DNA of 58,900 nucleotides, taken from Elusimicrobiota bacterium. Its GTDB lineage: Bacteria > Elusimicrobiota > Elusimicrobia > UBA1565. The notes under the pieces were generated by a model, which saw only the letters and a program-made list of their open reading frames with translations, searched no databases and had not been told where the DNA came from. Both the position numbers and the translations under genes were made by a program. The stretch spans positions 1 to 58,900 of the forward strand of contig JBDREN010000219.1 of NCBI GenBank assembly GCA_043819795.1. Reading direction: 5' to 3'. Each line of letters begins with the position of its first letter. Positions within the stretch are counted from its first letter, which is position 1. Of this stretch, positions 1-58,900 are shown piece after piece.

Positions 1-8
1 CCTGCAAT

Positions 9-139
9 CGCCTGGAAGCGGCCTGCGCCTGCGTTGCTCCTCGGTCACATCCCGTCGAGGGATGCTCCCTCGTCGCGCCTTGGCTCGGCTCGCTCCAGGC
101 GATTTCGCCATCCGAAATACTTTTGCCACGGGCTGCTAG
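9..139. repeat. Structured REPIN/MITE-like palindromic element (probably cut by window start)
   Basis: Imperfect inverted arms TCGCCTGGA(A)GCG (9..) and CGCTCCAGGCGA (..102) around an inner CATCCC-GTCGA-GGGATG hairpin; ends TTTTGCCACGGGCTGCTAG; intergenic. Confidence 0.35.
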
Positions 140-365
140 CGGGCTCGGGGTCCTGTCGCAGTCCCGGCCCAGCGTGGGCGCGCGCGCCGTTTCAAGTAGC
201 ACTCGCAAGTATTACGCGAGTACGGCCGCGCCGAAGATCGCTTTCGGCGCGCGCTCGGGCTCGTCGCCCGGGTGTATGCGTATGCCGGGCAGCCTACGCC
301 CCGGTGGCCCGGGCCCCCTCGTCGGCAAGCCGCGCTTCCCACGGTATTGTTATAATATTGGGGCA

Positions 366-1421
366 ATGGAGCTGAAGCTCAAGGGCCTCACCTTGCGCAC
401 CGGGGTCATCCAGTCCCCGATGGCCGCCTGCACCGACCTCGCGTTCCGCCTCCTCGCCCGCGAGATGGGGATGGAGCTCGCCTTCGCGGAGATGGTCTCG
501 GCCCATGCGTTGGTTTATGACAACAGGAAGACGCTGGAGCTTCTGAAGACCGCGCCCGGGGACCGTCCGCTCGGGGCACAGCTCGTGGGCGCCGACCCCG
601 CTCGCATGGCGGCGGCGGCCGCGCGCATCGAGGAGATGGGCTTCGACGTGCTCGACCTCAACCTCGGCTGCCCGGCGCCAAAGATCACCCAAGGGGGGGG
701 CGGAGCCGGCTCGGCCCTCCTGACCCGCCCCGAGGCGGCGGGCCGCATCTTCATCGAGGTCATGAAGGCCGTCAAGCGCATCCCCGTCACCGTGAAGATG
801 CGTCTCGGCTTCGCCGATCCCAGCGGCGTGGAGGCCGTCGAGATCGGCAAGCGCGCCGAGGCGGCCGGGATCTGCGCCGTCACCGTCCATGGCCGCACCC
901 GCGAGCAGGGTTACAAGGTCGGAGCGGACTACTCGGCCATCGGCCGCGTGAAGCGGGCGCTTTCGATCCCCGTCATCGGCAACGGCGACGTCATGAGCGG
1001 ATCGGACGCCAAGCGCCTGGTCGAGGTCAGCCGCTGCGACGCCGTCATGCTTGGCCGGGGAGCCCTCGGCAACCCCTGGATATACAAGGACGTCGAGTCC
1101 GCGCTGAAGGGCGAGCCCGGAGCGCGGCGCGAGCCGACCCGGGATGACCGTCGCCGGACGCTGCTCAGGCACCTGGAGTTGGAGGTCCGGTTCGGGGGGG
1201 AGTGTCGGGCCCTTCTGCACATGCGCCGGATCGCCTGCTGGTATTTCGCGGGGCTTCCCGGGGCCGTCGCCTTCCGGCGGGACGTCTGCGCGGCGCGGAG
1301 CACCTCCGAGATGCGCGGCATCATCGAGGCCTTCGGAATATCGTCCGCGGGAAGGGCTCCCGGCGGGGGCGCTACTTCGTGCGAAGCAGCTCCAGGAACT
1401 TGTTGTCGGTCGACAGGATGA
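366..1421 (+). CDS. dusB: tRNA-dihydrouridine synthase DusB
   Basis: QSPMAACTD, DLNLGCPAPK, PVTVKMRLG, VTVHGRT, IPVIGNGDV, MLGRGALGNPW motifs; ATG 366 follows TGTTATAAT. Confidence 0.93.
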   Translation: MELKLKGLTLRTGVIQSPMAACTDLAFRLLAREMGMELAFAEMVSAHALVYDNRKTLELLKTAPGDRPLGAQLVGADPARMAAAAARIEEMGFDVLDLNLGCPAPKITQGGGGAGSALLTRPEAAGRIFIEVMKAVKRIPVTVKMRLGFADPSGVEAVEIGKRAEAAGICAVTVHGRTREQGYKVGADYSAIGRVKRALSIPVIGNGDVMSGSDAKRLVEVSRCDAVMLGRGALGNPWIYKDVESALKGEPGARREPTRDDRRRTLLRHLELEVRFGGECRALLHMRRIACWYFAGLPGAVAFRRDVCAARSTSEMRGIIEAFGISSAGRAPGGGATSCEAAPGTCCRSTG

Positions 1422-2331
1422 GCTTCGTGTCCTCGGGGAGGGCCTTCTCGTAGGCCTCGAGGGTGCGGACGAACTCGTAGAAATCCGGGTCGGCGTTCAT
1501 CGCCCCCGCGTAGATGCCGATGGCCTCGGCCTTGCCGCGGATCTTTCGGGCCGTGCGGTAGGCCTCCGATTCGATCACCTGCAGGTCTTTCTTGATCTTG
1601 CCCTCGATCTTCGCCTGCTCGCCCTTGCCGACGGAGCGGATCCGCTCGGCGATGCGCTGGCGCTCGGAGACCATGCGCTCGAACACCTTGTTCTCCACGC
1701 TCTTCTCGTAGACGATCCGGCGCAGCTGGACGTCGATGATCTCGATGCCGAACTCCTTGAGGCCGGCCCTCGCCTTCTCTATGATCCGGGCGCTGAGCTG
1801 CTCGCGGCCGACCAAGATCGGCTCGATCTCGCCGACGACCTCCTCCTGCTCGTCGGAGAGCTCGCCCTTATCGGACCGGATCTGCTGGGCGCGGACGACA
1901 TCGAGGATCGCGTTGCTGTTGCGCACCGCCTCGACGAGGTTGTTGTTGGAGAATACGTCGCGCGTGACGGAGTCCAGGATCCCGTCGAGACGCGAGCGCG
2001 CCCCGTCCTCGTCGCGCACCGTCTGGATGAAAAGGAGCGGGTCCACGATGCGCCAACGGGCGGTCGTGTCTACCCAGATGTACTTCTTGTCCTTGGTCGG
2101 GATCTGGTTCGGATATCCGTCCCAGTTGAGGATGCGTTTGTCCAGGCGGTGGATCTTCTGGATGAACGGCATCTTGAAGTGGAGGCCGGCCTGGGTGACG
2201 GGCTCGCCGACCGTGCGGCCGAACTGGGTGATGATGCTCTGCTCCCACTCCGAGACCCGGTAGGCCGAGGCCCGAAAAAAGAACAGCCCCAGCGCCACGG
2301 CGATCAGGATCGGAAGTCCGCGGCCGCTCAT
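1372..2331 (-). CDS. hflC: FtsH protease modulator HflC (SPFH domain)
   Basis: N-terminal TM, GLHFKMPFIQ, WRIVDPLLF, RMVSERQRIA, DPDFYEFVRTLEAYEK; ATGA overlap with hflK. Confidence 0.92.
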   Translation of the reverse strand: MSGRGLPILIAVALGLFFFRASAYRVSEWEQSIITQFGRTVGEPVTQAGLHFKMPFIQKIHRLDKRILNWDGYPNQIPTKDKKYIWVDTTARWRIVDPLLFIQTVRDEDGARSRLDGILDSVTRDVFSNNNLVEAVRNSNAILDVVRAQQIRSDKGELSDEQEEVVGEIEPILVGREQLSARIIEKARAGLKEFGIEIIDVQLRRIVYEKSVENKVFERMVSERQRIAERIRSVGKGEQAKIEGKIKKDLQVIESEAYRTARKIRGKAEAIGIYAGAMNADPDFYEFVRTLEAYEKALPEDTKLILSTDNKFLELLRTK

Positions 2332-3350
2332 CGAGCCTTCCCTCCCTGAGCGGAGTCGAATACCGGCAGAAGCCCCTTGACGCCCTTGTCGACGATGATC
2401 ATTTCCTTGAACCGGCTGTAGATCGTCTCGAGGGTCTCGAGGTGGAGGCGCGTGCGGGTGACGCGCGGCGCGGTCCGGTAGGCCCTGAGCACGTCGCGGA
2501 ACCGCGCGGCGTCGCCCTTCGCCCTGTTCACGACGCCCGCGGCCTCGCCCTCCGCGTCGCGGATGGTGCGCTCCGCCTTGCCGCGGGCCTCGGGGATCAC
2601 CTTGTTGTACTCCCGCTCGGCCTGGTTGATCACCTTCTCCTGCTCCTGCTTGGCCGCGTTCACTTCGTTGAAGGCCGGCCGGACCGACTCGGGCGGGTTG
2701 ACGTCCTGCAGCTTCAGCGTGATGATGCGTACGCCCATGTCGTAGTGGTCGAGCACCTCCTGCATGAGGCGATGGGCCTCCTCGGCGATCTCCACGCGCC
2801 CGACCGTCAGGACCGAGCTGACCGTACGGTCGCCGACCACGCGGCGCAGGACCGACTGCGAGACGTCGCGCAGGTTCTTCTTCACGTTGCGCGTGTTGAA
2901 GAGGAACTTGCGCGGCTCGGCGATCTTGTACTGGACGATCCACTCCACGTCGGCGACGTTGAGGTCGCCGGTGAGCATCAAAGACTCCTCGTCGAAGGCC
3001 TTTTCCTCATAGGCGCTCCGGGTGCCCTTCTGGCCCGTCGAACGGAAGCCGAACTCCTCCTGGAGCACCCGCTCGGTCGGGACCTTGATGGCCTGGTCGA
3101 TCCCGAAGGGGAGCTTGAAGTGGAGCCCCGGGGGCGTGGTCGAGACGTAGCGTCCGAAGCGCAGGATGACGGCCTTCTCTTGGGGCTCCACCGTATAGGT
3201 GGAGCTCAGGAGCGCGAAGGCCCCGATGACGGCGAGCACGATGGGCAATAGGAATTTCTTCTGAATGCCGGCGCCATGCTTGAACCGGCTCGAGATGTTG
3301 TTTAGCAGGTCGCGGATCTCTTCGCCGGGGTCGTCCCAGGGTTCGGGCAT
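2328..3350 (-). CDS. hflK: FtsH protease modulator HflK
   Basis: VILRFG, PGLHFKLP, MLTGDLNVADV, PPESVRPAFNEV, RAKGDAARF, RLHLET. Confidence 0.93.
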   Translation of the reverse strand: MPEPWDDPGEEIRDLLNNISSRFKHGAGIQKKFLLPIVLAVIGAFALLSSTYTVEPQEKAVILRFGRYVSTTPPGLHFKLPFGIDQAIKVPTERVLQEEFGFRSTGQKGTRSAYEEKAFDEESLMLTGDLNVADVEWIVQYKIAEPRKFLFNTRNVKKNLRDVSQSVLRRVVGDRTVSSVLTVGRVEIAEEAHRLMQEVLDHYDMGVRIITLKLQDVNPPESVRPAFNEVNAAKQEQEKVINQAEREYNKVIPEARGKAERTIRDAEGEAAGVVNRAKGDAARFRDVLRAYRTAPRVTRTRLHLETLETIYSRFKEMIIVDKGVKGLLPVFDSAQGGKAR

Positions 3351-3367
3351 GCGGAGAGTATACTATA

Positions 3368-4864
3368 TTAGAGGTTGAAGCTCAGTAGGTATTCCTTTTT
3401 CTTCGCCACGATCTCCATGGCGTCCAGCCCGGGGCCTTCGCTGAGCGTCGAGCGGATGGAGCGCGCGAACCCAAGCCCGTTGTCCTCCAGCCGCATCAGG
3501 TCTACGATCACGGGGGGGGCGTCCTGCTCCCCGTCGGCCGCCTGCGAAGGGGCCGACGGCGCCGCCTCATCGGGCGGAGGGCTTTTGGCCTCGAAGAGGT
3601 ACACCTGGGGCCTGGCGACGTTGGCGGCGTTGGCGCGGACCACGACGCCGCGCTGTCCGTCGTCGAGGCGCACCAGCGTCCCGACCGGATAGAGGCCCAC
3701 CAGCTGGACCAGCAGCTTCGCCAGCGTCGGGTCGTACCAGCGGCCCCGGTGGCGGAGGATGCTCTTCAGGACGCGGTCCTGCCGGTGCTTCCTCCAGTAC
3801 CAGCGGTCGCTGAAGTTGGCCAGGTCGTAGGTGTCGGCGAGATTGAGGATCTTGTGGAGGATGTCGGGGGTGTAGCCGTCCTCGGCCGCCGCCGCTCCCG
3901 CGGGCCCCGGCTTCTCGTGGTGGTGGGCGGCGAGCAGGGGGATCTGGGTCGGGATATCGTCGTTGCGGGCCAGAAGGAGGAAGCCCCAGGTCCGGTGCTG
4001 GCTGACGGCGGCCCGCTCGAAGAGGCCCAGGGGGCTCGGGTTCTCGGTCCATTCCAGCGGGATCGTGCTGCGCCCCAGGTCGTGCAGGAAGGCGCCCACG
4101 CACAAGGTCTGGATCTGCCCGGAGTTGAGCCCGTAGAGCTCTCCCAGAGCGCAGCTCAGGATGGCCACGTTCACGCTGTGGGCGACGTGCGGCTGCATCC
4201 CGCGGCCCAGCAGCGGCAGGAGCAGGAACGGCTCGTATCCCTTCGTGCGGATGGTCGCCATCAGGTCGTCGGCCAGGCGGTAGAGCGGCTTGAGGTCCGC
4301 GTTGGGGCCGCCGAGCAGCTCCTCGTCGGTGGATTTCAGCGTGGCGACGGCCTTCTCGTACCAGTCGAGCAGGGTCCGCCGGCGCACCATCTTCGACTTG
4401 CTGGCGACGTCGTCGACCTCCGCCTCCACGACATGGATGGTGCGGACGCCGTTGCGCGCCAGGATCTCCCCGGGAGGCTCCATGGACGGCTTGTTGGCTT
4501 CCGCGTTCATCAGCTTGAAGAACTCCGTCAAATCCTGCTGGGTGACCCCCTTCATGATCGTCAGGTACTTCACCCGGCATTTCGCGAACCGGTCGACCAG
4601 CATCTGGTTGTTGGCCGTCTCCTCGATGGATATCGCCCCTTCGACGTAGAGCATCTCGTCCATGAAGCCGAAGCCCACGTCGTCGGTCTCGTCAAGCACG
4701 GGGGAGAGGCCTGCGTGCAGCTTGGAGATCACCGCCGTCACCTCTTTGTGGGTCGGGGGGTAGAGGCGAACGTTGTTGAAGGCGAAGTTCATGTCCCGGA
4801 GGCAGGCGATCAGCTGCTTCCAGCGCTCCAGTCCCGCCCGGGACTTCCTAGCGCGACGCGCCAT
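3368..4864 (-). CDS. HD-GYP-like phosphohydrolase domain protein
   Basis: HSVNVA, LHDLGR, HHHE, ADTYD, GLYPVGTLVRLDDG; GYP motif degenerate. Confidence 0.8.
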   Translation of the reverse strand: MARRARKSRAGLERWKQLIACLRDMNFAFNNVRLYPPTHKEVTAVISKLHAGLSPVLDETDDVGFGFMDEMLYVEGAISIEETANNQMLVDRFAKCRVKYLTIMKGVTQQDLTEFFKLMNAEANKPSMEPPGEILARNGVRTIHVVEAEVDDVASKSKMVRRRTLLDWYEKAVATLKSTDEELLGGPNADLKPLYRLADDLMATIRTKGYEPFLLLPLLGRGMQPHVAHSVNVAILSCALGELYGLNSGQIQTLCVGAFLHDLGRSTIPLEWTENPSPLGLFERAAVSQHRTWGFLLLARNDDIPTQIPLLAAHHHEKPGPAGAAAAEDGYTPDILHKILNLADTYDLANFSDRWYWRKHRQDRVLKSILRHRGRWYDPTLAKLLVQLVGLYPVGTLVRLDDGQRGVVVRANAANVARPQVYLFEAKSPPPDEAAPSAPSQAADGEQDAPPVIVDLMRLEDNGLGFARSIRSTLSEGPGLDAMEIVAKKKEYLLSFNL

Positions 4865-6710
4865 GGGATGGGGATTCCTCCTCTATCTGGTTGAGCGAAG
4901 CGAGGGCCGCCAGCCGGAGGCTCTTCTTCGCCCCGGGAATCCACTCGCGCCACACGTTGAGCCACTCGCGCCAGGTCCGCCGGGCCACGCCCTCGAGGAA
5001 GTCGCGAGTCAGAGCGCTCGGCAGGCGTCCGAGGGCCGTGACGACGGCCAGCCGGATCTGGTGCTCCTGGTTCTGGTGGTAGGAGTCGATGAGTCTCGCG
5101 TCGACATCGGGTTCGCCGATCAGCGAGAGGGCCGTGACCGCCAGCTTGGCCTCCTCGGGGTACCGGCCGGAGGCGATGAACGAGGCCAAGGCCTCCACGG
5201 CGTCGGGCCCGCCGGCGCGTCCCGCCGCGCGCACGGCCGCCCCGCGGACCTTCGGGTGCTGGTGGCGAAGCAGCGGCGCGACGTGCTTCACGATCTCCCC
5301 GTAGTGCATCTCATCGAGGATCCCGATCACTTCCACCACCAGGAAGTAGTCCTCGTCGCCGAGCGCGTCGATGAGGGCCTTGGGCCCGAACGGACGGGAC
5401 ACGGCCGCCAAGAGGCTGGAGAGCTTCTTGCGGAGCTGCTTGTCCGCGGCCCGGCGGATCTCGTCGAGAAGCAGCGGCACGATCTTCCTCCCTACCGTCA
5501 GGACGAAGTCGTGAAGCTCTTGGAGCGCCTCGCTGCCGGGCTCGACGGCGCCCAGATGGGCCGCCATGCTCTGGGCTAAAGCGGGGGTCGGGACTTTGTC
5601 CTGGACGTAGGTCTTCAGGATCGCCAGGTAGGAGCCCCATTTGGGGTCGGACGCCAACCGGTGCCACATCTCGTATTCCTTCAGAAGGGGGGGCAGGTTG
5701 CCCGTGCGTCCCAGGTCCGCCAGCAGCCGCGCGTAGGCGTACAGGGCGAATTTCGGCTGCTTGTCCCCGGCGGGTTTGGCCAGGATCGCGTGCACCTCCG
5801 AGAGAGCGTATCGGAACGCCGCCTTGGCCTCGTGGCTCTGACGCTCCTGCAGGGCGGCCAGATCGTTCGCGTCGAAAGTCGTGAGCTGCGATGCGAGCGC
5901 GTGGCGGTCCCATTTCTTGCGGCCGCCGAGGTCGCGCTGGAAGCGGTCCCAGCAGGCGCGGATCCGGGGGTCGTAGAAGGACCAGGGCATGCTGCCCAGG
6001 AACTGCTCCAGGGAGATGTCGTGGTACAGCACCTGGTCCAGGAGGGTCGAGATGGATTCCGCGTCCTTGGATGTCAGCGGCTCGTTCTGCTTGGCCAGGA
6101 GGTGCAGGAAATCGGGCAGCGTCTTGGCGGACGTGAAGGCCGTGATCTGTTCTTCCGAGAGCTTTCCCGGCTCTTGCTGCGCCTCGTCCTGCTCCCCGGT
6201 GACGACGAAGCTCATGATGCTGACCAGCTGCATCCCGTCGATGCGCAGTTCCTGGATGGCCTTCTGCAGGTCGGTCAGTGTGCGCTTCTCGTCCGGTTTC
6301 CACACCAAGATGCCCATGAACTGAGTCATCCCCTCGTCGGTGAGGCGGTTGGTGAACAGCACCTGCCCGATGCCCAGCGTGTGCAGGGAGGCGGCCAGCG
6401 ACACGACCTCGGGAGTCTCGTTGAGAGGGCCCTCCTCGAATAATACTGACTTAGCCTTGACCTCCAGCATGAGGTTGGGCTCCTCCCCGATGGCGGCGCG
6501 CAGCAGCTGGTTCACGCGTCCCACCACCTGCGGGATGACGGAATGCCCGGCGTGGTAGAGGGAGATCGTCCTGGATCCCTTGACGAGGGACCCGACAAAA
6601 ACCCCGACCGCGTCCTGCCTGCGTTTGAGCTCCGCTTTGTCCCCGGTTATCTCCGGCACGCGTGGTCCTCCGGACGCAGTTAGTTTAGCAGCGGGGCGCT
6701 TACTTTTCAA
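4848..6710 (-). CDS. HEAT-repeat protein
   Basis: C-terminal HEAT repeats (LIDALGDEDYFLVVEVIGIL, LLRHQHPKVRGAAVRAAG); N-terminus resembles that of the adjacent HD protein (LYxxxH motif). Confidence 0.75.
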   Translation of the reverse strand: MKSKRPAAKLTASGGPRVPEITGDKAELKRRQDAVGVFVGSLVKGSRTISLYHAGHSVIPQVVGRVNQLLRAAIGEEPNLMLEVKAKSVLFEEGPLNETPEVVSLAASLHTLGIGQVLFTNRLTDEGMTQFMGILVWKPDEKRTLTDLQKAIQELRIDGMQLVSIMSFVVTGEQDEAQQEPGKLSEEQITAFTSAKTLPDFLHLLAKQNEPLTSKDAESISTLLDQVLYHDISLEQFLGSMPWSFYDPRIRACWDRFQRDLGGRKKWDRHALASQLTTFDANDLAALQERQSHEAKAAFRYALSEVHAILAKPAGDKQPKFALYAYARLLADLGRTGNLPPLLKEYEMWHRLASDPKWGSYLAILKTYVQDKVPTPALAQSMAAHLGAVEPGSEALQELHDFVLTVGRKIVPLLLDEIRRAADKQLRKKLSSLLAAVSRPFGPKALIDALGDEDYFLVVEVIGILDEMHYGEIVKHVAPLLRHQHPKVRGAAVRAAGRAGGPDAVEALASFIASGRYPEEAKLAVTALSLIGEPDVDARLIDSYHQNQEHQIRLAVVTALGRLPSALTRDFLEGVARRTWREWLNVWREWIPGAKKSLRLAALASLNQIEEESPSHGASR

Positions 6711-6765
6711 TGACCGTGAAGCATTTTCGGGCCCGGGGCCGGGAGGCGGAATTTGTTACAATGGG

Positions 6766-7239
6766 ATGCCGTCGGAGAGCGGCGGCAGGGAGGTCCCCGT
6801 GGCTTATACCGCTGAGCTGTTGGTCCGCGAAGTTGTGACCGTCGCCCCGTCCGAGCCCATCCTTGAGGTGGCGCGGTTGATGCGCCGCAAGCATATCGGA
6901 TGCGTGGTGGTGGCCGAAGGCGGAAAGATCGCCGGCATCTTCAGCGAGCGAGATTTGGTCAACCGGGTGGTGGCCGAGGCGGTGGACCCCCAGCAGATTC
7001 CGGTGTCCCGGGTCATGACGGCCGCCCCAGTGACCGTCGAGTCGTCGGAGCCTCTTGAGCGCGTCTTCGCCGTGCTCGCCCGGCGCCGGTTCCGGCACGT
7101 ACCCATCACCAAGGACGGCCGGCCGGTGGGAATGGTCAGCCTCTCGGACTTCGTCGGGGTCCTCGGGGAGGTCTTCAGCGAGGAAAGGTACGTCCAGTAC
7201 TTCGCCGACTACTTCAATCAGGAGGCCTCGGCGCGCTGA
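6766..7239 (+). CDS. CBS domain pair protein
   Basis: VVTVAP, IGCVVV, GIFSERDLV, VSRVMT, FRHVPI, GMVSLSD; start uncertain. Confidence 0.88.
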   Translation: MPSESGGREVPVAYTAELLVREVVTVAPSEPILEVARLMRRKHIGCVVVAEGGKIAGIFSERDLVNRVVAEAVDPQQIPVSRVMTAAPVTVESSEPLERVFAVLARRRFRHVPITKDGRPVGMVSLSDFVGVLGEVFSEERYVQYFADYFNQEASAR

Positions 7240-7243
7240 ATAA

Positions 7244-7272
7244 CGCATCCCTCCCCCGCGGGGAGGGATGCG
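7244..7272. repeat. REP-like palindrome / terminator hairpin
   Basis: CGCATCCCTCCCC-CGC-GGGGAGGGATGCG, 13-bp stem between convergent genes. Confidence 0.65.
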
Positions 7273-7406
7273 CAAGCGAGAGGGGGCTCGTCGTTGCCCT
7301 TCGCCGTGCGGCCGTTCCCGCATCCCCGACCCCGCCGGCACGACGCCTCAAGGCGCCCCCACCGCAGGGCGTCCCTCCTCTACGACGGACAGCGCCCCCC
7401 TCCCAC

Positions 7407-7441
7407 ATGCGCGCCCCTCCCCGTGGGGGAGGGGCGCGCAT
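7407..7441. repeat. REP-like palindrome
   Basis: ATGCGCGCCCCTCCCC-GTG-GGGGAGGGGCGCGCAT, 16-bp stem; same family as 7244 and 11203. Confidence 0.65.
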
Positions 7442-8757
7442 CAATGCCCGCCCGTCTTGAAGGTCCCGACGAAGACGGCGGCCAGGAATCCGAGGACGGT
7501 CATGAGGCCGTTGGCGGGGCCTCTCTGCTCGGCGGCCTCGGGAAGCATGGTTTCCGCGATCATGGCGAGCATGGCGCCGGCGGCCAGCCCTCCGACAAAG
7601 ACGGCGATCGTCGGCGTCAGGTAACCGAAGGTCAGGTTGCCGATGAAGGCGCCGATGCCGGTCAAAATCGCCAACGACAGCCACATCCAGACGATCTTCG
7701 CCGTGGTGTAGCCCTGCTGCTTCATCCCCACGGCCGACGAGAGGGCTTCGGGGAAGTTCGCCAGGAACACGCCAGCGATCAGAGACAGGCTCACCGTTCC
7801 GCTCCCGATCATCGAGCCCCCGATCACGAGAGACTCCGGGATCCCGTCGAGGAGGATGCCGAGCCAGATCGCCAAGGCCGCGCCGCCGCCGGCTTCGGAA
7901 TGGGCCTCCACGATATCGGCCGGGGTCGGGGACACCGAGGCATGGCTGATGCTCGCCTTCGCCACGTTCGCCCATGTGCGCGACGCCGCTTCGGAATCGT
8001 CGGCCGCGAGCCGCTCGAGCGCCTCTCTGCGCTTGCGGGTCAGGTCCGTGACCGCGCTCTTCAGAGCGGGCGAGACCACCAACAGGCGGTCGAAATGCTC
8101 CTTGTCCAGGACCCAGGCGGTCACGTCCTGCATGGCCCGGACGGTGGCGGTCCGCGGCTCTCCGGTCAGCAGGGCCATCTCGCCGAATGCGTCGCCCTCT
8201 CCCAGCCGCGCGATCTTCGTGTCCCCCTGGCGGTGGCCCCGGACGATCTCGACCTCGCCGCTATCGAGCAGGTATAGGCGGTCTCCCTTGTCGCCTTTGC
8301 GGAAGATCGTCGCCCCCTTCGGAAACGAGGCTCGGCGCAGGGCCGGAAGCAGGGCCTGCATCTCCCCCGGAGGCAGGGCGCGCAGCAGGGCGATGCGCGA
8401 GCATTTTTCCAGGAGGGATTCCGCCCGCCGCCGCTTGACGTGCGTGAGATGGCTGACGGTGGTCGAGAGCTTGCGCAGGAAGCCCCCGTGGCCGTTGAGC
8501 ATGCCGTTGAGGCCCATGAAGAGGAGGGCTCCCGCGACGCACCCGAAGCCGAGCGGCCAGAAGCCGGCGGTGTGCAGGCTCTCGGCGACCAGCTCCAGCG
8601 TGAGCGCGGCGAGGAGCGCTCCCGCTCCGAAGGACATGAGGCTCGAGGTCCATTTGTTCGAGGGACGGATCCATAAGCCCAGAAGGGCGCCCAGCGGCAG
8701 GGAGACCGCGCTGATGATGCCCCACCAGAATGCGGTGAATGCGTTGCCGAGTTCCAT
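7441..8757 (-). CDS. ZIP-family metal transporter with inserted cyclic-nucleotide-binding domain
   Basis: ZIP motifs FGAGALL, LLDGIPES, NFPEA, GAMLAMIAETMLPEA; CNB motifs IFRKGDKGDRLYLL, FGEMALL, PRTATVRA. Confidence 0.88.
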   Translation of the reverse strand: MELGNAFTAFWWGIISAVSLPLGALLGLWIRPSNKWTSSLMSFGAGALLAALTLELVAESLHTAGFWPLGFGCVAGALLFMGLNGMLNGHGGFLRKLSTTVSHLTHVKRRRAESLLEKCSRIALLRALPPGEMQALLPALRRASFPKGATIFRKGDKGDRLYLLDSGEVEIVRGHRQGDTKIARLGEGDAFGEMALLTGEPRTATVRAMQDVTAWVLDKEHFDRLLVVSPALKSAVTDLTRKRREALERLAADDSEAASRTWANVAKASISHASVSPTPADIVEAHSEAGGGAALAIWLGILLDGIPESLVIGGSMIGSGTVSLSLIAGVFLANFPEALSSAVGMKQQGYTTAKIVWMWLSLAILTGIGAFIGNLTFGYLTPTIAVFVGGLAAGAMLAMIAETMLPEAAEQRGPANGLMTVLGFLAAVFVGTFKTGGH

Positions 8758-8794
8758 GTTTGTCCTCCAAGAATGAGCTAGTGGGCGGCCGATT

Positions 8795-9763
8795 TCAACG
8801 TCCGCCGTGCCGAGTCCGGGGGCGACGCGCGCCGAGCCTGAACAACCCCAAGGCGCTGCCGAAGCGGGCTTCCGGAGGTTCGCGCTCTTCGTCGTCGAGC
8901 GACATCTGGGACCACGTATCGCTCAAGACGGACCCCGCCATCTTGTCGCGCAGAGCCATGCCTGCGAGATACCCCTCCCCCATGATGATCGTTTGTCCGC
9001 ATTCCAGGCGCTCGGTCAGTCGCTCCGGCGTCTGTCGGGGCTTGCCCGCGAGCACGCTGCGGGGGTTCTCGACGTATATCCAGTTCATGGTGGTCCGGGC
9101 GCTGGACAGGCAAAGGGCGGTCCAGCCCGGGGGGCTTTCGGCGGCGGCGTCGGCCGTTTCTCCGCCTTGGGCGGCGGGCTGATCCGCGGATCCGCCCCCG
9201 GCGAGCGAACGGAGTCCTCCGATCGCCTGGAAGTAGTCCGGCTCCGGATCGCTCCCGGGATGCATGCGGCCAATCCACACGCGGTTGTCCCGTCCGATGA
9301 TCACCGCGGGCACCTCCGGAGGATCGGGAGCCAGATGGACGTTTCCGTCGATGATCGTCAGGCCCCGCACGTTCATCCGATTCGATGGATGGCCGGCGCC
9401 GAGGGCCACGAGGGCTCCCGATCGTCGAGCCATCCCGTCGAGGGCCTCGCGGGCGGCCGGGCCGCCGTCGATGCGGTCATGACCGAGCAGCGGCTTGACG
9501 TATAGGTCCTTGCGCCGGAGGTCTATGGCGATCACGTGCGCGTACTCGCGGCTTTCCGCCTGCCATCGCGCGTAGACGACCCCCGGGGCGAGATATTCGA
9601 CCCGAGAGCCCGGGAGGCGGCCCTCGATGGTCTGCAGCAGGGGTATGACGCGGCCTTCCTGCTTGGGAAGCGGCGTGCAGCCGGAGAGAGCCGGGATGAT
9701 GAGCCAGACGAGCCAGGCGGCCGCAGGCGGGGCGGAAGCCTTCAACGCCCGGGTCCCGCTCAC
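8795..9763 (-). CDS. Putative lipoprotein with phosphodiester glycosidase (NAGPA-like) domain
   Basis: Hydrophobic leader ending LSGC (lipobox-like), HVIAIDL, GLTIIDG; GTG start overlaps upstream stop. Confidence 0.5.
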   Translation of the reverse strand: MSGTRALKASAPPAAAWLVWLIIPALSGCTPLPKQEGRVIPLLQTIEGRLPGSRVEYLAPGVVYARWQAESREYAHVIAIDLRRKDLYVKPLLGHDRIDGGPAAREALDGMARRSGALVALGAGHPSNRMNVRGLTIIDGNVHLAPDPPEVPAVIIGRDNRVWIGRMHPGSDPEPDYFQAIGGLRSLAGGGSADQPAAQGGETADAAAESPPGWTALCLSSARTTMNWIYVENPRSVLAGKPRQTPERLTERLECGQTIIMGEGYLAGMALRDKMAGSVLSDTWSQMSLDDEEREPPEARFGSALGLFRLGARRPRTRHGGR

Positions 9764-10635
9764 AGCGCCTCCAGGAAGTCTCGGATTCCCGCTCCCCAAT
9801 ACGGGGTATCCAGGAAACCGTCGTTGTGGTTTCCGCGGGTCTCGATGAACCGCTTCGGCTCCGGGGCGGCATGGTAGAGCCGCTGGCCCATGGCGAAGGG
9901 CACGATGTCGTCGTCCGGGCTGTGCATGGCCAGGAGCGGAGCTTGCAGGCGCCCGATCTTCGACAGGCTGTCGTAGCGGAAGCGGATGATCCAGCGGACC
10001 GGCAGGAAGGGGAGGATCAGCCGGCCCATGTCCGCCGTGGAGGTGAAGGCGCTGTCGAGGATGACGGCGCGGGGCGGGAGGCTCAGGGCCGTCTCGACGG
10101 CCACGGCGCAACCGAGCGATTCCCCGTAGTAGACGATCCTGCCCGGCTCGACTCCGTAGTCGCGGACGAGGGTCTCGGCCGCGGCGCGCCCGTCCCGGTA
10201 GGTCCCGGCCTCGGAAGGCCGGCCTCGGCTCTTGCCGTAGCCGCGATAGTCGAATATGAATACCGAAAGACCCATCTGGCGGAATATGCGCAGCTTCTGG
10301 ACCCGGTGGCTGATGTTGCCCCCATTGCCGTGGAAGAAGAGGATGACCGGGGCCTTGTCGGCGGCCGAGCTCAGCCGGCGCAGCTCGGGCAGCGGCGGCT
10401 CGTCCACGAACATGTTCGAGGGCCGCGGCCGTCCGGCGTCCAGATACCAGCCGTGCAGGGGTACCCCGTCGCCGGCCTGGAACAGGACGTCCTCGTAGGG
10501 GAGGCCGTAGGTGCCCGGATGGATCTCGTGCTGGCGGGTGGGGAAGTAAAGGTTGACGCGCTCGAACCAGCGCAGCGCGCCCCAAAGCAGAGCCGCCGCC
10601 AGCAGCACGTAGGCGAATTTCAGCGCGACCGACAT
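9760..10635 (-). CDS. Alpha/beta hydrolase (BEM46/ABHD-like)
   Basis: FFHGNGGN, DYRGYGKS, GESLG nucleophile elbow, HSPDDDIVP, GNHND. Confidence 0.9.
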   Translation of the reverse strand: MSVALKFAYVLLAAALLWGALRWFERVNLYFPTRQHEIHPGTYGLPYEDVLFQAGDGVPLHGWYLDAGRPRPSNMFVDEPPLPELRRLSSAADKAPVILFFHGNGGNISHRVQKLRIFRQMGLSVFIFDYRGYGKSRGRPSEAGTYRDGRAAAETLVRDYGVEPGRIVYYGESLGCAVAVETALSLPPRAVILDSAFTSTADMGRLILPFLPVRWIIRFRYDSLSKIGRLQAPLLAMHSPDDDIVPFAMGQRLYHAAPEPKRFIETRGNHNDGFLDTPYWGAGIRDFLEAL

Positions 10636-10707
10636 GGGATAAAGTCTAACTTCTTGCGACGGCGGAGGTCAAATCGGCGTCGGCGCCGCAGGCTTGCCCG
10701 GCGGCGC

Positions 10708-11142
10708 TTACCGCTCGGCGCGCGTGCTGCCGATGAACTGGAGCACGACCCTGCGCTCGCGGGGCCTCGTGTCGAACTCCTCGAGGACGATCTGCTGCCA
10801 CGTGCCGAGGAGCATCGCGCCGTCCGCGAAGGGGACCGTGAGCGACGGGCCCTGGAGGGCGGCGCGGACGTGGCTCGAGCCGTTGTCGTCGCCCCAGGTG
10901 GCGTGGTGCGCGTAGTCCTGGCCGGCCGGGGCCAGCTTTTCGTAGAGCTCAACCATGTCCCGGACGAGGCCGGGCTCGAACTCGATGGTGGTGACGCCGG
11001 CCGTGGACCCGACGACGAAGATCGTGACCTGGCCCTCCCCGAGGCCCGAGGCCTCGAGGCGGCTACGGACGCGCCCGGTCAGGTCGATCATCTCCCCCTG
11101 GCCCTTGGTCCGCACATGCACGGTCTCGCTGAGTATCTTCAT
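10708..11142 (-). CDS. yjbQ: YjbQ family protein (UPF0047)
   Basis: GSTAGVTTIE, DDNGSSH, LLGTWQQIVL. Confidence 0.92.
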   Translation of the reverse strand: MKILSETVHVRTKGQGEMIDLTGRVRSRLEASGLGEGQVTIFVVGSTAGVTTIEFEPGLVRDMVELYEKLAPAGQDYAHHATWGDDNGSSHVRAALQGPSLTVPFADGAMLLGTWQQIVLEEFDTRPRERRVVLQFIGSTRAER

Positions 11143-11202
11143 GGGCGCATCCTCCTGACGGCTATAGTCGACACGATTCGGCCCGGCCGGTCAACCGTTG
11201 TG

Positions 11203-11293
11203 CGCGTCCCTCCCCCACGGGGAGGGGCGCGGAAGTAGGAGGGGGTCGAGCCATCGCCCCCCTACTTAAGCCGCCCCCCGTGGGGGGGCGGCT
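11203..11293. repeat. Cluster of three hairpins (REP/BIME-like)
   Basis: CGCGTCCCTCCCC-CAC-GGGGAGGGGCGCG; AAGTAGG...CCTACTT; AGCCGCCCCCC-GTG-GGGGGGCGGCT. Confidence 0.6.
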
Positions 11294-11388
11294 GGCTCGG
11301 CCCTCCATAATTTTGCATCTTATCCCATGCGATAGCGCCGGGACCCTGTCGCGCGGGGCCGGCAAGCCAAGGTAGCTTCGAGGTGGTC

Positions 11389-12720
11389 ATGTCCAGCGTC
11401 AAGAAGGTCATCATCATGGGGGCGGCGGGCCGGGACTTCCACAACTTCAACGTGTTCTTCCGCGACAATCCCGACTTCCGCGTAGTGGCCTTCACCGCGT
11501 TCCAGATCCCCAACATCGCGGGCAGGACTTACCCCAAGGAGCTGGCCGGCTCTCGCTATCCGGCGGGCATCCCGATCTACGACGAGTCCAAGCTGACCTC
11601 CCTCATCCAGCGGCACGGCGTCGACGAGGTCGTCTTCGCTTACAGCGACGTGTCCTACGATGAGGTGATGCACAGGGCCTCTATAGTCAACGCGGCCGGC
11701 GCGGATTTCCGGCTCTTGGGCGCCGGGCACACCATGATCGAGTCCAGCAAGCCCGTGATATCGATCTGCGCCGTCCGCACCGGCTGCGGGAAGAGCCAGA
11801 CCTCGAGGCGGGTGGCGAAGCTGCTGCGCGAGAAGGGCAAGTCCGTCGTGGTCATCCGTCATCCCATGCCCTACGGGAAGGACCTGAACGCGCAGCGCTG
11901 CCAGCGGTTCGCCACCCTCGACGACGTGGACAAGCATCACTGCACCATCGAGGAGCGCGAGGAGTACGAGACCCACATCCAGCAGGGGAACCTGGTCTAC
12001 GCGGGCGTGGACTACGAGCAGATCCTCAGGGCCGCGGAGCGCGAGGCGGACATCATCCTCTGGGACGGGGGAAACAACGATGTCCCGTTCTACCGGCCCG
12101 ACCTGCACATCGTGCTGGTGGACCCCCTGCGGCCGGGCCACGAGGTCCGCTACCACCCTGGGGAGACCAACCTCCGGAGGGCCGACGTGGTCATCGTGAA
12201 CAAGATCGGCTCGGCGAGCTTCTGGGCGATCGAGGAGGTTACGGCGAACGTCCGGCGCCTCAACCCCGGAGCGCGGCTGATCCTGGCCGACTCGAAGGTG
12301 AGCGTCACGGACGCCGAGGCGATCCGGGGCAAGAGGGTCCTGCTCATCGAGGACGGGCCCACGTTGACCCACGGCAACATGAGCTACGGGGCCGCCCACG
12401 TCGCCGCGCGGCGCCACGGCGCGGCGCAGATCGTGGACCCCAGGCCCATGGCGATCGGCTCCATCAAGAAGGTGTTCGCGAAGTATCCGCACCTCAAAGA
12501 GGTCCTCCCCGCGATGGGCTACAGCGAGACCCAGGTGCGGGAGCTCAACCATACCATCAACAAGACCGCCTGCGACCTGGTGCTCGTCGGCACCCCTTTC
12601 GACCTCGGCTGGATGCTCAAGACCGAGAAGCGCCTGCTGCGCGTCACCTACGAGGTGGACGAGTCCGGCACCCGGGCCCTGGACCGCCTCCTCGACGACT
12701 TCCTGTCGCGCAAGGCGTGA
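11389..12720 (+). CDS. arcE: P-loop NTPase of the cyclic 2,3-diphosphoglycerate synthetase-like family; probable arginine synthetase ArcE
   Basis: MGAAGRDFHNFN, AVRTGCGKSQT, RHPMPYG, CTIEEREEYE, WDGGNND, EDGPTLTHG, LPAMGY; directly upstream of an ornithine carbamoyltransferase. Confidence 0.75.
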   Translation: MSSVKKVIIMGAAGRDFHNFNVFFRDNPDFRVVAFTAFQIPNIAGRTYPKELAGSRYPAGIPIYDESKLTSLIQRHGVDEVVFAYSDVSYDEVMHRASIVNAAGADFRLLGAGHTMIESSKPVISICAVRTGCGKSQTSRRVAKLLREKGKSVVVIRHPMPYGKDLNAQRCQRFATLDDVDKHHCTIEEREEYETHIQQGNLVYAGVDYEQILRAAEREADIILWDGGNNDVPFYRPDLHIVLVDPLRPGHEVRYHPGETNLRRADVVIVNKIGSASFWAIEEVTANVRRLNPGARLILADSKVSVTDAEAIRGKRVLLIEDGPTLTHGNMSYGAAHVAARRHGAAQIVDPRPMAIGSIKKVFAKYPHLKEVLPAMGYSETQVRELNHTINKTACDLVLVGTPFDLGWMLKTEKRLLRVTYEVDESGTRALDRLLDDFLSRKA

Positions 12721-12733
12721 GGGGGAGCTGCTT

Positions 12734-13672
12734 ATGAATCTGCAAGGCCGGGACATGGTGACCCTGAAGGATTTCAGCGGTCCCGAGATCCTCCATATCC
12801 TGCGCACCGCCATGGACCTGAAGAGGCGCTTCAAGGCCGGGGAGGACTTCCGCCCCATGCGGGGCAGGATGATGGCCATGATCTTCCAGAAGCCGTCTCT
12901 GCGCACGCGGGTGTCTTTCGAGACGGGCATGTTCCAGCTCGGCGGCTCCGCCATGTACTTGGGGCCCGCCGACATCGGCCTGGGCAAGCGCGAGACGACC
13001 GAGGACATCGCCAAGGTCCTCTCGCGCCAGGTCGACGTCGTCATGGCCCGCGTCTTCGGCCACGACATCATCGAGGACCTCGCGCGTCACGCCGATGTCC
13101 CCGTCATCAACGGCTTGAGCGATTTCACCCATCCCTGCCAGGCCCTGGCCGACCTCCAGACGATCATGGAGCGAGGCAAGCGGCTCGAGGGCTGCAAGCT
13201 GGCCTTCATCGGCGACGGGAACAACGTGGCCAACTCCCTGATCTTCGGCGGCGTGCCGCTGGGCATGCGCGTGACGGTCGCGTCCCCGGAGGGCTACCAG
13301 CTCGACGCAGGGGTCAGGCGATGGGCCGAGCAAGCCGGCGCGCGATCCGGCGGCTCGCTTTCGGCGTCGACCGACCCGCGGGAGGCGGCCTCGGGCGCGG
13401 ACGTCGTCTACACCGACGTCTGGGCGTCCATGGGCCAGGAGAGCGAGGCCGAGCGGCGCCGCCAGCGCTTCGCGGGTTTCCAGGTGGACGCGGAACTGCT
13501 CAGGCTCGCCAAGCCCGACGCCATCGTCCTTCACTGCCTGCCCGCGCATTACGGCGATGAGATCACCCATGAGGTGGCTCATGGCCCCCGGTCCGCCATC
13601 TTCGACGAGGCCGAGAACCGGCTCCACGCGCAGAAGGCGTTGATCGCGCTGATCGCGGGAGCGAGGGGATGA
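12734..13672 (+). CDS. argF: Ornithine carbamoyltransferase
   Basis: KPSLRTRVSFE, HPCQALAD, GDGNNVA, TDVWASMGQE, HCLP, AENRLH. Confidence 0.95.
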   Translation: MNLQGRDMVTLKDFSGPEILHILRTAMDLKRRFKAGEDFRPMRGRMMAMIFQKPSLRTRVSFETGMFQLGGSAMYLGPADIGLGKRETTEDIAKVLSRQVDVVMARVFGHDIIEDLARHADVPVINGLSDFTHPCQALADLQTIMERGKRLEGCKLAFIGDGNNVANSLIFGGVPLGMRVTVASPEGYQLDAGVRRWAEQAGARSGGSLSASTDPREAASGADVVYTDVWASMGQESEAERRRQRFAGFQVDAELLRLAKPDAIVLHCLPAHYGDEITHEVAHGPRSAIFDEAENRLHAQKALIALIAGARG

Positions 13673-15081
13673 GCATGAACGACGGCGAGGTCATCCGGTT
13701 CTACGGGGGACGGTTCGTCTCCGCTTTGCCCATGCTCTTCTTCATCGTGTGGGCGATCACCGTCTGCCTGGCCGGGGCGCCCGACGTGAAGGGGCTCATC
13801 CTGGGCGTGATCATCGGCATCATGCTGGCGATGATCTTCGCGCGAGGCGGGTGGTACGGCTACTGCGAGGAGATCTTCACCGGGATGGCGGATAAGACGG
13901 GCGTGATCGCCATCGTCTGCTGGCTTTGGGCCGGCATGTTCGCCCAGGTCCTGCGCGTGGGCGGGCTGGTCGAGGGATTGGTGTGGCTCAGCGAGACGGC
14001 CGGGGTCGGGGGGGGGATATTCGTCGGGCTCACCTTCCTCCTGGCCGCCCTCTTCGCCTCGGCGGTGGGGACCGGCTACGGCACCACGGTCGCCTTCTGC
14101 ACGCTCATGTATCCGGCCGGCCTCATCATGGGCGCGGAGCCCGTCGTCCTGTTCGCGGCGATCCTGTCCGGGGCCGCGTTCGGGGACAACCTGGCTCCGG
14201 TCTCCGACACGACCATCGTGTCCGCCGCCACCCAGGAGACCGACGTGCCCGGCGTGGTCCGCTCGCGCTTCAAGTACGCGGCGGCGGCCGCCTTGCCCGC
14301 CCTGGTCCTGTTCGTGATCTTCGGCGCGTCCGGACAGGCCGCCCTCGGTGTGGCAGCGGAGGGGGCGTTCGCGGCCTCCGTCGGGCCGGAGGGGCTCGTC
14401 CTGCTGGCGCCTTTCGCGCTGGTGATCGTCCTGGCGATGAGCGGCAGGCATATCATCACGTCGATCACGTGCGGCATCGCGACGGCCGTGGCCCTGATCC
14501 TCGCCTTCGGGCTCTGCGCCGCTGGGGAGATCGCGGCCATCGACAAGGGGAAGCAGGCCATGACCGGCGCGCTCGTCGACGGCATCGCCGGCTATGTGGA
14601 TATGGCGGTCCTGATACTCCTCATCCTTTCGGCGAGCCACATCATGAAGGTGGGCGGGGCCATGGGCGCCATCAGGGACTTCACGCTCAGGATCGTCGGC
14701 CGGTCGGTCCGCCGCGCCGAGGTGGCCATATGGGCCTTCGTGGCCTGTCTCAACTTCTTCATAACGGTCAATACCGCGGCCGAGATCGCGGCGGCCCCGC
14801 TGGTCAGGGAGATCGGCAAGGCCTTCCGCCTGCACCCCTACCGCCGTGCGAACTTCCTCGACGCGGTCAGCTCGGCCTTGGGCTACATCTTCCCCTGGAG
14901 CGGCGGCGTGCTCATCGGATACGCCACGATCTCGGGCTTGGCGAAAGGGGAGATGTCGTGGCTGCGGGTGGTGAGCCCCACCGAGGTGTGGCCCTACGTC
15001 TTCCACGGCTGGCTGCTGCTCGCGGTGATGCTCGTCGCCGCCCTGACCGGCTTCGGCCGGCGGTTCGAGGGGGAAGCGTAG
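13669..15081 (+). CDS. NhaC-family antiporter (possible amino acid antiporter)
   Basis: Many TM segments, GTGYGT, SGAAFGDNLAPVSDTT; ATGA-coupled to OTC. Confidence 0.88.
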   Translation: MSMNDGEVIRFYGGRFVSALPMLFFIVWAITVCLAGAPDVKGLILGVIIGIMLAMIFARGGWYGYCEEIFTGMADKTGVIAIVCWLWAGMFAQVLRVGGLVEGLVWLSETAGVGGGIFVGLTFLLAALFASAVGTGYGTTVAFCTLMYPAGLIMGAEPVVLFAAILSGAAFGDNLAPVSDTTIVSAATQETDVPGVVRSRFKYAAAAALPALVLFVIFGASGQAALGVAAEGAFAASVGPEGLVLLAPFALVIVLAMSGRHIITSITCGIATAVALILAFGLCAAGEIAAIDKGKQAMTGALVDGIAGYVDMAVLILLILSASHIMKVGGAMGAIRDFTLRIVGRSVRRAEVAIWAFVACLNFFITVNTAAEIAAAPLVREIGKAFRLHPYRRANFLDAVSSALGYIFPWSGGVLIGYATISGLAKGEMSWLRVVSPTEVWPYVFHGWLLLAVMLVAALTGFGRRFEGEA

Positions 15082-15082
15082 C

Positions 15083-16171
15083 TCAGGCCGCAAGCAGGTG
15101 CCGGGCGATGGCCTCGGCGCCGTCGGCGGCCAGCGGGCTCCCGAAGTCTTTCATCTCCAGCAACGCCTCCAGGTGCGCGCGCCAGCGGCCCGCGAAGAAA
15201 TCCTCTCGCGGGATCGGGCGCGCGCAGCCGTGGAGCTCGAGGCCTTCCGTCAGGGCGGGTATCTCCCGGTAGCCGGGGCGGTCCAGATACAGCATCCGCA
15301 CGCGGTGCGCGAGGGCCTCGGCCACCGTCCCGAACCCGGGCTTGCCGATCATCACGTCGCTGGCCGCGACGAGGTCGATGTGGCGCATGGGCGTGCGGGT
15401 CGGCAGGGCCCTCCATTCCGCCTTGAGTCCCGAGGGCTTGGGCGCGAAGCCGACGAAGAAGAATCCCGAGAGGTCCTCGCCCGCCGTGGTCTCCCTGATG
15501 CCGCTTCCGAAGCCGCCGAAGGACACCAGCACCATGCGGCGCGGGTCTTCGGGCCGCAGGCCGAGGCGGCGGCGTACCTCACGGCGCGGGCTGCGCGCCT
15601 CGCGCACGACCAGGCCCACGTCGATGACGGTCCGGAAGGCGGGGAGGTCCCCGTGGAGCGGCATCCGGAGCAGCGCCGTGGCTTCGGCGTAGGCCCCGGC
15701 GTAGCGCTCGACGACGGGCCGCCAGGCCGGGTCCGCCTCGGCGTAAGGCTCGAGTATCCAGTCCCAGGACATGTTCGACATGGCGATCGCCGGCACGCCG
15801 CACCGGCGCGCGGCCGCGCAGGGGAGCGCCGGGACGTCCGCGACGACGACCGAGGGGGCCACGCTCTTGATGAAGGCGGACTCCTCCTCGAGCAGGAGGT
15901 CCCAGCGTTCGCCGAGCCGCCGGTGCGCCGCCAGGGAGGCGGGAAGGTCCGTGTCGATCCCGTTTTTCTGGATCATCCCCACATCCAGGTCCGCCGAGGA
16001 GCATACGGTCGCCGGATCGTCGTCCGTGAAGAGCCAGTGGGGGGCTGAGGTCCGTACGTGCGCCCCGAGCTCTTTCGGGCCGAGACAGCGCAAGGCATCG
16101 ATGACGGCGACGGTGCGCGTCGCGTGGCCGAAGCCGTGACCGGTGACGTAGAACAGGATGCGGGCCTTCAT
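15083..16171 (-). CDS. GT-B glycosyltransferase-like protein (L-arabinokinase N-terminal type)
   Basis: YVTGHGFGHATR, VSFGG, IGKPGFGTVAE; ATGA overlap with upstream kinase. Confidence 0.8.
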   Translation of the reverse strand: MKARILFYVTGHGFGHATRTVAVIDALRCLGPKELGAHVRTSAPHWLFTDDDPATVCSSADLDVGMIQKNGIDTDLPASLAAHRRLGERWDLLLEEESAFIKSVAPSVVVADVPALPCAAARRCGVPAIAMSNMSWDWILEPYAEADPAWRPVVERYAGAYAEATALLRMPLHGDLPAFRTVIDVGLVVREARSPRREVRRRLGLRPEDPRRMVLVSFGGFGSGIRETTAGEDLSGFFFVGFAPKPSGLKAEWRALPTRTPMRHIDLVAASDVMIGKPGFGTVAEALAHRVRMLYLDRPGYREIPALTEGLELHGCARPIPREDFFAGRWRAHLEALLEMKDFGSPLAADGAEAIARHLLAA

Positions 16172-17103
16172 GGGACGAGCACCGGCACTATCCTGGGCAG
16201 GATCTCGAATACCGCGGGAAGGCGGCCGAGGGCCTCCCCGTCCAGGTTCAGATAGCTCGGCTCGACCGATCCCGTAGGCAGGCTGGCTTCCAGGCGTTTC
16301 CCTTGATAAAGGCTCACGCCTTTCTCCTCCAGGTGTCTTCCGGAGTACAGCTTGCGCATCGCGAGCAGCATCCGAAGGCGGGTCACGTCGCCGATGGTCA
16401 TCACCTCGAAGAGCCCGTCCGTCGCGTCGGCGTCCGGAGCGACCAGCATGCCTCCGCCGGTCGACGAGGTGTTTGCCAGGATCGCGGTGTGCAGGCGTCG
16501 CTCCGGGAGCGGCTTTCCGTCCAGCTTGAGCGTGTACTCTCGCGCCCGGGAGCGCAGCAGCAGGGCGACCGTCGTCATTAAATAGGAAAGGGTGCCGCCC
16601 GCGCGCTTGCCGGTCCGTTGGACGGCCCGCGCGACGTCCCCGCCCAGGCCGAACGCGGCCATGTTGGTCAGGGGCACGCTCAGCGTGCCTCCGTCTTCCG
16701 CGGTGACCGTGGCGCGGACCAAGTCGATGAGGCGGGTCTTGTCCCCCGAGAGCACCGACAAGAGGGCGTCCTCCTCCCGCGGATAGCGCAGGTGGCGCGC
16801 GAAGTCGCAGCCGGAGCCCGTCGGGTAGCAGCCGAGGGCGGCGCCCGCGCGCGCGGCTTCCGGCGCGGAGAAGTAGCCGGCGACCACCTCGTGCCAGGTC
16901 CCGTCTCCGCCGACCGAGATGATCCTCTTCGCGCCGCTTTCCAGCGCCGTCCGGGCGAGCTCGGCCCCGTGTCCGGGCCGTTCGGTGCGCAGCTCCTCGA
17001 AGGCCCCCAAGGCCTCCCGCAGGGAGCTCCGCCGTCCGGCCCAACGCGAGCCGGAGCGTCCGGCGCCGGCCGCGGGGTTCACGATGACCGCCGTCTTCTG
17101 CAT
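16168..17103 (-). CDS. Diacylglycerol/lipid kinase family protein
   Basis: IVNPAAG, VGGDGT, PTGSGCDFAR, GGGM, LDGE. Confidence 0.92.
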   Translation of the reverse strand: MQKTAVIVNPAAGAGRSGSRWAGRRSSLREALGAFEELRTERPGHGAELARTALESGAKRIISVGGDGTWHEVVAGYFSAPEAARAGAALGCYPTGSGCDFARHLRYPREEDALLSVLSGDKTRLIDLVRATVTAEDGGTLSVPLTNMAAFGLGGDVARAVQRTGKRAGGTLSYLMTTVALLLRSRAREYTLKLDGKPLPERRLHTAILANTSSTGGGMLVAPDADATDGLFEVMTIGDVTRLRMLLAMRKLYSGRHLEEKGVSLYQGKRLEASLPTGSVEPSYLNLDGEALGRLPAVFEILPRIVPVLVP

Positions 17104-17131
17104 CAGGGTATTCGACTACAGGTCTCGGGCG

Positions 17132-19095
17132 CTAGGAAGAACCGCTCGCGTGGGCGAAAGCTTCATAGGCCGTGCCCGGTTCGGCCGCCGGCGGGTCGGG
17201 AGTCCGCTTGGAACCCCGTTTCCCCCTGGCCAGCGTGCGTGAGGAGAGGTAATACAGCGCCGAGGCGGCCGTCATGGCGGCGGCCAGGATCATGAACCCG
17301 GCCGAGGCCGAGAAGGCGTCGAACGCCCATCCCATCGCCAGGATAGCCGCCATGGAGGCCGCGGTGGCCAGGGAGTAGATGAAGCCCGTCACGGAGCCGA
17401 CCTCGTCCTCCTTCGCCGCCGACTGGAAGTAGGCGGTGAGACCGAGCTCGCTGCTCATATTGCCCGTGGAGAGCATGAATACGACCGGCACGGCCACATA
17501 GATGCTGGGGAACGCGATCAGGGCCCACGCGCTCAGGCTCATGAGAGCGGCGTATTTGAGCCAGCCGAACGAGCCGCTCCGCTGGGAGTTCTTCCTAAGG
17601 AAAATGGCGGCGGCCAGCTCCCCTGCGTTCCATGCCATGAGGAGCACGGCCGCGAGGGCCGGACTCTCCAGGATCTGCGTGGCGTAGACGACCGCGAGTA
17701 TCGAGTGGAAGAGCTTGTGGGGGCGATGATCGGGATGTTGACCAGCGCTCCGATGCGGAGCGTCGGGTCGCGCCAGACGACGCGCGCGCCGTGAAAGATG
17801 TCCACGACGTTGGGCTTCGCTTTCCCTTTTCGGACGGGCGCCGTCCTGTCCGTCCCTCCTCGCGGCGGGCGGCGCAGCGCCAGGCGGGCCAGGAAGTAGA
17901 AGACCAAAGCGTAGGAAGCGGGATGCATCGCCAGCGCCGTCAAAGCGCCCAGGCGCTGGAGCAAGAGCCCGGCTCCGCCGACGGCGGCGATGGAGAGGAT
18001 CTCGCGCAGGATGTAGAGCTTCGCGTTGTGCTCCCGCAAGACGCCCTCGTCCCGGCCGAGGATGCGGGGCATGGCGGCCCGGCGGGCGGTGTCGAATACG
18101 CCGGAGAGGCCGCCGTTCACGGCGAAGAGGCCCAGGAACAGGGGCAGGCCCACCGGCAGACCGGCCGCGAGCGCGAGGGGGACCACGCCGACCACCGCCA
18201 TCTGAAGGCCGGCGGTGATCGCCAGAACCCGGGAGGGCTTGAACCGGTCGATCAGGGGGCCGCTCGCCCAGCCCGCGAGCATCCCGGCGAGGTCCGCCGC
18301 GATGAAGATCATGCCCACGTACGTCGCGGCGCCGTACTGGCTCAACAGCAGGATGGGGACGACCAGGTTGAGCGCCTCGACGCCGACCTTCGTGAGCGAG
18401 ACCCCCGCGGCGTAGAACCGGAAGGCTTTGCGCTGTTCGGGGGAGACCCCGGGGGCCGGAACCGGCTTGGGGCCGGGCTTCGCGGCATCCAGCTCGACAT
18501 GCGGCAGCCGGGGGGAATCCGAGCGTGATGAGCGTGCGGCGGCGACGGGCGGGGTGGCGGAGCGGGCCGCCGTCCTTCTGCCGGTGAGGACCTCCTCCAG
18601 GCCGACGCCCGCCGCGTGCAGGCCGCCGGGGGTGCCGCGCGCGGACGATATGGCTTTCAGGAACGGCGCTGCCTCGCTCCCGGCCGTGCGGACCCTCGCC
18701 CGCAGGCCTCCGAATCCCCGGGAACGGACTGCTCGGGCGGCTTGCCGCGGCCCCGCTCCGGGCCGTGGCGCCTGAGCCGCGGCGGGGAGCGCGCCCGCCG
18801 GGATCGCCAACCGCGCCGCGGGACGGTCCGCGGCTCTCCCGGTCGAGGACGTCCGGAGCCCGGCGAGCCCCGGCAGGAGGCTCCGGGTCAGAGAGGGGGC
18901 GGAGGAAGGGGCGCGCAGGTCAGCGCCGAACGCGTTCGTTCCGTCGAGAAGATGCGTCGCCGGGGAAAGGGGCGCCGCGGCGTGTCCGGCGGCGACGCGT
19001 ACGGCGACGACGGCGGCCCAGACCCGGGGGCCGGGGGCGGCGGTGAGCAGAGCCGCGCACAGCAGCGGGGAGATGATGCGTGCCGCAGGTCGCAT
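17132..19095 (-). pseudogene. MFS transporter with long low-complexity N-terminal leader, frameshifted near 17720 (or sequencing error)
   Basis: ORFs 17539..19215 and 17132..17647 join if one base is added near GTGGGGGCG (IIA-x-HKLFHSILAVVYATQILESPALAAVLLMAWN); GPLIDRFK resembles MFS motif A. Confidence 0.75.
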
Positions 19096-19250
19096 GAGCG
19101 CATGGTATGAAATCGCCCGTCGAGACGACAGAGTCCTTGGTCCCATCGCGGGCAGGACAAACGGCCCCCCCGGAGCTTCCTCGTTGGGCCCATGTAGGTT
19201 TTTCCGGGAGTTCATACAATGGAACCTCTGCTCATGATGGAGGACGCTTT

Positions 19251-20306
19251 ATGAGGCGCCGGTTCAACAGGATCCAGAATATCGCGGCCGTTAGCCTGCT
19301 GTCGCTGTCGGCGGCCATCGTCTTCTCTCGGGAGGCGGACGCCCAGGTCGTGGTCCTGCCGGCGCGCGCGGGGATGGCATCGCCCGTCGCCGGGCCGGGG
19401 CTCTCGGCCGGCGCGGTCGCCGGGCCATCCGGGCTCCAGGCGCAGGTCAGGTCCGGGGCGCTTTCTCTGCGGAGTTCGCTTCCCTCGATGCACGCTGTCC
19501 GGATAGGGCCGGCCGTGAGCCCGTTTCGCGCGGCTCCCGCGGGAGCGCCCGCCCCGCTCGCCCCTGCTCGCGGGGCCCAGTCGTTGAAGGCTTCCGTCCT
19601 TCGGGCGGTCCCCACGGCAGGCATGGCTCCGGCCTCTCGCGGGCAGGAAGCCGCGCGGGATCATTCCCGGACGCGGACGGCGGCTCGCTTGCGCAACGCG
19701 GTCGGCCGGCCGGGTGCGCGCATCTCCGCGTCGCGTCTTGGGCGGCTGTTCGACAACGCATCGAGCCGCGAACGGGGCGCGGCCGGTCCCGTTCACGCGG
19801 GGATCGACGCCTCCGGCGCGCGGTTCTCGCGGGCGTCCCGGCTCGGGCGCGGGCACACCGCCCGGTCCCGCGCGCGGCGGGCGTCGCTGGAAGGTCCGGC
19901 TCCCCTCTCTCCCAAGGGACCGCGCCGCCGGCCGTCCCGCGCTAAGGACGCCCTTCGGGCGGTTTGGGGGGGAGTGAAGGGAGTCGCCGCGGTCTTGGGC
20001 TCCCTCTACGCGGGAATTCAGGCGGGCGACCTGGCGTACGGCTTCCTGCTCAACGGCGCGGGCTGGGCGGGCGCGCTCGGCCTGGCAACGGCCCTCGCGG
20101 GTCTCGTCTGGTACGCCCGGCGTTCCACCCCGCGGACGACGGCCGACCGGATCATCCTCCCCACGGTCACGGCCGCCTTCGCGCTGACGACCGTCGGCCA
20201 GCTGGTCTGGGACGCCGCGGGCTCGGTGTGGCTCGGTTTGGGCGCCGGGCTGGCCGTCGCGCTCGCCCTGGCGGCCGCCGCCGGGATCCGCCGCCGCCGC
20301 GCCTAA
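19251..20306 (+). CDS. Hypothetical signal-peptide protein with C-terminal TM segments
   Basis: GGAGG SD at 19239, signal-like N-terminus, Ala/Arg/Pro-rich linker, about 4 C-terminal hydrophobic helices. Confidence 0.65.
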   Translation: MRRRFNRIQNIAAVSLLSLSAAIVFSREADAQVVVLPARAGMASPVAGPGLSAGAVAGPSGLQAQVRSGALSLRSSLPSMHAVRIGPAVSPFRAAPAGAPAPLAPARGAQSLKASVLRAVPTAGMAPASRGQEAARDHSRTRTAARLRNAVGRPGARISASRLGRLFDNASSRERGAAGPVHAGIDASGARFSRASRLGRGHTARSRARRASLEGPAPLSPKGPRRRPSRAKDALRAVWGGVKGVAAVLGSLYAGIQAGDLAYGFLLNGAGWAGALGLATALAGLVWYARRSTPRTTADRIILPTVTAAFALTTVGQLVWDAAGSVWLGLGAGLAVALALAAAAGIRRRRA

Positions 20307-20313
20307 GGGTTGG

Positions 20314-21072
20314 CTAACCGCGCGCGCGCAGCCGCGAGGCCGCGGGCGCGTCCAGCAGGTAGGTGAGGCGACCCTCCTCCGGGCGGATGAGCTTCGCGGG
20401 GGTCTTCTCCGCCTTTCCTTCGCCTTCCAGCAGCTCCTTGACCGCCTCGGCCTTGTCCTCCCCCGTCACGAGGAAGAGCGCATGCCGGGACCGGTTGATG
20501 ACGTGCGCCGTCAGCGTGATGCGGTCCCGGACCCCGGCGTCCGCGCGCGCGGCCGCCACCCACTTGCCGCTTTCCCGGGCCGCTTCGCTCTCCGGAAAGA
20601 GGGATGCAGTGTGCCCGTCGGCGCCCATGCCCAGCAGTACCAGGTCGAAGACGGGCCGCTCCGCGCCGCTCTGGGCGAAATGCGCGCGAAGCCTTGCCTC
20701 ATAGAGGGCCGCGTCCTTGACCGGGTCCCGGCTCTCCGTGGGGATGGCATGGACGTGTTCGGGCCGGACGGGGACGCGCGAGAGCAGGATGTCGCGCGCC
20801 ATGCGGAAGCTGCTTTCGGTATGCTCGTGCGGGATGTAGCGCTCGTCGCCCCAGAATACATGGGTAGCCTGCCAGGGCAGCGTTTGGTAGCGTTCGGCGG
20901 CGAGCAGGAAATAGAGAGCCTTCGGCGTTTTTCCTCCCGATAGGACGGTCCGGAAGAGGCCGCGCTCGCGGACCGCCTCCCGGGCGGCTTCCGCCCAAAG
21001 GTCGGCCGCGGTGCTTACGGCCTCCGCCGCGTCGCGGCCTATGAAAATGGTCGGCTTTATGGCGGGAGCCAT
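20314..21072 (-). CDS. pgl: 6-phosphogluconolactonase
   Basis: LSGGKTP, FWGDER, LLGMGADGHTASLFP, RITLT, VTGEDKA. Confidence 0.95.
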   Translation of the reverse strand: MAPAIKPTIFIGRDAAEAVSTAADLWAEAAREAVRERGLFRTVLSGGKTPKALYFLLAAERYQTLPWQATHVFWGDERYIPHEHTESSFRMARDILLSRVPVRPEHVHAIPTESRDPVKDAALYEARLRAHFAQSGAERPVFDLVLLGMGADGHTASLFPESEAARESGKWVAAARADAGVRDRITLTAHVINRSRHALFLVTGEDKAEAVKELLEGEGKAEKTPAKLIRPEEGRLTYLLDAPAASRLRARG

Positions 21073-21166
21073 ATCTGATCACCTGGCCAGGGCCGCTTGA
21101 GACACGACAACGGCGCTGAGAGGTCGGGCGCGCGCGCCCGACGTCACGGAGCGATAAGGTTGCGCA

Positions 21167-21201
21167 ACCCCGTGAAATCCGCTTCGCGGATCTCACGGGG
21201 T
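21167..21201. terminator. Intergenic stem-loop after the GH57 gene
   Basis: ACCCCGTGAAATCCGC-TTC-GCGGATCTCACGGGGT; a second palindrome lies at 21123-21142; no clear U-tract. Confidence 0.4.
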
Positions 21202-21206
21202 GCGGG

Positions 21207-23633
21207 CTAATCCACCCGGACCGATAGGTGCTTGCCGAGCGACTCGAAGCGCTCGACCCAACGCTTGGCGTCGTCGTCGCCGCGGCCGGCTTTGTCGCGG
21301 AAGCCCGGGAGCACCTCGTGCAGCATCGCGTAGAACGCGTTCTGGATCTTCCAAAGGTCGACTTTGGGGCTCAGCACGCGGGCCAGGCGCGCCGCGGAGT
21401 CGAGCCTGTCGAGCCGCTCGATGCCGTCGGGCTCGGCGCGCAGCCCGTCGCACAGGCGCTCCATCACCGGTTCCAGGGCATAGCCCAGCCCCTCTGCGTC
21501 GAGCGGCACTCCCGAGCCGCGGACCTCCTCGACGAGCCGCTCGACCTTGGAGAAGTCCGGCTCGCGCGCCGCGAGGGCCCTGCGGATGCGGGTGTTGAGC
21601 GCGAACTCGGCGGCGGCGCGGAGGGCCTTGGGCTGCGGCACGCCGAGCTCGGCGATCACGCGCATCAGCTCCGCGCGCTGCTTGTAGATCCGTCCGTAGG
21701 CGGCCTCGGTCTCGGCCAGGGTCCTCTCCAGGATGCGTCCGATGATGCGGCGCTGGTCGTCGCGCAGCAGCGACCGCAGCGAGAAGGTGGAACCTTCGAA
21801 GTGCTTGTCGAGGAGGGCGGTCGCCGTCGGGATGTCCCCGTCCGAGAAGCAGCTCGTGAGCTCCAGGAGCATGGCCTCGTAGTCGTCGGGCCCCCGGAAG
21901 ATGCGGGCCCCTCCCTTGAGCTCGTGGTCGCCGGCATGGAGAAAGCTGTAGCTCACCTCGGCGGTCTCGCGGGTGACCTTCGATTCTATCGTCGCATGCC
22001 CGATCGCGAGCTTCGCTGGCCCCGAGCGGAGCAGGCGCGGATCCCGCTGGCGGACGCTGTAGCCCTGCAGGCGGGCCTGCTCGGGAGTCTCCTCAAAGAG
22101 CTCGCTGACGCCGTAGTGGGCGCCGAGCTTGACCATGTCCACGATCGCCGGCTTGACGGCCTGCTCGTAGACCCTGCGCCCGTCACCTTTCCCCGGAGCG
22201 CTGGACTTCGCGCGCGCCAGACGCTCGATGAACTCGGGCTCCAGGTCCTCGGCGGAGAGATCCCGTCCGAGCTGGAGCGCCCGGGCCGCGTACTGCAGGA
22301 TCTGAGCGGTCTCGATCCCGGACACATCGTCGAAGAACCAGCCGCAGCTGGTGAACATGAAGAGGGCGTGGCGCTGCATCTCGAGGAGCTTGAGCGCGCG
22401 GACCTTGTCGGCCTCGGCGAGCTCCCGGCTGGCGTGCCGCGACAGGAATGCCTCCGCCTTGTCCCGGGAGCGGTCCGCGACCACGTCGACATAGCCGTCG
22501 CGGGCGGCCCAGGGGTCGGCGAGGAGCCCCGCGGCGCCCTTCTCGAACGTTTCGGCCAGCCGGTCCCGCAGCCATTCCAGAGCCTCGCGCAGGGGGGCGC
22601 GCCACTCTTGGCGCCAGCCGGGGTGGGCGCCCGTGCTGCAGCCGCAGTCCGAGCGCCAGCGCTCCACGCCGTGGGCGCAGCTCCAGGAGGTGCGCTCGAC
22701 GATCTTGGCCTCGTGGGTGGGGGGGTGCTTCTCCAGGAACTCGCCGTAGTTCGACAGGCCGACCCGGGGGGTGGCCTCGATGCGGTCGAGGGCGTAGGCC
22801 AGGGCCATCTCCCCGAATCGCTGGTGGTGGCCGTAGGTCTCGCCGTCGGTGGCTATGTGGACGAGCTGGGCGTCGCTTTGGGTGCGCGCGAACGCATCGG
22901 TCAGGCGTTCGGCGAAATGGTCGCCGCGGGTCAAGAGAGCTTCGAACGCGACGGCCCGGGAGATGGGTCCGTCGTAGAAAAATACGCTGATCGTCCGGCC
23001 CGAGGGCAGCCGGACCAGGTACGGCATCGTCGGGTCCACCCGCTCTCCCCGGACGTCCTTCCACGGGCGCGAGCCGATCTTGCGCACGCGGCGAGCCTGG
23101 CGCGGGGCGAGGACGGTGAAGCGGACTCCTTCGGCGGCGAGGATATCGAGCGTCTCGATGTCGACGGCGCATTCCGGAAGCCAAAGCCCCTCCGGGCGGG
23201 CGTGGAAGCGCAGCTCGAAGTCGCGAACGCCCCAGCGGACCTCGGTCCGCTTGTCCCTCCGGCTGGCCAGAGGCAGGATCGAGTGGCTGTAGGCCTGAGC
23301 CATGGCCGACCCGTGGCCCGAGAAGCGCCACCGGCTCTCCCGCTCGGCCTCGAGGATCGCGGCGTACACCGCGGGAGCCTCGGTCTTGAGCCAGGAGAGC
23401 AGCGTGGGCCCGAAGTCGAAGTTCGTGCGGGAGTAGTTGTTGACGATCCGGACGATCCTGTTTTCGCCGTCGAGGATCCGGGCTTTGGCGTTCGGCCCGT
23501 AGCATTCGGCCGCGATCCGCTCGTTCCAGTCGTGATAGGGATACGCCGACTCCTGCCGCTCGACCTCCTCCAACCACGGGTTCTCCCGGGGGGGCTGGTA
23601 ATAGTGTCCGTGGATGCAGATGCAGCGTTTCAC
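21207..23633 (-). CDS. GH57-family glycoside hydrolase with DUF3536
   Basis: IHGHYYQPPRENPW, GLWLPE, ATDGETYGHH, SWSCAHGVERW, MFTSCGWFFD; GTG start. Confidence 0.92.
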   Translation of the reverse strand: MKRCICIHGHYYQPPRENPWLEEVERQESAYPYHDWNERIAAECYGPNAKARILDGENRIVRIVNNYSRTNFDFGPTLLSWLKTEAPAVYAAILEAERESRWRFSGHGSAMAQAYSHSILPLASRRDKRTEVRWGVRDFELRFHARPEGLWLPECAVDIETLDILAAEGVRFTVLAPRQARRVRKIGSRPWKDVRGERVDPTMPYLVRLPSGRTISVFFYDGPISRAVAFEALLTRGDHFAERLTDAFARTQSDAQLVHIATDGETYGHHQRFGEMALAYALDRIEATPRVGLSNYGEFLEKHPPTHEAKIVERTSWSCAHGVERWRSDCGCSTGAHPGWRQEWRAPLREALEWLRDRLAETFEKGAAGLLADPWAARDGYVDVVADRSRDKAEAFLSRHASRELAEADKVRALKLLEMQRHALFMFTSCGWFFDDVSGIETAQILQYAARALQLGRDLSAEDLEPEFIERLARAKSSAPGKGDGRRVYEQAVKPAIVDMVKLGAHYGVSELFEETPEQARLQGYSVRQRDPRLLRSGPAKLAIGHATIESKVTRETAEVSYSFLHAGDHELKGGARIFRGPDDYEAMLLELTSCFSDGDIPTATALLDKHFEGSTFSLRSLLRDDQRRIIGRILERTLAETEAAYGRIYKQRAELMRVIAELGVPQPKALRAAAEFALNTRIRRALAAREPDFSKVERLVEEVRGSGVPLDAEGLGYALEPVMERLCDGLRAEPDGIERLDRLDSAARLARVLSPKVDLWKIQNAFYAMLHEVLPGFRDKAGRGDDDAKRWVERFESLGKHLSVRVD

Positions 23634-25536
23634 GAGCTCTCGCCCTGCTCGCCTTCCGACGTTCCGTCGGGAGGGGACTGCGCGTAGAGGAGAAAGGACT
23701 TCGCGTTGAGGTCGAGGGTCGCTCCGTCGGAGACGCCGATCTCGGGGGCGCTTCTCGCCCCCGGCCCGCCCCAGCGCTGGTCCGAGGAGTCCAGCAGCCG
23801 CCTCCAGTTGCCGGGGGGGACCCGGAGGGCGACCGAGGCCGGCCTGTCGCCGAAATGGAAGGCGGCGAAGACGCTGCCGGCGTCGCTCGCGCGCACGACC
23901 AGAAGCGTCTTTTGCTCTTCCAGGGCCGTCGCCGTGGCGCTTCGCTTGCTGAGCTCCTTGAGGGCCGGCAGGCCCCGGCGCAGGCGCAGGAGCTCCGTGT
24001 AGAGCCCGAGCAGCCGCCGATGGGGTTGCGCGGCGCAAAGCCCTGCGTCGGGCCGCGAGCGCTCGAAGGTGGCGGGGTCGGCCGGATCGACGAAGCCGGC
24101 CGGCCAGCGGAACTCCGCGAACTCCTCCCGGCGCCCGCGCCGCACGGCATCGTCGAGCCCCGCGTCGGAATGGCTCGTGAAGAATAGGAACGGGGCCGTC
24201 TCCCCGTATTCCTCGCCCATGAACAGCAGCGGGATGAACGGCGAGAGCAGCACGGCTCCGGCCGCCAGCTTCTGCGCCTCGAGGGAGAGCAGCGAGCCGA
24301 AGCGTTCTCCGCCGGGCCTGTTGCCCGCCTGGTCGTGGTTCTGAGCGTAGACGACGAACTTGCGCGCCGGCATGTGGTCGGCCGGGACCCCGTGGCGTCG
24401 TCGTCGGTAGGCCGAGTATTGTCCCGTGAATACGTACCCCTCGCGGTAGGCCTTGGCCAGGTGCTCGATCCGGCCGAAATCCTCGTAGTAGCCGTTGCGT
24501 TCGCCGGTCAGGAGGGCGTGGAGCGCGTGGTGAAAGTCGTCGTTCCACTGAGCGTCGAGGCCGAGCCCCCCGAGCTCGGGCTGCCGGACGAGGCGCGCGT
24601 CGTTGAGGGTCGTTTCGGCGATGACGTAGACGAGGCGGTTGGCGCGGCGTGCGAAGCCATGCACGGCGGCGGCCGCTTCCTCGATGAAGGTCCGGGCCGA
24701 CTGGTCCGCGATCGCGTGGACGGCGTCCAGGCGGAGGGCGTCGATATGGAACTCTTCGGCCCAGGCGACGGCGTTCTCGACGTAGAACCGGCGCACCGCG
24801 TCGGAATCCGGGCCGTCGAAATTGATGGCCGGTCCCCAGGGCGTCCGGTACCGGTCCGTGAAATAGGGGCCGAACTCGGCCAGGTGATGCCTTCGGGCCC
24901 GACGTGGTTGTAGACCACGTCCAGGACCGCCGCCAGGCCCAGCTTGTGGCACTCGTTGACGAACCGCTTGAGGGCCGCCGGGCCGCCGTAGGTGTTCTGT
25001 ACCGCGTACGGGTAGACTCCGTCGTAACCCCAGTTCCGGCCCCCGGGGAACTGCGCCACCGGCATGAGCTCGACGGCCGTGACGCCCAGGTCCTTGAGGC
25101 GGCGCAGCTGGCCGATCGCCGCGTCCAGCGTCCCGTCCGGCGTGAACGTGCCCACGTGCAGCTCGTAGAGGACGAAGTCCTGCAGGGGGAGGCCGCACCA
25201 GAAGCCGTCCTCCCACCGGAAGTCGTCGGCCACGACCTCCGAAGGCCCGTGGAGCCCCTCCGGCTGGAATCGCGAGGCGGGATCCGGGCGCTCCCGCTCC
25301 CCGTCGAGCCGGAAGAGGTACCTGGTCCCGGGCTCGACGTTGTCGACGATCGCCCGGAAGTAGCCGCCTTCGAGGCGCTCCATGGGGACGGTCTTCTCGA
25401 AGGGGGCTACGAGGCGCACCTCGATCGTCCGGCATGACGGGGCCCATACGCCGAAGAAGCAGCGCCGGTTGCCCAGGGGACGGGCGCCAAGCGGCAACGG
25501 GGCGCCCGAAACCGTCGGAGTCCGGGTCTCGCTCAC
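23630..25536 (-). pseudogene. treZ: Malto-oligosyltrehalose trehalohydrolase, frameshifted near 24888 (or sequencing error)
   Basis: [34 protein letters not shown] in one frame; [20 protein letters not shown] in the next; one added A restores [14 protein letters not shown]. Confidence 0.85.
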
Positions 25537-25538
25537 GG

Positions 25539-27458
<1,920 letters not shown>

Positions 27459-27672
27459 CTCGTATTATAGGACTTCCTGACTGGAAATGAGCAAAGTCAA
27501 AATCATGTCGATCCCGGGCCGCGGTCCATGCCTCGCGCGCCGGAAAGGCGACAGCATCCCTGCCGCGGAGTCCTTAGATAACGCGAAGGTGTAAGACCGC
27601 AAGGCGAGCTTGCGGCGCTGGATTGACCAAAGTCACGTTGAATCCGGATCGGGCATCCCCTATACTCTGGGT

Positions 27673-28347
27673 ATGGCGGCCTGCCGGATCTGCGGTTGCT
27701 CGAACTGGTTCTTCTCCGTCTCGGAGCGGGGTCTTTGCCGCAGCTGCGATCATCTCGCCTCGATCGACATCGACCAGCGAGCCCGCGTCGTCCTGGAGGC
27801 GAGCCGGCTGGCCGAGCAGTCCGGTGATCCCCGCTCGAAGATCGAGCACATGGGCGTGGTGGTGCGCAACCTCGAGGCGCTCACCGAATACGAGCGGCGC
27901 GGGATCGCCACGTTGCGGGACTCCGCCGAGGCCCGTCTGATCAAGAGCCGGGCGGATCTGGATGAACTGGTGGCCGGTACCGCGAGGCGGGAGCTCGAGG
28001 AGGTCCTCGACAAGGTCCGCGAGACGCGCGGCTCCTGCCAGAAGACCAAGCTCTACTCCGATTTTCTCATCAAGCTCCTCGAGCACCGGGCCTGGCACGG
28101 CTGCCAGAAGCCCATCGAGGCCTTGATCGGCCAGGTCCGGAACGCGATCTACCGCGTCCGCCTCAACGCATTCCTGGAGGAGGCGCGGCACGCCGAGTTC
28201 ACCGGCGACGGTTCCTCGGCGCTGGAGCACTACCGCCGGGCTCTGGGCTACTGGAAAAGGCAAGCCCCGGACGACCCCGCCGCCTGCGAGCATCGCAACC
28301 TGATCGAGGGCCGCATCCGCGCTCTCGAGAGGGTCTGCCCCGCCTAG
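27673..28347 (+). CDS. Hypothetical protein with N-terminal CxxC...CxxC zinc ribbon and helical (TPR-like) body
   Basis: CRICG...LCRSC; TATACT 6 nt before ATG. Confidence 0.65.
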   Translation: MAACRICGCSNWFFSVSERGLCRSCDHLASIDIDQRARVVLEASRLAEQSGDPRSKIEHMGVVVRNLEALTEYERRGIATLRDSAEARLIKSRADLDELVAGTARRELEEVLDKVRETRGSCQKTKLYSDFLIKLLEHRAWHGCQKPIEALIGQVRNAIYRVRLNAFLEEARHAEFTGDGSSALEHYRRALGYWKRQAPDDPAACEHRNLIEGRIRALERVCPA

Positions 28348-28407
28348 CCCGCCCCCAGCCCCCCAGCCCCCTACCCCGAGCCGCCGGTTTTTTGTTCAAT
28401 TGTCCCC

Positions 28408-29505
28408 ATGAGACGCCTTCTGATGCTGTTCGCGTTCGCCGGGATCCTGGCTCTGGCGGGGATGCCGCTGTGCACGGCCGCCAGACACGCGCCCGCCCCG
28501 GAGCCCGGGGACAGGGCGGTCGATCCCCGAGGGGCGCTCCTCGCCGATGAGAAGTCCACGATCTCCTTGTTCCGGAAGGCCACGGACTCGGTGGTCTACA
28601 TCACCAGCCTGGCCGTCGGGCGGGACTTCTTCAGCTTCAACGTCTTCGAGATCCCTCAGGGGACCGGCTCGGGCTTCATCTGGGACGAGGACGGGCATGT
28701 CGTCACCAACTACCACGTGATCCGGAACGCCGACGCCTTCAAGGTGACGCTGGCCGACCATTCTGTCTGGGACGCGCGCCTGGTGGGGTCCGCGCTCCAC
28801 AAAGACCTGGCGGTCCTCAAGATCGACGCGCCCGAGGAGCGCCTCAAGCCCATCCCCGTGGGCGCCTCCAACGACCTTCAGGTCGGCCAGAAGGTCTACG
28901 CCATCGGCAACCCCTTCGGCCTCGACCAGACGCTGACGACGGGGATCATCAGCGCGCTCGGGCGCGAGATCCAGTCGGTGACGCGCCGTCCCATAACCGG
29001 CGTCATCCAGACGGACGCGGCCATCAACCCCGGGAACTCGGGGGGGCCGCTGCTCGACAGCGCCGGGAGGCTCATCGGCGTGAACACGGCCATCTACAGC
29101 CCCTCGGGCGCCTTCGCCGGCGTGGGGTTCGCCATGCCGGTCGATACCATGCTGCGCATCATCCCCCAACTCATCCGTCACGGGAAGGTCATCCGTCCCG
29201 GTCTAGGCGTCATCCTCCATGAGGATTACCTCGCCGAGCGCATCGGAGTGAAGGGGGTTCTCATCCAGCAGGTCGGACGCAGGAGCGCCGCGGCCGGGGC
29301 GGGCCTGCGCGCGACCCGGCTCGACCGCCACGGGCGTCTCGTCATGGGCGATGTGATCGTCGGCCTTGACGGGAAGGGGATCTCCACGACCGACGACCTC
29401 TACAAGGCCCTGGACGAGCGCGAGGTGGGGCAGAGCGTGGCGGTCACGGTCCTGCGCGAGGGCCGCGAGCGCGAGGTCAAGGTCCGCCTACAGGCCTTGG
29501 AGTAA
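28408..29505 (+). CDS. HtrA/DegP-like trypsin serine protease with PDZ domain
   Basis: GTGSGF, VTNYHV, DLAVL, AIGNPFG, QTDAAINPGNSGGPL; C-terminal PDZ (GDVI). Confidence 0.94.
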   Translation: MRRLLMLFAFAGILALAGMPLCTAARHAPAPEPGDRAVDPRGALLADEKSTISLFRKATDSVVYITSLAVGRDFFSFNVFEIPQGTGSGFIWDEDGHVVTNYHVIRNADAFKVTLADHSVWDARLVGSALHKDLAVLKIDAPEERLKPIPVGASNDLQVGQKVYAIGNPFGLDQTLTTGIISALGREIQSVTRRPITGVIQTDAAINPGNSGGPLLDSAGRLIGVNTAIYSPSGAFAGVGFAMPVDTMLRIIPQLIRHGKVIRPGLGVILHEDYLAERIGVKGVLIQQVGRRSAAAGAGLRATRLDRHGRLVMGDVIVGLDGKGISTTDDLYKALDEREVGQSVAVTVLREGREREVKVRLQALE

Positions 29506-29533
29506 GGGCGTCAGTTGTTGACTTTGTTAACTA

Positions 29534-31047
29534 GTTGCTCCTGAAAAAGTCGACGATTAACGGTCGGCGAAATCTTCGTAAAATAGAGCATCTTTCCGTC
29601 GGAGGAACACATGCTCCAGCTCCGTCCACAAGGTCCCGACCTCTGGGATAATCTCCTTCCCGAAGAACTCCGAAAGCTTCCGGAAACATTGGCCCGCGTC
29701 GACGAACTGCTCCAAGACGAGCGCCTCATGCAGCCATTCTTGCAGCGGTTCAACACGAAGATGGGGCGTCCGGGGGTTCCAGTTTCGACGTACTTACGGT
29801 TGATGTATCTGAAGACACGCTACAAGCTGGGTTACGAGACGCTCGTCGAAGAGGTTTCCGACTCGATCCGCTGGCGGCGTTTCTGCGGGATCGGCTATGC
29901 CGAACGGGTTCCCGACCCGAGCACGCTGATCAAACTGACGCACAAATACGGCGAAGAGACGGTGGCGAAGTTGCACGGCCTGATCCTCGAAAGCTTGGTC
30001 AAACGCAAGGTGGTCCGGGGTCGCAAGATCCGCACGGACACGACGGTTGTCGCCTCCGACATCCATTACCCGACCGATGCGAGCCTCTTGCTCGACGGCC
30101 TTCGCAGGATGCGGCAGAAGCTGGTCAAAGTCCCTGGGGTGGGGGTTCGCCTGGGACGGACGCTCAATAAGGTCAAGAAGTTGATCTTTACGGTGGCTCA
30201 GACCCTGCGCAAACGCGACGCGAAGTCGCGCGAGAAAGTAAAACGGATCAACTTTGAAGTCATCGGCCTCGTCCGCAATGCCGCAGAGAAAGTGAAGGGA
30301 GCGCTCAGGCTAAAGCGGGTAAAAAGCAAGAGCATCCGGGAGCATCTGGAAACGACGATCGAGTTGATGGAGAAAGCGGCGTCACAGAGCGAAGAGCGCC
30401 TCAACGGTGGCAAGCCCAAGGATCGCTTGGTCAGCATGGTTGACCCTGGAGCGAGGCCGATCGTGAAGGGCAAGCTCGACAAACCCGTAGAATTTGGACG
30501 GACTGCGCAGGTGACCCAGGACGAAGGCGGTTACTTTACACAGTACGGGGTCCACGAGAGCAACCCCGGCGACACGACGCTACTGCCTGGCATTGTGGAA
30601 ACACACGAGAAGCATTTCCCAAAGAAGCTCAAAGCGTTCGCGGCGGACATGGGTTTCTCCTCGGAGGATAACCACAACTTGCTCAAAGGCAAGGGAGTGC
30701 GAAAAATCGGAATGGCGTGGCGGGGGAAACCGCCGCCCGAAGTGCGGGCAAAGCAGAAGAGGCCGTGGTTCAAGAAGCTCATGCGGTTCCGGGCGGGAAT
30801 CGAGGGAAGTCTGAGCTTCCTTAATCGGAAGTTCGGGCTAAAGAGGAGCATGTTCCGGGGCGACGCGGGAACCCGGATATGGGTCGGATGGGTGGTCGTC
30901 GCGGCGAATCTATACCGGTTCGGTCAGGGTCCATGAGCGTGGAACGCCCTCAAACGCGGAGAAAATCGGAAAAAGAGTAAATCGGGCAGGCCTATTTGTG
31001 AGAAAGGGGTTGTAGAACCTCGCCGTGACAACTTTTTCAGGAGCAAC
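29534..31047 (+). mobile_element. Complete IS element (ISNCY/ISDol1-like)
   Basis: Perfect 17-bp TIRs GTTGCTCCTGAAAAAGT (29534-29550 and 31031-31047); 6-bp target duplication TAACTA (29528-29533 and 31048-31053). Confidence 0.92.
29611..30936 (+). CDS. DDE transposase (DUF772 + DDE; ISNCY-type)
   Basis: GRPGVP, WRRFCGI, PDPSTL, RTDTTVV..IHYPTD, KPVEFG, AADMGF, RAGIEG. Confidence 0.93.
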   Translation: MLQLRPQGPDLWDNLLPEELRKLPETLARVDELLQDERLMQPFLQRFNTKMGRPGVPVSTYLRLMYLKTRYKLGYETLVEEVSDSIRWRRFCGIGYAERVPDPSTLIKLTHKYGEETVAKLHGLILESLVKRKVVRGRKIRTDTTVVASDIHYPTDASLLLDGLRRMRQKLVKVPGVGVRLGRTLNKVKKLIFTVAQTLRKRDAKSREKVKRINFEVIGLVRNAAEKVKGALRLKRVKSKSIREHLETTIELMEKAASQSEERLNGGKPKDRLVSMVDPGARPIVKGKLDKPVEFGRTAQVTQDEGGYFTQYGVHESNPGDTTLLPGIVETHEKHFPKKLKAFAADMGFSSEDNHNLLKGKGVRKIGMAWRGKPPPEVRAKQKRPWFKKLMRFRAGIEGSLSFLNRKFGLKRSMFRGDAGTRIWVGWVVVAANLYRFGQGP

Positions 31048-31210
31048 TAACTAAGTGGGCCGCGCGCGAGTCCCGACAGCAGACTCCTCTCGGAATTAGT
31101 TGACAAAGTTAACAACTGACGCCAGATGCCAGTGTCTGGCTTGCACGTGAAGGGACAAGAATTGCTATAGTCTAAGTACCTCCTCAGCCAATCTGATCCA
31201 GGAGACATAT

Positions 31211-31450
31211 ATGGCAAACAAAACCAAGTCACAGACGTCCCACTCGCGCATCACCGTAGGACTTCCGAATCTTCAGGGCCAAATCGGGATGATCAATCGG
31301 GTCGCTGCGACGGCCAGCGAGCCTAATCTGGAGCGGTGGACGGATATTAAGGAACTCCTCTCGGATCTATACAGCCAATTGCAGCGGCAAAAACAAGTCA
31401 CGGTATATCGACTCGCCAATAAGAACCAGACCAAAGTCCGCGCCGACTAA
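31211..31450 (+). CDS. Small hypothetical protein (79 aa)
   Basis: Extended -10 TGCTATAGT (31163-31171), AGGAGA SD, ATG; followed by a terminator. Confidence 0.55.
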   Translation: MANKTKSQTSHSRITVGLPNLQGQIGMINRVAATASEPNLERWTDIKELLSDLYSQLQRQKQVTVYRLANKNQTKVRAD

Positions 31451-31473
31451 GAAATTCGTTAGACGTCTAAACG

Positions 31474-31507
31474 AAAGAAGCCCTCGCTCGGTAGCGAGGG
31501 CTTCTTT
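31474..31507. terminator. Bidirectional intrinsic terminator
   Basis: AAAGAAGCCCTCGCT-CGGT-AGCGAGGGCTTCTTT between convergent genes. Confidence 0.8.
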
Positions 31508-31560
31508 GCTGAGATTTGGCTCCCCGATCGGGAGTAATAACTGACGCCGGCTTCGGCTGA

Positions 31561-33822
<2,262 letters not shown>

Positions 33823-34046
33823 GGCTTCGCCTCGATTTTGATGGATAGACCGGATGTTTTAGAAAACAGAAGGCTGCTTGGGAGGGCAGGATCAGGGGGG
33901 GGCAGGATTTTGCGTATCACGGCATGAGTATATAATAAATGAAAGCCCGACGGGCGGCGGGGTTTCGACCTTTCCCCCGGATTCACCTCCAGCTAAATGT
34001 TGGTCTGGAAGCTGAAAACGGAGGGGAGAAGTGAACTTTCCAAGCA

Positions 34047-34078
34047 GAAACCCCGATAGATCGGTCTATCGGGGTTTC
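34047..34078. terminator. Hairpin preceding repeat copy 1
   Basis: GAAACCCCGATAGA-TCGG-TCTATCGGGGTTTC, 14-bp stem. Confidence 0.6.
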
Positions 34079-34096
34079 CGGAAACATCAAGATTTT

Positions 34097-34596
34097 CTCC
34101 CCTGGACGAACCTAGCGGGGAACCAATTATATGTTGAAAAAAGCGTCAGAACTCGTTTCCTGGCCTTGCCGGATCTGGAGAATGCGCCCCTGGGGGCGCG
34201 TCTTCGGTACCTCAGGCGGGCTCGGGGCCTCACACTCGAAGAGCTGGCCAAATCGTGCGGGATCGGCCTCAATACGCTCTCCCGACTAGAGCGGGGGGAA
34301 ACGCCTTTCAATCCAGCAGTCATCGGACGGATTCTCGCCTATTTTGGCTCCGAAGCCCGGAAGGTATTCCCTGAGGGGGGAAAAACCCCTACGACCAGTT
34401 GATTCCCAGCGAGGACTTCGGAACCTGGCTGCGAAACTTCCGCCTTCGGAGGGGGATGCGCCAAAAGGACCTATCCGACACCCTGGGGGTTCATAAGGTC
34501 ACGGTCTGCCGGTACGAGAGGAACGGCCTTAAGCCGGACATCCGCGTTCTGAGGCGACTGAGAAGGAAGTTTAAGCTGGGTTCTGAGGCGCGCTAA
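34097..34596 (+). repeat. att-like site + tandem XRE-HTH reading frame, copy 1 (frameshift in a homopolymer run near 34380)
   Basis: CTCCCCTGGACGAACCTAGCGGGGAAC, then LGARLRYLRRARGLTLEELA...FGTWLRNFRLRRGMRQKDL...GVHKVTVCRYE; possible GTG start at 34031. Confidence 0.9.
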
Positions 34597-34639
34597 AGGG
34601 GCGGCCAGTTCATAGATGGCAAGTGATACAATCTCACCT

Positions 34640-35788
34640 ATGAGACACCGTTTGCGAAACATGCGTTTCGACCTAGGCGAACTCTCAGGCTCACTCGGCG
34701 ATCTAGGTACTTTTATCCCGCTTGCCGTTTCGATGATAAGCGTCTGCGGCCTCGACGCCGGGACAGTCCTGGTGTTTGCCGGGCTCTTCAACGTTTTGAC
34801 GGGAATCGCATTCAATCAACCCGTCCCGGTCCAACCGATGAAGGCCATCGCGGCCGTGGCGATTGCTGAGCAACTTGCGCCCGGAGAGATCGCCGCCGCG
34901 GGCTTCGTGTCGGGCGCCGTCGTTCTGGTCCTCGGACTCAGCGGCCTGGTATGTTGGGCGGAGAGGATTATCCCCCGCCCTGTGGTGCGCGGCATCCAGC
35001 TAGGCGTGGGGCTCAAGCTCGCGGCAAAGGGAATAGGGATGGTACTTGGACTTGACTGGCTGAGCCTTGATGGCCGGCTTGTCGCTGCAGTCGCGGGGGG
35101 GATAGTCCTGGCAACGAGCCAACGGAAGCGATTTCCCGCCGCCCTCGTCATCTTCGTCGCCGGGCTGGTGATTTTCCTCATTGGCCGGACGGATGTTCTT
35201 CATGGGCTATCTTGGGGGTGGGATGGTCCGCGACTAGTCCTCCCTGATTTGGCCCAATGGAAGACCGGGATCCTCCAGGGGGCCTTGCCCCAAGTGCCGT
35301 TGACGCTGCTGAACTCGGTCATCGCGGTTTGTGCCCTGAGCTCCGATCTCTATCCCGGCAAGGGCATCGGAACGCGTCCCATGGCTGTGAGCGTCGGGCT
35401 TATGAACGTCGGTGCTTGCCTGTTCGGAGCGATGCCCGCTTGCCATGGCTCGGGCGGTCTCGCCGGCCAGCATCGCTTTGGCGCGCGTACGGGCGGCAGC
35501 GTGGTCATGTTGGGAATTGGGAAAATCCTCATCGGAACTGCCTTCGGCGGCGCCGCGATGATCGTTCTCGCGGCCTATCCTGCTTCCATCCTGGGGATAC
35601 TCCTCGTGTTCGCGGGCCTCGAACTTACTTTGCCGGCCAGGGATTGCGTCGAACGCAATGCCTTCTTTGTTGCGGCCGCGACCGCGGGCGGGATCCTTGC
35701 CTTTAACACCTGGCTCGGCTTCATCCTGGGGCTATTTGCCGCCGCCTTTGTCCTCCGAGGCAGTAAGGATTCTATCGCCTCAGAGTAG
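34640..35788 (+). CDS. MOT1-family molybdate/sulfate transporter
   Basis: ELSGSLGDLGTFIP, PVQPMKAIAA, MPACHGSGGLAGQHRFGARTG. Confidence 0.9.
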   Translation: MRHRLRNMRFDLGELSGSLGDLGTFIPLAVSMISVCGLDAGTVLVFAGLFNVLTGIAFNQPVPVQPMKAIAAVAIAEQLAPGEIAAAGFVSGAVVLVLGLSGLVCWAERIIPRPVVRGIQLGVGLKLAAKGIGMVLGLDWLSLDGRLVAAVAGGIVLATSQRKRFPAALVIFVAGLVIFLIGRTDVLHGLSWGWDGPRLVLPDLAQWKTGILQGALPQVPLTLLNSVIAVCALSSDLYPGKGIGTRPMAVSVGLMNVGACLFGAMPACHGSGGLAGQHRFGARTGGSVVMLGIGKILIGTAFGGAAMIVLAAYPASILGILLVFAGLELTLPARDCVERNAFFVAAATAGGILAFNTWLGFILGLFAAAFVLRGSKDSIASE

Positions 35789-35845
35789 ATTTCCCAACCG
35801 CCTGGCGAATAGGGAAAGTTCGAAACCCAAACGCCTGCCCCGGAA

Positions 35846-36097
35846 TTCGGCCCCGAGGCCGAAAAGGTTTTTCCCAAGGGCCAAGACCTCTACGACCACC
35901 TGATCCCTACGGAGAGCTTCGGGGACTGGCTGCGGAACTTCCGCCTTCGGAGGGGGATGCGCCAAAAGGACTTGGCCGACGCTCTCGGGGTTCACAAGGT
36001 CACGGTCTGCCGTTATGAGAGGAACGGCCTCAAGCCGGAAGTACGCATTCTGAAACGGCTCAAGCGCAAGTTCGAGCTGGGAGCCCCTCGTATCTAG
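35846..36097 (+). repeat. Partial XRE-HTH repeat copy (linker + second HTH only)
   Basis: FGPEAEKVFPKGQDLYDHLIPTESFGDWLRNFRLRRGMRQKDLADALGVHKVTVCRYERNGLKP. Confidence 0.9.
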
Positions 36098-36346
36098 CCG
36101 AGACTTCTTAACGAAGATAAAATCCTCCAAGCTTTCAAATACCGCGCTATATTCGTCTATTGCTCGAATATAGTCAAGAATTCGCCATCCGACGGGTTCT
36201 TTCTACAGCTTCAACGAGCCAACTTCCTTTTCTCTTCCTGTAAGTCTTCAATACGCTCCATTGGCGCGATAACCAACCCCAATTTCGGCATTCGCCCGAA
36301 TCGCGACACTTTGTCGCGCCCCCGGCACCTTCCCAGGCAGATCGTG

Positions 36347-36590
36347 TCATTCGACGATCTGCCAGTGCCCGCCCTTGTCCGGTCCGACACGGCGACGTAG
36401 TTTGCGTCGCTTTAGCGTTGATAGATTTTTCTCAACGGCCCGCGTGCTGATTCCCAGCTTCTTAGAGAGAACTGATATCGTAATCCGCTTGTCCCGTCGA
36501 ATGAGCCCGAGAATCTTGGCTCCGGTTTCTCCCAACTTTTCTCCCAACCTTTCTCCGAACCGCTCCGAACTCTTCTCCGAACCGCCTTGA
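36347..36590 (-). pseudogene. Orphan C-terminal winged-HTH fragment (Fic/RecG-C-like tail)
   Basis: GSEKSSERFGERLGEKLGE tetrapeptide repeats, ILGLIRRDKRITI..LGISTRAVEKNL..RVGPDKGGHW; no credible start. Confidence 0.7.
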
Positions 36591-36592
36591 CT

Positions 36593-36760
36593 CGGGGAAT
36601 GCGCCAGAAGGACCTCGCCGACGCCCTGAGAGTCCATAAGGTCACGATCTACCGCTACGAGAGGAATGGCCTCAAGTCGGACGCTCGCGTTCTGAGGCGG
36701 TTGAAAAGGAAGTTTGAGCTGGGAGCCGAACTGGATATCTTCTTTCGAAGCGAATCCTAA
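36593..36760 (+). repeat. Partial XRE-HTH repeat copy (second HTH only)
   Basis: RGMRQKDLADALRVHKVTIYRYERNGLKSDARVLRRLKRKFELGA. Confidence 0.88.
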
Positions 36761-37095
36761 GGTTTCGACTCGACGGCGGACAGACGTTTCTCGTGATCTT
36801 GGAGCTTGGCCTCATGCCCTTGCAGTTGATCGCCGTGGCTGAGCGCCTTGCGGTCGTAGGCCTCGGCCTTTCTCGCGAAAGCGTCGATCGCATTCATGAT
36901 GCGATCCACGTCGGCCTTCGTCGACATCGTTTCCTTGATCTGCCGGACATCAGCCTGAGTCTTGATCAGCTCAACGGCTACTCCTTCGATTTTCTTGTCA
37001 AGCTTGTTCTCAAGTCCGTTGAGCTTGATACCAAACTCATTTCCGAGCTTCTTCAAATCAGCCTTGGTGGCGGGAGCGCCGTCGTCGGACACCAT
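36757..37095 (-). CDS. Small coiled-coil hypothetical protein
   Basis: ATKADL and STKADV repeats, heptad pattern; TAAAAT 6 nt before ATG. Confidence 0.75.
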   Translation of the reverse strand: MVSDDGAPATKADLKKLGNEFGIKLNGLENKLDKKIEGVAVELIKTQADVRQIKETMSTKADVDRIMNAIDAFARKAEAYDRKALSHGDQLQGHEAKLQDHEKRLSAVESKP

Positions 37096-37165
37096 AAAGT
37101 CATTTTACATTGTCCCCCGAGGTTTGTGAAGGGCCCAAAGGCCCAAAGGCCCAAGCCAACAAGAC

Positions 37166-37199
37166 GAAAGAGCGATCCCCGAAAAAGGACCGCCCTTTC
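37166..37199 (-). terminator. Hairpin preceding repeat copy 2
   Basis: GAAAGAGCGATCC / GGACCGCCCTTTC; the two A-C mismatches become G-U pairs on the minus strand. Confidence 0.55.
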
Positions 37200-37220
37200 C
37201 TACATTATCGAGTCAAATTT

Positions 37221-37751
37221 CTCCCCTGGACGAACCTAACGGGGAACAAACTATCCGTCGAAAAAAGCGTCAGAACTCGTTTTCTGGCCCTCCCGAACCT
37301 CCGCGTAGCACCGCTCGGAACGCGTCTGCGCTACCTTAGAAAGCGCCGCGGCCTGACCCTGATGGAGCTGGCCCGGCGGACAGGCGTCAGCCACGGAGCG
37401 ATTTGCCGCTTAGAAAATGGGATGGTCCCGCTCGACCCGGCCCGCCTCGGCCGCATCCTGGCCTTTTTCGGCGACGACGCGCGGGAAGTGCTGCCCGACG
37501 GCGCCGACATCTACGACCACGTAATTCCCGTCAAGGACTTCGGGAGCTGGCTGCGCAACTTCCGGATGCGGAGGGGAATACCCCAAAAGAACCTGGCTGA
37601 AGCCCTGGGAGTCCACAAAGTCACGGTTTGCCGCTACGAGAAACACGGACTCAAGCCGGACGCTCGCATTCTGAAACGCCTCAGACGGCAGTTCAACCTG
37701 GGAGCCGGAGAGCCGCAGCCCAATCCACACAACTGTTATAATAGGAAATAG
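37221..37751 (+). repeat. att-like site + tandem XRE-HTH reading frame, copy 2
   Basis: CTCCCCTGGACGAACCTAACGGGGAAC; LPWTNLTGNKLSVEKSVRTRFLALP...LGTRLRYLRKRRGLT...GVHKVTVCRYE. Confidence 0.92.
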
Positions 37752-37753
37752 CC

Positions 37754-39178
37754 ATGGCCCGCAAACCCGGCATGGATGTCGCTCCGCTCCTGCGCCGAGG
37801 GGAGTCCGAGAAAGTCGAGTTCAAGGAGTCCTTCGGCCAAGCCGCCATTGAGACGATCTGCGCCTTCGCCAACGCCGCCGGCGGCACGTTGCTTATAGGC
37901 GTGACCGACAAGGGTATCCCCCGCGGCGTGCAGTCGGGCCCGGCGATACTTAAGGACTGGGCCAACCGGATCGCCCAAGGCACCGGCGTCCACCCTTCCA
38001 TCGTGACGCGACGGGAAAAGGGAAAACCGGTCGTCGTCATCCAGGTTCAGGAAAGCAAGATGAAGCCGGTCTTGTTCCACGGCCGGGCCTACAAGCGGGT
38101 AGGAAGCACGACCCGGCAGATGAGCCCCGAGGGACTGGCGCGCGTCGTCTTGGACGGCATGGGCGTCACCTGGGACGAGCTGCCGGAGACCCGCGCGCGC
38201 CTTAAAGACATCAGCGCCGCCAAGGTCAGGGAGTTCGTGCGGCTGGCCAACGAGACCGGCCGCAGGCCCATTCCGGGAAGAACGCCGGTCGCGGAGGTCC
38301 TTGAGAAGCTGAAGCTCGTCAAGGACGGCCATCCAGTCCGCGCGGCCGTCCTTTTATTCGGGAAAGACCCGAAGGGCTTCTATTCTCAGGCCTACATCAA
38401 GGCCGGCCGTTTCAGGTCCGACACCTTGATCGTGGACGACAGGGAGATCGAGGGCACGGTCTTCGAGCAGATCGACTCGGCCATGAATTATTTCCGCGAA
38501 CGCTTGATGACGCGATTTGAAAAGACGGAATACCCGCGGCGCAAGACGATCTGGGAATATCCTCTGAAGGCTCTGCGGGAGGCCGTCATCAACGCCGTCT
38601 GCCACCGGGACTACATCGGCACCGGTGCCGTCCAGATCCGCATCTATGACGACGAAACCTGGATTTGGAACCCCGGGAGCCTCCCCAAAGGGTGGTCGGT
38701 CGAAATGCTTAAGGAACCGCACCCTTCCAAGCCGAGGAACCGGCGCATCGCCGAGATTCTGTTTTATGCGGGCATCATTGAGGCTTGGGGCAGCGGGACC
38801 CGCGACATGATCCGTAGGGCCCTTGATCATGGGCTTTTAGAGCCGGTTTTCGATCAAGAACTGGACTTCAAGGTCGTTTTCAAGAAGTCGGCCAAAGTCA
38901 TTGCCCCCCATGATACCACCCATGTCACCACCCATGATACCACCCATGTCACCACCCATGTCGTCAAACTCCTAAGGGCCGCAGGGAAACCGCGCTCCCG
39001 GACGGAATTGCAAAAAATCTTGGGGCTCAGGAACCGCCGCTATTTTCAAAAGGTCTACTTGGCGCCGCTAGTAGAGGCGGGATGGTTGGCTATGACTCTA
39101 CCGGACAAGCCCCACAGCCGCAGGCAGCGCTACCGGACGACGTCCGCCGGCGCTAAACGACTAGAAACCGAGGAGTAA
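37754..39178 (+). CDS. Schlafen/AlbA_2 + HATPase-like (RecG-C) + winged-HTH protein
   Basis: GESEKVEFKE, CAFANAAGGTLLIGVTD, ALREAVINAVCHRDY, PRNRRIA, EAWGSG, PDKPHSRRQRY. Confidence 0.9.
   Translation: MARKPGMDVAPLLRRGESEKVEFKESFGQAAIETICAFANAAGGTLLIGVTDKGIPRGVQSGPAILKDWANRIAQGTGVHPSIVTRREKGKPVVVIQVQESKMKPVLFHGRAYKRVGSTTRQMSPEGLARVVLDGMGVTWDELPETRARLKDISAAKVREFVRLANETGRRPIPGRTPVAEVLEKLKLVKDGHPVRAAVLLFGKDPKGFYSQAYIKAGRFRSDTLIVDDREIEGTVFEQIDSAMNYFRERLMTRFEKTEYPRRKTIWEYPLKALREAVINAVCHRDYIGTGAVQIRIYDDETWIWNPGSLPKGWSVEMLKEPHPSKPRNRRIAEILFYAGIIEAWGSGTRDMIRRALDHGLLEPVFDQELDFKVVFKKSAKVIAPHDTTHVTTHDTTHVTTHVVKLLRAAGKPRSRTELQKILGLRNRRYFQKVYLAPLVEAGWLAMTLPDKPHSRRQRYRTTSAGAKRLETEE
38907..38962 (+). repeat. 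In-frame 12-bp tandem repeat (THDT/THVT)
   Basis: CCCATGATACCA and CCCATGTCACCA alternate, about 4.7 units. Confidence 0.9.
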
Positions 39179-39181
39179 GCA

Positions 39182-39463
39182 ATGAGACTGAAATTTGGAT
39201 TTGCCTCGTATCGGCCGGAACAATGGGAGCGCCTCCGTTCAATCTCGGAGGACAAGGACGATCTTGAAGACACTTACGACGAATGGCTGCCGGCCGCGCA
39301 AACCCGTTTCGAGGAGCTGAAGCGCTCCGGGACGGACATCGTGCAGGTCGAAGTGGATGTCGAAGATCTTGTCGGTTGGTGTCGAAGCCGAAACCTGAGT
39401 ATCAACGCCCAATCGCGCTCACAATTCGCCGCGCACAAACTGCGGGAACTGGACGCTGAATGA
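39182..39463 (+). CDS. Hypothetical protein (93 aa)
   Basis: GAGGAG SD, ATG; YRPEQWERL...DTYDEW...DVEDLVGWC...SRSQFA; coupled to next gene. Confidence 0.75.
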   Translation: MRLKFGFASYRPEQWERLRSISEDKDDLEDTYDEWLPAAQTRFEELKRSGTDIVQVEVDVEDLVGWCRSRNLSINAQSRSQFAAHKLRELDAE

Positions 39464-41169
39464 GGATTCTGCTCGTCGGATTGAGCTGTGTGGGCAAGAC
39501 GACGATCGGCCGGCTGCTCGGTGGTCGGCTCGGATGCCCTTTCTTCGATCTGGATGAGGAGGTCGAGCGGCATTTCGGCACTTCCATCCAGCGATTGCAG
39601 GCCCGATTTCTGACCGGCTATTCCTACCGGGCAGAGGTCGCCGTCGTCCTGCGGCGCATCACCGCCCAGAGCGGGAACTGCGTGATCGCGCTTCCCCCAA
39701 GCGGCCTCCGGGACGCCTTCTTGCGTGTGGTTCGCAAGCTGGATTGCGTGACGATCGCTCTCGGGGACGCGCCGGAAAACATTCTCGCAAGGGCGACATT
39801 TTACGATATCGACTCCAGGCCGGTCGAGAAGAGCCTCACGAGAGAGGAGAAAATCCACTGTCTGAACGATATCAAGCAGGATATCGCATATTTCAATCGC
39901 TCCTATCGACGGGCCGACCTTCACGTGAGCCTTGCCGGTCTCGATGCGGAAGCCGCCGCTGAGAGGATTGAAGTCCTGCTGGCGCGCCCAACTCCTCCAA
40001 GCCGGGCGCAAGCGGCGGCCGGCCTCGGCAAACTGCGGCCGCCGCGCTCCCGCAGGAGAACCAGGAGAGTGCGGAAGGATACGGGCGAGAGGATCTATCA
40101 GTTCAGGGTTTGGCTGGAGTGGGAAAGCGAAGTCTGGCGGACGGTCGAGCTCCGCGATAGGCAGACCTTGGGATATCTTCACCGCGCGATTCAAACGGCA
40201 TACGACTGGGGTAACGACCACCTGTACGCCTTCTTTTTGAGCGGCAAGTACTGGGACGAGAAAACGTGCTACGTCTCGGACCGTCAAATCGGGATCGAAG
40301 CCGAGGACGGCTTGGGCAGCGGGATGCGCCAGGCGGAATCCGCGCGATTGGACCGGCTTCGACTCCGGCGCGGCAAGCTCTTAGTCTACCTGCTCGATTA
40401 TGGCCGTAGGTGGCGGCACCGGATCAAGCTTCTGGAAATCGCCCCGGCTCAGGCGGGAGAAGACTATCCGCGGATTACGGAGGAATTCGGCGAGGCGCCT
40501 GAGCAATACCCGAACCTAGAAGAGAGCGGCGACCCGCGTCCGAGCGAGAGGGTTCTCCTGAGCCGGTTGGGCCCCGCGGCGCCCCTCGCCAAGAAGGCCA
40601 GGTTGGAGCTCAAGAACGCCGTCCTCCAGCAACCCTCGCGCGGACGGCTCCTGAGGGCATACCGGCTGACGACGGAGTTGTCGGCCGTCTGCGGTAAACA
40701 CAAGGGCATGACCGGCCTCCTCGACGAGTTCCTGCGGGACAGGCTTCGAGCATGGTTGGGCAAACTCCAAAAGAACCTAGCAGATGAGGGCTTGATCGAA
40801 GAGGCATCCTCCATCGGTCCCGCTTGGCCCTTTCTTGGTACGGCAGGGATGCTTTTAACGGGCAGGGCCCAAATCCTTGCCGATGCCGGATGGGTCCAGG
40901 AAGCCCGCCGGCAGGTCCGCGAGATAGAGGAGAAGTTCGCTGGAGATTGGGCGCCTCGCGTCCTATCCGGCAAGGCCCTCGAAGCCTTCGGGGATCTTGC
41001 CGCCGCCGAGGCGCTTTATCGCCGATGCCTCAAGGACCTGGAGACCGCGAAGGAGGTGCGAAACCGCCGCTACTATCGCCACGCCACGCTGCGGAGCCTT
41101 ATCTCCGTGCGTAGGCGGCTCGGCAAGAAGGCAGAGGCCGGAGCCTTGCAGGCTTCCGCATCCCCGTGA
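39460..41169 (+). CDS. Fusion: shikimate-kinase-like P-loop + pRiA4b ORF-3-like domain + TPR-like C-terminus
   Basis: ILLVGLSCVGKTTIG..FFDLD; VWRTVEL..TLGYLHRAIQTAYDWGNDHLYAF..YLLDYGRRWRH; GDLAAAEALYRRCL. Confidence 0.8.
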   Translation: MRILLVGLSCVGKTTIGRLLGGRLGCPFFDLDEEVERHFGTSIQRLQARFLTGYSYRAEVAVVLRRITAQSGNCVIALPPSGLRDAFLRVVRKLDCVTIALGDAPENILARATFYDIDSRPVEKSLTREEKIHCLNDIKQDIAYFNRSYRRADLHVSLAGLDAEAAAERIEVLLARPTPPSRAQAAAGLGKLRPPRSRRRTRRVRKDTGERIYQFRVWLEWESEVWRTVELRDRQTLGYLHRAIQTAYDWGNDHLYAFFLSGKYWDEKTCYVSDRQIGIEAEDGLGSGMRQAESARLDRLRLRRGKLLVYLLDYGRRWRHRIKLLEIAPAQAGEDYPRITEEFGEAPEQYPNLEESGDPRPSERVLLSRLGPAAPLAKKARLELKNAVLQQPSRGRLLRAYRLTTELSAVCGKHKGMTGLLDEFLRDRLRAWLGKLQKNLADEGLIEEASSIGPAWPFLGTAGMLLTGRAQILADAGWVQEARRQVREIEEKFAGDWAPRVLSGKALEAFGDLAAAEALYRRCLKDLETAKEVRNRRYYRHATLRSLISVRRRLGKKAEAGALQASASP

Positions 41170-41480
41170 AGCCGGAAGGTCAAAAGCGCCTCACGAAAAA
41201 GGAGAAGAGCCACTACCTAAACGAGATCAAGAAAGATATTACGTTTTTCAAGAAAACCTACCGGCGGGCCGATCTCCAGGCGGACATCACCGGTCTCGAC
41301 GCAGAGGCCGGCGCGGAGATGCTTGAAGGGCTGTTGGCCCGCCAGGGGCCGCCGGCCCCGGCCGGTCGTGAGCGGCAGGCGGTCCGGACGGGATTGGGCG
41401 AGGAGTCGGCGGGATCCGGCCGTGCGTCCGCCGAGGCCCGTATCGACTGGAGCCGGCGCCGGGCAGCTGAAAGTCGCTGA
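41166..41480 (+). pseudogene. Fragment paralogous to the kinase C-terminus of 39460..41169
   Basis: KRLTKKEKSHYLNEIKKDITFFKKTYRRADLQADITGLDAE vs KSLTREEKIHCLNDIKQDIAYFNRSYRRADLHVSLAGLDAE. Confidence 0.75.
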
Positions 41481-41551
41481 AGGCAAATGAAACGATCTTA
41501 TCCGGCAGAGAAAAGGAAGGTTTCGCCGTAGACCCGGCACAAGACTGTCCC

Positions 41552-42139
41552 ATGCCCGTGACTTACCGGAATCGTAAGAGGTACCTGTACTACCTGCGGC
41601 GCAAAGCCGCGAAGAACGGCAAGCAACGGTATTTCTTTTCCCGAAAACCCATCGGCGATCCCGTAGAGGAAATTCCCGCAGGCTTCGAGATTGTTGAGAG
41701 CGTCAACGCAGTGGTCTCACTGCGCAAGATCGCCGCCCCGGTCATCCCGGCCGCTGAGATTGGAAAGGTCGAGTCCGTTCTAAAGCTCTACCGGCATCTC
41801 GAGTACTACAAAGCAGAGGCCCGGAAGAGGGATATCGTCGTCTATGAACGGTTGGGCGCTTTGAGCAGAGCCTTCCTCAGCGGATTGAGTGGGCGGCCGC
41901 ACGGACCGGTTTCCGAGTTGGAGAGCCGGCCCCTAGATCCGGGAAAGAACGCCCGCTATGAGCCCGTGATGCGCTTTCGCCTGGTGGATGCGAAAGCGAG
42001 AACCTACACGGTTGAGCGGATGTGCTATCGCTCGAGCGTGGACGGATGGCTTTCGCTGCATGATCTAGGCCCGCTTTCGGCCCTGGCGAAACGCTATCTT
42101 CCCCACCTTGGAAGGGAATCCTTCTTCGAGCTCTGCTAA
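41552..42139 (+). CDS. Hypothetical protein (195 aa)
   Basis: MPVTYRNRKRYLYYL..GKQRYFFS..IPAGFEIVES..YEPVMRF..LPHLGRESFFEL; protein-like composition. Confidence 0.75.
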   Translation: MPVTYRNRKRYLYYLRRKAAKNGKQRYFFSRKPIGDPVEEIPAGFEIVESVNAVVSLRKIAAPVIPAAEIGKVESVLKLYRHLEYYKAEARKRDIVVYERLGALSRAFLSGLSGRPHGPVSELESRPLDPGKNARYEPVMRFRLVDAKARTYTVERMCYRSSVDGWLSLHDLGPLSALAKRYLPHLGRESFFELC

Positions 42140-42158
42140 GGACGCGGAAAAACCTCCT

Positions 42159-42524
42159 ATGGGACATCGGTGTAGAATCTGCGGAAGAAATCGGCCGAAT
42201 GAGAAATTCTCGGGGATCGGCCACAGAAGTCACCTCTGCAAGACTTGCTCCAAACTGCCGGCGGAGGATAGAAATGCGGTCGATCAAGAGAACGAGATCT
42301 TCGGGTATCTCAAGCAGTCAAACATCTCTGGAAGAAATCTCCAACGGCTCAAGAAGCTCTCTACCTCATCCGACGGCAAGAGCGCGGAACTGGCCGCCAT
42401 TGTCCTCGAAATCGGTTCCGTAAAGCCCCACAAGCGAAGGCGTCTAAAGTTCCTGGCAAGGAACCGCCGGGACCTGCTGGTTAAACTCAAAGAGACAGGC
42501 TTGATTTTCGCTCATCAATATTGA
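42159..42524 (+). CDS. Hypothetical protein with N-terminal Cys/His cluster
   Basis: GHRCRICGRNRPNEKFSGIGHRSHLCKTC; QSNISGRN; KPHKRRRLKFL. Confidence 0.75.
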   Translation: MGHRCRICGRNRPNEKFSGIGHRSHLCKTCSKLPAEDRNAVDQENEIFGYLKQSNISGRNLQRLKKLSTSSDGKSAELAAIVLEIGSVKPHKRRRLKFLARNRRDLLVKLKETGLIFAHQY

Positions 42525-42529
42525 GACCC

Positions 42530-42763
42530 ATGAAGTTCACGAAGAAGCAGGGACAGTACTTGGCTTTCATCTACAACTACACGAAGATAAACGGCCATCC
42601 TCCGGCGCAACGAGATATGCAGTATTATTTCCGAGTGACTCCGCCCTCGGTTCATCGGATGGTTCTTGCCCTGGAGGAGGGGGGCCTGATCAGAAGGGAG
42701 CCTGGTGCGCCCAGATCGATTTGGGTGCTTGTTTCTCCGGAGGAGTTGCCGTACTTGGAATGA
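42530..42763 (+). CDS. Stand-alone LexA-type winged-HTH DNA-binding protein
   Basis: FTKKQGQYLAFI..GHPPAQRDM..FRVTPPSVHRMVLALEEGGLIRREPGAPRSI; no peptidase domain. Confidence 0.85.
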   Translation: MKFTKKQGQYLAFIYNYTKINGHPPAQRDMQYYFRVTPPSVHRMVLALEEGGLIRREPGAPRSIWVLVSPEELPYLE

Positions 42764-42869
42764 CCTGCCGCTTCAAAGTCAATGTGCGAAAAAGGGGGGG
42801 CAGGCTGGATTCGAACCGAAGACGCAATACAAGCTGCCTTTCGCGCTCGACCAGACGATCGATACGAAA

Positions 42870-42909
42870 TCAAAAAGGCATTTCTTCCGAAAAAGAAATG
42901 CCTTTTTGA
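42870..42909. terminator. Hairpin preceding repeat copy 3
   Basis: TCAAAAAGGCATTTCTT-CCGAAA-AAGAAATGCCTTTTTGA, perfect 17-bp stem. Confidence 0.75.
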
Positions 42910-42924
42910 CTACCGCGTACAAAG

Positions 42925-43401
42925 TGGCTCCCCTGGACGAACCTAGCGGGGAACCAATTATGTATCGAAAAAAGCGTCACAACTTGTTTTCTCGCCCTGC
43001 CGGATTTGCAGAAAGCGCCCCTTGGCGCGCGGTTGCGCTACTTACGGCGGAGCCGGGGGCTAACCATCGGGGAGTTGGCCGAGGCGAGCGGGGTAGGACG
43101 CAATACGCTCTCGCGGCTGGAGCGCGGGGTTACGCCCTTTAATCCGGCCGTTGTTGGGCGTATTCTGGCTCAGTTTGGCCCCGAAGCTCGGAAAGTTTTT
43201 GCCGAGGACCCCTACGAGCACCTAATACCTACTGAGAGTTTCGGCGCGTGGTTGCGGAACTTCCGGATGCGGATGGGGATGCGCCAGAAGGACTTGGCAG
43301 AAGCCCTCGGGGTCCACAAAGTTACGGTCTGCCGCTACGAGAGACATGGATTCATGCCGGATGTCCGCGTTCTAAGGCGGCTCAAGGAGAAATTTCCGTA
43401 G
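42925..43401 (+). repeat. att-like site + tandem XRE-HTH reading frame, copy 3
   Basis: TGGCTCCCCTGGACGAACCTAGCGGGGAAC; WLPWTNLAGNQLCIEKSVTTCFLALPDLQKAPLGARLRYLRR...GVHKVTVCRYE; in-frame TGA at 42907 and no start before the site. Confidence 0.92.
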
Positions 43402-43442
43402 CGGGATGAGTCGGGAGAGCGTATAAGGGGTATATCTTCCCC

Positions 43443-43471
43443 TTGTATTTTTAAAGGTTACCTATTAAAAT
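43443..43471 (+). promoter_or_regulatory. Sigma70-type promoter, leaderless start
   Basis: TTGTAT-17 nt-TAAAAT, ATG 6 nt downstream, no SD. Confidence 0.65.
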
Positions 43472-43477
43472 ACAATA

Positions 43478-44644
43478 ATGATAATCCCCCGCGACGCCGG
43501 CGCGACGCTGCGCTCGTTCCTCGGGACTTTCCCCGTGGTTCTCATCGTCGGGCCGCGGCAATCCGGCAAGACCACGCTCGTGCGTAAGCAGCTGCCGTCG
43601 CTGCCCTATCTCGATCTTGAGAATCCGACGGATCGAGCCCGTCTTGAGGAGGATCCGGAGGGCCTCTTGACGGGGCATTCGAGGGGGGTGATCATCGATG
43701 AGGTCCAACGCTGGCCCGAGATCTTCCCGGTCCTGCGCGGCGCCGTGGACCGCAAGCGCCGTCTGGGAGCCTTCGTCCTCACCGGCTCCGCCGCACCCTC
43801 CCTCATGAAGCAGGCCGGCGAAACCCTGGCGGGACGTGTCGGGATGCTGGAGCTGACGCCGTTCGGATGTTCGGAACTCGCCCGGCGGCCGGGTTGGCTC
43901 AAGCAGCGTTGGTTCTGGGGCGGCTTCCCTCCTCTGTACGCCCTGTCGGTTCTCGCACGCAAGACCACCTGGCTCGACCAGTACGTCTCCACCTTTCTCG
44001 AACGGGACATCCCGTCTTTCGGGATACGCGTCCCGCCTGTGCGGCTGCGCAATCTTTGGACGATGCTGGCCCATTTGCACGGCCAGTTGCTCAACGTTTC
44101 GACTTTGGCCCGTTCTCTGGACCTGACGTCTCCGGCCGTTTCCCACCATCTGGACATCCTGGAAGGCGCGTTCATGATCCGGCGCCTGCGCCCCTATCAC
44201 GCCAACATCCGCAAGCGGCTGGTCAAGAGTCCCAAGCTCTACATCCGTGACTCGGGGCTGCTTCATCATCTGGCGGGGCTCCGTCGGCCGCAGGACCTCG
44301 ATGCCTGGCCCGGGCGGGGAAGTTCCTGGGAAGGCTTCGTCATCGAGGAGCTGATCCGCCGCGCCCGCCGCCGGTGGCCTGCGCCCGGCTTCCATTTCTG
44401 GGGTACTCAGGCGGGGGCGGAAGCGGACCTGATCGTCGAGAACGGACGCGATCGGCGGGTATTCGAGATCAAGGCCGGGGCGACCCTGTCGTCGAAGAGC
44501 CTCGCCGGAGTGCGGCAGTGCATGAAGGATCTGCGTCTCAAGCGCGGGTTCGTGATCTATCGCGGAGAGCGGGCTTTGACTCTCGGAGCCGGACTCAGAG
44601 CGGTGCCATGGCGCGCCATCGAAGCGGGCGGCTGGCCTTCATAG
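43478..44644 (+). CDS. AAA_14 ATPase with DUF4143 (PD-(D/E)xK-like) C-terminus
   Basis: GPRQSGKT, IIDEVQ, LTGS, ETLAGR, GGFP, KSPKLYIRDSG, EADLIV..FEIK. Confidence 0.93.
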   Translation: MIIPRDAGATLRSFLGTFPVVLIVGPRQSGKTTLVRKQLPSLPYLDLENPTDRARLEEDPEGLLTGHSRGVIIDEVQRWPEIFPVLRGAVDRKRRLGAFVLTGSAAPSLMKQAGETLAGRVGMLELTPFGCSELARRPGWLKQRWFWGGFPPLYALSVLARKTTWLDQYVSTFLERDIPSFGIRVPPVRLRNLWTMLAHLHGQLLNVSTLARSLDLTSPAVSHHLDILEGAFMIRRLRPYHANIRKRLVKSPKLYIRDSGLLHHLAGLRRPQDLDAWPGRGSSWEGFVIEELIRRARRRWPAPGFHFWGTQAGAEADLIVENGRDRRVFEIKAGATLSSKSLAGVRQCMKDLRLKRGFVIYRGERALTLGAGLRAVPWRAIEAGGWPS

Positions 44645-44701
44645 CTCCCAAGTCGCAACCAGAGCCATGGGGAAAAATGCCTCGAAAGGCAACCAGCGAT
44701 G

Positions 44702-44732
44702 AATTCGTTCCCCCGTTCTGCCAGGGGAGCCA
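44702..44732 (-). repeat. Inverted, internally shortened copy of the att-like site
   Basis: Reverse complement reads TGGCTCCCCTGGCAGAACGGGGGAACGAATT. Confidence 0.8.
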
Positions 44733-44749
44733 TTTCAAAAAGCAGAACG

Positions 44750-44769
44750 AACGGCCCGAAAGGGCCGTT
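44750..44769. terminator. Hairpin between the inverted site and copy 4
   Basis: AACGGCCC-GAAA-GGGCCGTT followed by TATTCTT. Confidence 0.65.
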
Positions 44770-44786
44770 TATTCTTGGACTTTTAA

Positions 44787-44841
44787 TTCGTTCCCCGATA
44801 GGTTCTGCACATTCCGGCGGACGAACCTAGCGGGTAACGAA
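44787..44841. other. Two-armed (attP-like) inverted-repeat site
   Basis: TTCGTTCCCCGATAGGTTC-17 nt-GAACCTAGCGGGTAACGAA; arms match at 17 of 19 positions. Confidence 0.7.
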
Positions 44842-45327
44842 ATAAGTATCGAAAAAAGCGTCAGATCTTGTTTTGTGGCGCTCCCGGACCTCGGTACCGC
44901 GCCGCTCGGCGTCCGTCTGCGCTACCTTAGAAAGCGCCGCGGCCTGACCCAGTTCGAGTTGGCCCGCCACACAGGCGTGAGCCACGGAACGATCAACCGC
45001 TTGGAAATTGGGAAGGCTCCGCTGGACCCGGCCCGTCTCGGCCGCGTCCTGGCCTTTTTCGGCGAAGCCGCCCGCGAAGTGCTGCCCGGCGGAGCCGACG
45101 TCTACGACCACGTTATCCCCGTCAAAGACTTCGGAAGCTGGCTGCGCAACTTCCGGATGCGACGGGGAATACCCCAAAAGGACCTGGCCGAGGCCCTGGG
45201 AATTCACAAAGTCACGGTCTGCCGCTACGAGAGGCAAGGGCTCCAGCCGGCAGCCCGCATTCTGAAACGGCTCAGGCGGAAATTCAAGCTGGGAGCCAAG
45301 CTCAACTTCGTTCCCCATTCCCAATAG
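44819..45327 (+). repeat. att-like arm + tandem XRE-HTH reading frame, copy 4
   Basis: GGACGAACCTAGCGGGTAAC; TNLAGNEISIEKSVRSCFVALPDL..LGVRLRYLRKRRGLT..GIHKVTVCRYE; most similar to copy 2. Confidence 0.92.
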
Positions 45328-45482
45328 GCCCCCGTCACATTCTTGTGAATCGAGGGGTCAGGCCGGAAGGGCTGTCCCAGCGATTGGGGGAGCTGTGGGC
45401 GGCGGAAAGCGCCGTCCACGGCATCCCCACGAGCGGCGCGATTCACATGCCAATCAATCCCCTTCCTCTACTCATCACCTCA

Positions 45483-45589
45483 ATCGCAATCCGTTTGTCG
45501 CGTCGAATGAGTCCGAGAATCTTGGCTCCGGTTTCTCCCAACCTTTCTCCGAACCTCTCCGAACTCTTCTCCGAACCGCCTTGGCTCGG
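45483..45589 (-). repeat. Second copy of the winged-HTH fragment at 36477-36595
   Basis: CGTCGAATGAG(C/T)CCGAGAATCTTGGCTCCGGTTTCTCCCAAC...CCGAACCGCCTTG shared; one fewer 12-bp unit. Confidence 0.85.
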
Positions 45590-45706
45590 CCGCCGATAGA
45601 ACGTAACCAAGAAATCGCTCTTGAGGACCTTGAACTCGACCGGGAGGTCTGAAGCGCATTCCTTGGCGCTCCGCCTGAGTCCCGACCCCCATTCGTGACG
45701 TCAGAA

Positions 45707-46423
45707 TCATGACCCATGGGCGGGTCTTTCTGGAGCTTCCGAACCAGGCCGCTTCGTTATGACACAAAGTGTCTTCCAGGCACTGGCCACTTCATTCAAA
45801 ATGACCTGTAGGAGCGGGATAAACGCAATCGGCGCAACCACCAGGAGAATTAACGGTACGGCATCTGTCTTCCAGAGCCGAATGCCCACCAATATGAGCG
45901 CCCATCCAGGGACAAGAAAGTAGATCAAGATTGCGCTCGCCTTGAGGAGCACGTAGTAGGCTGCGCTTGTCCACCACAGCCAGTCCGGACACGCAGCCGC
46001 AGTTGCGAAAAACTGGTACTTGCCTCGTAGACTTTGAGCCAACGGCGCCACTCGGATCACACTCGGCTGGCAGAGCATGTCGAAAAATTCGCGCGGATGA
46101 GGCTTTTCGGCTACTTCCGACAGTGAGCCAATGTAGCCCTCAGCCAGCTTTCGCGCCCGAACCTGCTGAGCGTGCGCGGATGCGAATGCAACGCTCAGGA
46201 TTATCAAAAGGGAGAACAAGACGGGATACAGAGTTTCCGGTGAGACCGAACCCAAGCCGAGAGGCAGTGCTATTCCTTGAGTTTGTTGCCCAGCGCCGGT
46301 CAACTGCAAGAGCGTGAATACCACCACCGTCATGAGGGTAAGCCAAAGACGGTTGGCAACCCGCGCTTGAGTCGAGACGGCAGACGCAAGATCCTTGATG
46401 TGCTGGTTTTGATTTTGAGTCAT
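45707..46423 (-). CDS. Hypothetical multi-pass membrane protein
   Basis: About 4 hydrophobic helices; ATG 1 nt after the upstream stop; last gene of the operon. Confidence 0.75.
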   Translation of the reverse strand: MTQNQNQHIKDLASAVSTQARVANRLWLTLMTVVVFTLLQLTGAGQQTQGIALPLGLGSVSPETLYPVLFSLLIILSVAFASAHAQQVRARKLAEGYIGSLSEVAEKPHPREFFDMLCQPSVIRVAPLAQSLRGKYQFFATAAACPDWLWWTSAAYYVLLKASAILIYFLVPGWALILVGIRLWKTDAVPLILLVVAPIAFIPLLQVILNEVASAWKTLCVITKRPGSEAPERPAHGS

Positions 46424-46424
46424 C

Positions 46425-47225
46425 CTATGCCTTCTCTCGCGGAGGTTCGCGGCCAATCAGTATCAGATACGAATCGAAGAATACCCAAGATAGATGGGCA
46501 AGATAGCGCGCTAGGCCCGTTCGTGTCTTATAATAGCGGGGCTTAACGTTCTTTAGGTGTTCCACGGATTCCTTGAAGGCAGATCTCTCTTCGATAATCG
46601 ATAAGAGCCGGTTGCACGAGGTCTCAAGGAAGGGAATATCAAGCGGCTTGTGTTTCCCCTGGAATGCGCCGGAAAGATGCTTCGCGAAGGCTTCGCCGGA
46701 TTGGGAGGGAATCTCTTTCCCCTCCTCTGAGAATAGGTACGCGGGGGAACGTCTTGCCCGGAAGGCGACGTAATGGGCGTCTCGGCTTGGGAGCCGTCCG
46801 ATGGCCAGTGGTCTGAAAAACCTCGAATGCAAAAGGACCCGGCCGGTGAGGTATGCGGAATTAAGCTTCGGCTGGGTGTGGAACTCCGGGGCCGCATAGT
46901 AGACCACGTTTCCGGCGCTTTCGAGATCGATGAGTAGATCGTGTTGGTCTGAATGCCGCAACGGCCGGAGATGCATGCGGTAATAGGGCTCTCCAAAGAC
47001 GGGCCATTCATTCGCGGTAGATCGACTCAGGTGATCCGAAAGCTTAAATTGCAGGTACAGTGGATACCCGACGAGAGGAATCTGGACATCGAAACCGCCA
47101 CCAGGCTGTCCCTCCTCTCTCAAAGATGGGAATACCGGTGCTCCGATGACTGGGCCAAGAATGCCGGAGGCCAATTCCTGAGTAAGAGCATAGCCGTAGG
47201 AAAACTCAGAGATCAGCGGCTGCAT
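46425..47225 (-). CDS. Hypothetical protein, possible PD-(D/E)xK nuclease
   Basis: SEFSYGY..PSLREEG..GGFDV..LYLQFK pattern (E..D..QxK). Confidence 0.6.
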   Translation of the reverse strand: MQPLISEFSYGYALTQELASGILGPVIGAPVFPSLREEGQPGGGFDVQIPLVGYPLYLQFKLSDHLSRSTANEWPVFGEPYYRMHLRPLRHSDQHDLLIDLESAGNVVYYAAPEFHTQPKLNSAYLTGRVLLHSRFFRPLAIGRLPSRDAHYVAFRARRSPAYLFSEEGKEIPSQSGEAFAKHLSGAFQGKHKPLDIPFLETSCNRLLSIIEERSAFKESVEHLKNVKPRYYKTRTGLARYLAHLSWVFFDSYLILIGREPPREKA

Positions 47226-47229
47226 TGAG

Positions 47230-49959
47230 CTACCGAGTCTTGGCTCTCTTTTTCGGAGGCTTCGCAGAGCCGGTGCCCTTATCGTCGGAAGACACCGCAG
47301 AGTACGAATGTGCTAAGGCCAGGCCACTTACTGTCATATTGCCGGCCACAACATCGTGAGGAATGAGGAGGTAAGACCACGGCTTCCCATCATGCGTCTG
47401 CGCATGGTCGGTCGCGTGCCGGCACCATTCCGCGGCGGCGCGGGCCTTGGCGAGAACCTCCGGGTCCTGCATGACTGCGGAGCTCTTGATCTCACAGACG
47501 AACTTGGCATCCTTCGTCTCGACGATAAAGTCCGGTTCGTAGGAGGCCTCTGTGCTGTGGTAAATCAAGATATCGCCTTTGCTCGGTCGAAACCACTTCT
47601 GGACGGTCTTGTCTGATTCCAGGACGGCGGTGAAGCGCCGCTCCGGGTCGGAATCGAACTTCTGAATGGGGAAAAGGCATTTCTTGAACCCACCGAAGAA
47701 CATCCGCCGGATGTCCCTGCGTTCCTCAACGGGCGCTCGGAAATCGCGCTGTTCTTCGCCCGCGTTTGCGGAGAAGGTGCTGGGCCTCAAAGTTGTGAAT
47801 CCCTTGCTGACATGGGCTTCGTAGGCTGCGGTTTTATCCTCGTAGTGCTGCTCCATCTGCGCGTGGATCAGGTTGACCAGAGCCTGTTGGTGATATTGGA
47901 GGACGTTACTTACTTCGTTGGCCTCCTTCAGGTACGACTTAAGATGGGCGACGACCTGCCCGGCCAGCTTGTAGAGCAGCTCGGAGTGATCGTCGTAGGA
48001 GATGTCGTTAAAGTCGATGAGGCCGCGAACCAGGTAGTTTTCCGGGCGCAGCTCCTGTGCGACGCCGTCGCCGCTCAAAAGCCGGTGCTGTTCTCTGCGG
48101 TGAAGCTCCTGGATAAGGATTTCGTTTTCGACCGGCTGATAATGGACGCCGGATAAGTCCAGCTTGAAGTCCTGGTAACCACGAGCCGCATCGCCCACGG
48201 GCTGCAGCGTGATGCGGGGAATATCGATGGAGAGGTCATTGCGGAGCTGGATGGCCTTGGCGACGACCTCCGCGATGTCCACACTTTCAGCGACTCCTTC
48301 CAGTTCCGCCTGAGCCGGGGCGATGGCGGCCTTAACCTTCTCGGCGATCTCCTGGCGGATCTCCGGCTTGGCCAGGTCGGCGGAGCACGGCAGGCGTTCG
48401 TATTCCTTCCGAATGATGTCCAGCGTCGCTCGCGCAGCTTCCTGTTCCTTGGCGGAACCGAAAGGTAGTTTTTCTTGAGACATGCGCATGGCGCCGCCAA
48501 AGCCTTTCCCGCCGACATCCGAGACCAGGTCGTCTATCGCCGGATACGTAACGACAACGCGCACCTTCTCTCCGGGAATGCCGACGATCTTTAGGCCGCC
48601 GCGGATGATGGACTCCGGGCTGTTGGCGTAGTCCACGATTTCCTGGAATTTGTCGTGCGATACGATGGTCAGCCGGTCGACGGGATCGACGCCGGTGCGT
48701 TTGCCGTACGGCAGGCGCAGTCCGCGGCCGATGGACTGTTCTACGAGCGTCTTGGAGTTCGCCGCCCGCAGGGGAACGATGGTATAGAGGTTCGTGACGT
48801 CCCAGCCCTCCTTGAGCATGTTAACGTGGATGACGATCTCGGTGGGATTGTCGGGCCGCTCAACGGTCATGAGCTGCTCGACCGTCTCGTCCTTTTCAGC
48901 CCCCTTGATGTTGGAATGGACCGTGATGACCTTGCCTTTGTATCGGCCCTCGAAGAAGGCTTCGTCCTCGATGATCTTTTGCAAGGCCCCGGCGTGCTCC
49001 GTGTCCTTTGCGATAACGAGCATGAACGGCTTGACGATCGGGACTCCGTTTTCACGCGCGTAGACTTCAATCTCGACCTTCGAATTTTCGTGAATGCGAA
49101 CGCCGTCCTCAAGCTTGACGCGTTCGAGGCCGGCGGGATCATAGTTGTCCGCGTCGAAGTTCTCGCGTGTCGCCACGGCGGGTTCCTTCACGAAGCCGTC
49201 CTCCATGGCGCTGGAAAGGGGGTAGCTGTAGATGACATTTTGGAAGACTTCCGTCTTCGTGCCGCGCTCCACTTGGGGTGTGGCGGTCAATTCCAGGCCC
49301 AGGACCGGCTTGAGTTCGTTGATGGCCTTTAGTCCTGCCGAGGCCCGGTAACGATGGGACTCATCCATGAGGAGGACCAGGTCGTCGAGGCCGGAGAGGT
49401 AATCGAAATAGCTTTGCCCGATGTACTCCTGGAGCTTGTGAAACTTGGCCGTCTCGCCGCGGGTAATTTTGCTGATGTTGAAGATGTTGATGTGGACCGA
49501 AGTATCAAACAACTCGCTGCCGCGGACTCCGCGGCCGTCTTCGTAGTTGTCGCCTGTGACGATCCACGGAGGCTCGACGGCGAACTCGGCAATGCCTTGG
49601 AAGACATACTTCGGGGTGTTTGGCGTGAAATCGGCGATGAGTTTGTTGTAGATGGTTAGGTTGGGGGCCAGGACGAAGAAGTGGCGCATGCCCTCCTTCT
49701 TGTAGAGGTACGCAATGAACGCTCCCATAAGCCGGGTCTTGCCGACGCCAGTGGCCAGAGCGAAGCAGAGCGAGGGGAAATCCCTCTCGAAGTCCGCGAC
49801 AGTTGAAAATTCTGCTTGAATCGCCTTGAGGGCCTCGACCGGGTCGGCTCCCTTCTCCAGCGAGAGGATGTCGGCCATGCGGGAGAGAATCTCGAGCGAT
49901 GCCTTCTGAGGAGGACGCAGGCTGAGCCGATTTGAGATTGCGTTGACGTGCTGGTTCAT
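47230..49959 (-). CDS. res: Type III restriction enzyme Res subunit
   Basis: LATGVGKT, MDESH, ELTATP, MLKEGWDV, EQSIGRGLRLPYG, YEPDFIVE..CEIK. Confidence 0.92.
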   Translation of the reverse strand: MNQHVNAISNRLSLRPPQKASLEILSRMADILSLEKGADPVEALKAIQAEFSTVADFERDFPSLCFALATGVGKTRLMGAFIAYLYKKEGMRHFFVLAPNLTIYNKLIADFTPNTPKYVFQGIAEFAVEPPWIVTGDNYEDGRGVRGSELFDTSVHINIFNISKITRGETAKFHKLQEYIGQSYFDYLSGLDDLVLLMDESHRYRASAGLKAINELKPVLGLELTATPQVERGTKTEVFQNVIYSYPLSSAMEDGFVKEPAVATRENFDADNYDPAGLERVKLEDGVRIHENSKVEIEVYARENGVPIVKPFMLVIAKDTEHAGALQKIIEDEAFFEGRYKGKVITVHSNIKGAEKDETVEQLMTVERPDNPTEIVIHVNMLKEGWDVTNLYTIVPLRAANSKTLVEQSIGRGLRLPYGKRTGVDPVDRLTIVSHDKFQEIVDYANSPESIIRGGLKIVGIPGEKVRVVVTYPAIDDLVSDVGGKGFGGAMRMSQEKLPFGSAKEQEAARATLDIIRKEYERLPCSADLAKPEIRQEIAEKVKAAIAPAQAELEGVAESVDIAEVVAKAIQLRNDLSIDIPRITLQPVGDAARGYQDFKLDLSGVHYQPVENEILIQELHRREQHRLLSGDGVAQELRPENYLVRGLIDFNDISYDDHSELLYKLAGQVVAHLKSYLKEANEVSNVLQYHQQALVNLIHAQMEQHYEDKTAAYEAHVSKGFTTLRPSTFSANAGEEQRDFRAPVEERRDIRRMFFGGFKKCLFPIQKFDSDPERRFTAVLESDKTVQKWFRPSKGDILIYHSTEASYEPDFIVETKDAKFVCEIKSSAVMQDPEVLAKARAAAEWCRHATDHAQTHDGKPWSYLLIPHDVVAGNMTVSGLALAHSYSAVSSDDKGTGSAKPPKKRAKTR

Positions 49960-51176
49960 TTGCCGCCTCTTCGCCGGCCCTGGCGAGTCCCTTTGTCGCG
50001 TTTACGGCGGGTCGGCCCCTTTAAGCTCTCCGGCTGTTTCGGTCCAGACAGGGCTTTCACCTCACGCCGCAATTCGGCTCTCAATTCGGCCTCGCTTGGA
50101 AGGTGCAGTTTGTAGCGGCTGGCGAAAATCGTTCGTTGCTGGTCCGGCCCGAGCGTGTATCGAACCACGGCGTTGTTCTTATCCGCGCAAAGAATCAGCC
50201 CGAGCGTCGGATTGTCTCCGGCGGAGCGGCGCTCGCGGTCGTAGTAATTGACGTAGAGCTGGAGTTGGCCGAGATCCTGGTGCGTAAGCTTCCCGGTTTT
50301 TAGGTCAATGATCACATAGCACTTGAGGACGGCGTGGTAGAAGACCAAATCTATGTAGAAGTGGTCGCCCTCCAGTGTGAGCCGCTCCTGCCGAGCGACG
50401 AAGGCGAAACCTTTGCCGAGTTCGAGCAAAAAAGTCTGAAGGTTGCTGATTAGCGCTTGTTCAAGCTCCGATTCAACCAGTTTTGACGACTCCGGCATGC
50501 CCAAAAACTCCATGACCACCGGGTCCTTAAACACATCCGCGGGGCGACGCACCTCGTGGCCCTTTGTCGCGAGTCTCAGCAAACCTTTCTTGTCGCGGCT
50601 CAACGCGAGACGTTCATAGAGGAGGCTGTTGATCTGCCGCTCCAACTCACGCGAGGACCAGCTGTTTTTAATCGCCTCGATCTCGTAAAAGGCGCGTTTG
50701 TCCGTTTCGTCAGCCTTCAGAAGCATCCGGTAGTGAGTCCAGGACAGATTCGGATGCAGAAGGCCCGGTTTCCATGATTTCCGAGGCGCCGCGTCGGATT
50801 TTCCACGCGGCGCGTGGAGAATGCTCTGCTCCCCGCGAGCCTCTGGCCCCGTCAATTCTCCACGCACCGCGTGGAGAATCTCATTCGATGGGAGAAGTCC
50901 CGGATAGGCTCGGTAGAACTGGACCATGTAAAACAGGTTCTGGATTGAGTAGCCCGCTCCATAGCTCTTGGTCATCTTCCGAGAAAGTCCCTCGATTAAT
51001 TTCCTGCCGTAATCAGCCCGTGCTTGCCCTCCTTGCTCCTCCTCGACGATCTCGCGGCCGATGAGCCAGTTGGATACCACCTGTGCGGTGTTAACGGACC
51101 GCGCTGCGCCGGCGCGGGCAGATTCGATGATCTCCCGAATGCGGTCATAGAGGGGCAAGGGCTTCTTCCTTTTCAT
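49956..51176 (-). CDS. YhcG/DUF1016 PD-(D/E)xK nuclease family protein
   Basis: WLIGREIVEEEQ..RADYG, LSWTHY, KDP..EFL, LELGKGFAFVARQ, IDLVFY, IDLK, GQLQLYVNY. Confidence 0.93.
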   Translation of the reverse strand: MKRKKPLPLYDRIREIIESARAGAARSVNTAQVVSNWLIGREIVEEEQGGQARADYGRKLIEGLSRKMTKSYGAGYSIQNLFYMVQFYRAYPGLLPSNEILHAVRGELTGPEARGEQSILHAPRGKSDAAPRKSWKPGLLHPNLSWTHYRMLLKADETDKRAFYEIEAIKNSWSSRELERQINSLLYERLALSRDKKGLLRLATKGHEVRRPADVFKDPVVMEFLGMPESSKLVESELEQALISNLQTFLLELGKGFAFVARQERLTLEGDHFYIDLVFYHAVLKCYVIIDLKTGKLTHQDLGQLQLYVNYYDRERRSAGDNPTLGLILCADKNNAVVRYTLGPDQQRTIFASRYKLHLPSEAELRAELRREVKALSGPKQPESLKGPTRRKRDKGTRQGRRRGGK

Positions 51177-52864
51177 CACGAGCCCTCCTTGACCCCGGAT
51201 AGGTCGAACAGGAGGGCCTGATCTCGGCGTTCGGACTTGGATCGCCGCTTGGGGACCTTCGGGGGGGGAGTCGTCTCCCCCGGTTTTATTGGGAGGTTCT
51301 TGATCTCTAGGCTGTAGTCGTCGTGGCTCCACTCGCAGCGCGAGAGAACCGCCTTGGGAATCTTCTTGACCGTGAGGTTGGGGAAATCGCCCAGGTTTTT
51401 GACCCGGAACGCTCCGCACATGACGAGCAGGCTTCGGTCCTCGCCGACTTCGTCCGAGAGCTGCTGAAGCTGCTCGCGGGACAGCGTCTGCGTGGTAACG
51501 TAGATGAAGTCCTTCTCGGTCGAATGGCCGTGGCGCCAGTAGAGCGTATCGCTCGGGGCGTAGGCGAACCCTTCGAGTTTGCAGATAGCTTCGGCGAGCA
51601 TGACGGCATCGTACTTCTTGTTGATGACCCAATTGTCGAATTGATCCTTCTCTAAGAGCGAGGGCGCCAGGCGGTAATAACGGAAGCCGCCGCCGGCTTT
51701 CCAGTCGACGGCTTCGGTGATGCCGCCGGGGTCTTGGCCGTCGATGACTTTCTTGAGCCGGGGGATGATGTGGGTGTGGCAGTGTTCGCCGAGTTCTACC
51801 ATGATCCAGCGCCGGCCCATTTTGTGGGCGACCGCGCCGGTGGTGCCGGAGCCGGCGAAGGAGTCGAGGACGATGTCGCCGGCGTTGGTGGCTATGTGGA
51901 TCACGCGCTGAGCTAATCGCTCTGGCTTGGGAGTATCAAACACATTATCCATCCCGAAGAGAGCTTGAATTTCTTTCTTGGCTTCGTCATTATGCCCCGC
52001 TTCTTCGTGGGGCCACCAGGTCCAGGGAACCAACCCCTCAACCTCCGACAGATATCGAATTAAGCCAGGTTGTGAATTACCATTCTTGCCGAAAAAAACC
52101 TTCCCGGCTGAAACAAGTTCGATAAACTGGGGCTCCAAAATTGACCAATGCCTTCCCTTTGGGGGGGAGATGATTTTTCCACTCGGTGTCTTGACTGGGT
52201 ATTGTTGGTTTGGACGAAGGCCAGCGCCATTCATTGGAATCAAGCGCCATGGACCTTTAGGGTCGTTGTTTGGATTTCGATAGGCACTCTTGGTTTTTCC
52301 TTGCAGCGGAATACGATTTCGCACGTGTTTAAATTTAGTTGGATTCTTCGCATAGCAAATCACATAGTCATGAACGTCACCTATGGCCGAGTTGTTGTCT
52401 CGTGAATAGCGCTTTTGCCAGACAATCTGTGCGACGAACGAGCGACGACCACACACCTCATCAAGCAGTACGCGAAGGTAAGGCATTTCGTTGTCATCAA
52501 TCGTAATCCACAGCGAACCATCATCGCGCAACAAGGTCCAAAGGATTGTCAATCGTGCCTGCATGAGCGTAAGCCACATCGAATGCTCAATGCCATCATC
52601 ATAATGTTCGAATGCGCTACCCGTGTTGTAGGGGGGGTCTATGAGCGCGCATTTAATCTTTCCCGAAAACTCCTGTTCTAAGGCCTTTAGGGCGAGGAGG
52701 TTGTCTCCGAAGATCAGTTTATTCTCAAAGCCGTCCTTGCCATTCACGCGAAAGGAAGAGTGATAGGACATGCACTTGTCTTCAATAAGAATCCGCGGCT
52801 CCAGGTTCGGCCGATTCTCCTTGCCAATCCAGGTGAGTTCAAGTTTGTTTTTTGCGGATGGCAT
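51176..52864 (-). CDS. mod: Type III R-M methyltransferase (Mod)
   Basis: GDNLLALKAL, IDPPYNTG (motif IV), FDTPKPE, VLDSFAGSGTTG (motif I), beta-class order. Confidence 0.94.
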   Translation of the reverse strand: MPSAKNKLELTWIGKENRPNLEPRILIEDKCMSYHSSFRVNGKDGFENKLIFGDNLLALKALEQEFSGKIKCALIDPPYNTGSAFEHYDDGIEHSMWLTLMQARLTILWTLLRDDGSLWITIDDNEMPYLRVLLDEVCGRRSFVAQIVWQKRYSRDNNSAIGDVHDYVICYAKNPTKFKHVRNRIPLQGKTKSAYRNPNNDPKGPWRLIPMNGAGLRPNQQYPVKTPSGKIISPPKGRHWSILEPQFIELVSAGKVFFGKNGNSQPGLIRYLSEVEGLVPWTWWPHEEAGHNDEAKKEIQALFGMDNVFDTPKPERLAQRVIHIATNAGDIVLDSFAGSGTTGAVAHKMGRRWIMVELGEHCHTHIIPRLKKVIDGQDPGGITEAVDWKAGGGFRYYRLAPSLLEKDQFDNWVINKKYDAVMLAEAICKLEGFAYAPSDTLYWRHGHSTEKDFIYVTTQTLSREQLQQLSDEVGEDRSLLVMCGAFRVKNLGDFPNLTVKKIPKAVLSRCEWSHDDYSLEIKNLPIKPGETTPPPKVPKRRSKSERRDQALLFDLSGVKEGS

Positions 52865-55206
52865 TAGTCAGGATTCTCCAGAGGGGTCAGTCTCAAAGTT
52901 TGCCCCTTCGCACACCGGCACTGCCAGTGCGTTCCCTCTTTTCTCGTCATTGGCAGAGACCCACATTGAGTGCAGATGAGCGCGTCGGCCAGTTTGACCG
53001 TCGTCTCGGCAAGGGCAAGCACGTCCTTGTCGGGCACGTCGAAACCTTTCATGTTCCAATGGCAGCCCACCTGATTGCGAATCCAGGCCACCTCCGATAG
53101 AGCATCCAGGAGAGGTTGGAGGACTACCACCTTCGGAGGATTGTCGTCACTTAGTACTTCGCACTTTAGTCCCTTGCGCAGCTTCTTCCCAAAGCACTTG
53201 AGCAATTCGCCCAACGTGTACTCAGGTTCCGGTCGCCGCGGCATCCGGCACCGATATTGAAGTGATAACTGATCCAACAGGCTCTCAAGCAGAACCCCGG
53301 CATCGGACGCAATCCGCTGTCGATTGACAGGTAACACGGCAATAGAATCTCGCAATTCTTGAAGCGGAAGCTTGCTTTCGCCGTGGCGAATTCCTTGCGC
53401 CAGCGTCCATGGAGCCAAATGCACGATCTGAACATGCGCGCTCGGTCCTCGCCCCTGCCGTATGCGCTCGATCCATGGGCGATAATGCGTGGCGACGATG
53501 ATCTGCCCGAAATGCTCGGTCTGGTCAACAAGGAGGTCCAAGAAGCGGCTCATATGAGGAGAATCAACCGAAGTCACGACATCATCCAAGATCACGACAG
53601 CATCCTTGCCGCCGAACTTCTTGGTCAACGCGAGGAATATGCAGACCCCAAGCGTGTCGAGATGCGACTCGCTGTAATAGGCTTGGGGCGGGACGTTCTT
53701 TACCCCTTCAAACTCTCCTTCTGATTTAAGGGACCCCCGTGCCTTGGGATCGAGGAACAGGCGGATCTTGATGCCTTCGCCAGGGTTCAGCTTATCACAC
53801 AGAGCCCCCACTTCCGTGGAGATGGCCACCAGGATGCCCTCTACGAAGCCTTTGCGCCGTTTCTCGACGATTAGGAGGATAGCTTGGCCGCGCTTTAGCT
53901 GGGCGTCGAGCTCGTGAGCCTTTTTGCTGTTTTCCTCGACGGCTTTGAGAGCCCGCTTGATCATGCCCAATTGGTTCGCCGCGCGCGTTGCCGCCTCTTG
54001 CCGGGTCTTGATGGAATCGTAGGCAGGCTTGGCCGCAAGCTGAAGCTTTTGGGCTTCTTTGAGAACAGCATCCGTTACTTCGGGCTTGTCGTTGGACAAT
54101 ATCGCCGGGAACTGGTCCCAGTTGAGCTTTAGGTCCGTGATTTCAGAAAGCTTCGCTTTCGAAATCTTCTGAGCCAAGTTCCGAACCGCCGAAACGAGGG
54201 TCGCACGGCTATGCTCAAAGACCGTTGCGGCTTTCTCCGCGGCCCCGCGCGCGGTGTCTAGATCGCGCTTCAGGATGACCATTCGCTTCATCGCTTCCAT
54301 GCGTGCTTTGATCCGAGCGAGGAGATCGGCAACCGTTATCCCCGACCGCTCGCAAAGAGGGCATTCTTCAGGCTTGACCGATTTAGGGAGATACTTTTGC
54401 GCGGCTGTCAGCAACTCAATCAGGTCGGATTCCTGCGATTCCTTTTCCGCATCCTGTACGGCCTTCTGGGCTTTGGTTTTCCTGCCGTCGACTTCGTTGC
54501 GGACCTTAAGGGCGTCGGCCCAGGCGTCGACGGCGGTCTGGGCCTTATCCATGCACGTCTGGATAGCCTGGGCCTGCGCCGCGACGGCCTTCAATGCATC
54601 TTCGCTCTCGTTGGCGCGCGACTTGGCCCATGCGAGGCAGTCCTTGCCTTTGCGGCCTTCCGCCGTCCAGGAATCGTTCAGCGAGTCTTCCGCCTGAACT
54701 TTCGCCTGAGCCGCGCGGTCCAGGCTCCCCTTCAACGATTTTACGCAATCTCTGAGCGAGCTTTCGGCCGCCTCGACTTTCGGCGGAACGATGAATTCTT
54801 GAAGCGACTCATACCGCTTGGACGGCGGGGCATTAATCACTTGTTGGATCTTCCCCCGGCGCAGAACATGGGCCCGCGGGGCCGTCGTGGGACCGCTGAC
54901 GGAGGGAGAGCCGTTTGCCAGCGTTGCCGTCCATTCGGACTTGTCGTAATGCAGTGAGACCTGGAGAGACGCAGGCGGGGATTTGACGGAAACGATATGC
55001 TGCTTCGGTCTTGTTCCGCTTCTCTCCGCCACGGAGCCGAATCCCTTGTTGCAGATGAAATCGATGGCATCGATGATGGAGGATTTGCCCGTTCCGTTTT
55101 CCCCGAAGATCATGGTGATTGGCTTCGCGGCGTCGAATGGGATGTCGACGGCCTTCGACGCGCCCCGAAAGCCGCGCAAAGAAATCTTTCCGATGCGTTT
55201 AGACAT
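52864..55206 (-). CDS. Rad50/SMC-like ABC ATPase with zinc hook and putative C-terminal HEPN (RloC-like)
   Basis: GENGTGKS, coiled coils around CPLC, YSESH signature variant, VILDDVVTSVD, IVATH, WIRNQVGCH (Rx5H), terminal CTQC..CRC. Confidence 0.8.
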   Translation of the reverse strand: MSKRIGKISLRGFRGASKAVDIPFDAAKPITMIFGENGTGKSSIIDAIDFICNKGFGSVAERSGTRPKQHIVSVKSPPASLQVSLHYDKSEWTATLANGSPSVSGPTTAPRAHVLRRGKIQQVINAPPSKRYESLQEFIVPPKVEAAESSLRDCVKSLKGSLDRAAQAKVQAEDSLNDSWTAEGRKGKDCLAWAKSRANESEDALKAVAAQAQAIQTCMDKAQTAVDAWADALKVRNEVDGRKTKAQKAVQDAEKESQESDLIELLTAAQKYLPKSVKPEECPLCERSGITVADLLARIKARMEAMKRMVILKRDLDTARGAAEKAATVFEHSRATLVSAVRNLAQKISKAKLSEITDLKLNWDQFPAILSNDKPEVTDAVLKEAQKLQLAAKPAYDSIKTRQEAATRAANQLGMIKRALKAVEENSKKAHELDAQLKRGQAILLIVEKRRKGFVEGILVAISTEVGALCDKLNPGEGIKIRLFLDPKARGSLKSEGEFEGVKNVPPQAYYSESHLDTLGVCIFLALTKKFGGKDAVVILDDVVTSVDSPHMSRFLDLLVDQTEHFGQIIVATHYRPWIERIRQGRGPSAHVQIVHLAPWTLAQGIRHGESKLPLQELRDSIAVLPVNRQRIASDAGVLLESLLDQLSLQYRCRMPRRPEPEYTLGELLKCFGKKLRKGLKCEVLSDDNPPKVVVLQPLLDALSEVAWIRNQVGCHWNMKGFDVPDKDVLALAETTVKLADALICTQCGSLPMTRKEGTHWQCRCAKGQTLRLTPLENPD

Positions 55207-55393
55207 CTTTTTTGGCCTCCGCGCTGACGGACAATTCGATCATCACCTGCCAATCCGCCGCCTTAAGCTTGCCTGATGCGAGCTTTTCGCGAAGCGACTT
55301 AAGCTGCTTCTCGGAAAACAGGCGCTTCTTCTTTAGGTCGGCGAGGATTTGTTCAGAGAGCAGTGCATCGGGAGTCTTATCTTCGGCGGTCAT
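55199..55393 (-). CDS. Small hypothetical protein (64 aa)
   Basis: Overlaps the helicase stop (ATGA) and the ATPase start; GGAGG SD; helical, GKLKAADW. Confidence 0.75.
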   Translation of the reverse strand: MTAEDKTPDALLSEQILADLKKKRLFSEKQLKSLREKLASGKLKAADWQVMIELSVSAEAKKDV

Positions 55394-58302
55394 AATATCG
55401 CTTGTACCTCCCAGCGGATCGTGAAGAGTTGCTTATCGGTGAATTTCAATTTCATCCGCTCTTCAACTTGCGACAGCAAGTCGTCTTTTTTTGCGTCGAT
55501 TTGATCCTGTGCCTCGAAGATTCTCTTTCGCTTGTCGTTGCGCTTGCGCTCAACTTCCGAGACCTTTCGGTGCAGAGCCAGTTTCGATTCCAGGTCTGCC
55601 GCTCGGCGGGCCTCGCGTTTGGCTGCGGCGATCTGCCGTTGGAGCTCGCGGAGTTCCGACTCCAACCCATCCTTGAGGTCGGCGGCCCAGTCGTCCATCT
55701 TTTCGATCTCCGACTCGAAGAAATTCCGGTTCCGGGAGTCGGTCGCGGTACGAATCTCGTGGACTTCGCGCTGGATGGCTTCCGTGAGACGGGCCTCAAT
55801 ATCCGAAGGGATATCCACGGGTCCGACATCTTCCCCTGGAACTTCAAAAAGCTTGGCACAGGTCTCGTGATGCAGCGTCTGCCCGTCGTCCTTGACGGCG
55901 GAAAAAACCAGGTGGTCTTCCGGCTCCAGGGATTGAATCGACGCCAAGCTTAGTCGCAGCCAACCGGAAGAGCCGCCGAGCTCTCCAACCACGCTGATTC
56001 TGCGCTCGCCGGGGTCGTAGTTGAATCTCACCGCGCGCGGTTCGAGCCTGCGCTCGAGCGCCGCGGCCATAAGCCGTTCGGCAAGAGGATGGCCGATCCG
56101 GTAATAGTGGATCGCTCCGGTAGCCTGTATCGGCAACAATGCGTATGCCCCTGTCGGAATGCCGTCGCCGGAAATCGAGGCCGGCAATGCTTTGAGATCG
56201 AATTCAAGCGCCTCGTCGGATTTGAAGTCCGCGTGTCCTTGGAGTTCGCCCTTGGTCAGCCACCAGAGCAGCAGGTGAAACCGGCTGCGGCGCTTTTCCG
56301 TGTCGTCTTGGCTGAGTCGCAGCCGCTCATGCACCTCGGCGTCGAAATGCTCCAGGAGCTGCGACTTCGCTTTGTCGAGCCGGGATTGAATCTGGAGTTC
56401 CAACTCCTGTTGAAGCGAGTCGAAGGCGGCGTTGATTTCTTCGGTCGAGCGGCAGGTCTGGTAGATGTCGTTGACGCGCCGCTCGAAGTCCACGCCGGAT
56501 TCCAACGCCCCGAGCACCTGATCGGACGCCCCGAAGATGCCTTCGAAGAGCCTGAATTTCTTATCGAGAAGCTCAAAAACCCGCCTATCGGCGGCGTTCC
56601 GCTGGTTGATGAAGTTGATCACAACGACGTCGTATTTTTGGCCGTAGCGGTGGCAGCGGCCGATTCTCTGCTCGATGCGCTGCGGGTTCCAGGGGAGATC
56701 GTAGTTGACCACGAGGTTGCAGAACTGGAGATTGATGCCTTCCGCTCCGGACTCCGTGGCGATCATAATGGATGCGCGATCCCGAAACTCCTCGACAAGA
56801 GCCGAGCGGACATCGGCGCTCTTTGAGCCCGTGATGCAGTCCTGGCCTTCATGGCGGGACAGCCAGGCTTGGTGAACGGCCTTAGATTCCGGGTCGTTGT
56901 TTGTGCCGTTAAAGACGACCACCTTGCCGGCGTAGCCGTTGTTCGTTAGAAGGTCCTTGAGATAGGTCTGCGTCCGTCGAGATTCTGTAAAAATCAGAGC
57001 CTTACGCTCGGCGCCCAGCGACGTCGCGCTCTGAAACCCCGCTTTTAGAGCTACCAGGAGCGCATCGCCCTTGGCATTGCGCGTGATTGTCTCCGCCAAC
57101 TTCTTGAAACTTCTGAGATCTTCTAGTTCCTGCTCAATGGCGGCAAGGGCCTCGGCATTGGGGTTGGACGGCGGATCAGTTTCTGGGTTTGCGTTTGGGG
57201 GGATTTCATCCCACTCCTCTTTGGTTTCCGCCAAAGCCTCATATTCTTCCTTGAGACTGTTGCCGCCGTCTTCATCCGGACCTAGTTGCCCGCGCTTGGC
57301 TTCTAGCCGCTCAATTAGCTTGCCGAGGGTAGCCCCGATAGCGAAGGAAGAGGATGCGAGGATTTTCCGAAGGACCAAGGTGATAAGCGCCCGTTGACCG
57401 ACCGGCAGAGCGAAGGATTGCGGCTGCTGGAGATAGGTCGAAACCATCTCATATAACCGCCATTCCTCGTCCGTCGGAGTGAAATCCCGCGTCAAGGAGA
57501 CCCGATTCGTGTAGCGAATCTGCTCCTGGACTTGTCGGCGCAGGGTCCGCTGGCAGACCGGGAGTATCCGTTTCCGTAGCGCCGCGAGTTCGCCGTTGCC
57601 CTCCCCGACGCTTCTCTTCGCGAATTGTTCCCGAAATGACTCATCGCTCCCGAAGAGGTGCGGATCAATAAAGCTGATAAGGCCGTAGAGTTCCATTAAG
57701 GAGTTCTGCAGCGGGGTCGCCGTCAGGAGTATCTTCGGACGATGGCCGATCATGTCGCGGATTGCGCGGGCGATCTTATTACCGGTTTTGTAGACATTTC
57801 GAAGACGATGAGCCTCGTCAATAACGACAAGGTCCCAGGGGATCGCGTGGATAGATTCCGCCTGCCGTCGCGCGAATTCGTACGAGCATAGTATCGCCTT
57901 GTCCCGTTGTTCGAAGGGATTGGCTTGCCCTTGAGCGACGAGTGCTTTGTAGCTGGCGGATTCCATGACCAGGGAGTCGATAAAGAATTTTTCCGAGAGT
58001 TCACGCTCCCACTGTTGGCGTAGGGCTGCCGGCAAAATGCACAGTATGCGGCGCTTGCGCTCCGCCCAAAGCTGACTCATTACGAGGCCGGCTTCAATCG
58101 TCTTGCCTAACCCGACTTCATCGGCAAGCAATGCCCCGCGCGAAAGCGGGGAGCGGAACGCGAAAAGCGCTGCGTCGATCTGGTGCGGATTAAGGTCTAT
58201 CGTCGCGTTGTTGATTGATTGGGACAACTTCCCAGGGCTGTCGGAGGCCCAGCGCCTTGTCAGCTCGTGAGCGAAAAATTTCGTGTGAAACGGTGTGCTC
58301 AT
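55390..58302 (-). CDS. SNF2-family helicase with C-terminal coiled coil
   Basis: LLADEVGLGKT, IDEAH, LTATPLQN, EGINLQ, NYDLPWNP, QRIGRCHRYGQ. Confidence 0.94.
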   Translation of the reverse strand: MSTPFHTKFFAHELTRRWASDSPGKLSQSINNATIDLNPHQIDAALFAFRSPLSRGALLADEVGLGKTIEAGLVMSQLWAERKRRILCILPAALRQQWERELSEKFFIDSLVMESASYKALVAQGQANPFEQRDKAILCSYEFARRQAESIHAIPWDLVVIDEAHRLRNVYKTGNKIARAIRDMIGHRPKILLTATPLQNSLMELYGLISFIDPHLFGSDESFREQFAKRSVGEGNGELAALRKRILPVCQRTLRRQVQEQIRYTNRVSLTRDFTPTDEEWRLYEMVSTYLQQPQSFALPVGQRALITLVLRKILASSSFAIGATLGKLIERLEAKRGQLGPDEDGGNSLKEEYEALAETKEEWDEIPPNANPETDPPSNPNAEALAAIEQELEDLRSFKKLAETITRNAKGDALLVALKAGFQSATSLGAERKALIFTESRRTQTYLKDLLTNNGYAGKVVVFNGTNNDPESKAVHQAWLSRHEGQDCITGSKSADVRSALVEEFRDRASIMIATESGAEGINLQFCNLVVNYDLPWNPQRIEQRIGRCHRYGQKYDVVVINFINQRNAADRRVFELLDKKFRLFEGIFGASDQVLGALESGVDFERRVNDIYQTCRSTEEINAAFDSLQQELELQIQSRLDKAKSQLLEHFDAEVHERLRLSQDDTEKRRSRFHLLLWWLTKGELQGHADFKSDEALEFDLKALPASISGDGIPTGAYALLPIQATGAIHYYRIGHPLAERLMAAALERRLEPRAVRFNYDPGERRISVVGELGGSSGWLRLSLASIQSLEPEDHLVFSAVKDDGQTLHHETCAKLFEVPGEDVGPVDIPSDIEARLTEAIQREVHEIRTATDSRNRNFFESEIEKMDDWAADLKDGLESELRELQRQIAAAKREARRAADLESKLALHRKVSEVERKRNDKRKRIFEAQDQIDAKKDDLLSQVEERMKLKFTDKQLFTIRWEVQAIL

Positions 58303-58637
58303 ATCTGCTCGATCGACAGTCTAGGGGGTGAAGAACTCAGCTCCGCAGAGTCGGCAGAGGGATGCTCAGGCGTTGAGGTCTTTTTAGGCCGTCCTGGGAT
58401 CGGGCGGGATTCAAGTCCCTTGAGCCCCTCCTCAGCGAACCGCCGTCGCCAGAGTTTGACCGTGTTGCGGCTCACGCCAAGGTCCTGTGAGATCCGGAGA
58501 TTGGGCTGGCCTGCGGCGGCGCGAAGGACGATCTCGGCGCGAAGACCCTGCCGCCCGACAGCGTCCTTGCGCCGCAGGCGAAGAATTCTATCGCTCTTTG
58601 GGTCCAATACGATGGACACGGATGCGGGAATAGGCAT
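58299..58637 (-). CDS. HTH protein resembling the IS630 transposase N-terminal domain (no DDE domain)
   Basis: RAEIVLRAAAG..ISQDLGVSRNTVKLWRRRFAEEGLKGLESRPIPGRP; ATGA-coupled to the helicase; start uncertain. Confidence 0.75.
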   Translation of the reverse strand: MPIPASVSIVLDPKSDRILRLRRKDAVGRQGLRAEIVLRAAAGQPNLRISQDLGVSRNTVKLWRRRFAEEGLKGLESRPIPGRPKKTSTPEHPSADSAELSSSPPRLSIEQI

Positions 58638-58900
58638 ACATAGAGATATTAGCAAATCAGTGGTCAGCTATTTTCTAGCTCCGACGGGGGGGTAACAATG
58701 GCTTGTGCGTCGCGCCGCTCATGGGGAAGCCCTGGACGGCGCCTACGCCGCCCACCGCTCCCCTTATGTTGCGGCCCCAGTTATGTGGTCTCGCCAGAAA
58801 AAGACTGGGCGATTTCAGGATATTATTCCGGCCGACACAACATAAATCGACGCTATTGTCTGGTTAGGTTCCTCAAGAAGGCCATCGTCGCCGGATTTTC

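Follow-up and report, generated by a model that had tools for sequence, protein, structure and literature searches.

In the 58,900-nucleotide stretch of DNA that we analysed (the window; contig C219 of an Elusimicrobiota genome), copies of a repeat that joins a short conserved site to two XRE helix-turn-helix (HTH) domains lie between unrelated genes, which raises the question of what the repeat is and what process placed it there. We propose, with a probability of about 0.8, that the array is a stack of serine-recombinase islands that inserted successively at the 3' end of a tRNA-Asn gene and that each full repeat is the left junction of one island. We favor this reading because the arms of the repeat units mirror an arm in a large serine recombinase (LSR) gene at tRNA-Asn and continue into a piece that encodes two HTHs and has no start codon. 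An odd repeat would thereby be explained as the footprint of repeated tRNA-targeted integration.

Repeat units and the genes between them

When we compared the units with one another, the ~500-bp repeat predicted originally was borne out, with four full copies that start at 34094, 37218, 42925 and 44809 (pairwise identity 66–84% over 460–490 nt) and two partial copies at 35846 and 36594. The conserved site, the hairpins on the left and the two XRE HTHs are all confirmed; we refer to the HTH pair with the linker before it (~160 residues in all) as the tail. Six att sites had been claimed and four are present, the other two copies being scars without a site: one holds the end of the linker and HTH2 (35846..36097, +) and the other HTH2 alone (36594..36760, +), both likely left by deletions.

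The junction hairpins fold on the minus strand, which is the tRNA-sense strand, and the first of them (34047..34078, –) is likely a terminator on that strand. Junction 1 (34094..34123, +) has a core with a putative TC crossover at 34098-34099 and a P' arm at 34110-34123, and it leads into tail 1 (34094..34596, +), which is frameshifted between its two HTHs near 34385. Junction 4 (37166..37247, +) has a hairpin, the core, a putative TC crossover at 37222-37223 and a P' arm at 37234-37247; its tail (37218..37751, +) keeps an intact linker-HTH-HTH frame and has no ATG, GTG or TTG from the site to HTH1. Junction 5 (42868..42954, +) has a hairpin, a partly P-like left half, a TC crossover at 42929-42930 and a P' arm at 42941-42954, followed by tail 5 (42925..43401, +), also in an intact frame. 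Ahead of it we found an antisense tRNA-like T-arm fragment (42793..42817, +), a putative relic of another insertion, and the related genome G050 has a comparable fragment ahead of its matching junction. The last full copy had been described as having a variant left side; it does differ, and what differs is a second, inverted arm that makes junction 6 (44790..44838, +) an attP-type hybrid, with a P-like arm at 44790-44803, a TC crossover at 44813-44814 and a P' arm at 44825-44838. Its left half is one base short and its inner bases match the host tRNA-Asn; tail 6 (44809..45327, +; intact frame) probably marks where the newest element has its left end. An inverted core also occurs at 44718-44735. 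A fifth hairpin-plus-core junction without a tail, junction 0 (31474..31525, +), consists of a terminator hairpin and the tRNA-3'-end core with no P' arm; the hairpin is similar to two hairpins that precede tRNA-Met fragments on contig C80. This junction, the second arm of junction 6 and the frameshift in tail 1 had been overlooked.

The cargo identities assigned at first held up in searches of Pfam and other resources. To the left, the tRNA-Asn island is anchored on its far side by a host gene, which encodes a trypsin-PDZ protease (28408..29505, +; Pfam), and between junctions 0 and 1 a monomeric isocitrate dehydrogenase gene (idh; 31561..33822, –) is likely island cargo; this segment has a GC content of 0.60 as compared to 0.67 for the genome, and idh is present in 4 of 17 genomes of the family. 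Further cargo comprises an MFS_MOT1 molybdate transporter (34616..35788, +); the C-terminal remnant of an AlbA_2-HATPase_c_4-wHTH gene (36347..36595, –), whose end resembles an AlbA_2/HTH_24 gene in locus L173; a 112-aa coiled-coil-like ORF of no family (36757..37095, –); a block with an AlbA_2-HATPase-Fic_C gene, a SKI-pRiA4 ORF3 fusion, small ORFs and a LexA-type HTH (37754..42763, +); and an AAA_14-DUF4143 ATPase (PADLOC PDC-S01; 43478..44644, +). The newest element carries a defence operon with type III RM, YhcG, an SMC-like ATPase and a DrmD-like SNF2 helicase (45707..58302, –). That the array holds no recombinase or transposase stands for its interior, where we found no recombinase in segments 34098-44812 (Pfam) and no transposase among the array ORFs; IS genes do flank it, namely an ISNCY/IS5-like element (29507-31123) and an IS630 fragment (58299-58655).

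A tRNA search of the window found none, and an Rfam search of 28–58.9 kb gave no match at E ≤ 1. The stretch 33935-34125 folds better than its shuffled versions (z –3.8) and had only chance-level Rfam matches. Several cargo pieces are matched without a mismatch by low-depth contigs from one public sample; it may be the very sample that the genome came from, and the matches are not independent support. None of these contigs held a circle or attP-spanning joint of the array, and none extended at least 31 letters to either side of a junction, an absence that counts neither for nor against the array.

Att arms that mirror a serine recombinase gene

A recombinase and a tRNA had been expected beyond the window, and on contig C117 we found a tRNA-proximal LSR of 556 aa with resolvase, recombinase and Zn-ribbon domains, the genome's single Pfam Recombinase match, whose gene reads into tRNA-Asn in antisense. 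A second LSR, truncated by the contig end, lies at tRNA-Gln on C61. Each full unit is composed of the tRNA-Asn 3' end in antisense, then the TC crossover, then a 14-bp arm, and this arm is the inverted repeat of an arm within the 3' end of the C117 LSR gene, symmetric about TC. The match is 13, 12, 13 and 14 of 14 positions at junctions 1, 4, 5 and 6. Only six 14-mers in the 5-Mb genome are within one mismatch of the arm, and four of these are accounted for by the arm of the LSR itself and by three of the copies in the array. Against the stacked-island model, the left half agrees with the P half of C117 at only 11, 5 and 15 of 24 positions in junctions 1, 4 and 5, respectively; in the array, P' arms are intact and P halves are degenerate or one base short. 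The arms show an attP-like architecture of ~50 bp, with inverted arms around a 2-bp crossover, split between two ends. Among 29 LSR ends with a tRNA-like core, the arm occurs at –24 in four, all from the C117 clade (43–100% identical).

On sequence grounds, each full unit is an att junction of elements moved by a tRNA-targeting LSR, more exactly, most likely their left end (attR or a hybrid junction). The proposal of a site-specific recombination junction is therefore upheld by arms that mirror the C117 LSR arm and a core that matches the tRNA end, and the unit proves to be, in kind, the end of a known family of elements, LSR integrative elements, an outcome of the sort that the original prediction had named as refuting it. 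We rejected the end of an IS or prophage, as the array has no transposase and none of 66 candidates from viral_contigs was confirmed as a relative.

Location and accretion in relatives

In three relatives, the protease gene is convergent with tRNA-Asn on one contig, 1.8 kb (G008), 10.5 kb (G005) and 18.4 kb (G001) apart, and the genes between them differ; in G003 the protease is followed by three tails. This synteny places tRNA-Asn beyond the right end of the window and bears out the idea that the array grows by accretion with cargo that varies among relatives. Because BLAST of the contig ends found no overlap between C219 and C117, we infer from the same synteny that the contigs are linked and that the C117 LSR would be the recombinase of the newest element. 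The tail points to the tRNA 3' end in all 17 relatives' loci that have a tail and a tRNA on one contig, and wherever a core is visible, in 11 junctions, it agrees with the tRNA in question (Asn TC, His GT, Met TG).

The small members of the array could be dedicated non-autonomous cassettes that an LSR moves in trans, instead of decayed full elements; we regard this as possible, at clearly less than even odds. No LSR lies in 15 of the 17 tail-to-tRNA intervals; G050, at 99% completeness, lacks any PF07508 match despite its two tails; and G441 has five tail copies (83–89% identical) with different neighbours. The junction 5 hairpin recurs before junctions in G050 and G020 and ~120 nt upstream of one in L082, and micro-elements of 75–100 bp with the order P'-hairpin-P occur in L034, L035, L081 and G003. 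A right end made up of a hairpin plus TTGACRCGTCAA recurs as well, with 9 of 9 occurrences at tail junctions or tRNA flanks, in four of five genomes searched. However, the right ends in the window are heterogeneous, mostly without a full P arm; G389 has a P arm that carries ~17 LSR codons and looks like a deletion; G003 has a matching island in which the MOT1 gene is 92% identical, with different neighbours and no flanking tails; we saw no cassette that two genomes share with both of its ends, and no circles. Such cassettes would refine the stacked-island model, and the cassette idea of the original prediction would then hold, IntI being replaced by an LSR and attI by a tRNA. Two other explanations of the TTGACRCGTCAA motif were rejected: it is not an LSR C-terminus, being absent from the end of 7 LSRs checked and its frame not kept in His-type junctions, and it is not a genome-wide repeat, its occurrences in the genomes searched being confined to junctions.

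A two-HTH tail in the frame of a recombinase

Tails show coding constraint from the site onward, in the frame of the LSR. In that frame pN/pS is 0.42 in the linker, as compared to the other two frames where pN is about equal to or exceeds pS; it is 0.44 in HTH1, and HTH2 has a pS of 0.47 and a pN of 0.11. The many synonymous changes reported for the diverged copies are thus confirmed. No start codon between the site and HTH1 is conserved across tails. Among 42 site-bearing tails, 27 are in the frame of the C117 LSR, 13 in that of the clade member L202 and 2 off, so that in 40 of 42 the tail sets in at the crossover codon and follows the frame of an LSR. In addition, P0151 is a natural 677-aa fusion of Resolvase, Recombinase, Zn ribbon, HTH and HTH, whose C-terminal 162 aa are 51% identical to tail 4; P0005 is a further natural LSR-tail fusion, and in P0007 an L202-like C-terminus is joined to such a tail. 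The integrase ORF therefore reads through att, and the opposite end holds an in-frame, constrained 3' part, as seen in frame, pN/pS and fused ORFs. Because the tail is start-less, in frame and constrained and the P0151 fusion exists, the LSR gene likely contains attP, and we consider the HTH pair to be, most plausibly, a 3' piece cut off from a recombinase gene rather than a free regulator.

Only one full-length fusion, P0151, turned up, which counts against the model. With the tail alone as query we found no longer homologue among 2,495 candidates; there was no full-length fusion in the top 150 representatives, and only P0151 itself among 1,613. In a scan of GTDB contigs, one of 6 loci was close. 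Because gene callers annotate tails as free XRE regulators, the arrangement is readily overlooked.

P0151 and P0005 have tails that are 80% identical on LSR bodies that barely align. The P0151 body lies outside the C117 clade (27% identity), so P0151 may be a tandem-junction hybrid and not a cognate circle product. One could suppose that LSR-less cassettes donate the tail module to unrelated neighbouring LSRs via the shared frame, as a recombination-made switch that reprograms the LSR to move the cassettes; we find this doubtful, and if true it would mean that serine integrases are retargeted in nature, in modular fashion, by cassettes without an integrase of their own. A more active version, in which an LSR-less element inserts at a resident attL, fuses its HTH pair in frame and so retargets or activates the resident LSR, is unlikely. 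It draws on these two fusions, on a frame across the core that, in most tRNA-targeting LSRs of the order, is one of the two that tails use, and on tails far outnumbering LSRs of the cognate clade (>50% identity to C117), which we found in only 2 of 61 genomes, a scarcity that also counts against the stacked-island model; yet that clade exists, with mirror arms, shared frames yield in-frame hybrids passively, fusions of unrelated bodies number two, one of them partial, and we know of no operator for the tail.

It also seems improbable to us that the HTH pair is an independent repressor gene beside the att site, expressed from a non-canonical start or by translational coupling. In a structure model of the tail (pLDDT 84; ~50–68 for the first 30 residues), both domains fold like single XRE repressors (C.AhdI, HipB and ImmR; best Z 9.3), and none of the matches listed has the HTHs in tandem. 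Upstream of copy 1 there is a GTG that a good ribosome-binding site precedes. In G070, LSR, core and HTH pair are adjacent and the pair follows the LSR stop in a different frame; in seven phase-2 tails the C117 frame runs into a stop directly behind the crossover, and an in-frame ATG, TTG or GTG is present in some tails. The G070 arrangement, these stops and these starts stand against our model, and because of them some members may be separate genes. For the family, the lack of a conserved start, the 40 tails that begin at the crossover codon, the constrained linker and the fused ORFs argue against a free repressor.

A proposed model of stacked islands

In the stacked-island model, the circular form of an element would carry attP (~50 bp; GTTACCC...GGGTAAC inverted arms around the TC crossover) inside its LSR gene, which would then encode ~710 aa: the body, W-L-P, a 30-residue linker and two XRE HTHs. 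Integration would rebuild the tRNA end and leave the catalytic body on the tRNA side, reading into the tRNA in antisense, while the start-less ~160-aa tail would be shifted to the far side of the island. The left junction would accordingly read host or previous-island DNA, tRNA-end core, the P' half of attP and, last, the piece severed from the recombinase gene at its 3' end. Each later element would enter at this tRNA and displace its predecessors outward, older members, which lack an LSR, would persist as cis-mobilizable pieces of 2–6 kb, and deletions would have produced the two partial tails. If true, an HTH module would be joined to a serine recombinase only while attP is intact.

Comparison with known systems

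Although the original prediction recognised no named system, the array resembles known accretion islands at tRNA and tmRNA genes. In SCCmec, LSR-driven cassettes stack and some members lack a recombinase, with rlmH as the target in place of a tRNA; to our knowledge, SCCmec Ccr systems have no detached HTH tail. The C117 LSR is not a CcrA/B/C equivalog, since all scores are below cut-off (CcrB and CcrC models at 178 and 155 bits vs 900). Array members in tandem without a recombinase are CIME-like. Mx8 Int is a phage tyrosine integrase, whereas here an LSR on non-phage islands is concerned and tails accumulate in arrays. As in our model, Mx8 has attP within int and integration swaps the 3' end, altering the behaviour of the enzyme, according to the available text (PMC6070905).

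Tandem accretion at tRNA or tmRNA genes, as in the Dehalococcoides ssrA islands, and attP inside an integrase gene, as in Mx8, are thus known already. What appears to be new is that the detached part is a folded two-domain module that is also joined to unrelated LSRs; in the literature searched, supplements excluded, we found no description of an HTH-pair tail split off an LSR. For its function we infer, by analogy with the C-terminus of the Mx8 integrase and at about even odds, an accessory DNA-binding module on the circle that would favour integration or repress the element and be lost on integration.

As far as the accessible text of that report goes, Dehalococcoides dsiB overlaps attL and 15 islands lack an integrase, with the crossover in the tmRNA T-loop (PMC3146451); here it is in the acceptor stem of tRNA-Asn, and relatives target tRNA-His, Met or Gln. 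DsiB C-termini are reported there as divergent, whereas in our array a conserved two-HTH module of 160 aa makes up the detached 3' part, and the six-gene module it describes for ssrA islands is absent here (PMC3146451). The old DsiB suggestion that the LSR is complete only on the circle becomes testable, as the missing part would be a defined two-HTH module with a fused example. In the parts of the CIME/IME (PMC5704250) and tycheposon (10.1101/2020.12.28.424599) accounts at hand, repeated insertion at one tRNA end pushes decayed elements outward and integrase-less members keep att sites, as here; those systems use mostly tyrosine integrases and partial tRNA repeats, whereas here the shared core spans ~6 nt and what is seen to repeat is the P' arm together with a coding tail. 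Engineered integrase-RDF fusions indicate, in the text available, that a C-terminal fusion can flip the directionality of a serine integrase (PMC5737554); they are synthetic and permanent, whereas the fusion here would be natural and made and broken by recombination, and the tail as an RDF is conjectural. If the tail sets directionality or site choice, it would take the place of a separate RDF as a part built into the recombinase, and would be the natural counterpart of engineered LSR-DNA-binding-domain fusions. For a phylum that has received little study, the analysis provides exact att sites, the dinucleotides at the crossover and the LSR clade cognate to them.

The integron-like platform first predicted, if run by a tyrosine integrase, or an array made mainly by homologous recombination between tails would account for variable cargo and direct-repeat units and is very unlikely, given no attC pair (RYYYAAC...GTTRRRY) at 5 junctions in a simple pattern test, no tyrosine recombinase on C219 with one tyrosine-integrase query or among the 27.5–58.7 kb ORFs by Pfam (seven other contigs have matches), arms that mirror those of an LSR with the tRNA-Asn 3' end as its target, and the inability of tail-to-tail exchange to create att geometry or delete the LSR alone. 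Such exchange is possible as a secondary process, of which the copy at 37218 gives a weak hint: its first 45 nt are nearer to the copies at 34094 and 42925 (86% vs 75%), and further in it is nearer to that at 44809.

Repeat units and cargo in the C219 island

In the host genome (5.0 Mb, 90% complete), contig C219 is wholly covered by the window. By BLAST and repeat finding, we found four full units, each made of a hairpin, a tRNA-end core, a P' arm and a start-less linker-HTH-HTH tail, at 34094, 37218, 42925 and 44809, with mutual identities of 66–84%. Two partial units, at 35846 and 36594, lack the site and begin abruptly within the linker or HTH2; the original prediction of six att-site/HTH repeats is right for the four full units and wrong for these two, and its cargo identities hold. 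Contig C114 carries a seventh unit, more distant from the C219 copies. GC content is 0.685 to the left of 29.5 kb and lower, 0.57–0.62, over the island. Another hairpin-plus-core junction, at 31474–31525, has no tail, and because it sits there the isocitrate dehydrogenase gene between it and the first full unit, present in 4/17 family genomes, is probably also island cargo.

The first tail has a frameshift near 34385, which falls (34375–34395) on a G6A5C4 run containing a G GGA AAA slippery heptamer; in relative G002, the tail is interrupted at a similar point. The region 33930–34090 contains a TATAAT-like box, DNA that folds strongly (z –3.8) and matches no Rfam family, and, in frame with the first tail, a GTG that has a good ribosome-binding site. 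One public contig matches C219 from 33967 on, with a different left flank. Two remnants of one AlbA_2-HATPase-wHTH gene end (36477–36595 and 45483–45589; 85% identical) each have a tail beside them.

The att site probably lies within a large serine recombinase gene

The single PF07508 match in the host genome is a 556-aa large serine recombinase (LSR) on contig C117, whose last codons (…GYPLGT-RWLRRLDSN…) extend into the antisense strand of tRNA-Asn. The 14 bases encoding GYPLG are the inverted repeat of an arm found in every full unit (13, 12, 13 and 14 of 14 positions), and only six 14-mers genome-wide have ≤1 mismatch to this arm, four of them LSR/unit sites. Arm, 10 nt, TC, 10 nt and arm form a symmetric 50-bp attP; about 50 bp is the usual attP size for serine integrases. 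The layout matches the usual half-site arrangement in the model of serine integrase sites (PMC5499577). Crossover at TC would account for the units reading CTCCCC where the host tRNA reads CTCCGG. The copy at 44809 carries two arms, one on each side; its left half is short by one base, and its inner bases match the host tRNA. This copy is best read as a junction between the newest element and an older right end. At 44702–44735, 80 nt to its left, an inverted core with a short P'-like arm lies on the minus strand.

In the C114 unit the crossover is TG, as it is for a second LSR (contig C61, at tRNA-Gln), and the arm of this unit is equally close to the C61 and C117 arms (10/14 each). We examined 40 LSR loci. 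A tRNA-like core marks the end of 29 of them, and the arm is at –24 in only four of those 29 ends, all of the C117 clade. An attP within the recombinase gene is known from Mx8, where it is located in int (PMC6070905). Ccr system identity was rejected for the C117 LSR by the tests run. Upstream of this LSR (6622–10956 of its locus) are an excisionase-like HTH_17 gene, an IrrE/CapP-like peptidase gene and a 262-aa ORF that resembles a replication-relaxation protein by eye and matches no family; these are candidate RDF and mobilisation genes.

Tails point at tRNA genes in relatives

The contig ends of C219 and C117 show no overlap by BLAST. The protease gene next to the island on its left side shares a contig with tRNA-Asn in relatives G008, G005 and G001, where the two are convergent and 1.8, 10.5 and 18.4 kb apart, respectively, with unrelated intervening genes; in G003, three tails come after the protease, up to the contig end. 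We infer from this synteny that C219 and C117 are linked, which would supply the recombinase and tRNA sought beyond the array, and cargo is not fixed across relatives.

Tails were detected at E ≤ 1e-25 in at least 15 of 401 phylum genomes (nine candidates scored per genome), nearly all of the host's order, and in 17 metagenome loci. Wherever a relative has a tail and a tRNA on one contig (17 loci), the tail points at the tRNA 3' end, and all 11 such junctions whose core is visible have the core of the tRNA in question (Asn TC, His GT, Met TG). On host contig C80, two hairpin-plus-tRNA-Met 3'-half repeats (about 14100 and 24800) suggest a second stacked island, at tRNA-Met.

The HTH pair is in frame with the recombinase

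There is no conserved start codon between the site and HTH1 of the tails, and the HTH pair shares its frame with the C117 LSR as that gene reads through the site. The 23-codon linker has a pN/pS of 0.42 in this frame, as compared to pN about equal to or above pS in the other two, and its second codon positions vary least (4 of 23, against 12 and 13 for the other two positions). We tabulated frames for 42 site-bearing tails, excluding cut or partial tails, duplicates and five tails (L031, L080, L125, L128 and L129) in which no site could be recognised where one was expected: 27 have the C117 LSR frame, 13 show a shift of one and 2 deviate the opposite way. At first the shifted frames seemed to count against reading the tails as LSR ends, since in seven shifted-frame tails the crossover is immediately followed by a stop. 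However, L202, an LSR that is 48% identical to that of C117 and has an arm of the same type, passes through the site in the shifted frame, and protein P0007 joins an L202-like C-terminus to a shifted-frame tail (12/21 identical).

Natural fused ORFs occur. P0005 joins the C-terminal 92 aa of an LSR to a tail, and P0151 (677 aa) is Resolvase-Recombinase-Zn ribbon-HTH-HTH, with its last 162 aa 51% identical to the copy at 37218; homologue searches found no other full-length fusion, which counts against the tails being LSR ends, as does a P0151 body distant from the C117 LSR. As modelled, the tail consists of two XRE domains after a low-confidence linker. Three or four successive XRE domains lie behind one site at L081 (696 and 1155) and in P0001.

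The feature is real, and the array taken by itself is tRNA accretion of the ordinary kind, with elements that would be stacked in order from oldest (left) to newest (right). It works like the Dehalococcoides ssrA islands, where dsiB and attL overlap in every case and 15 islands are without the module (PMC3146451). The part worth testing is the recombinase's two-HTH module, which is detachable and apparently can be swapped; among the papers listed by our literature searches, none reports an HTH-pair tail split from an LSR. For the tail, we favor, with a probability of about 0.5, a self-erasing switch: the circular form would encode an LSR extended by a DNA-binding module favoring integration or repressing the element, and integration itself would remove the module from the LSR.

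Members without a recombinase and alternative readings

No LSR gene lies in the segments between the C219 junctions, as originally predicted. Among relatives, 15/17 tail-to-tRNA intervals have no LSR (the G053 interval was surveyed less 6 kb), and the other two have a different-clade LSR at the tRNA; in genome G050, which is 99% complete, two tails occur and PF07508 finds no match. LSR loss by decay after integration, the process of CIME formation (PMC5704250), would explain these members simply, and a P arm with about 17 remaining LSR codons in G389 supports it. It is possible, if somewhat doubtful, that LSR-less members are instead dedicated non-autonomous cassettes mobile in trans. Consistent with this, a hairpin-plus-palindrome right end is confined to such junctions (9/9 matches, 4/5 genomes), G441 has five tails, 83–89% identical, with differing neighbours, and P'-hairpin-P micro-elements of 75–100 bp occur. 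The C219 left halves are mixed (5–15 of 24 positions match P) and are compatible with both decay and trans-mobility. In L187–L195 (loci of G050, G381, G429 and G441), the junction-specific hairpin, with TTGACA in its loop, precedes the palindrome TTGACRCGTCAA, and the element lies 7–15 nt from the crossover; the palindrome is a putative operator for the tail.

That the HTH pair is a free repressor is unlikely: in G070 it is adjacent to the LSR and core, yet in a different frame, as a free repressor would allow, but tails have no conserved start and 40/42 site-bearing tails are in an LSR frame. It is similarly improbable that tails hijack recombinases, although the P0151 body (27% identical to the C117 LSR) barely aligns with the LSR family upstream of P0005 while the two tails are 80% identical; P0151 and P0005 may be tandem-junction hybrids. 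An integron or homologous-recombination platform is very improbable, and the predicted "integron-like" identity was rejected by an attC pattern test at five junctions and a one-query tyrosine recombinase search of C219, both without a hit.

Other elements in C219

A complete-looking IS with 30-nt terminal inverted repeats is at 29507–31123, and its transposase scores above the NCBIfam ISNCY cut-off. A hairpin-rich, MITE-like element of about 105 bp with terminal inverted repeats (45344–45448) has a partial inverted copy at 58699–58763, on the far side of the defence operon, two copies on host contig C133 and another after the tail in metagenome locus L077. At 47230–58302 there is a type III RM system in which YhcG separates the MTase from the REase; ahead of the system come an SMC-like ATPase and a DrmD-like SNF2 helicase. 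Two inverted 48-nt repeats (7393–7440 and 11201–11248), 90% complementary and 3.8 kb apart, are each hairpin-like themselves.
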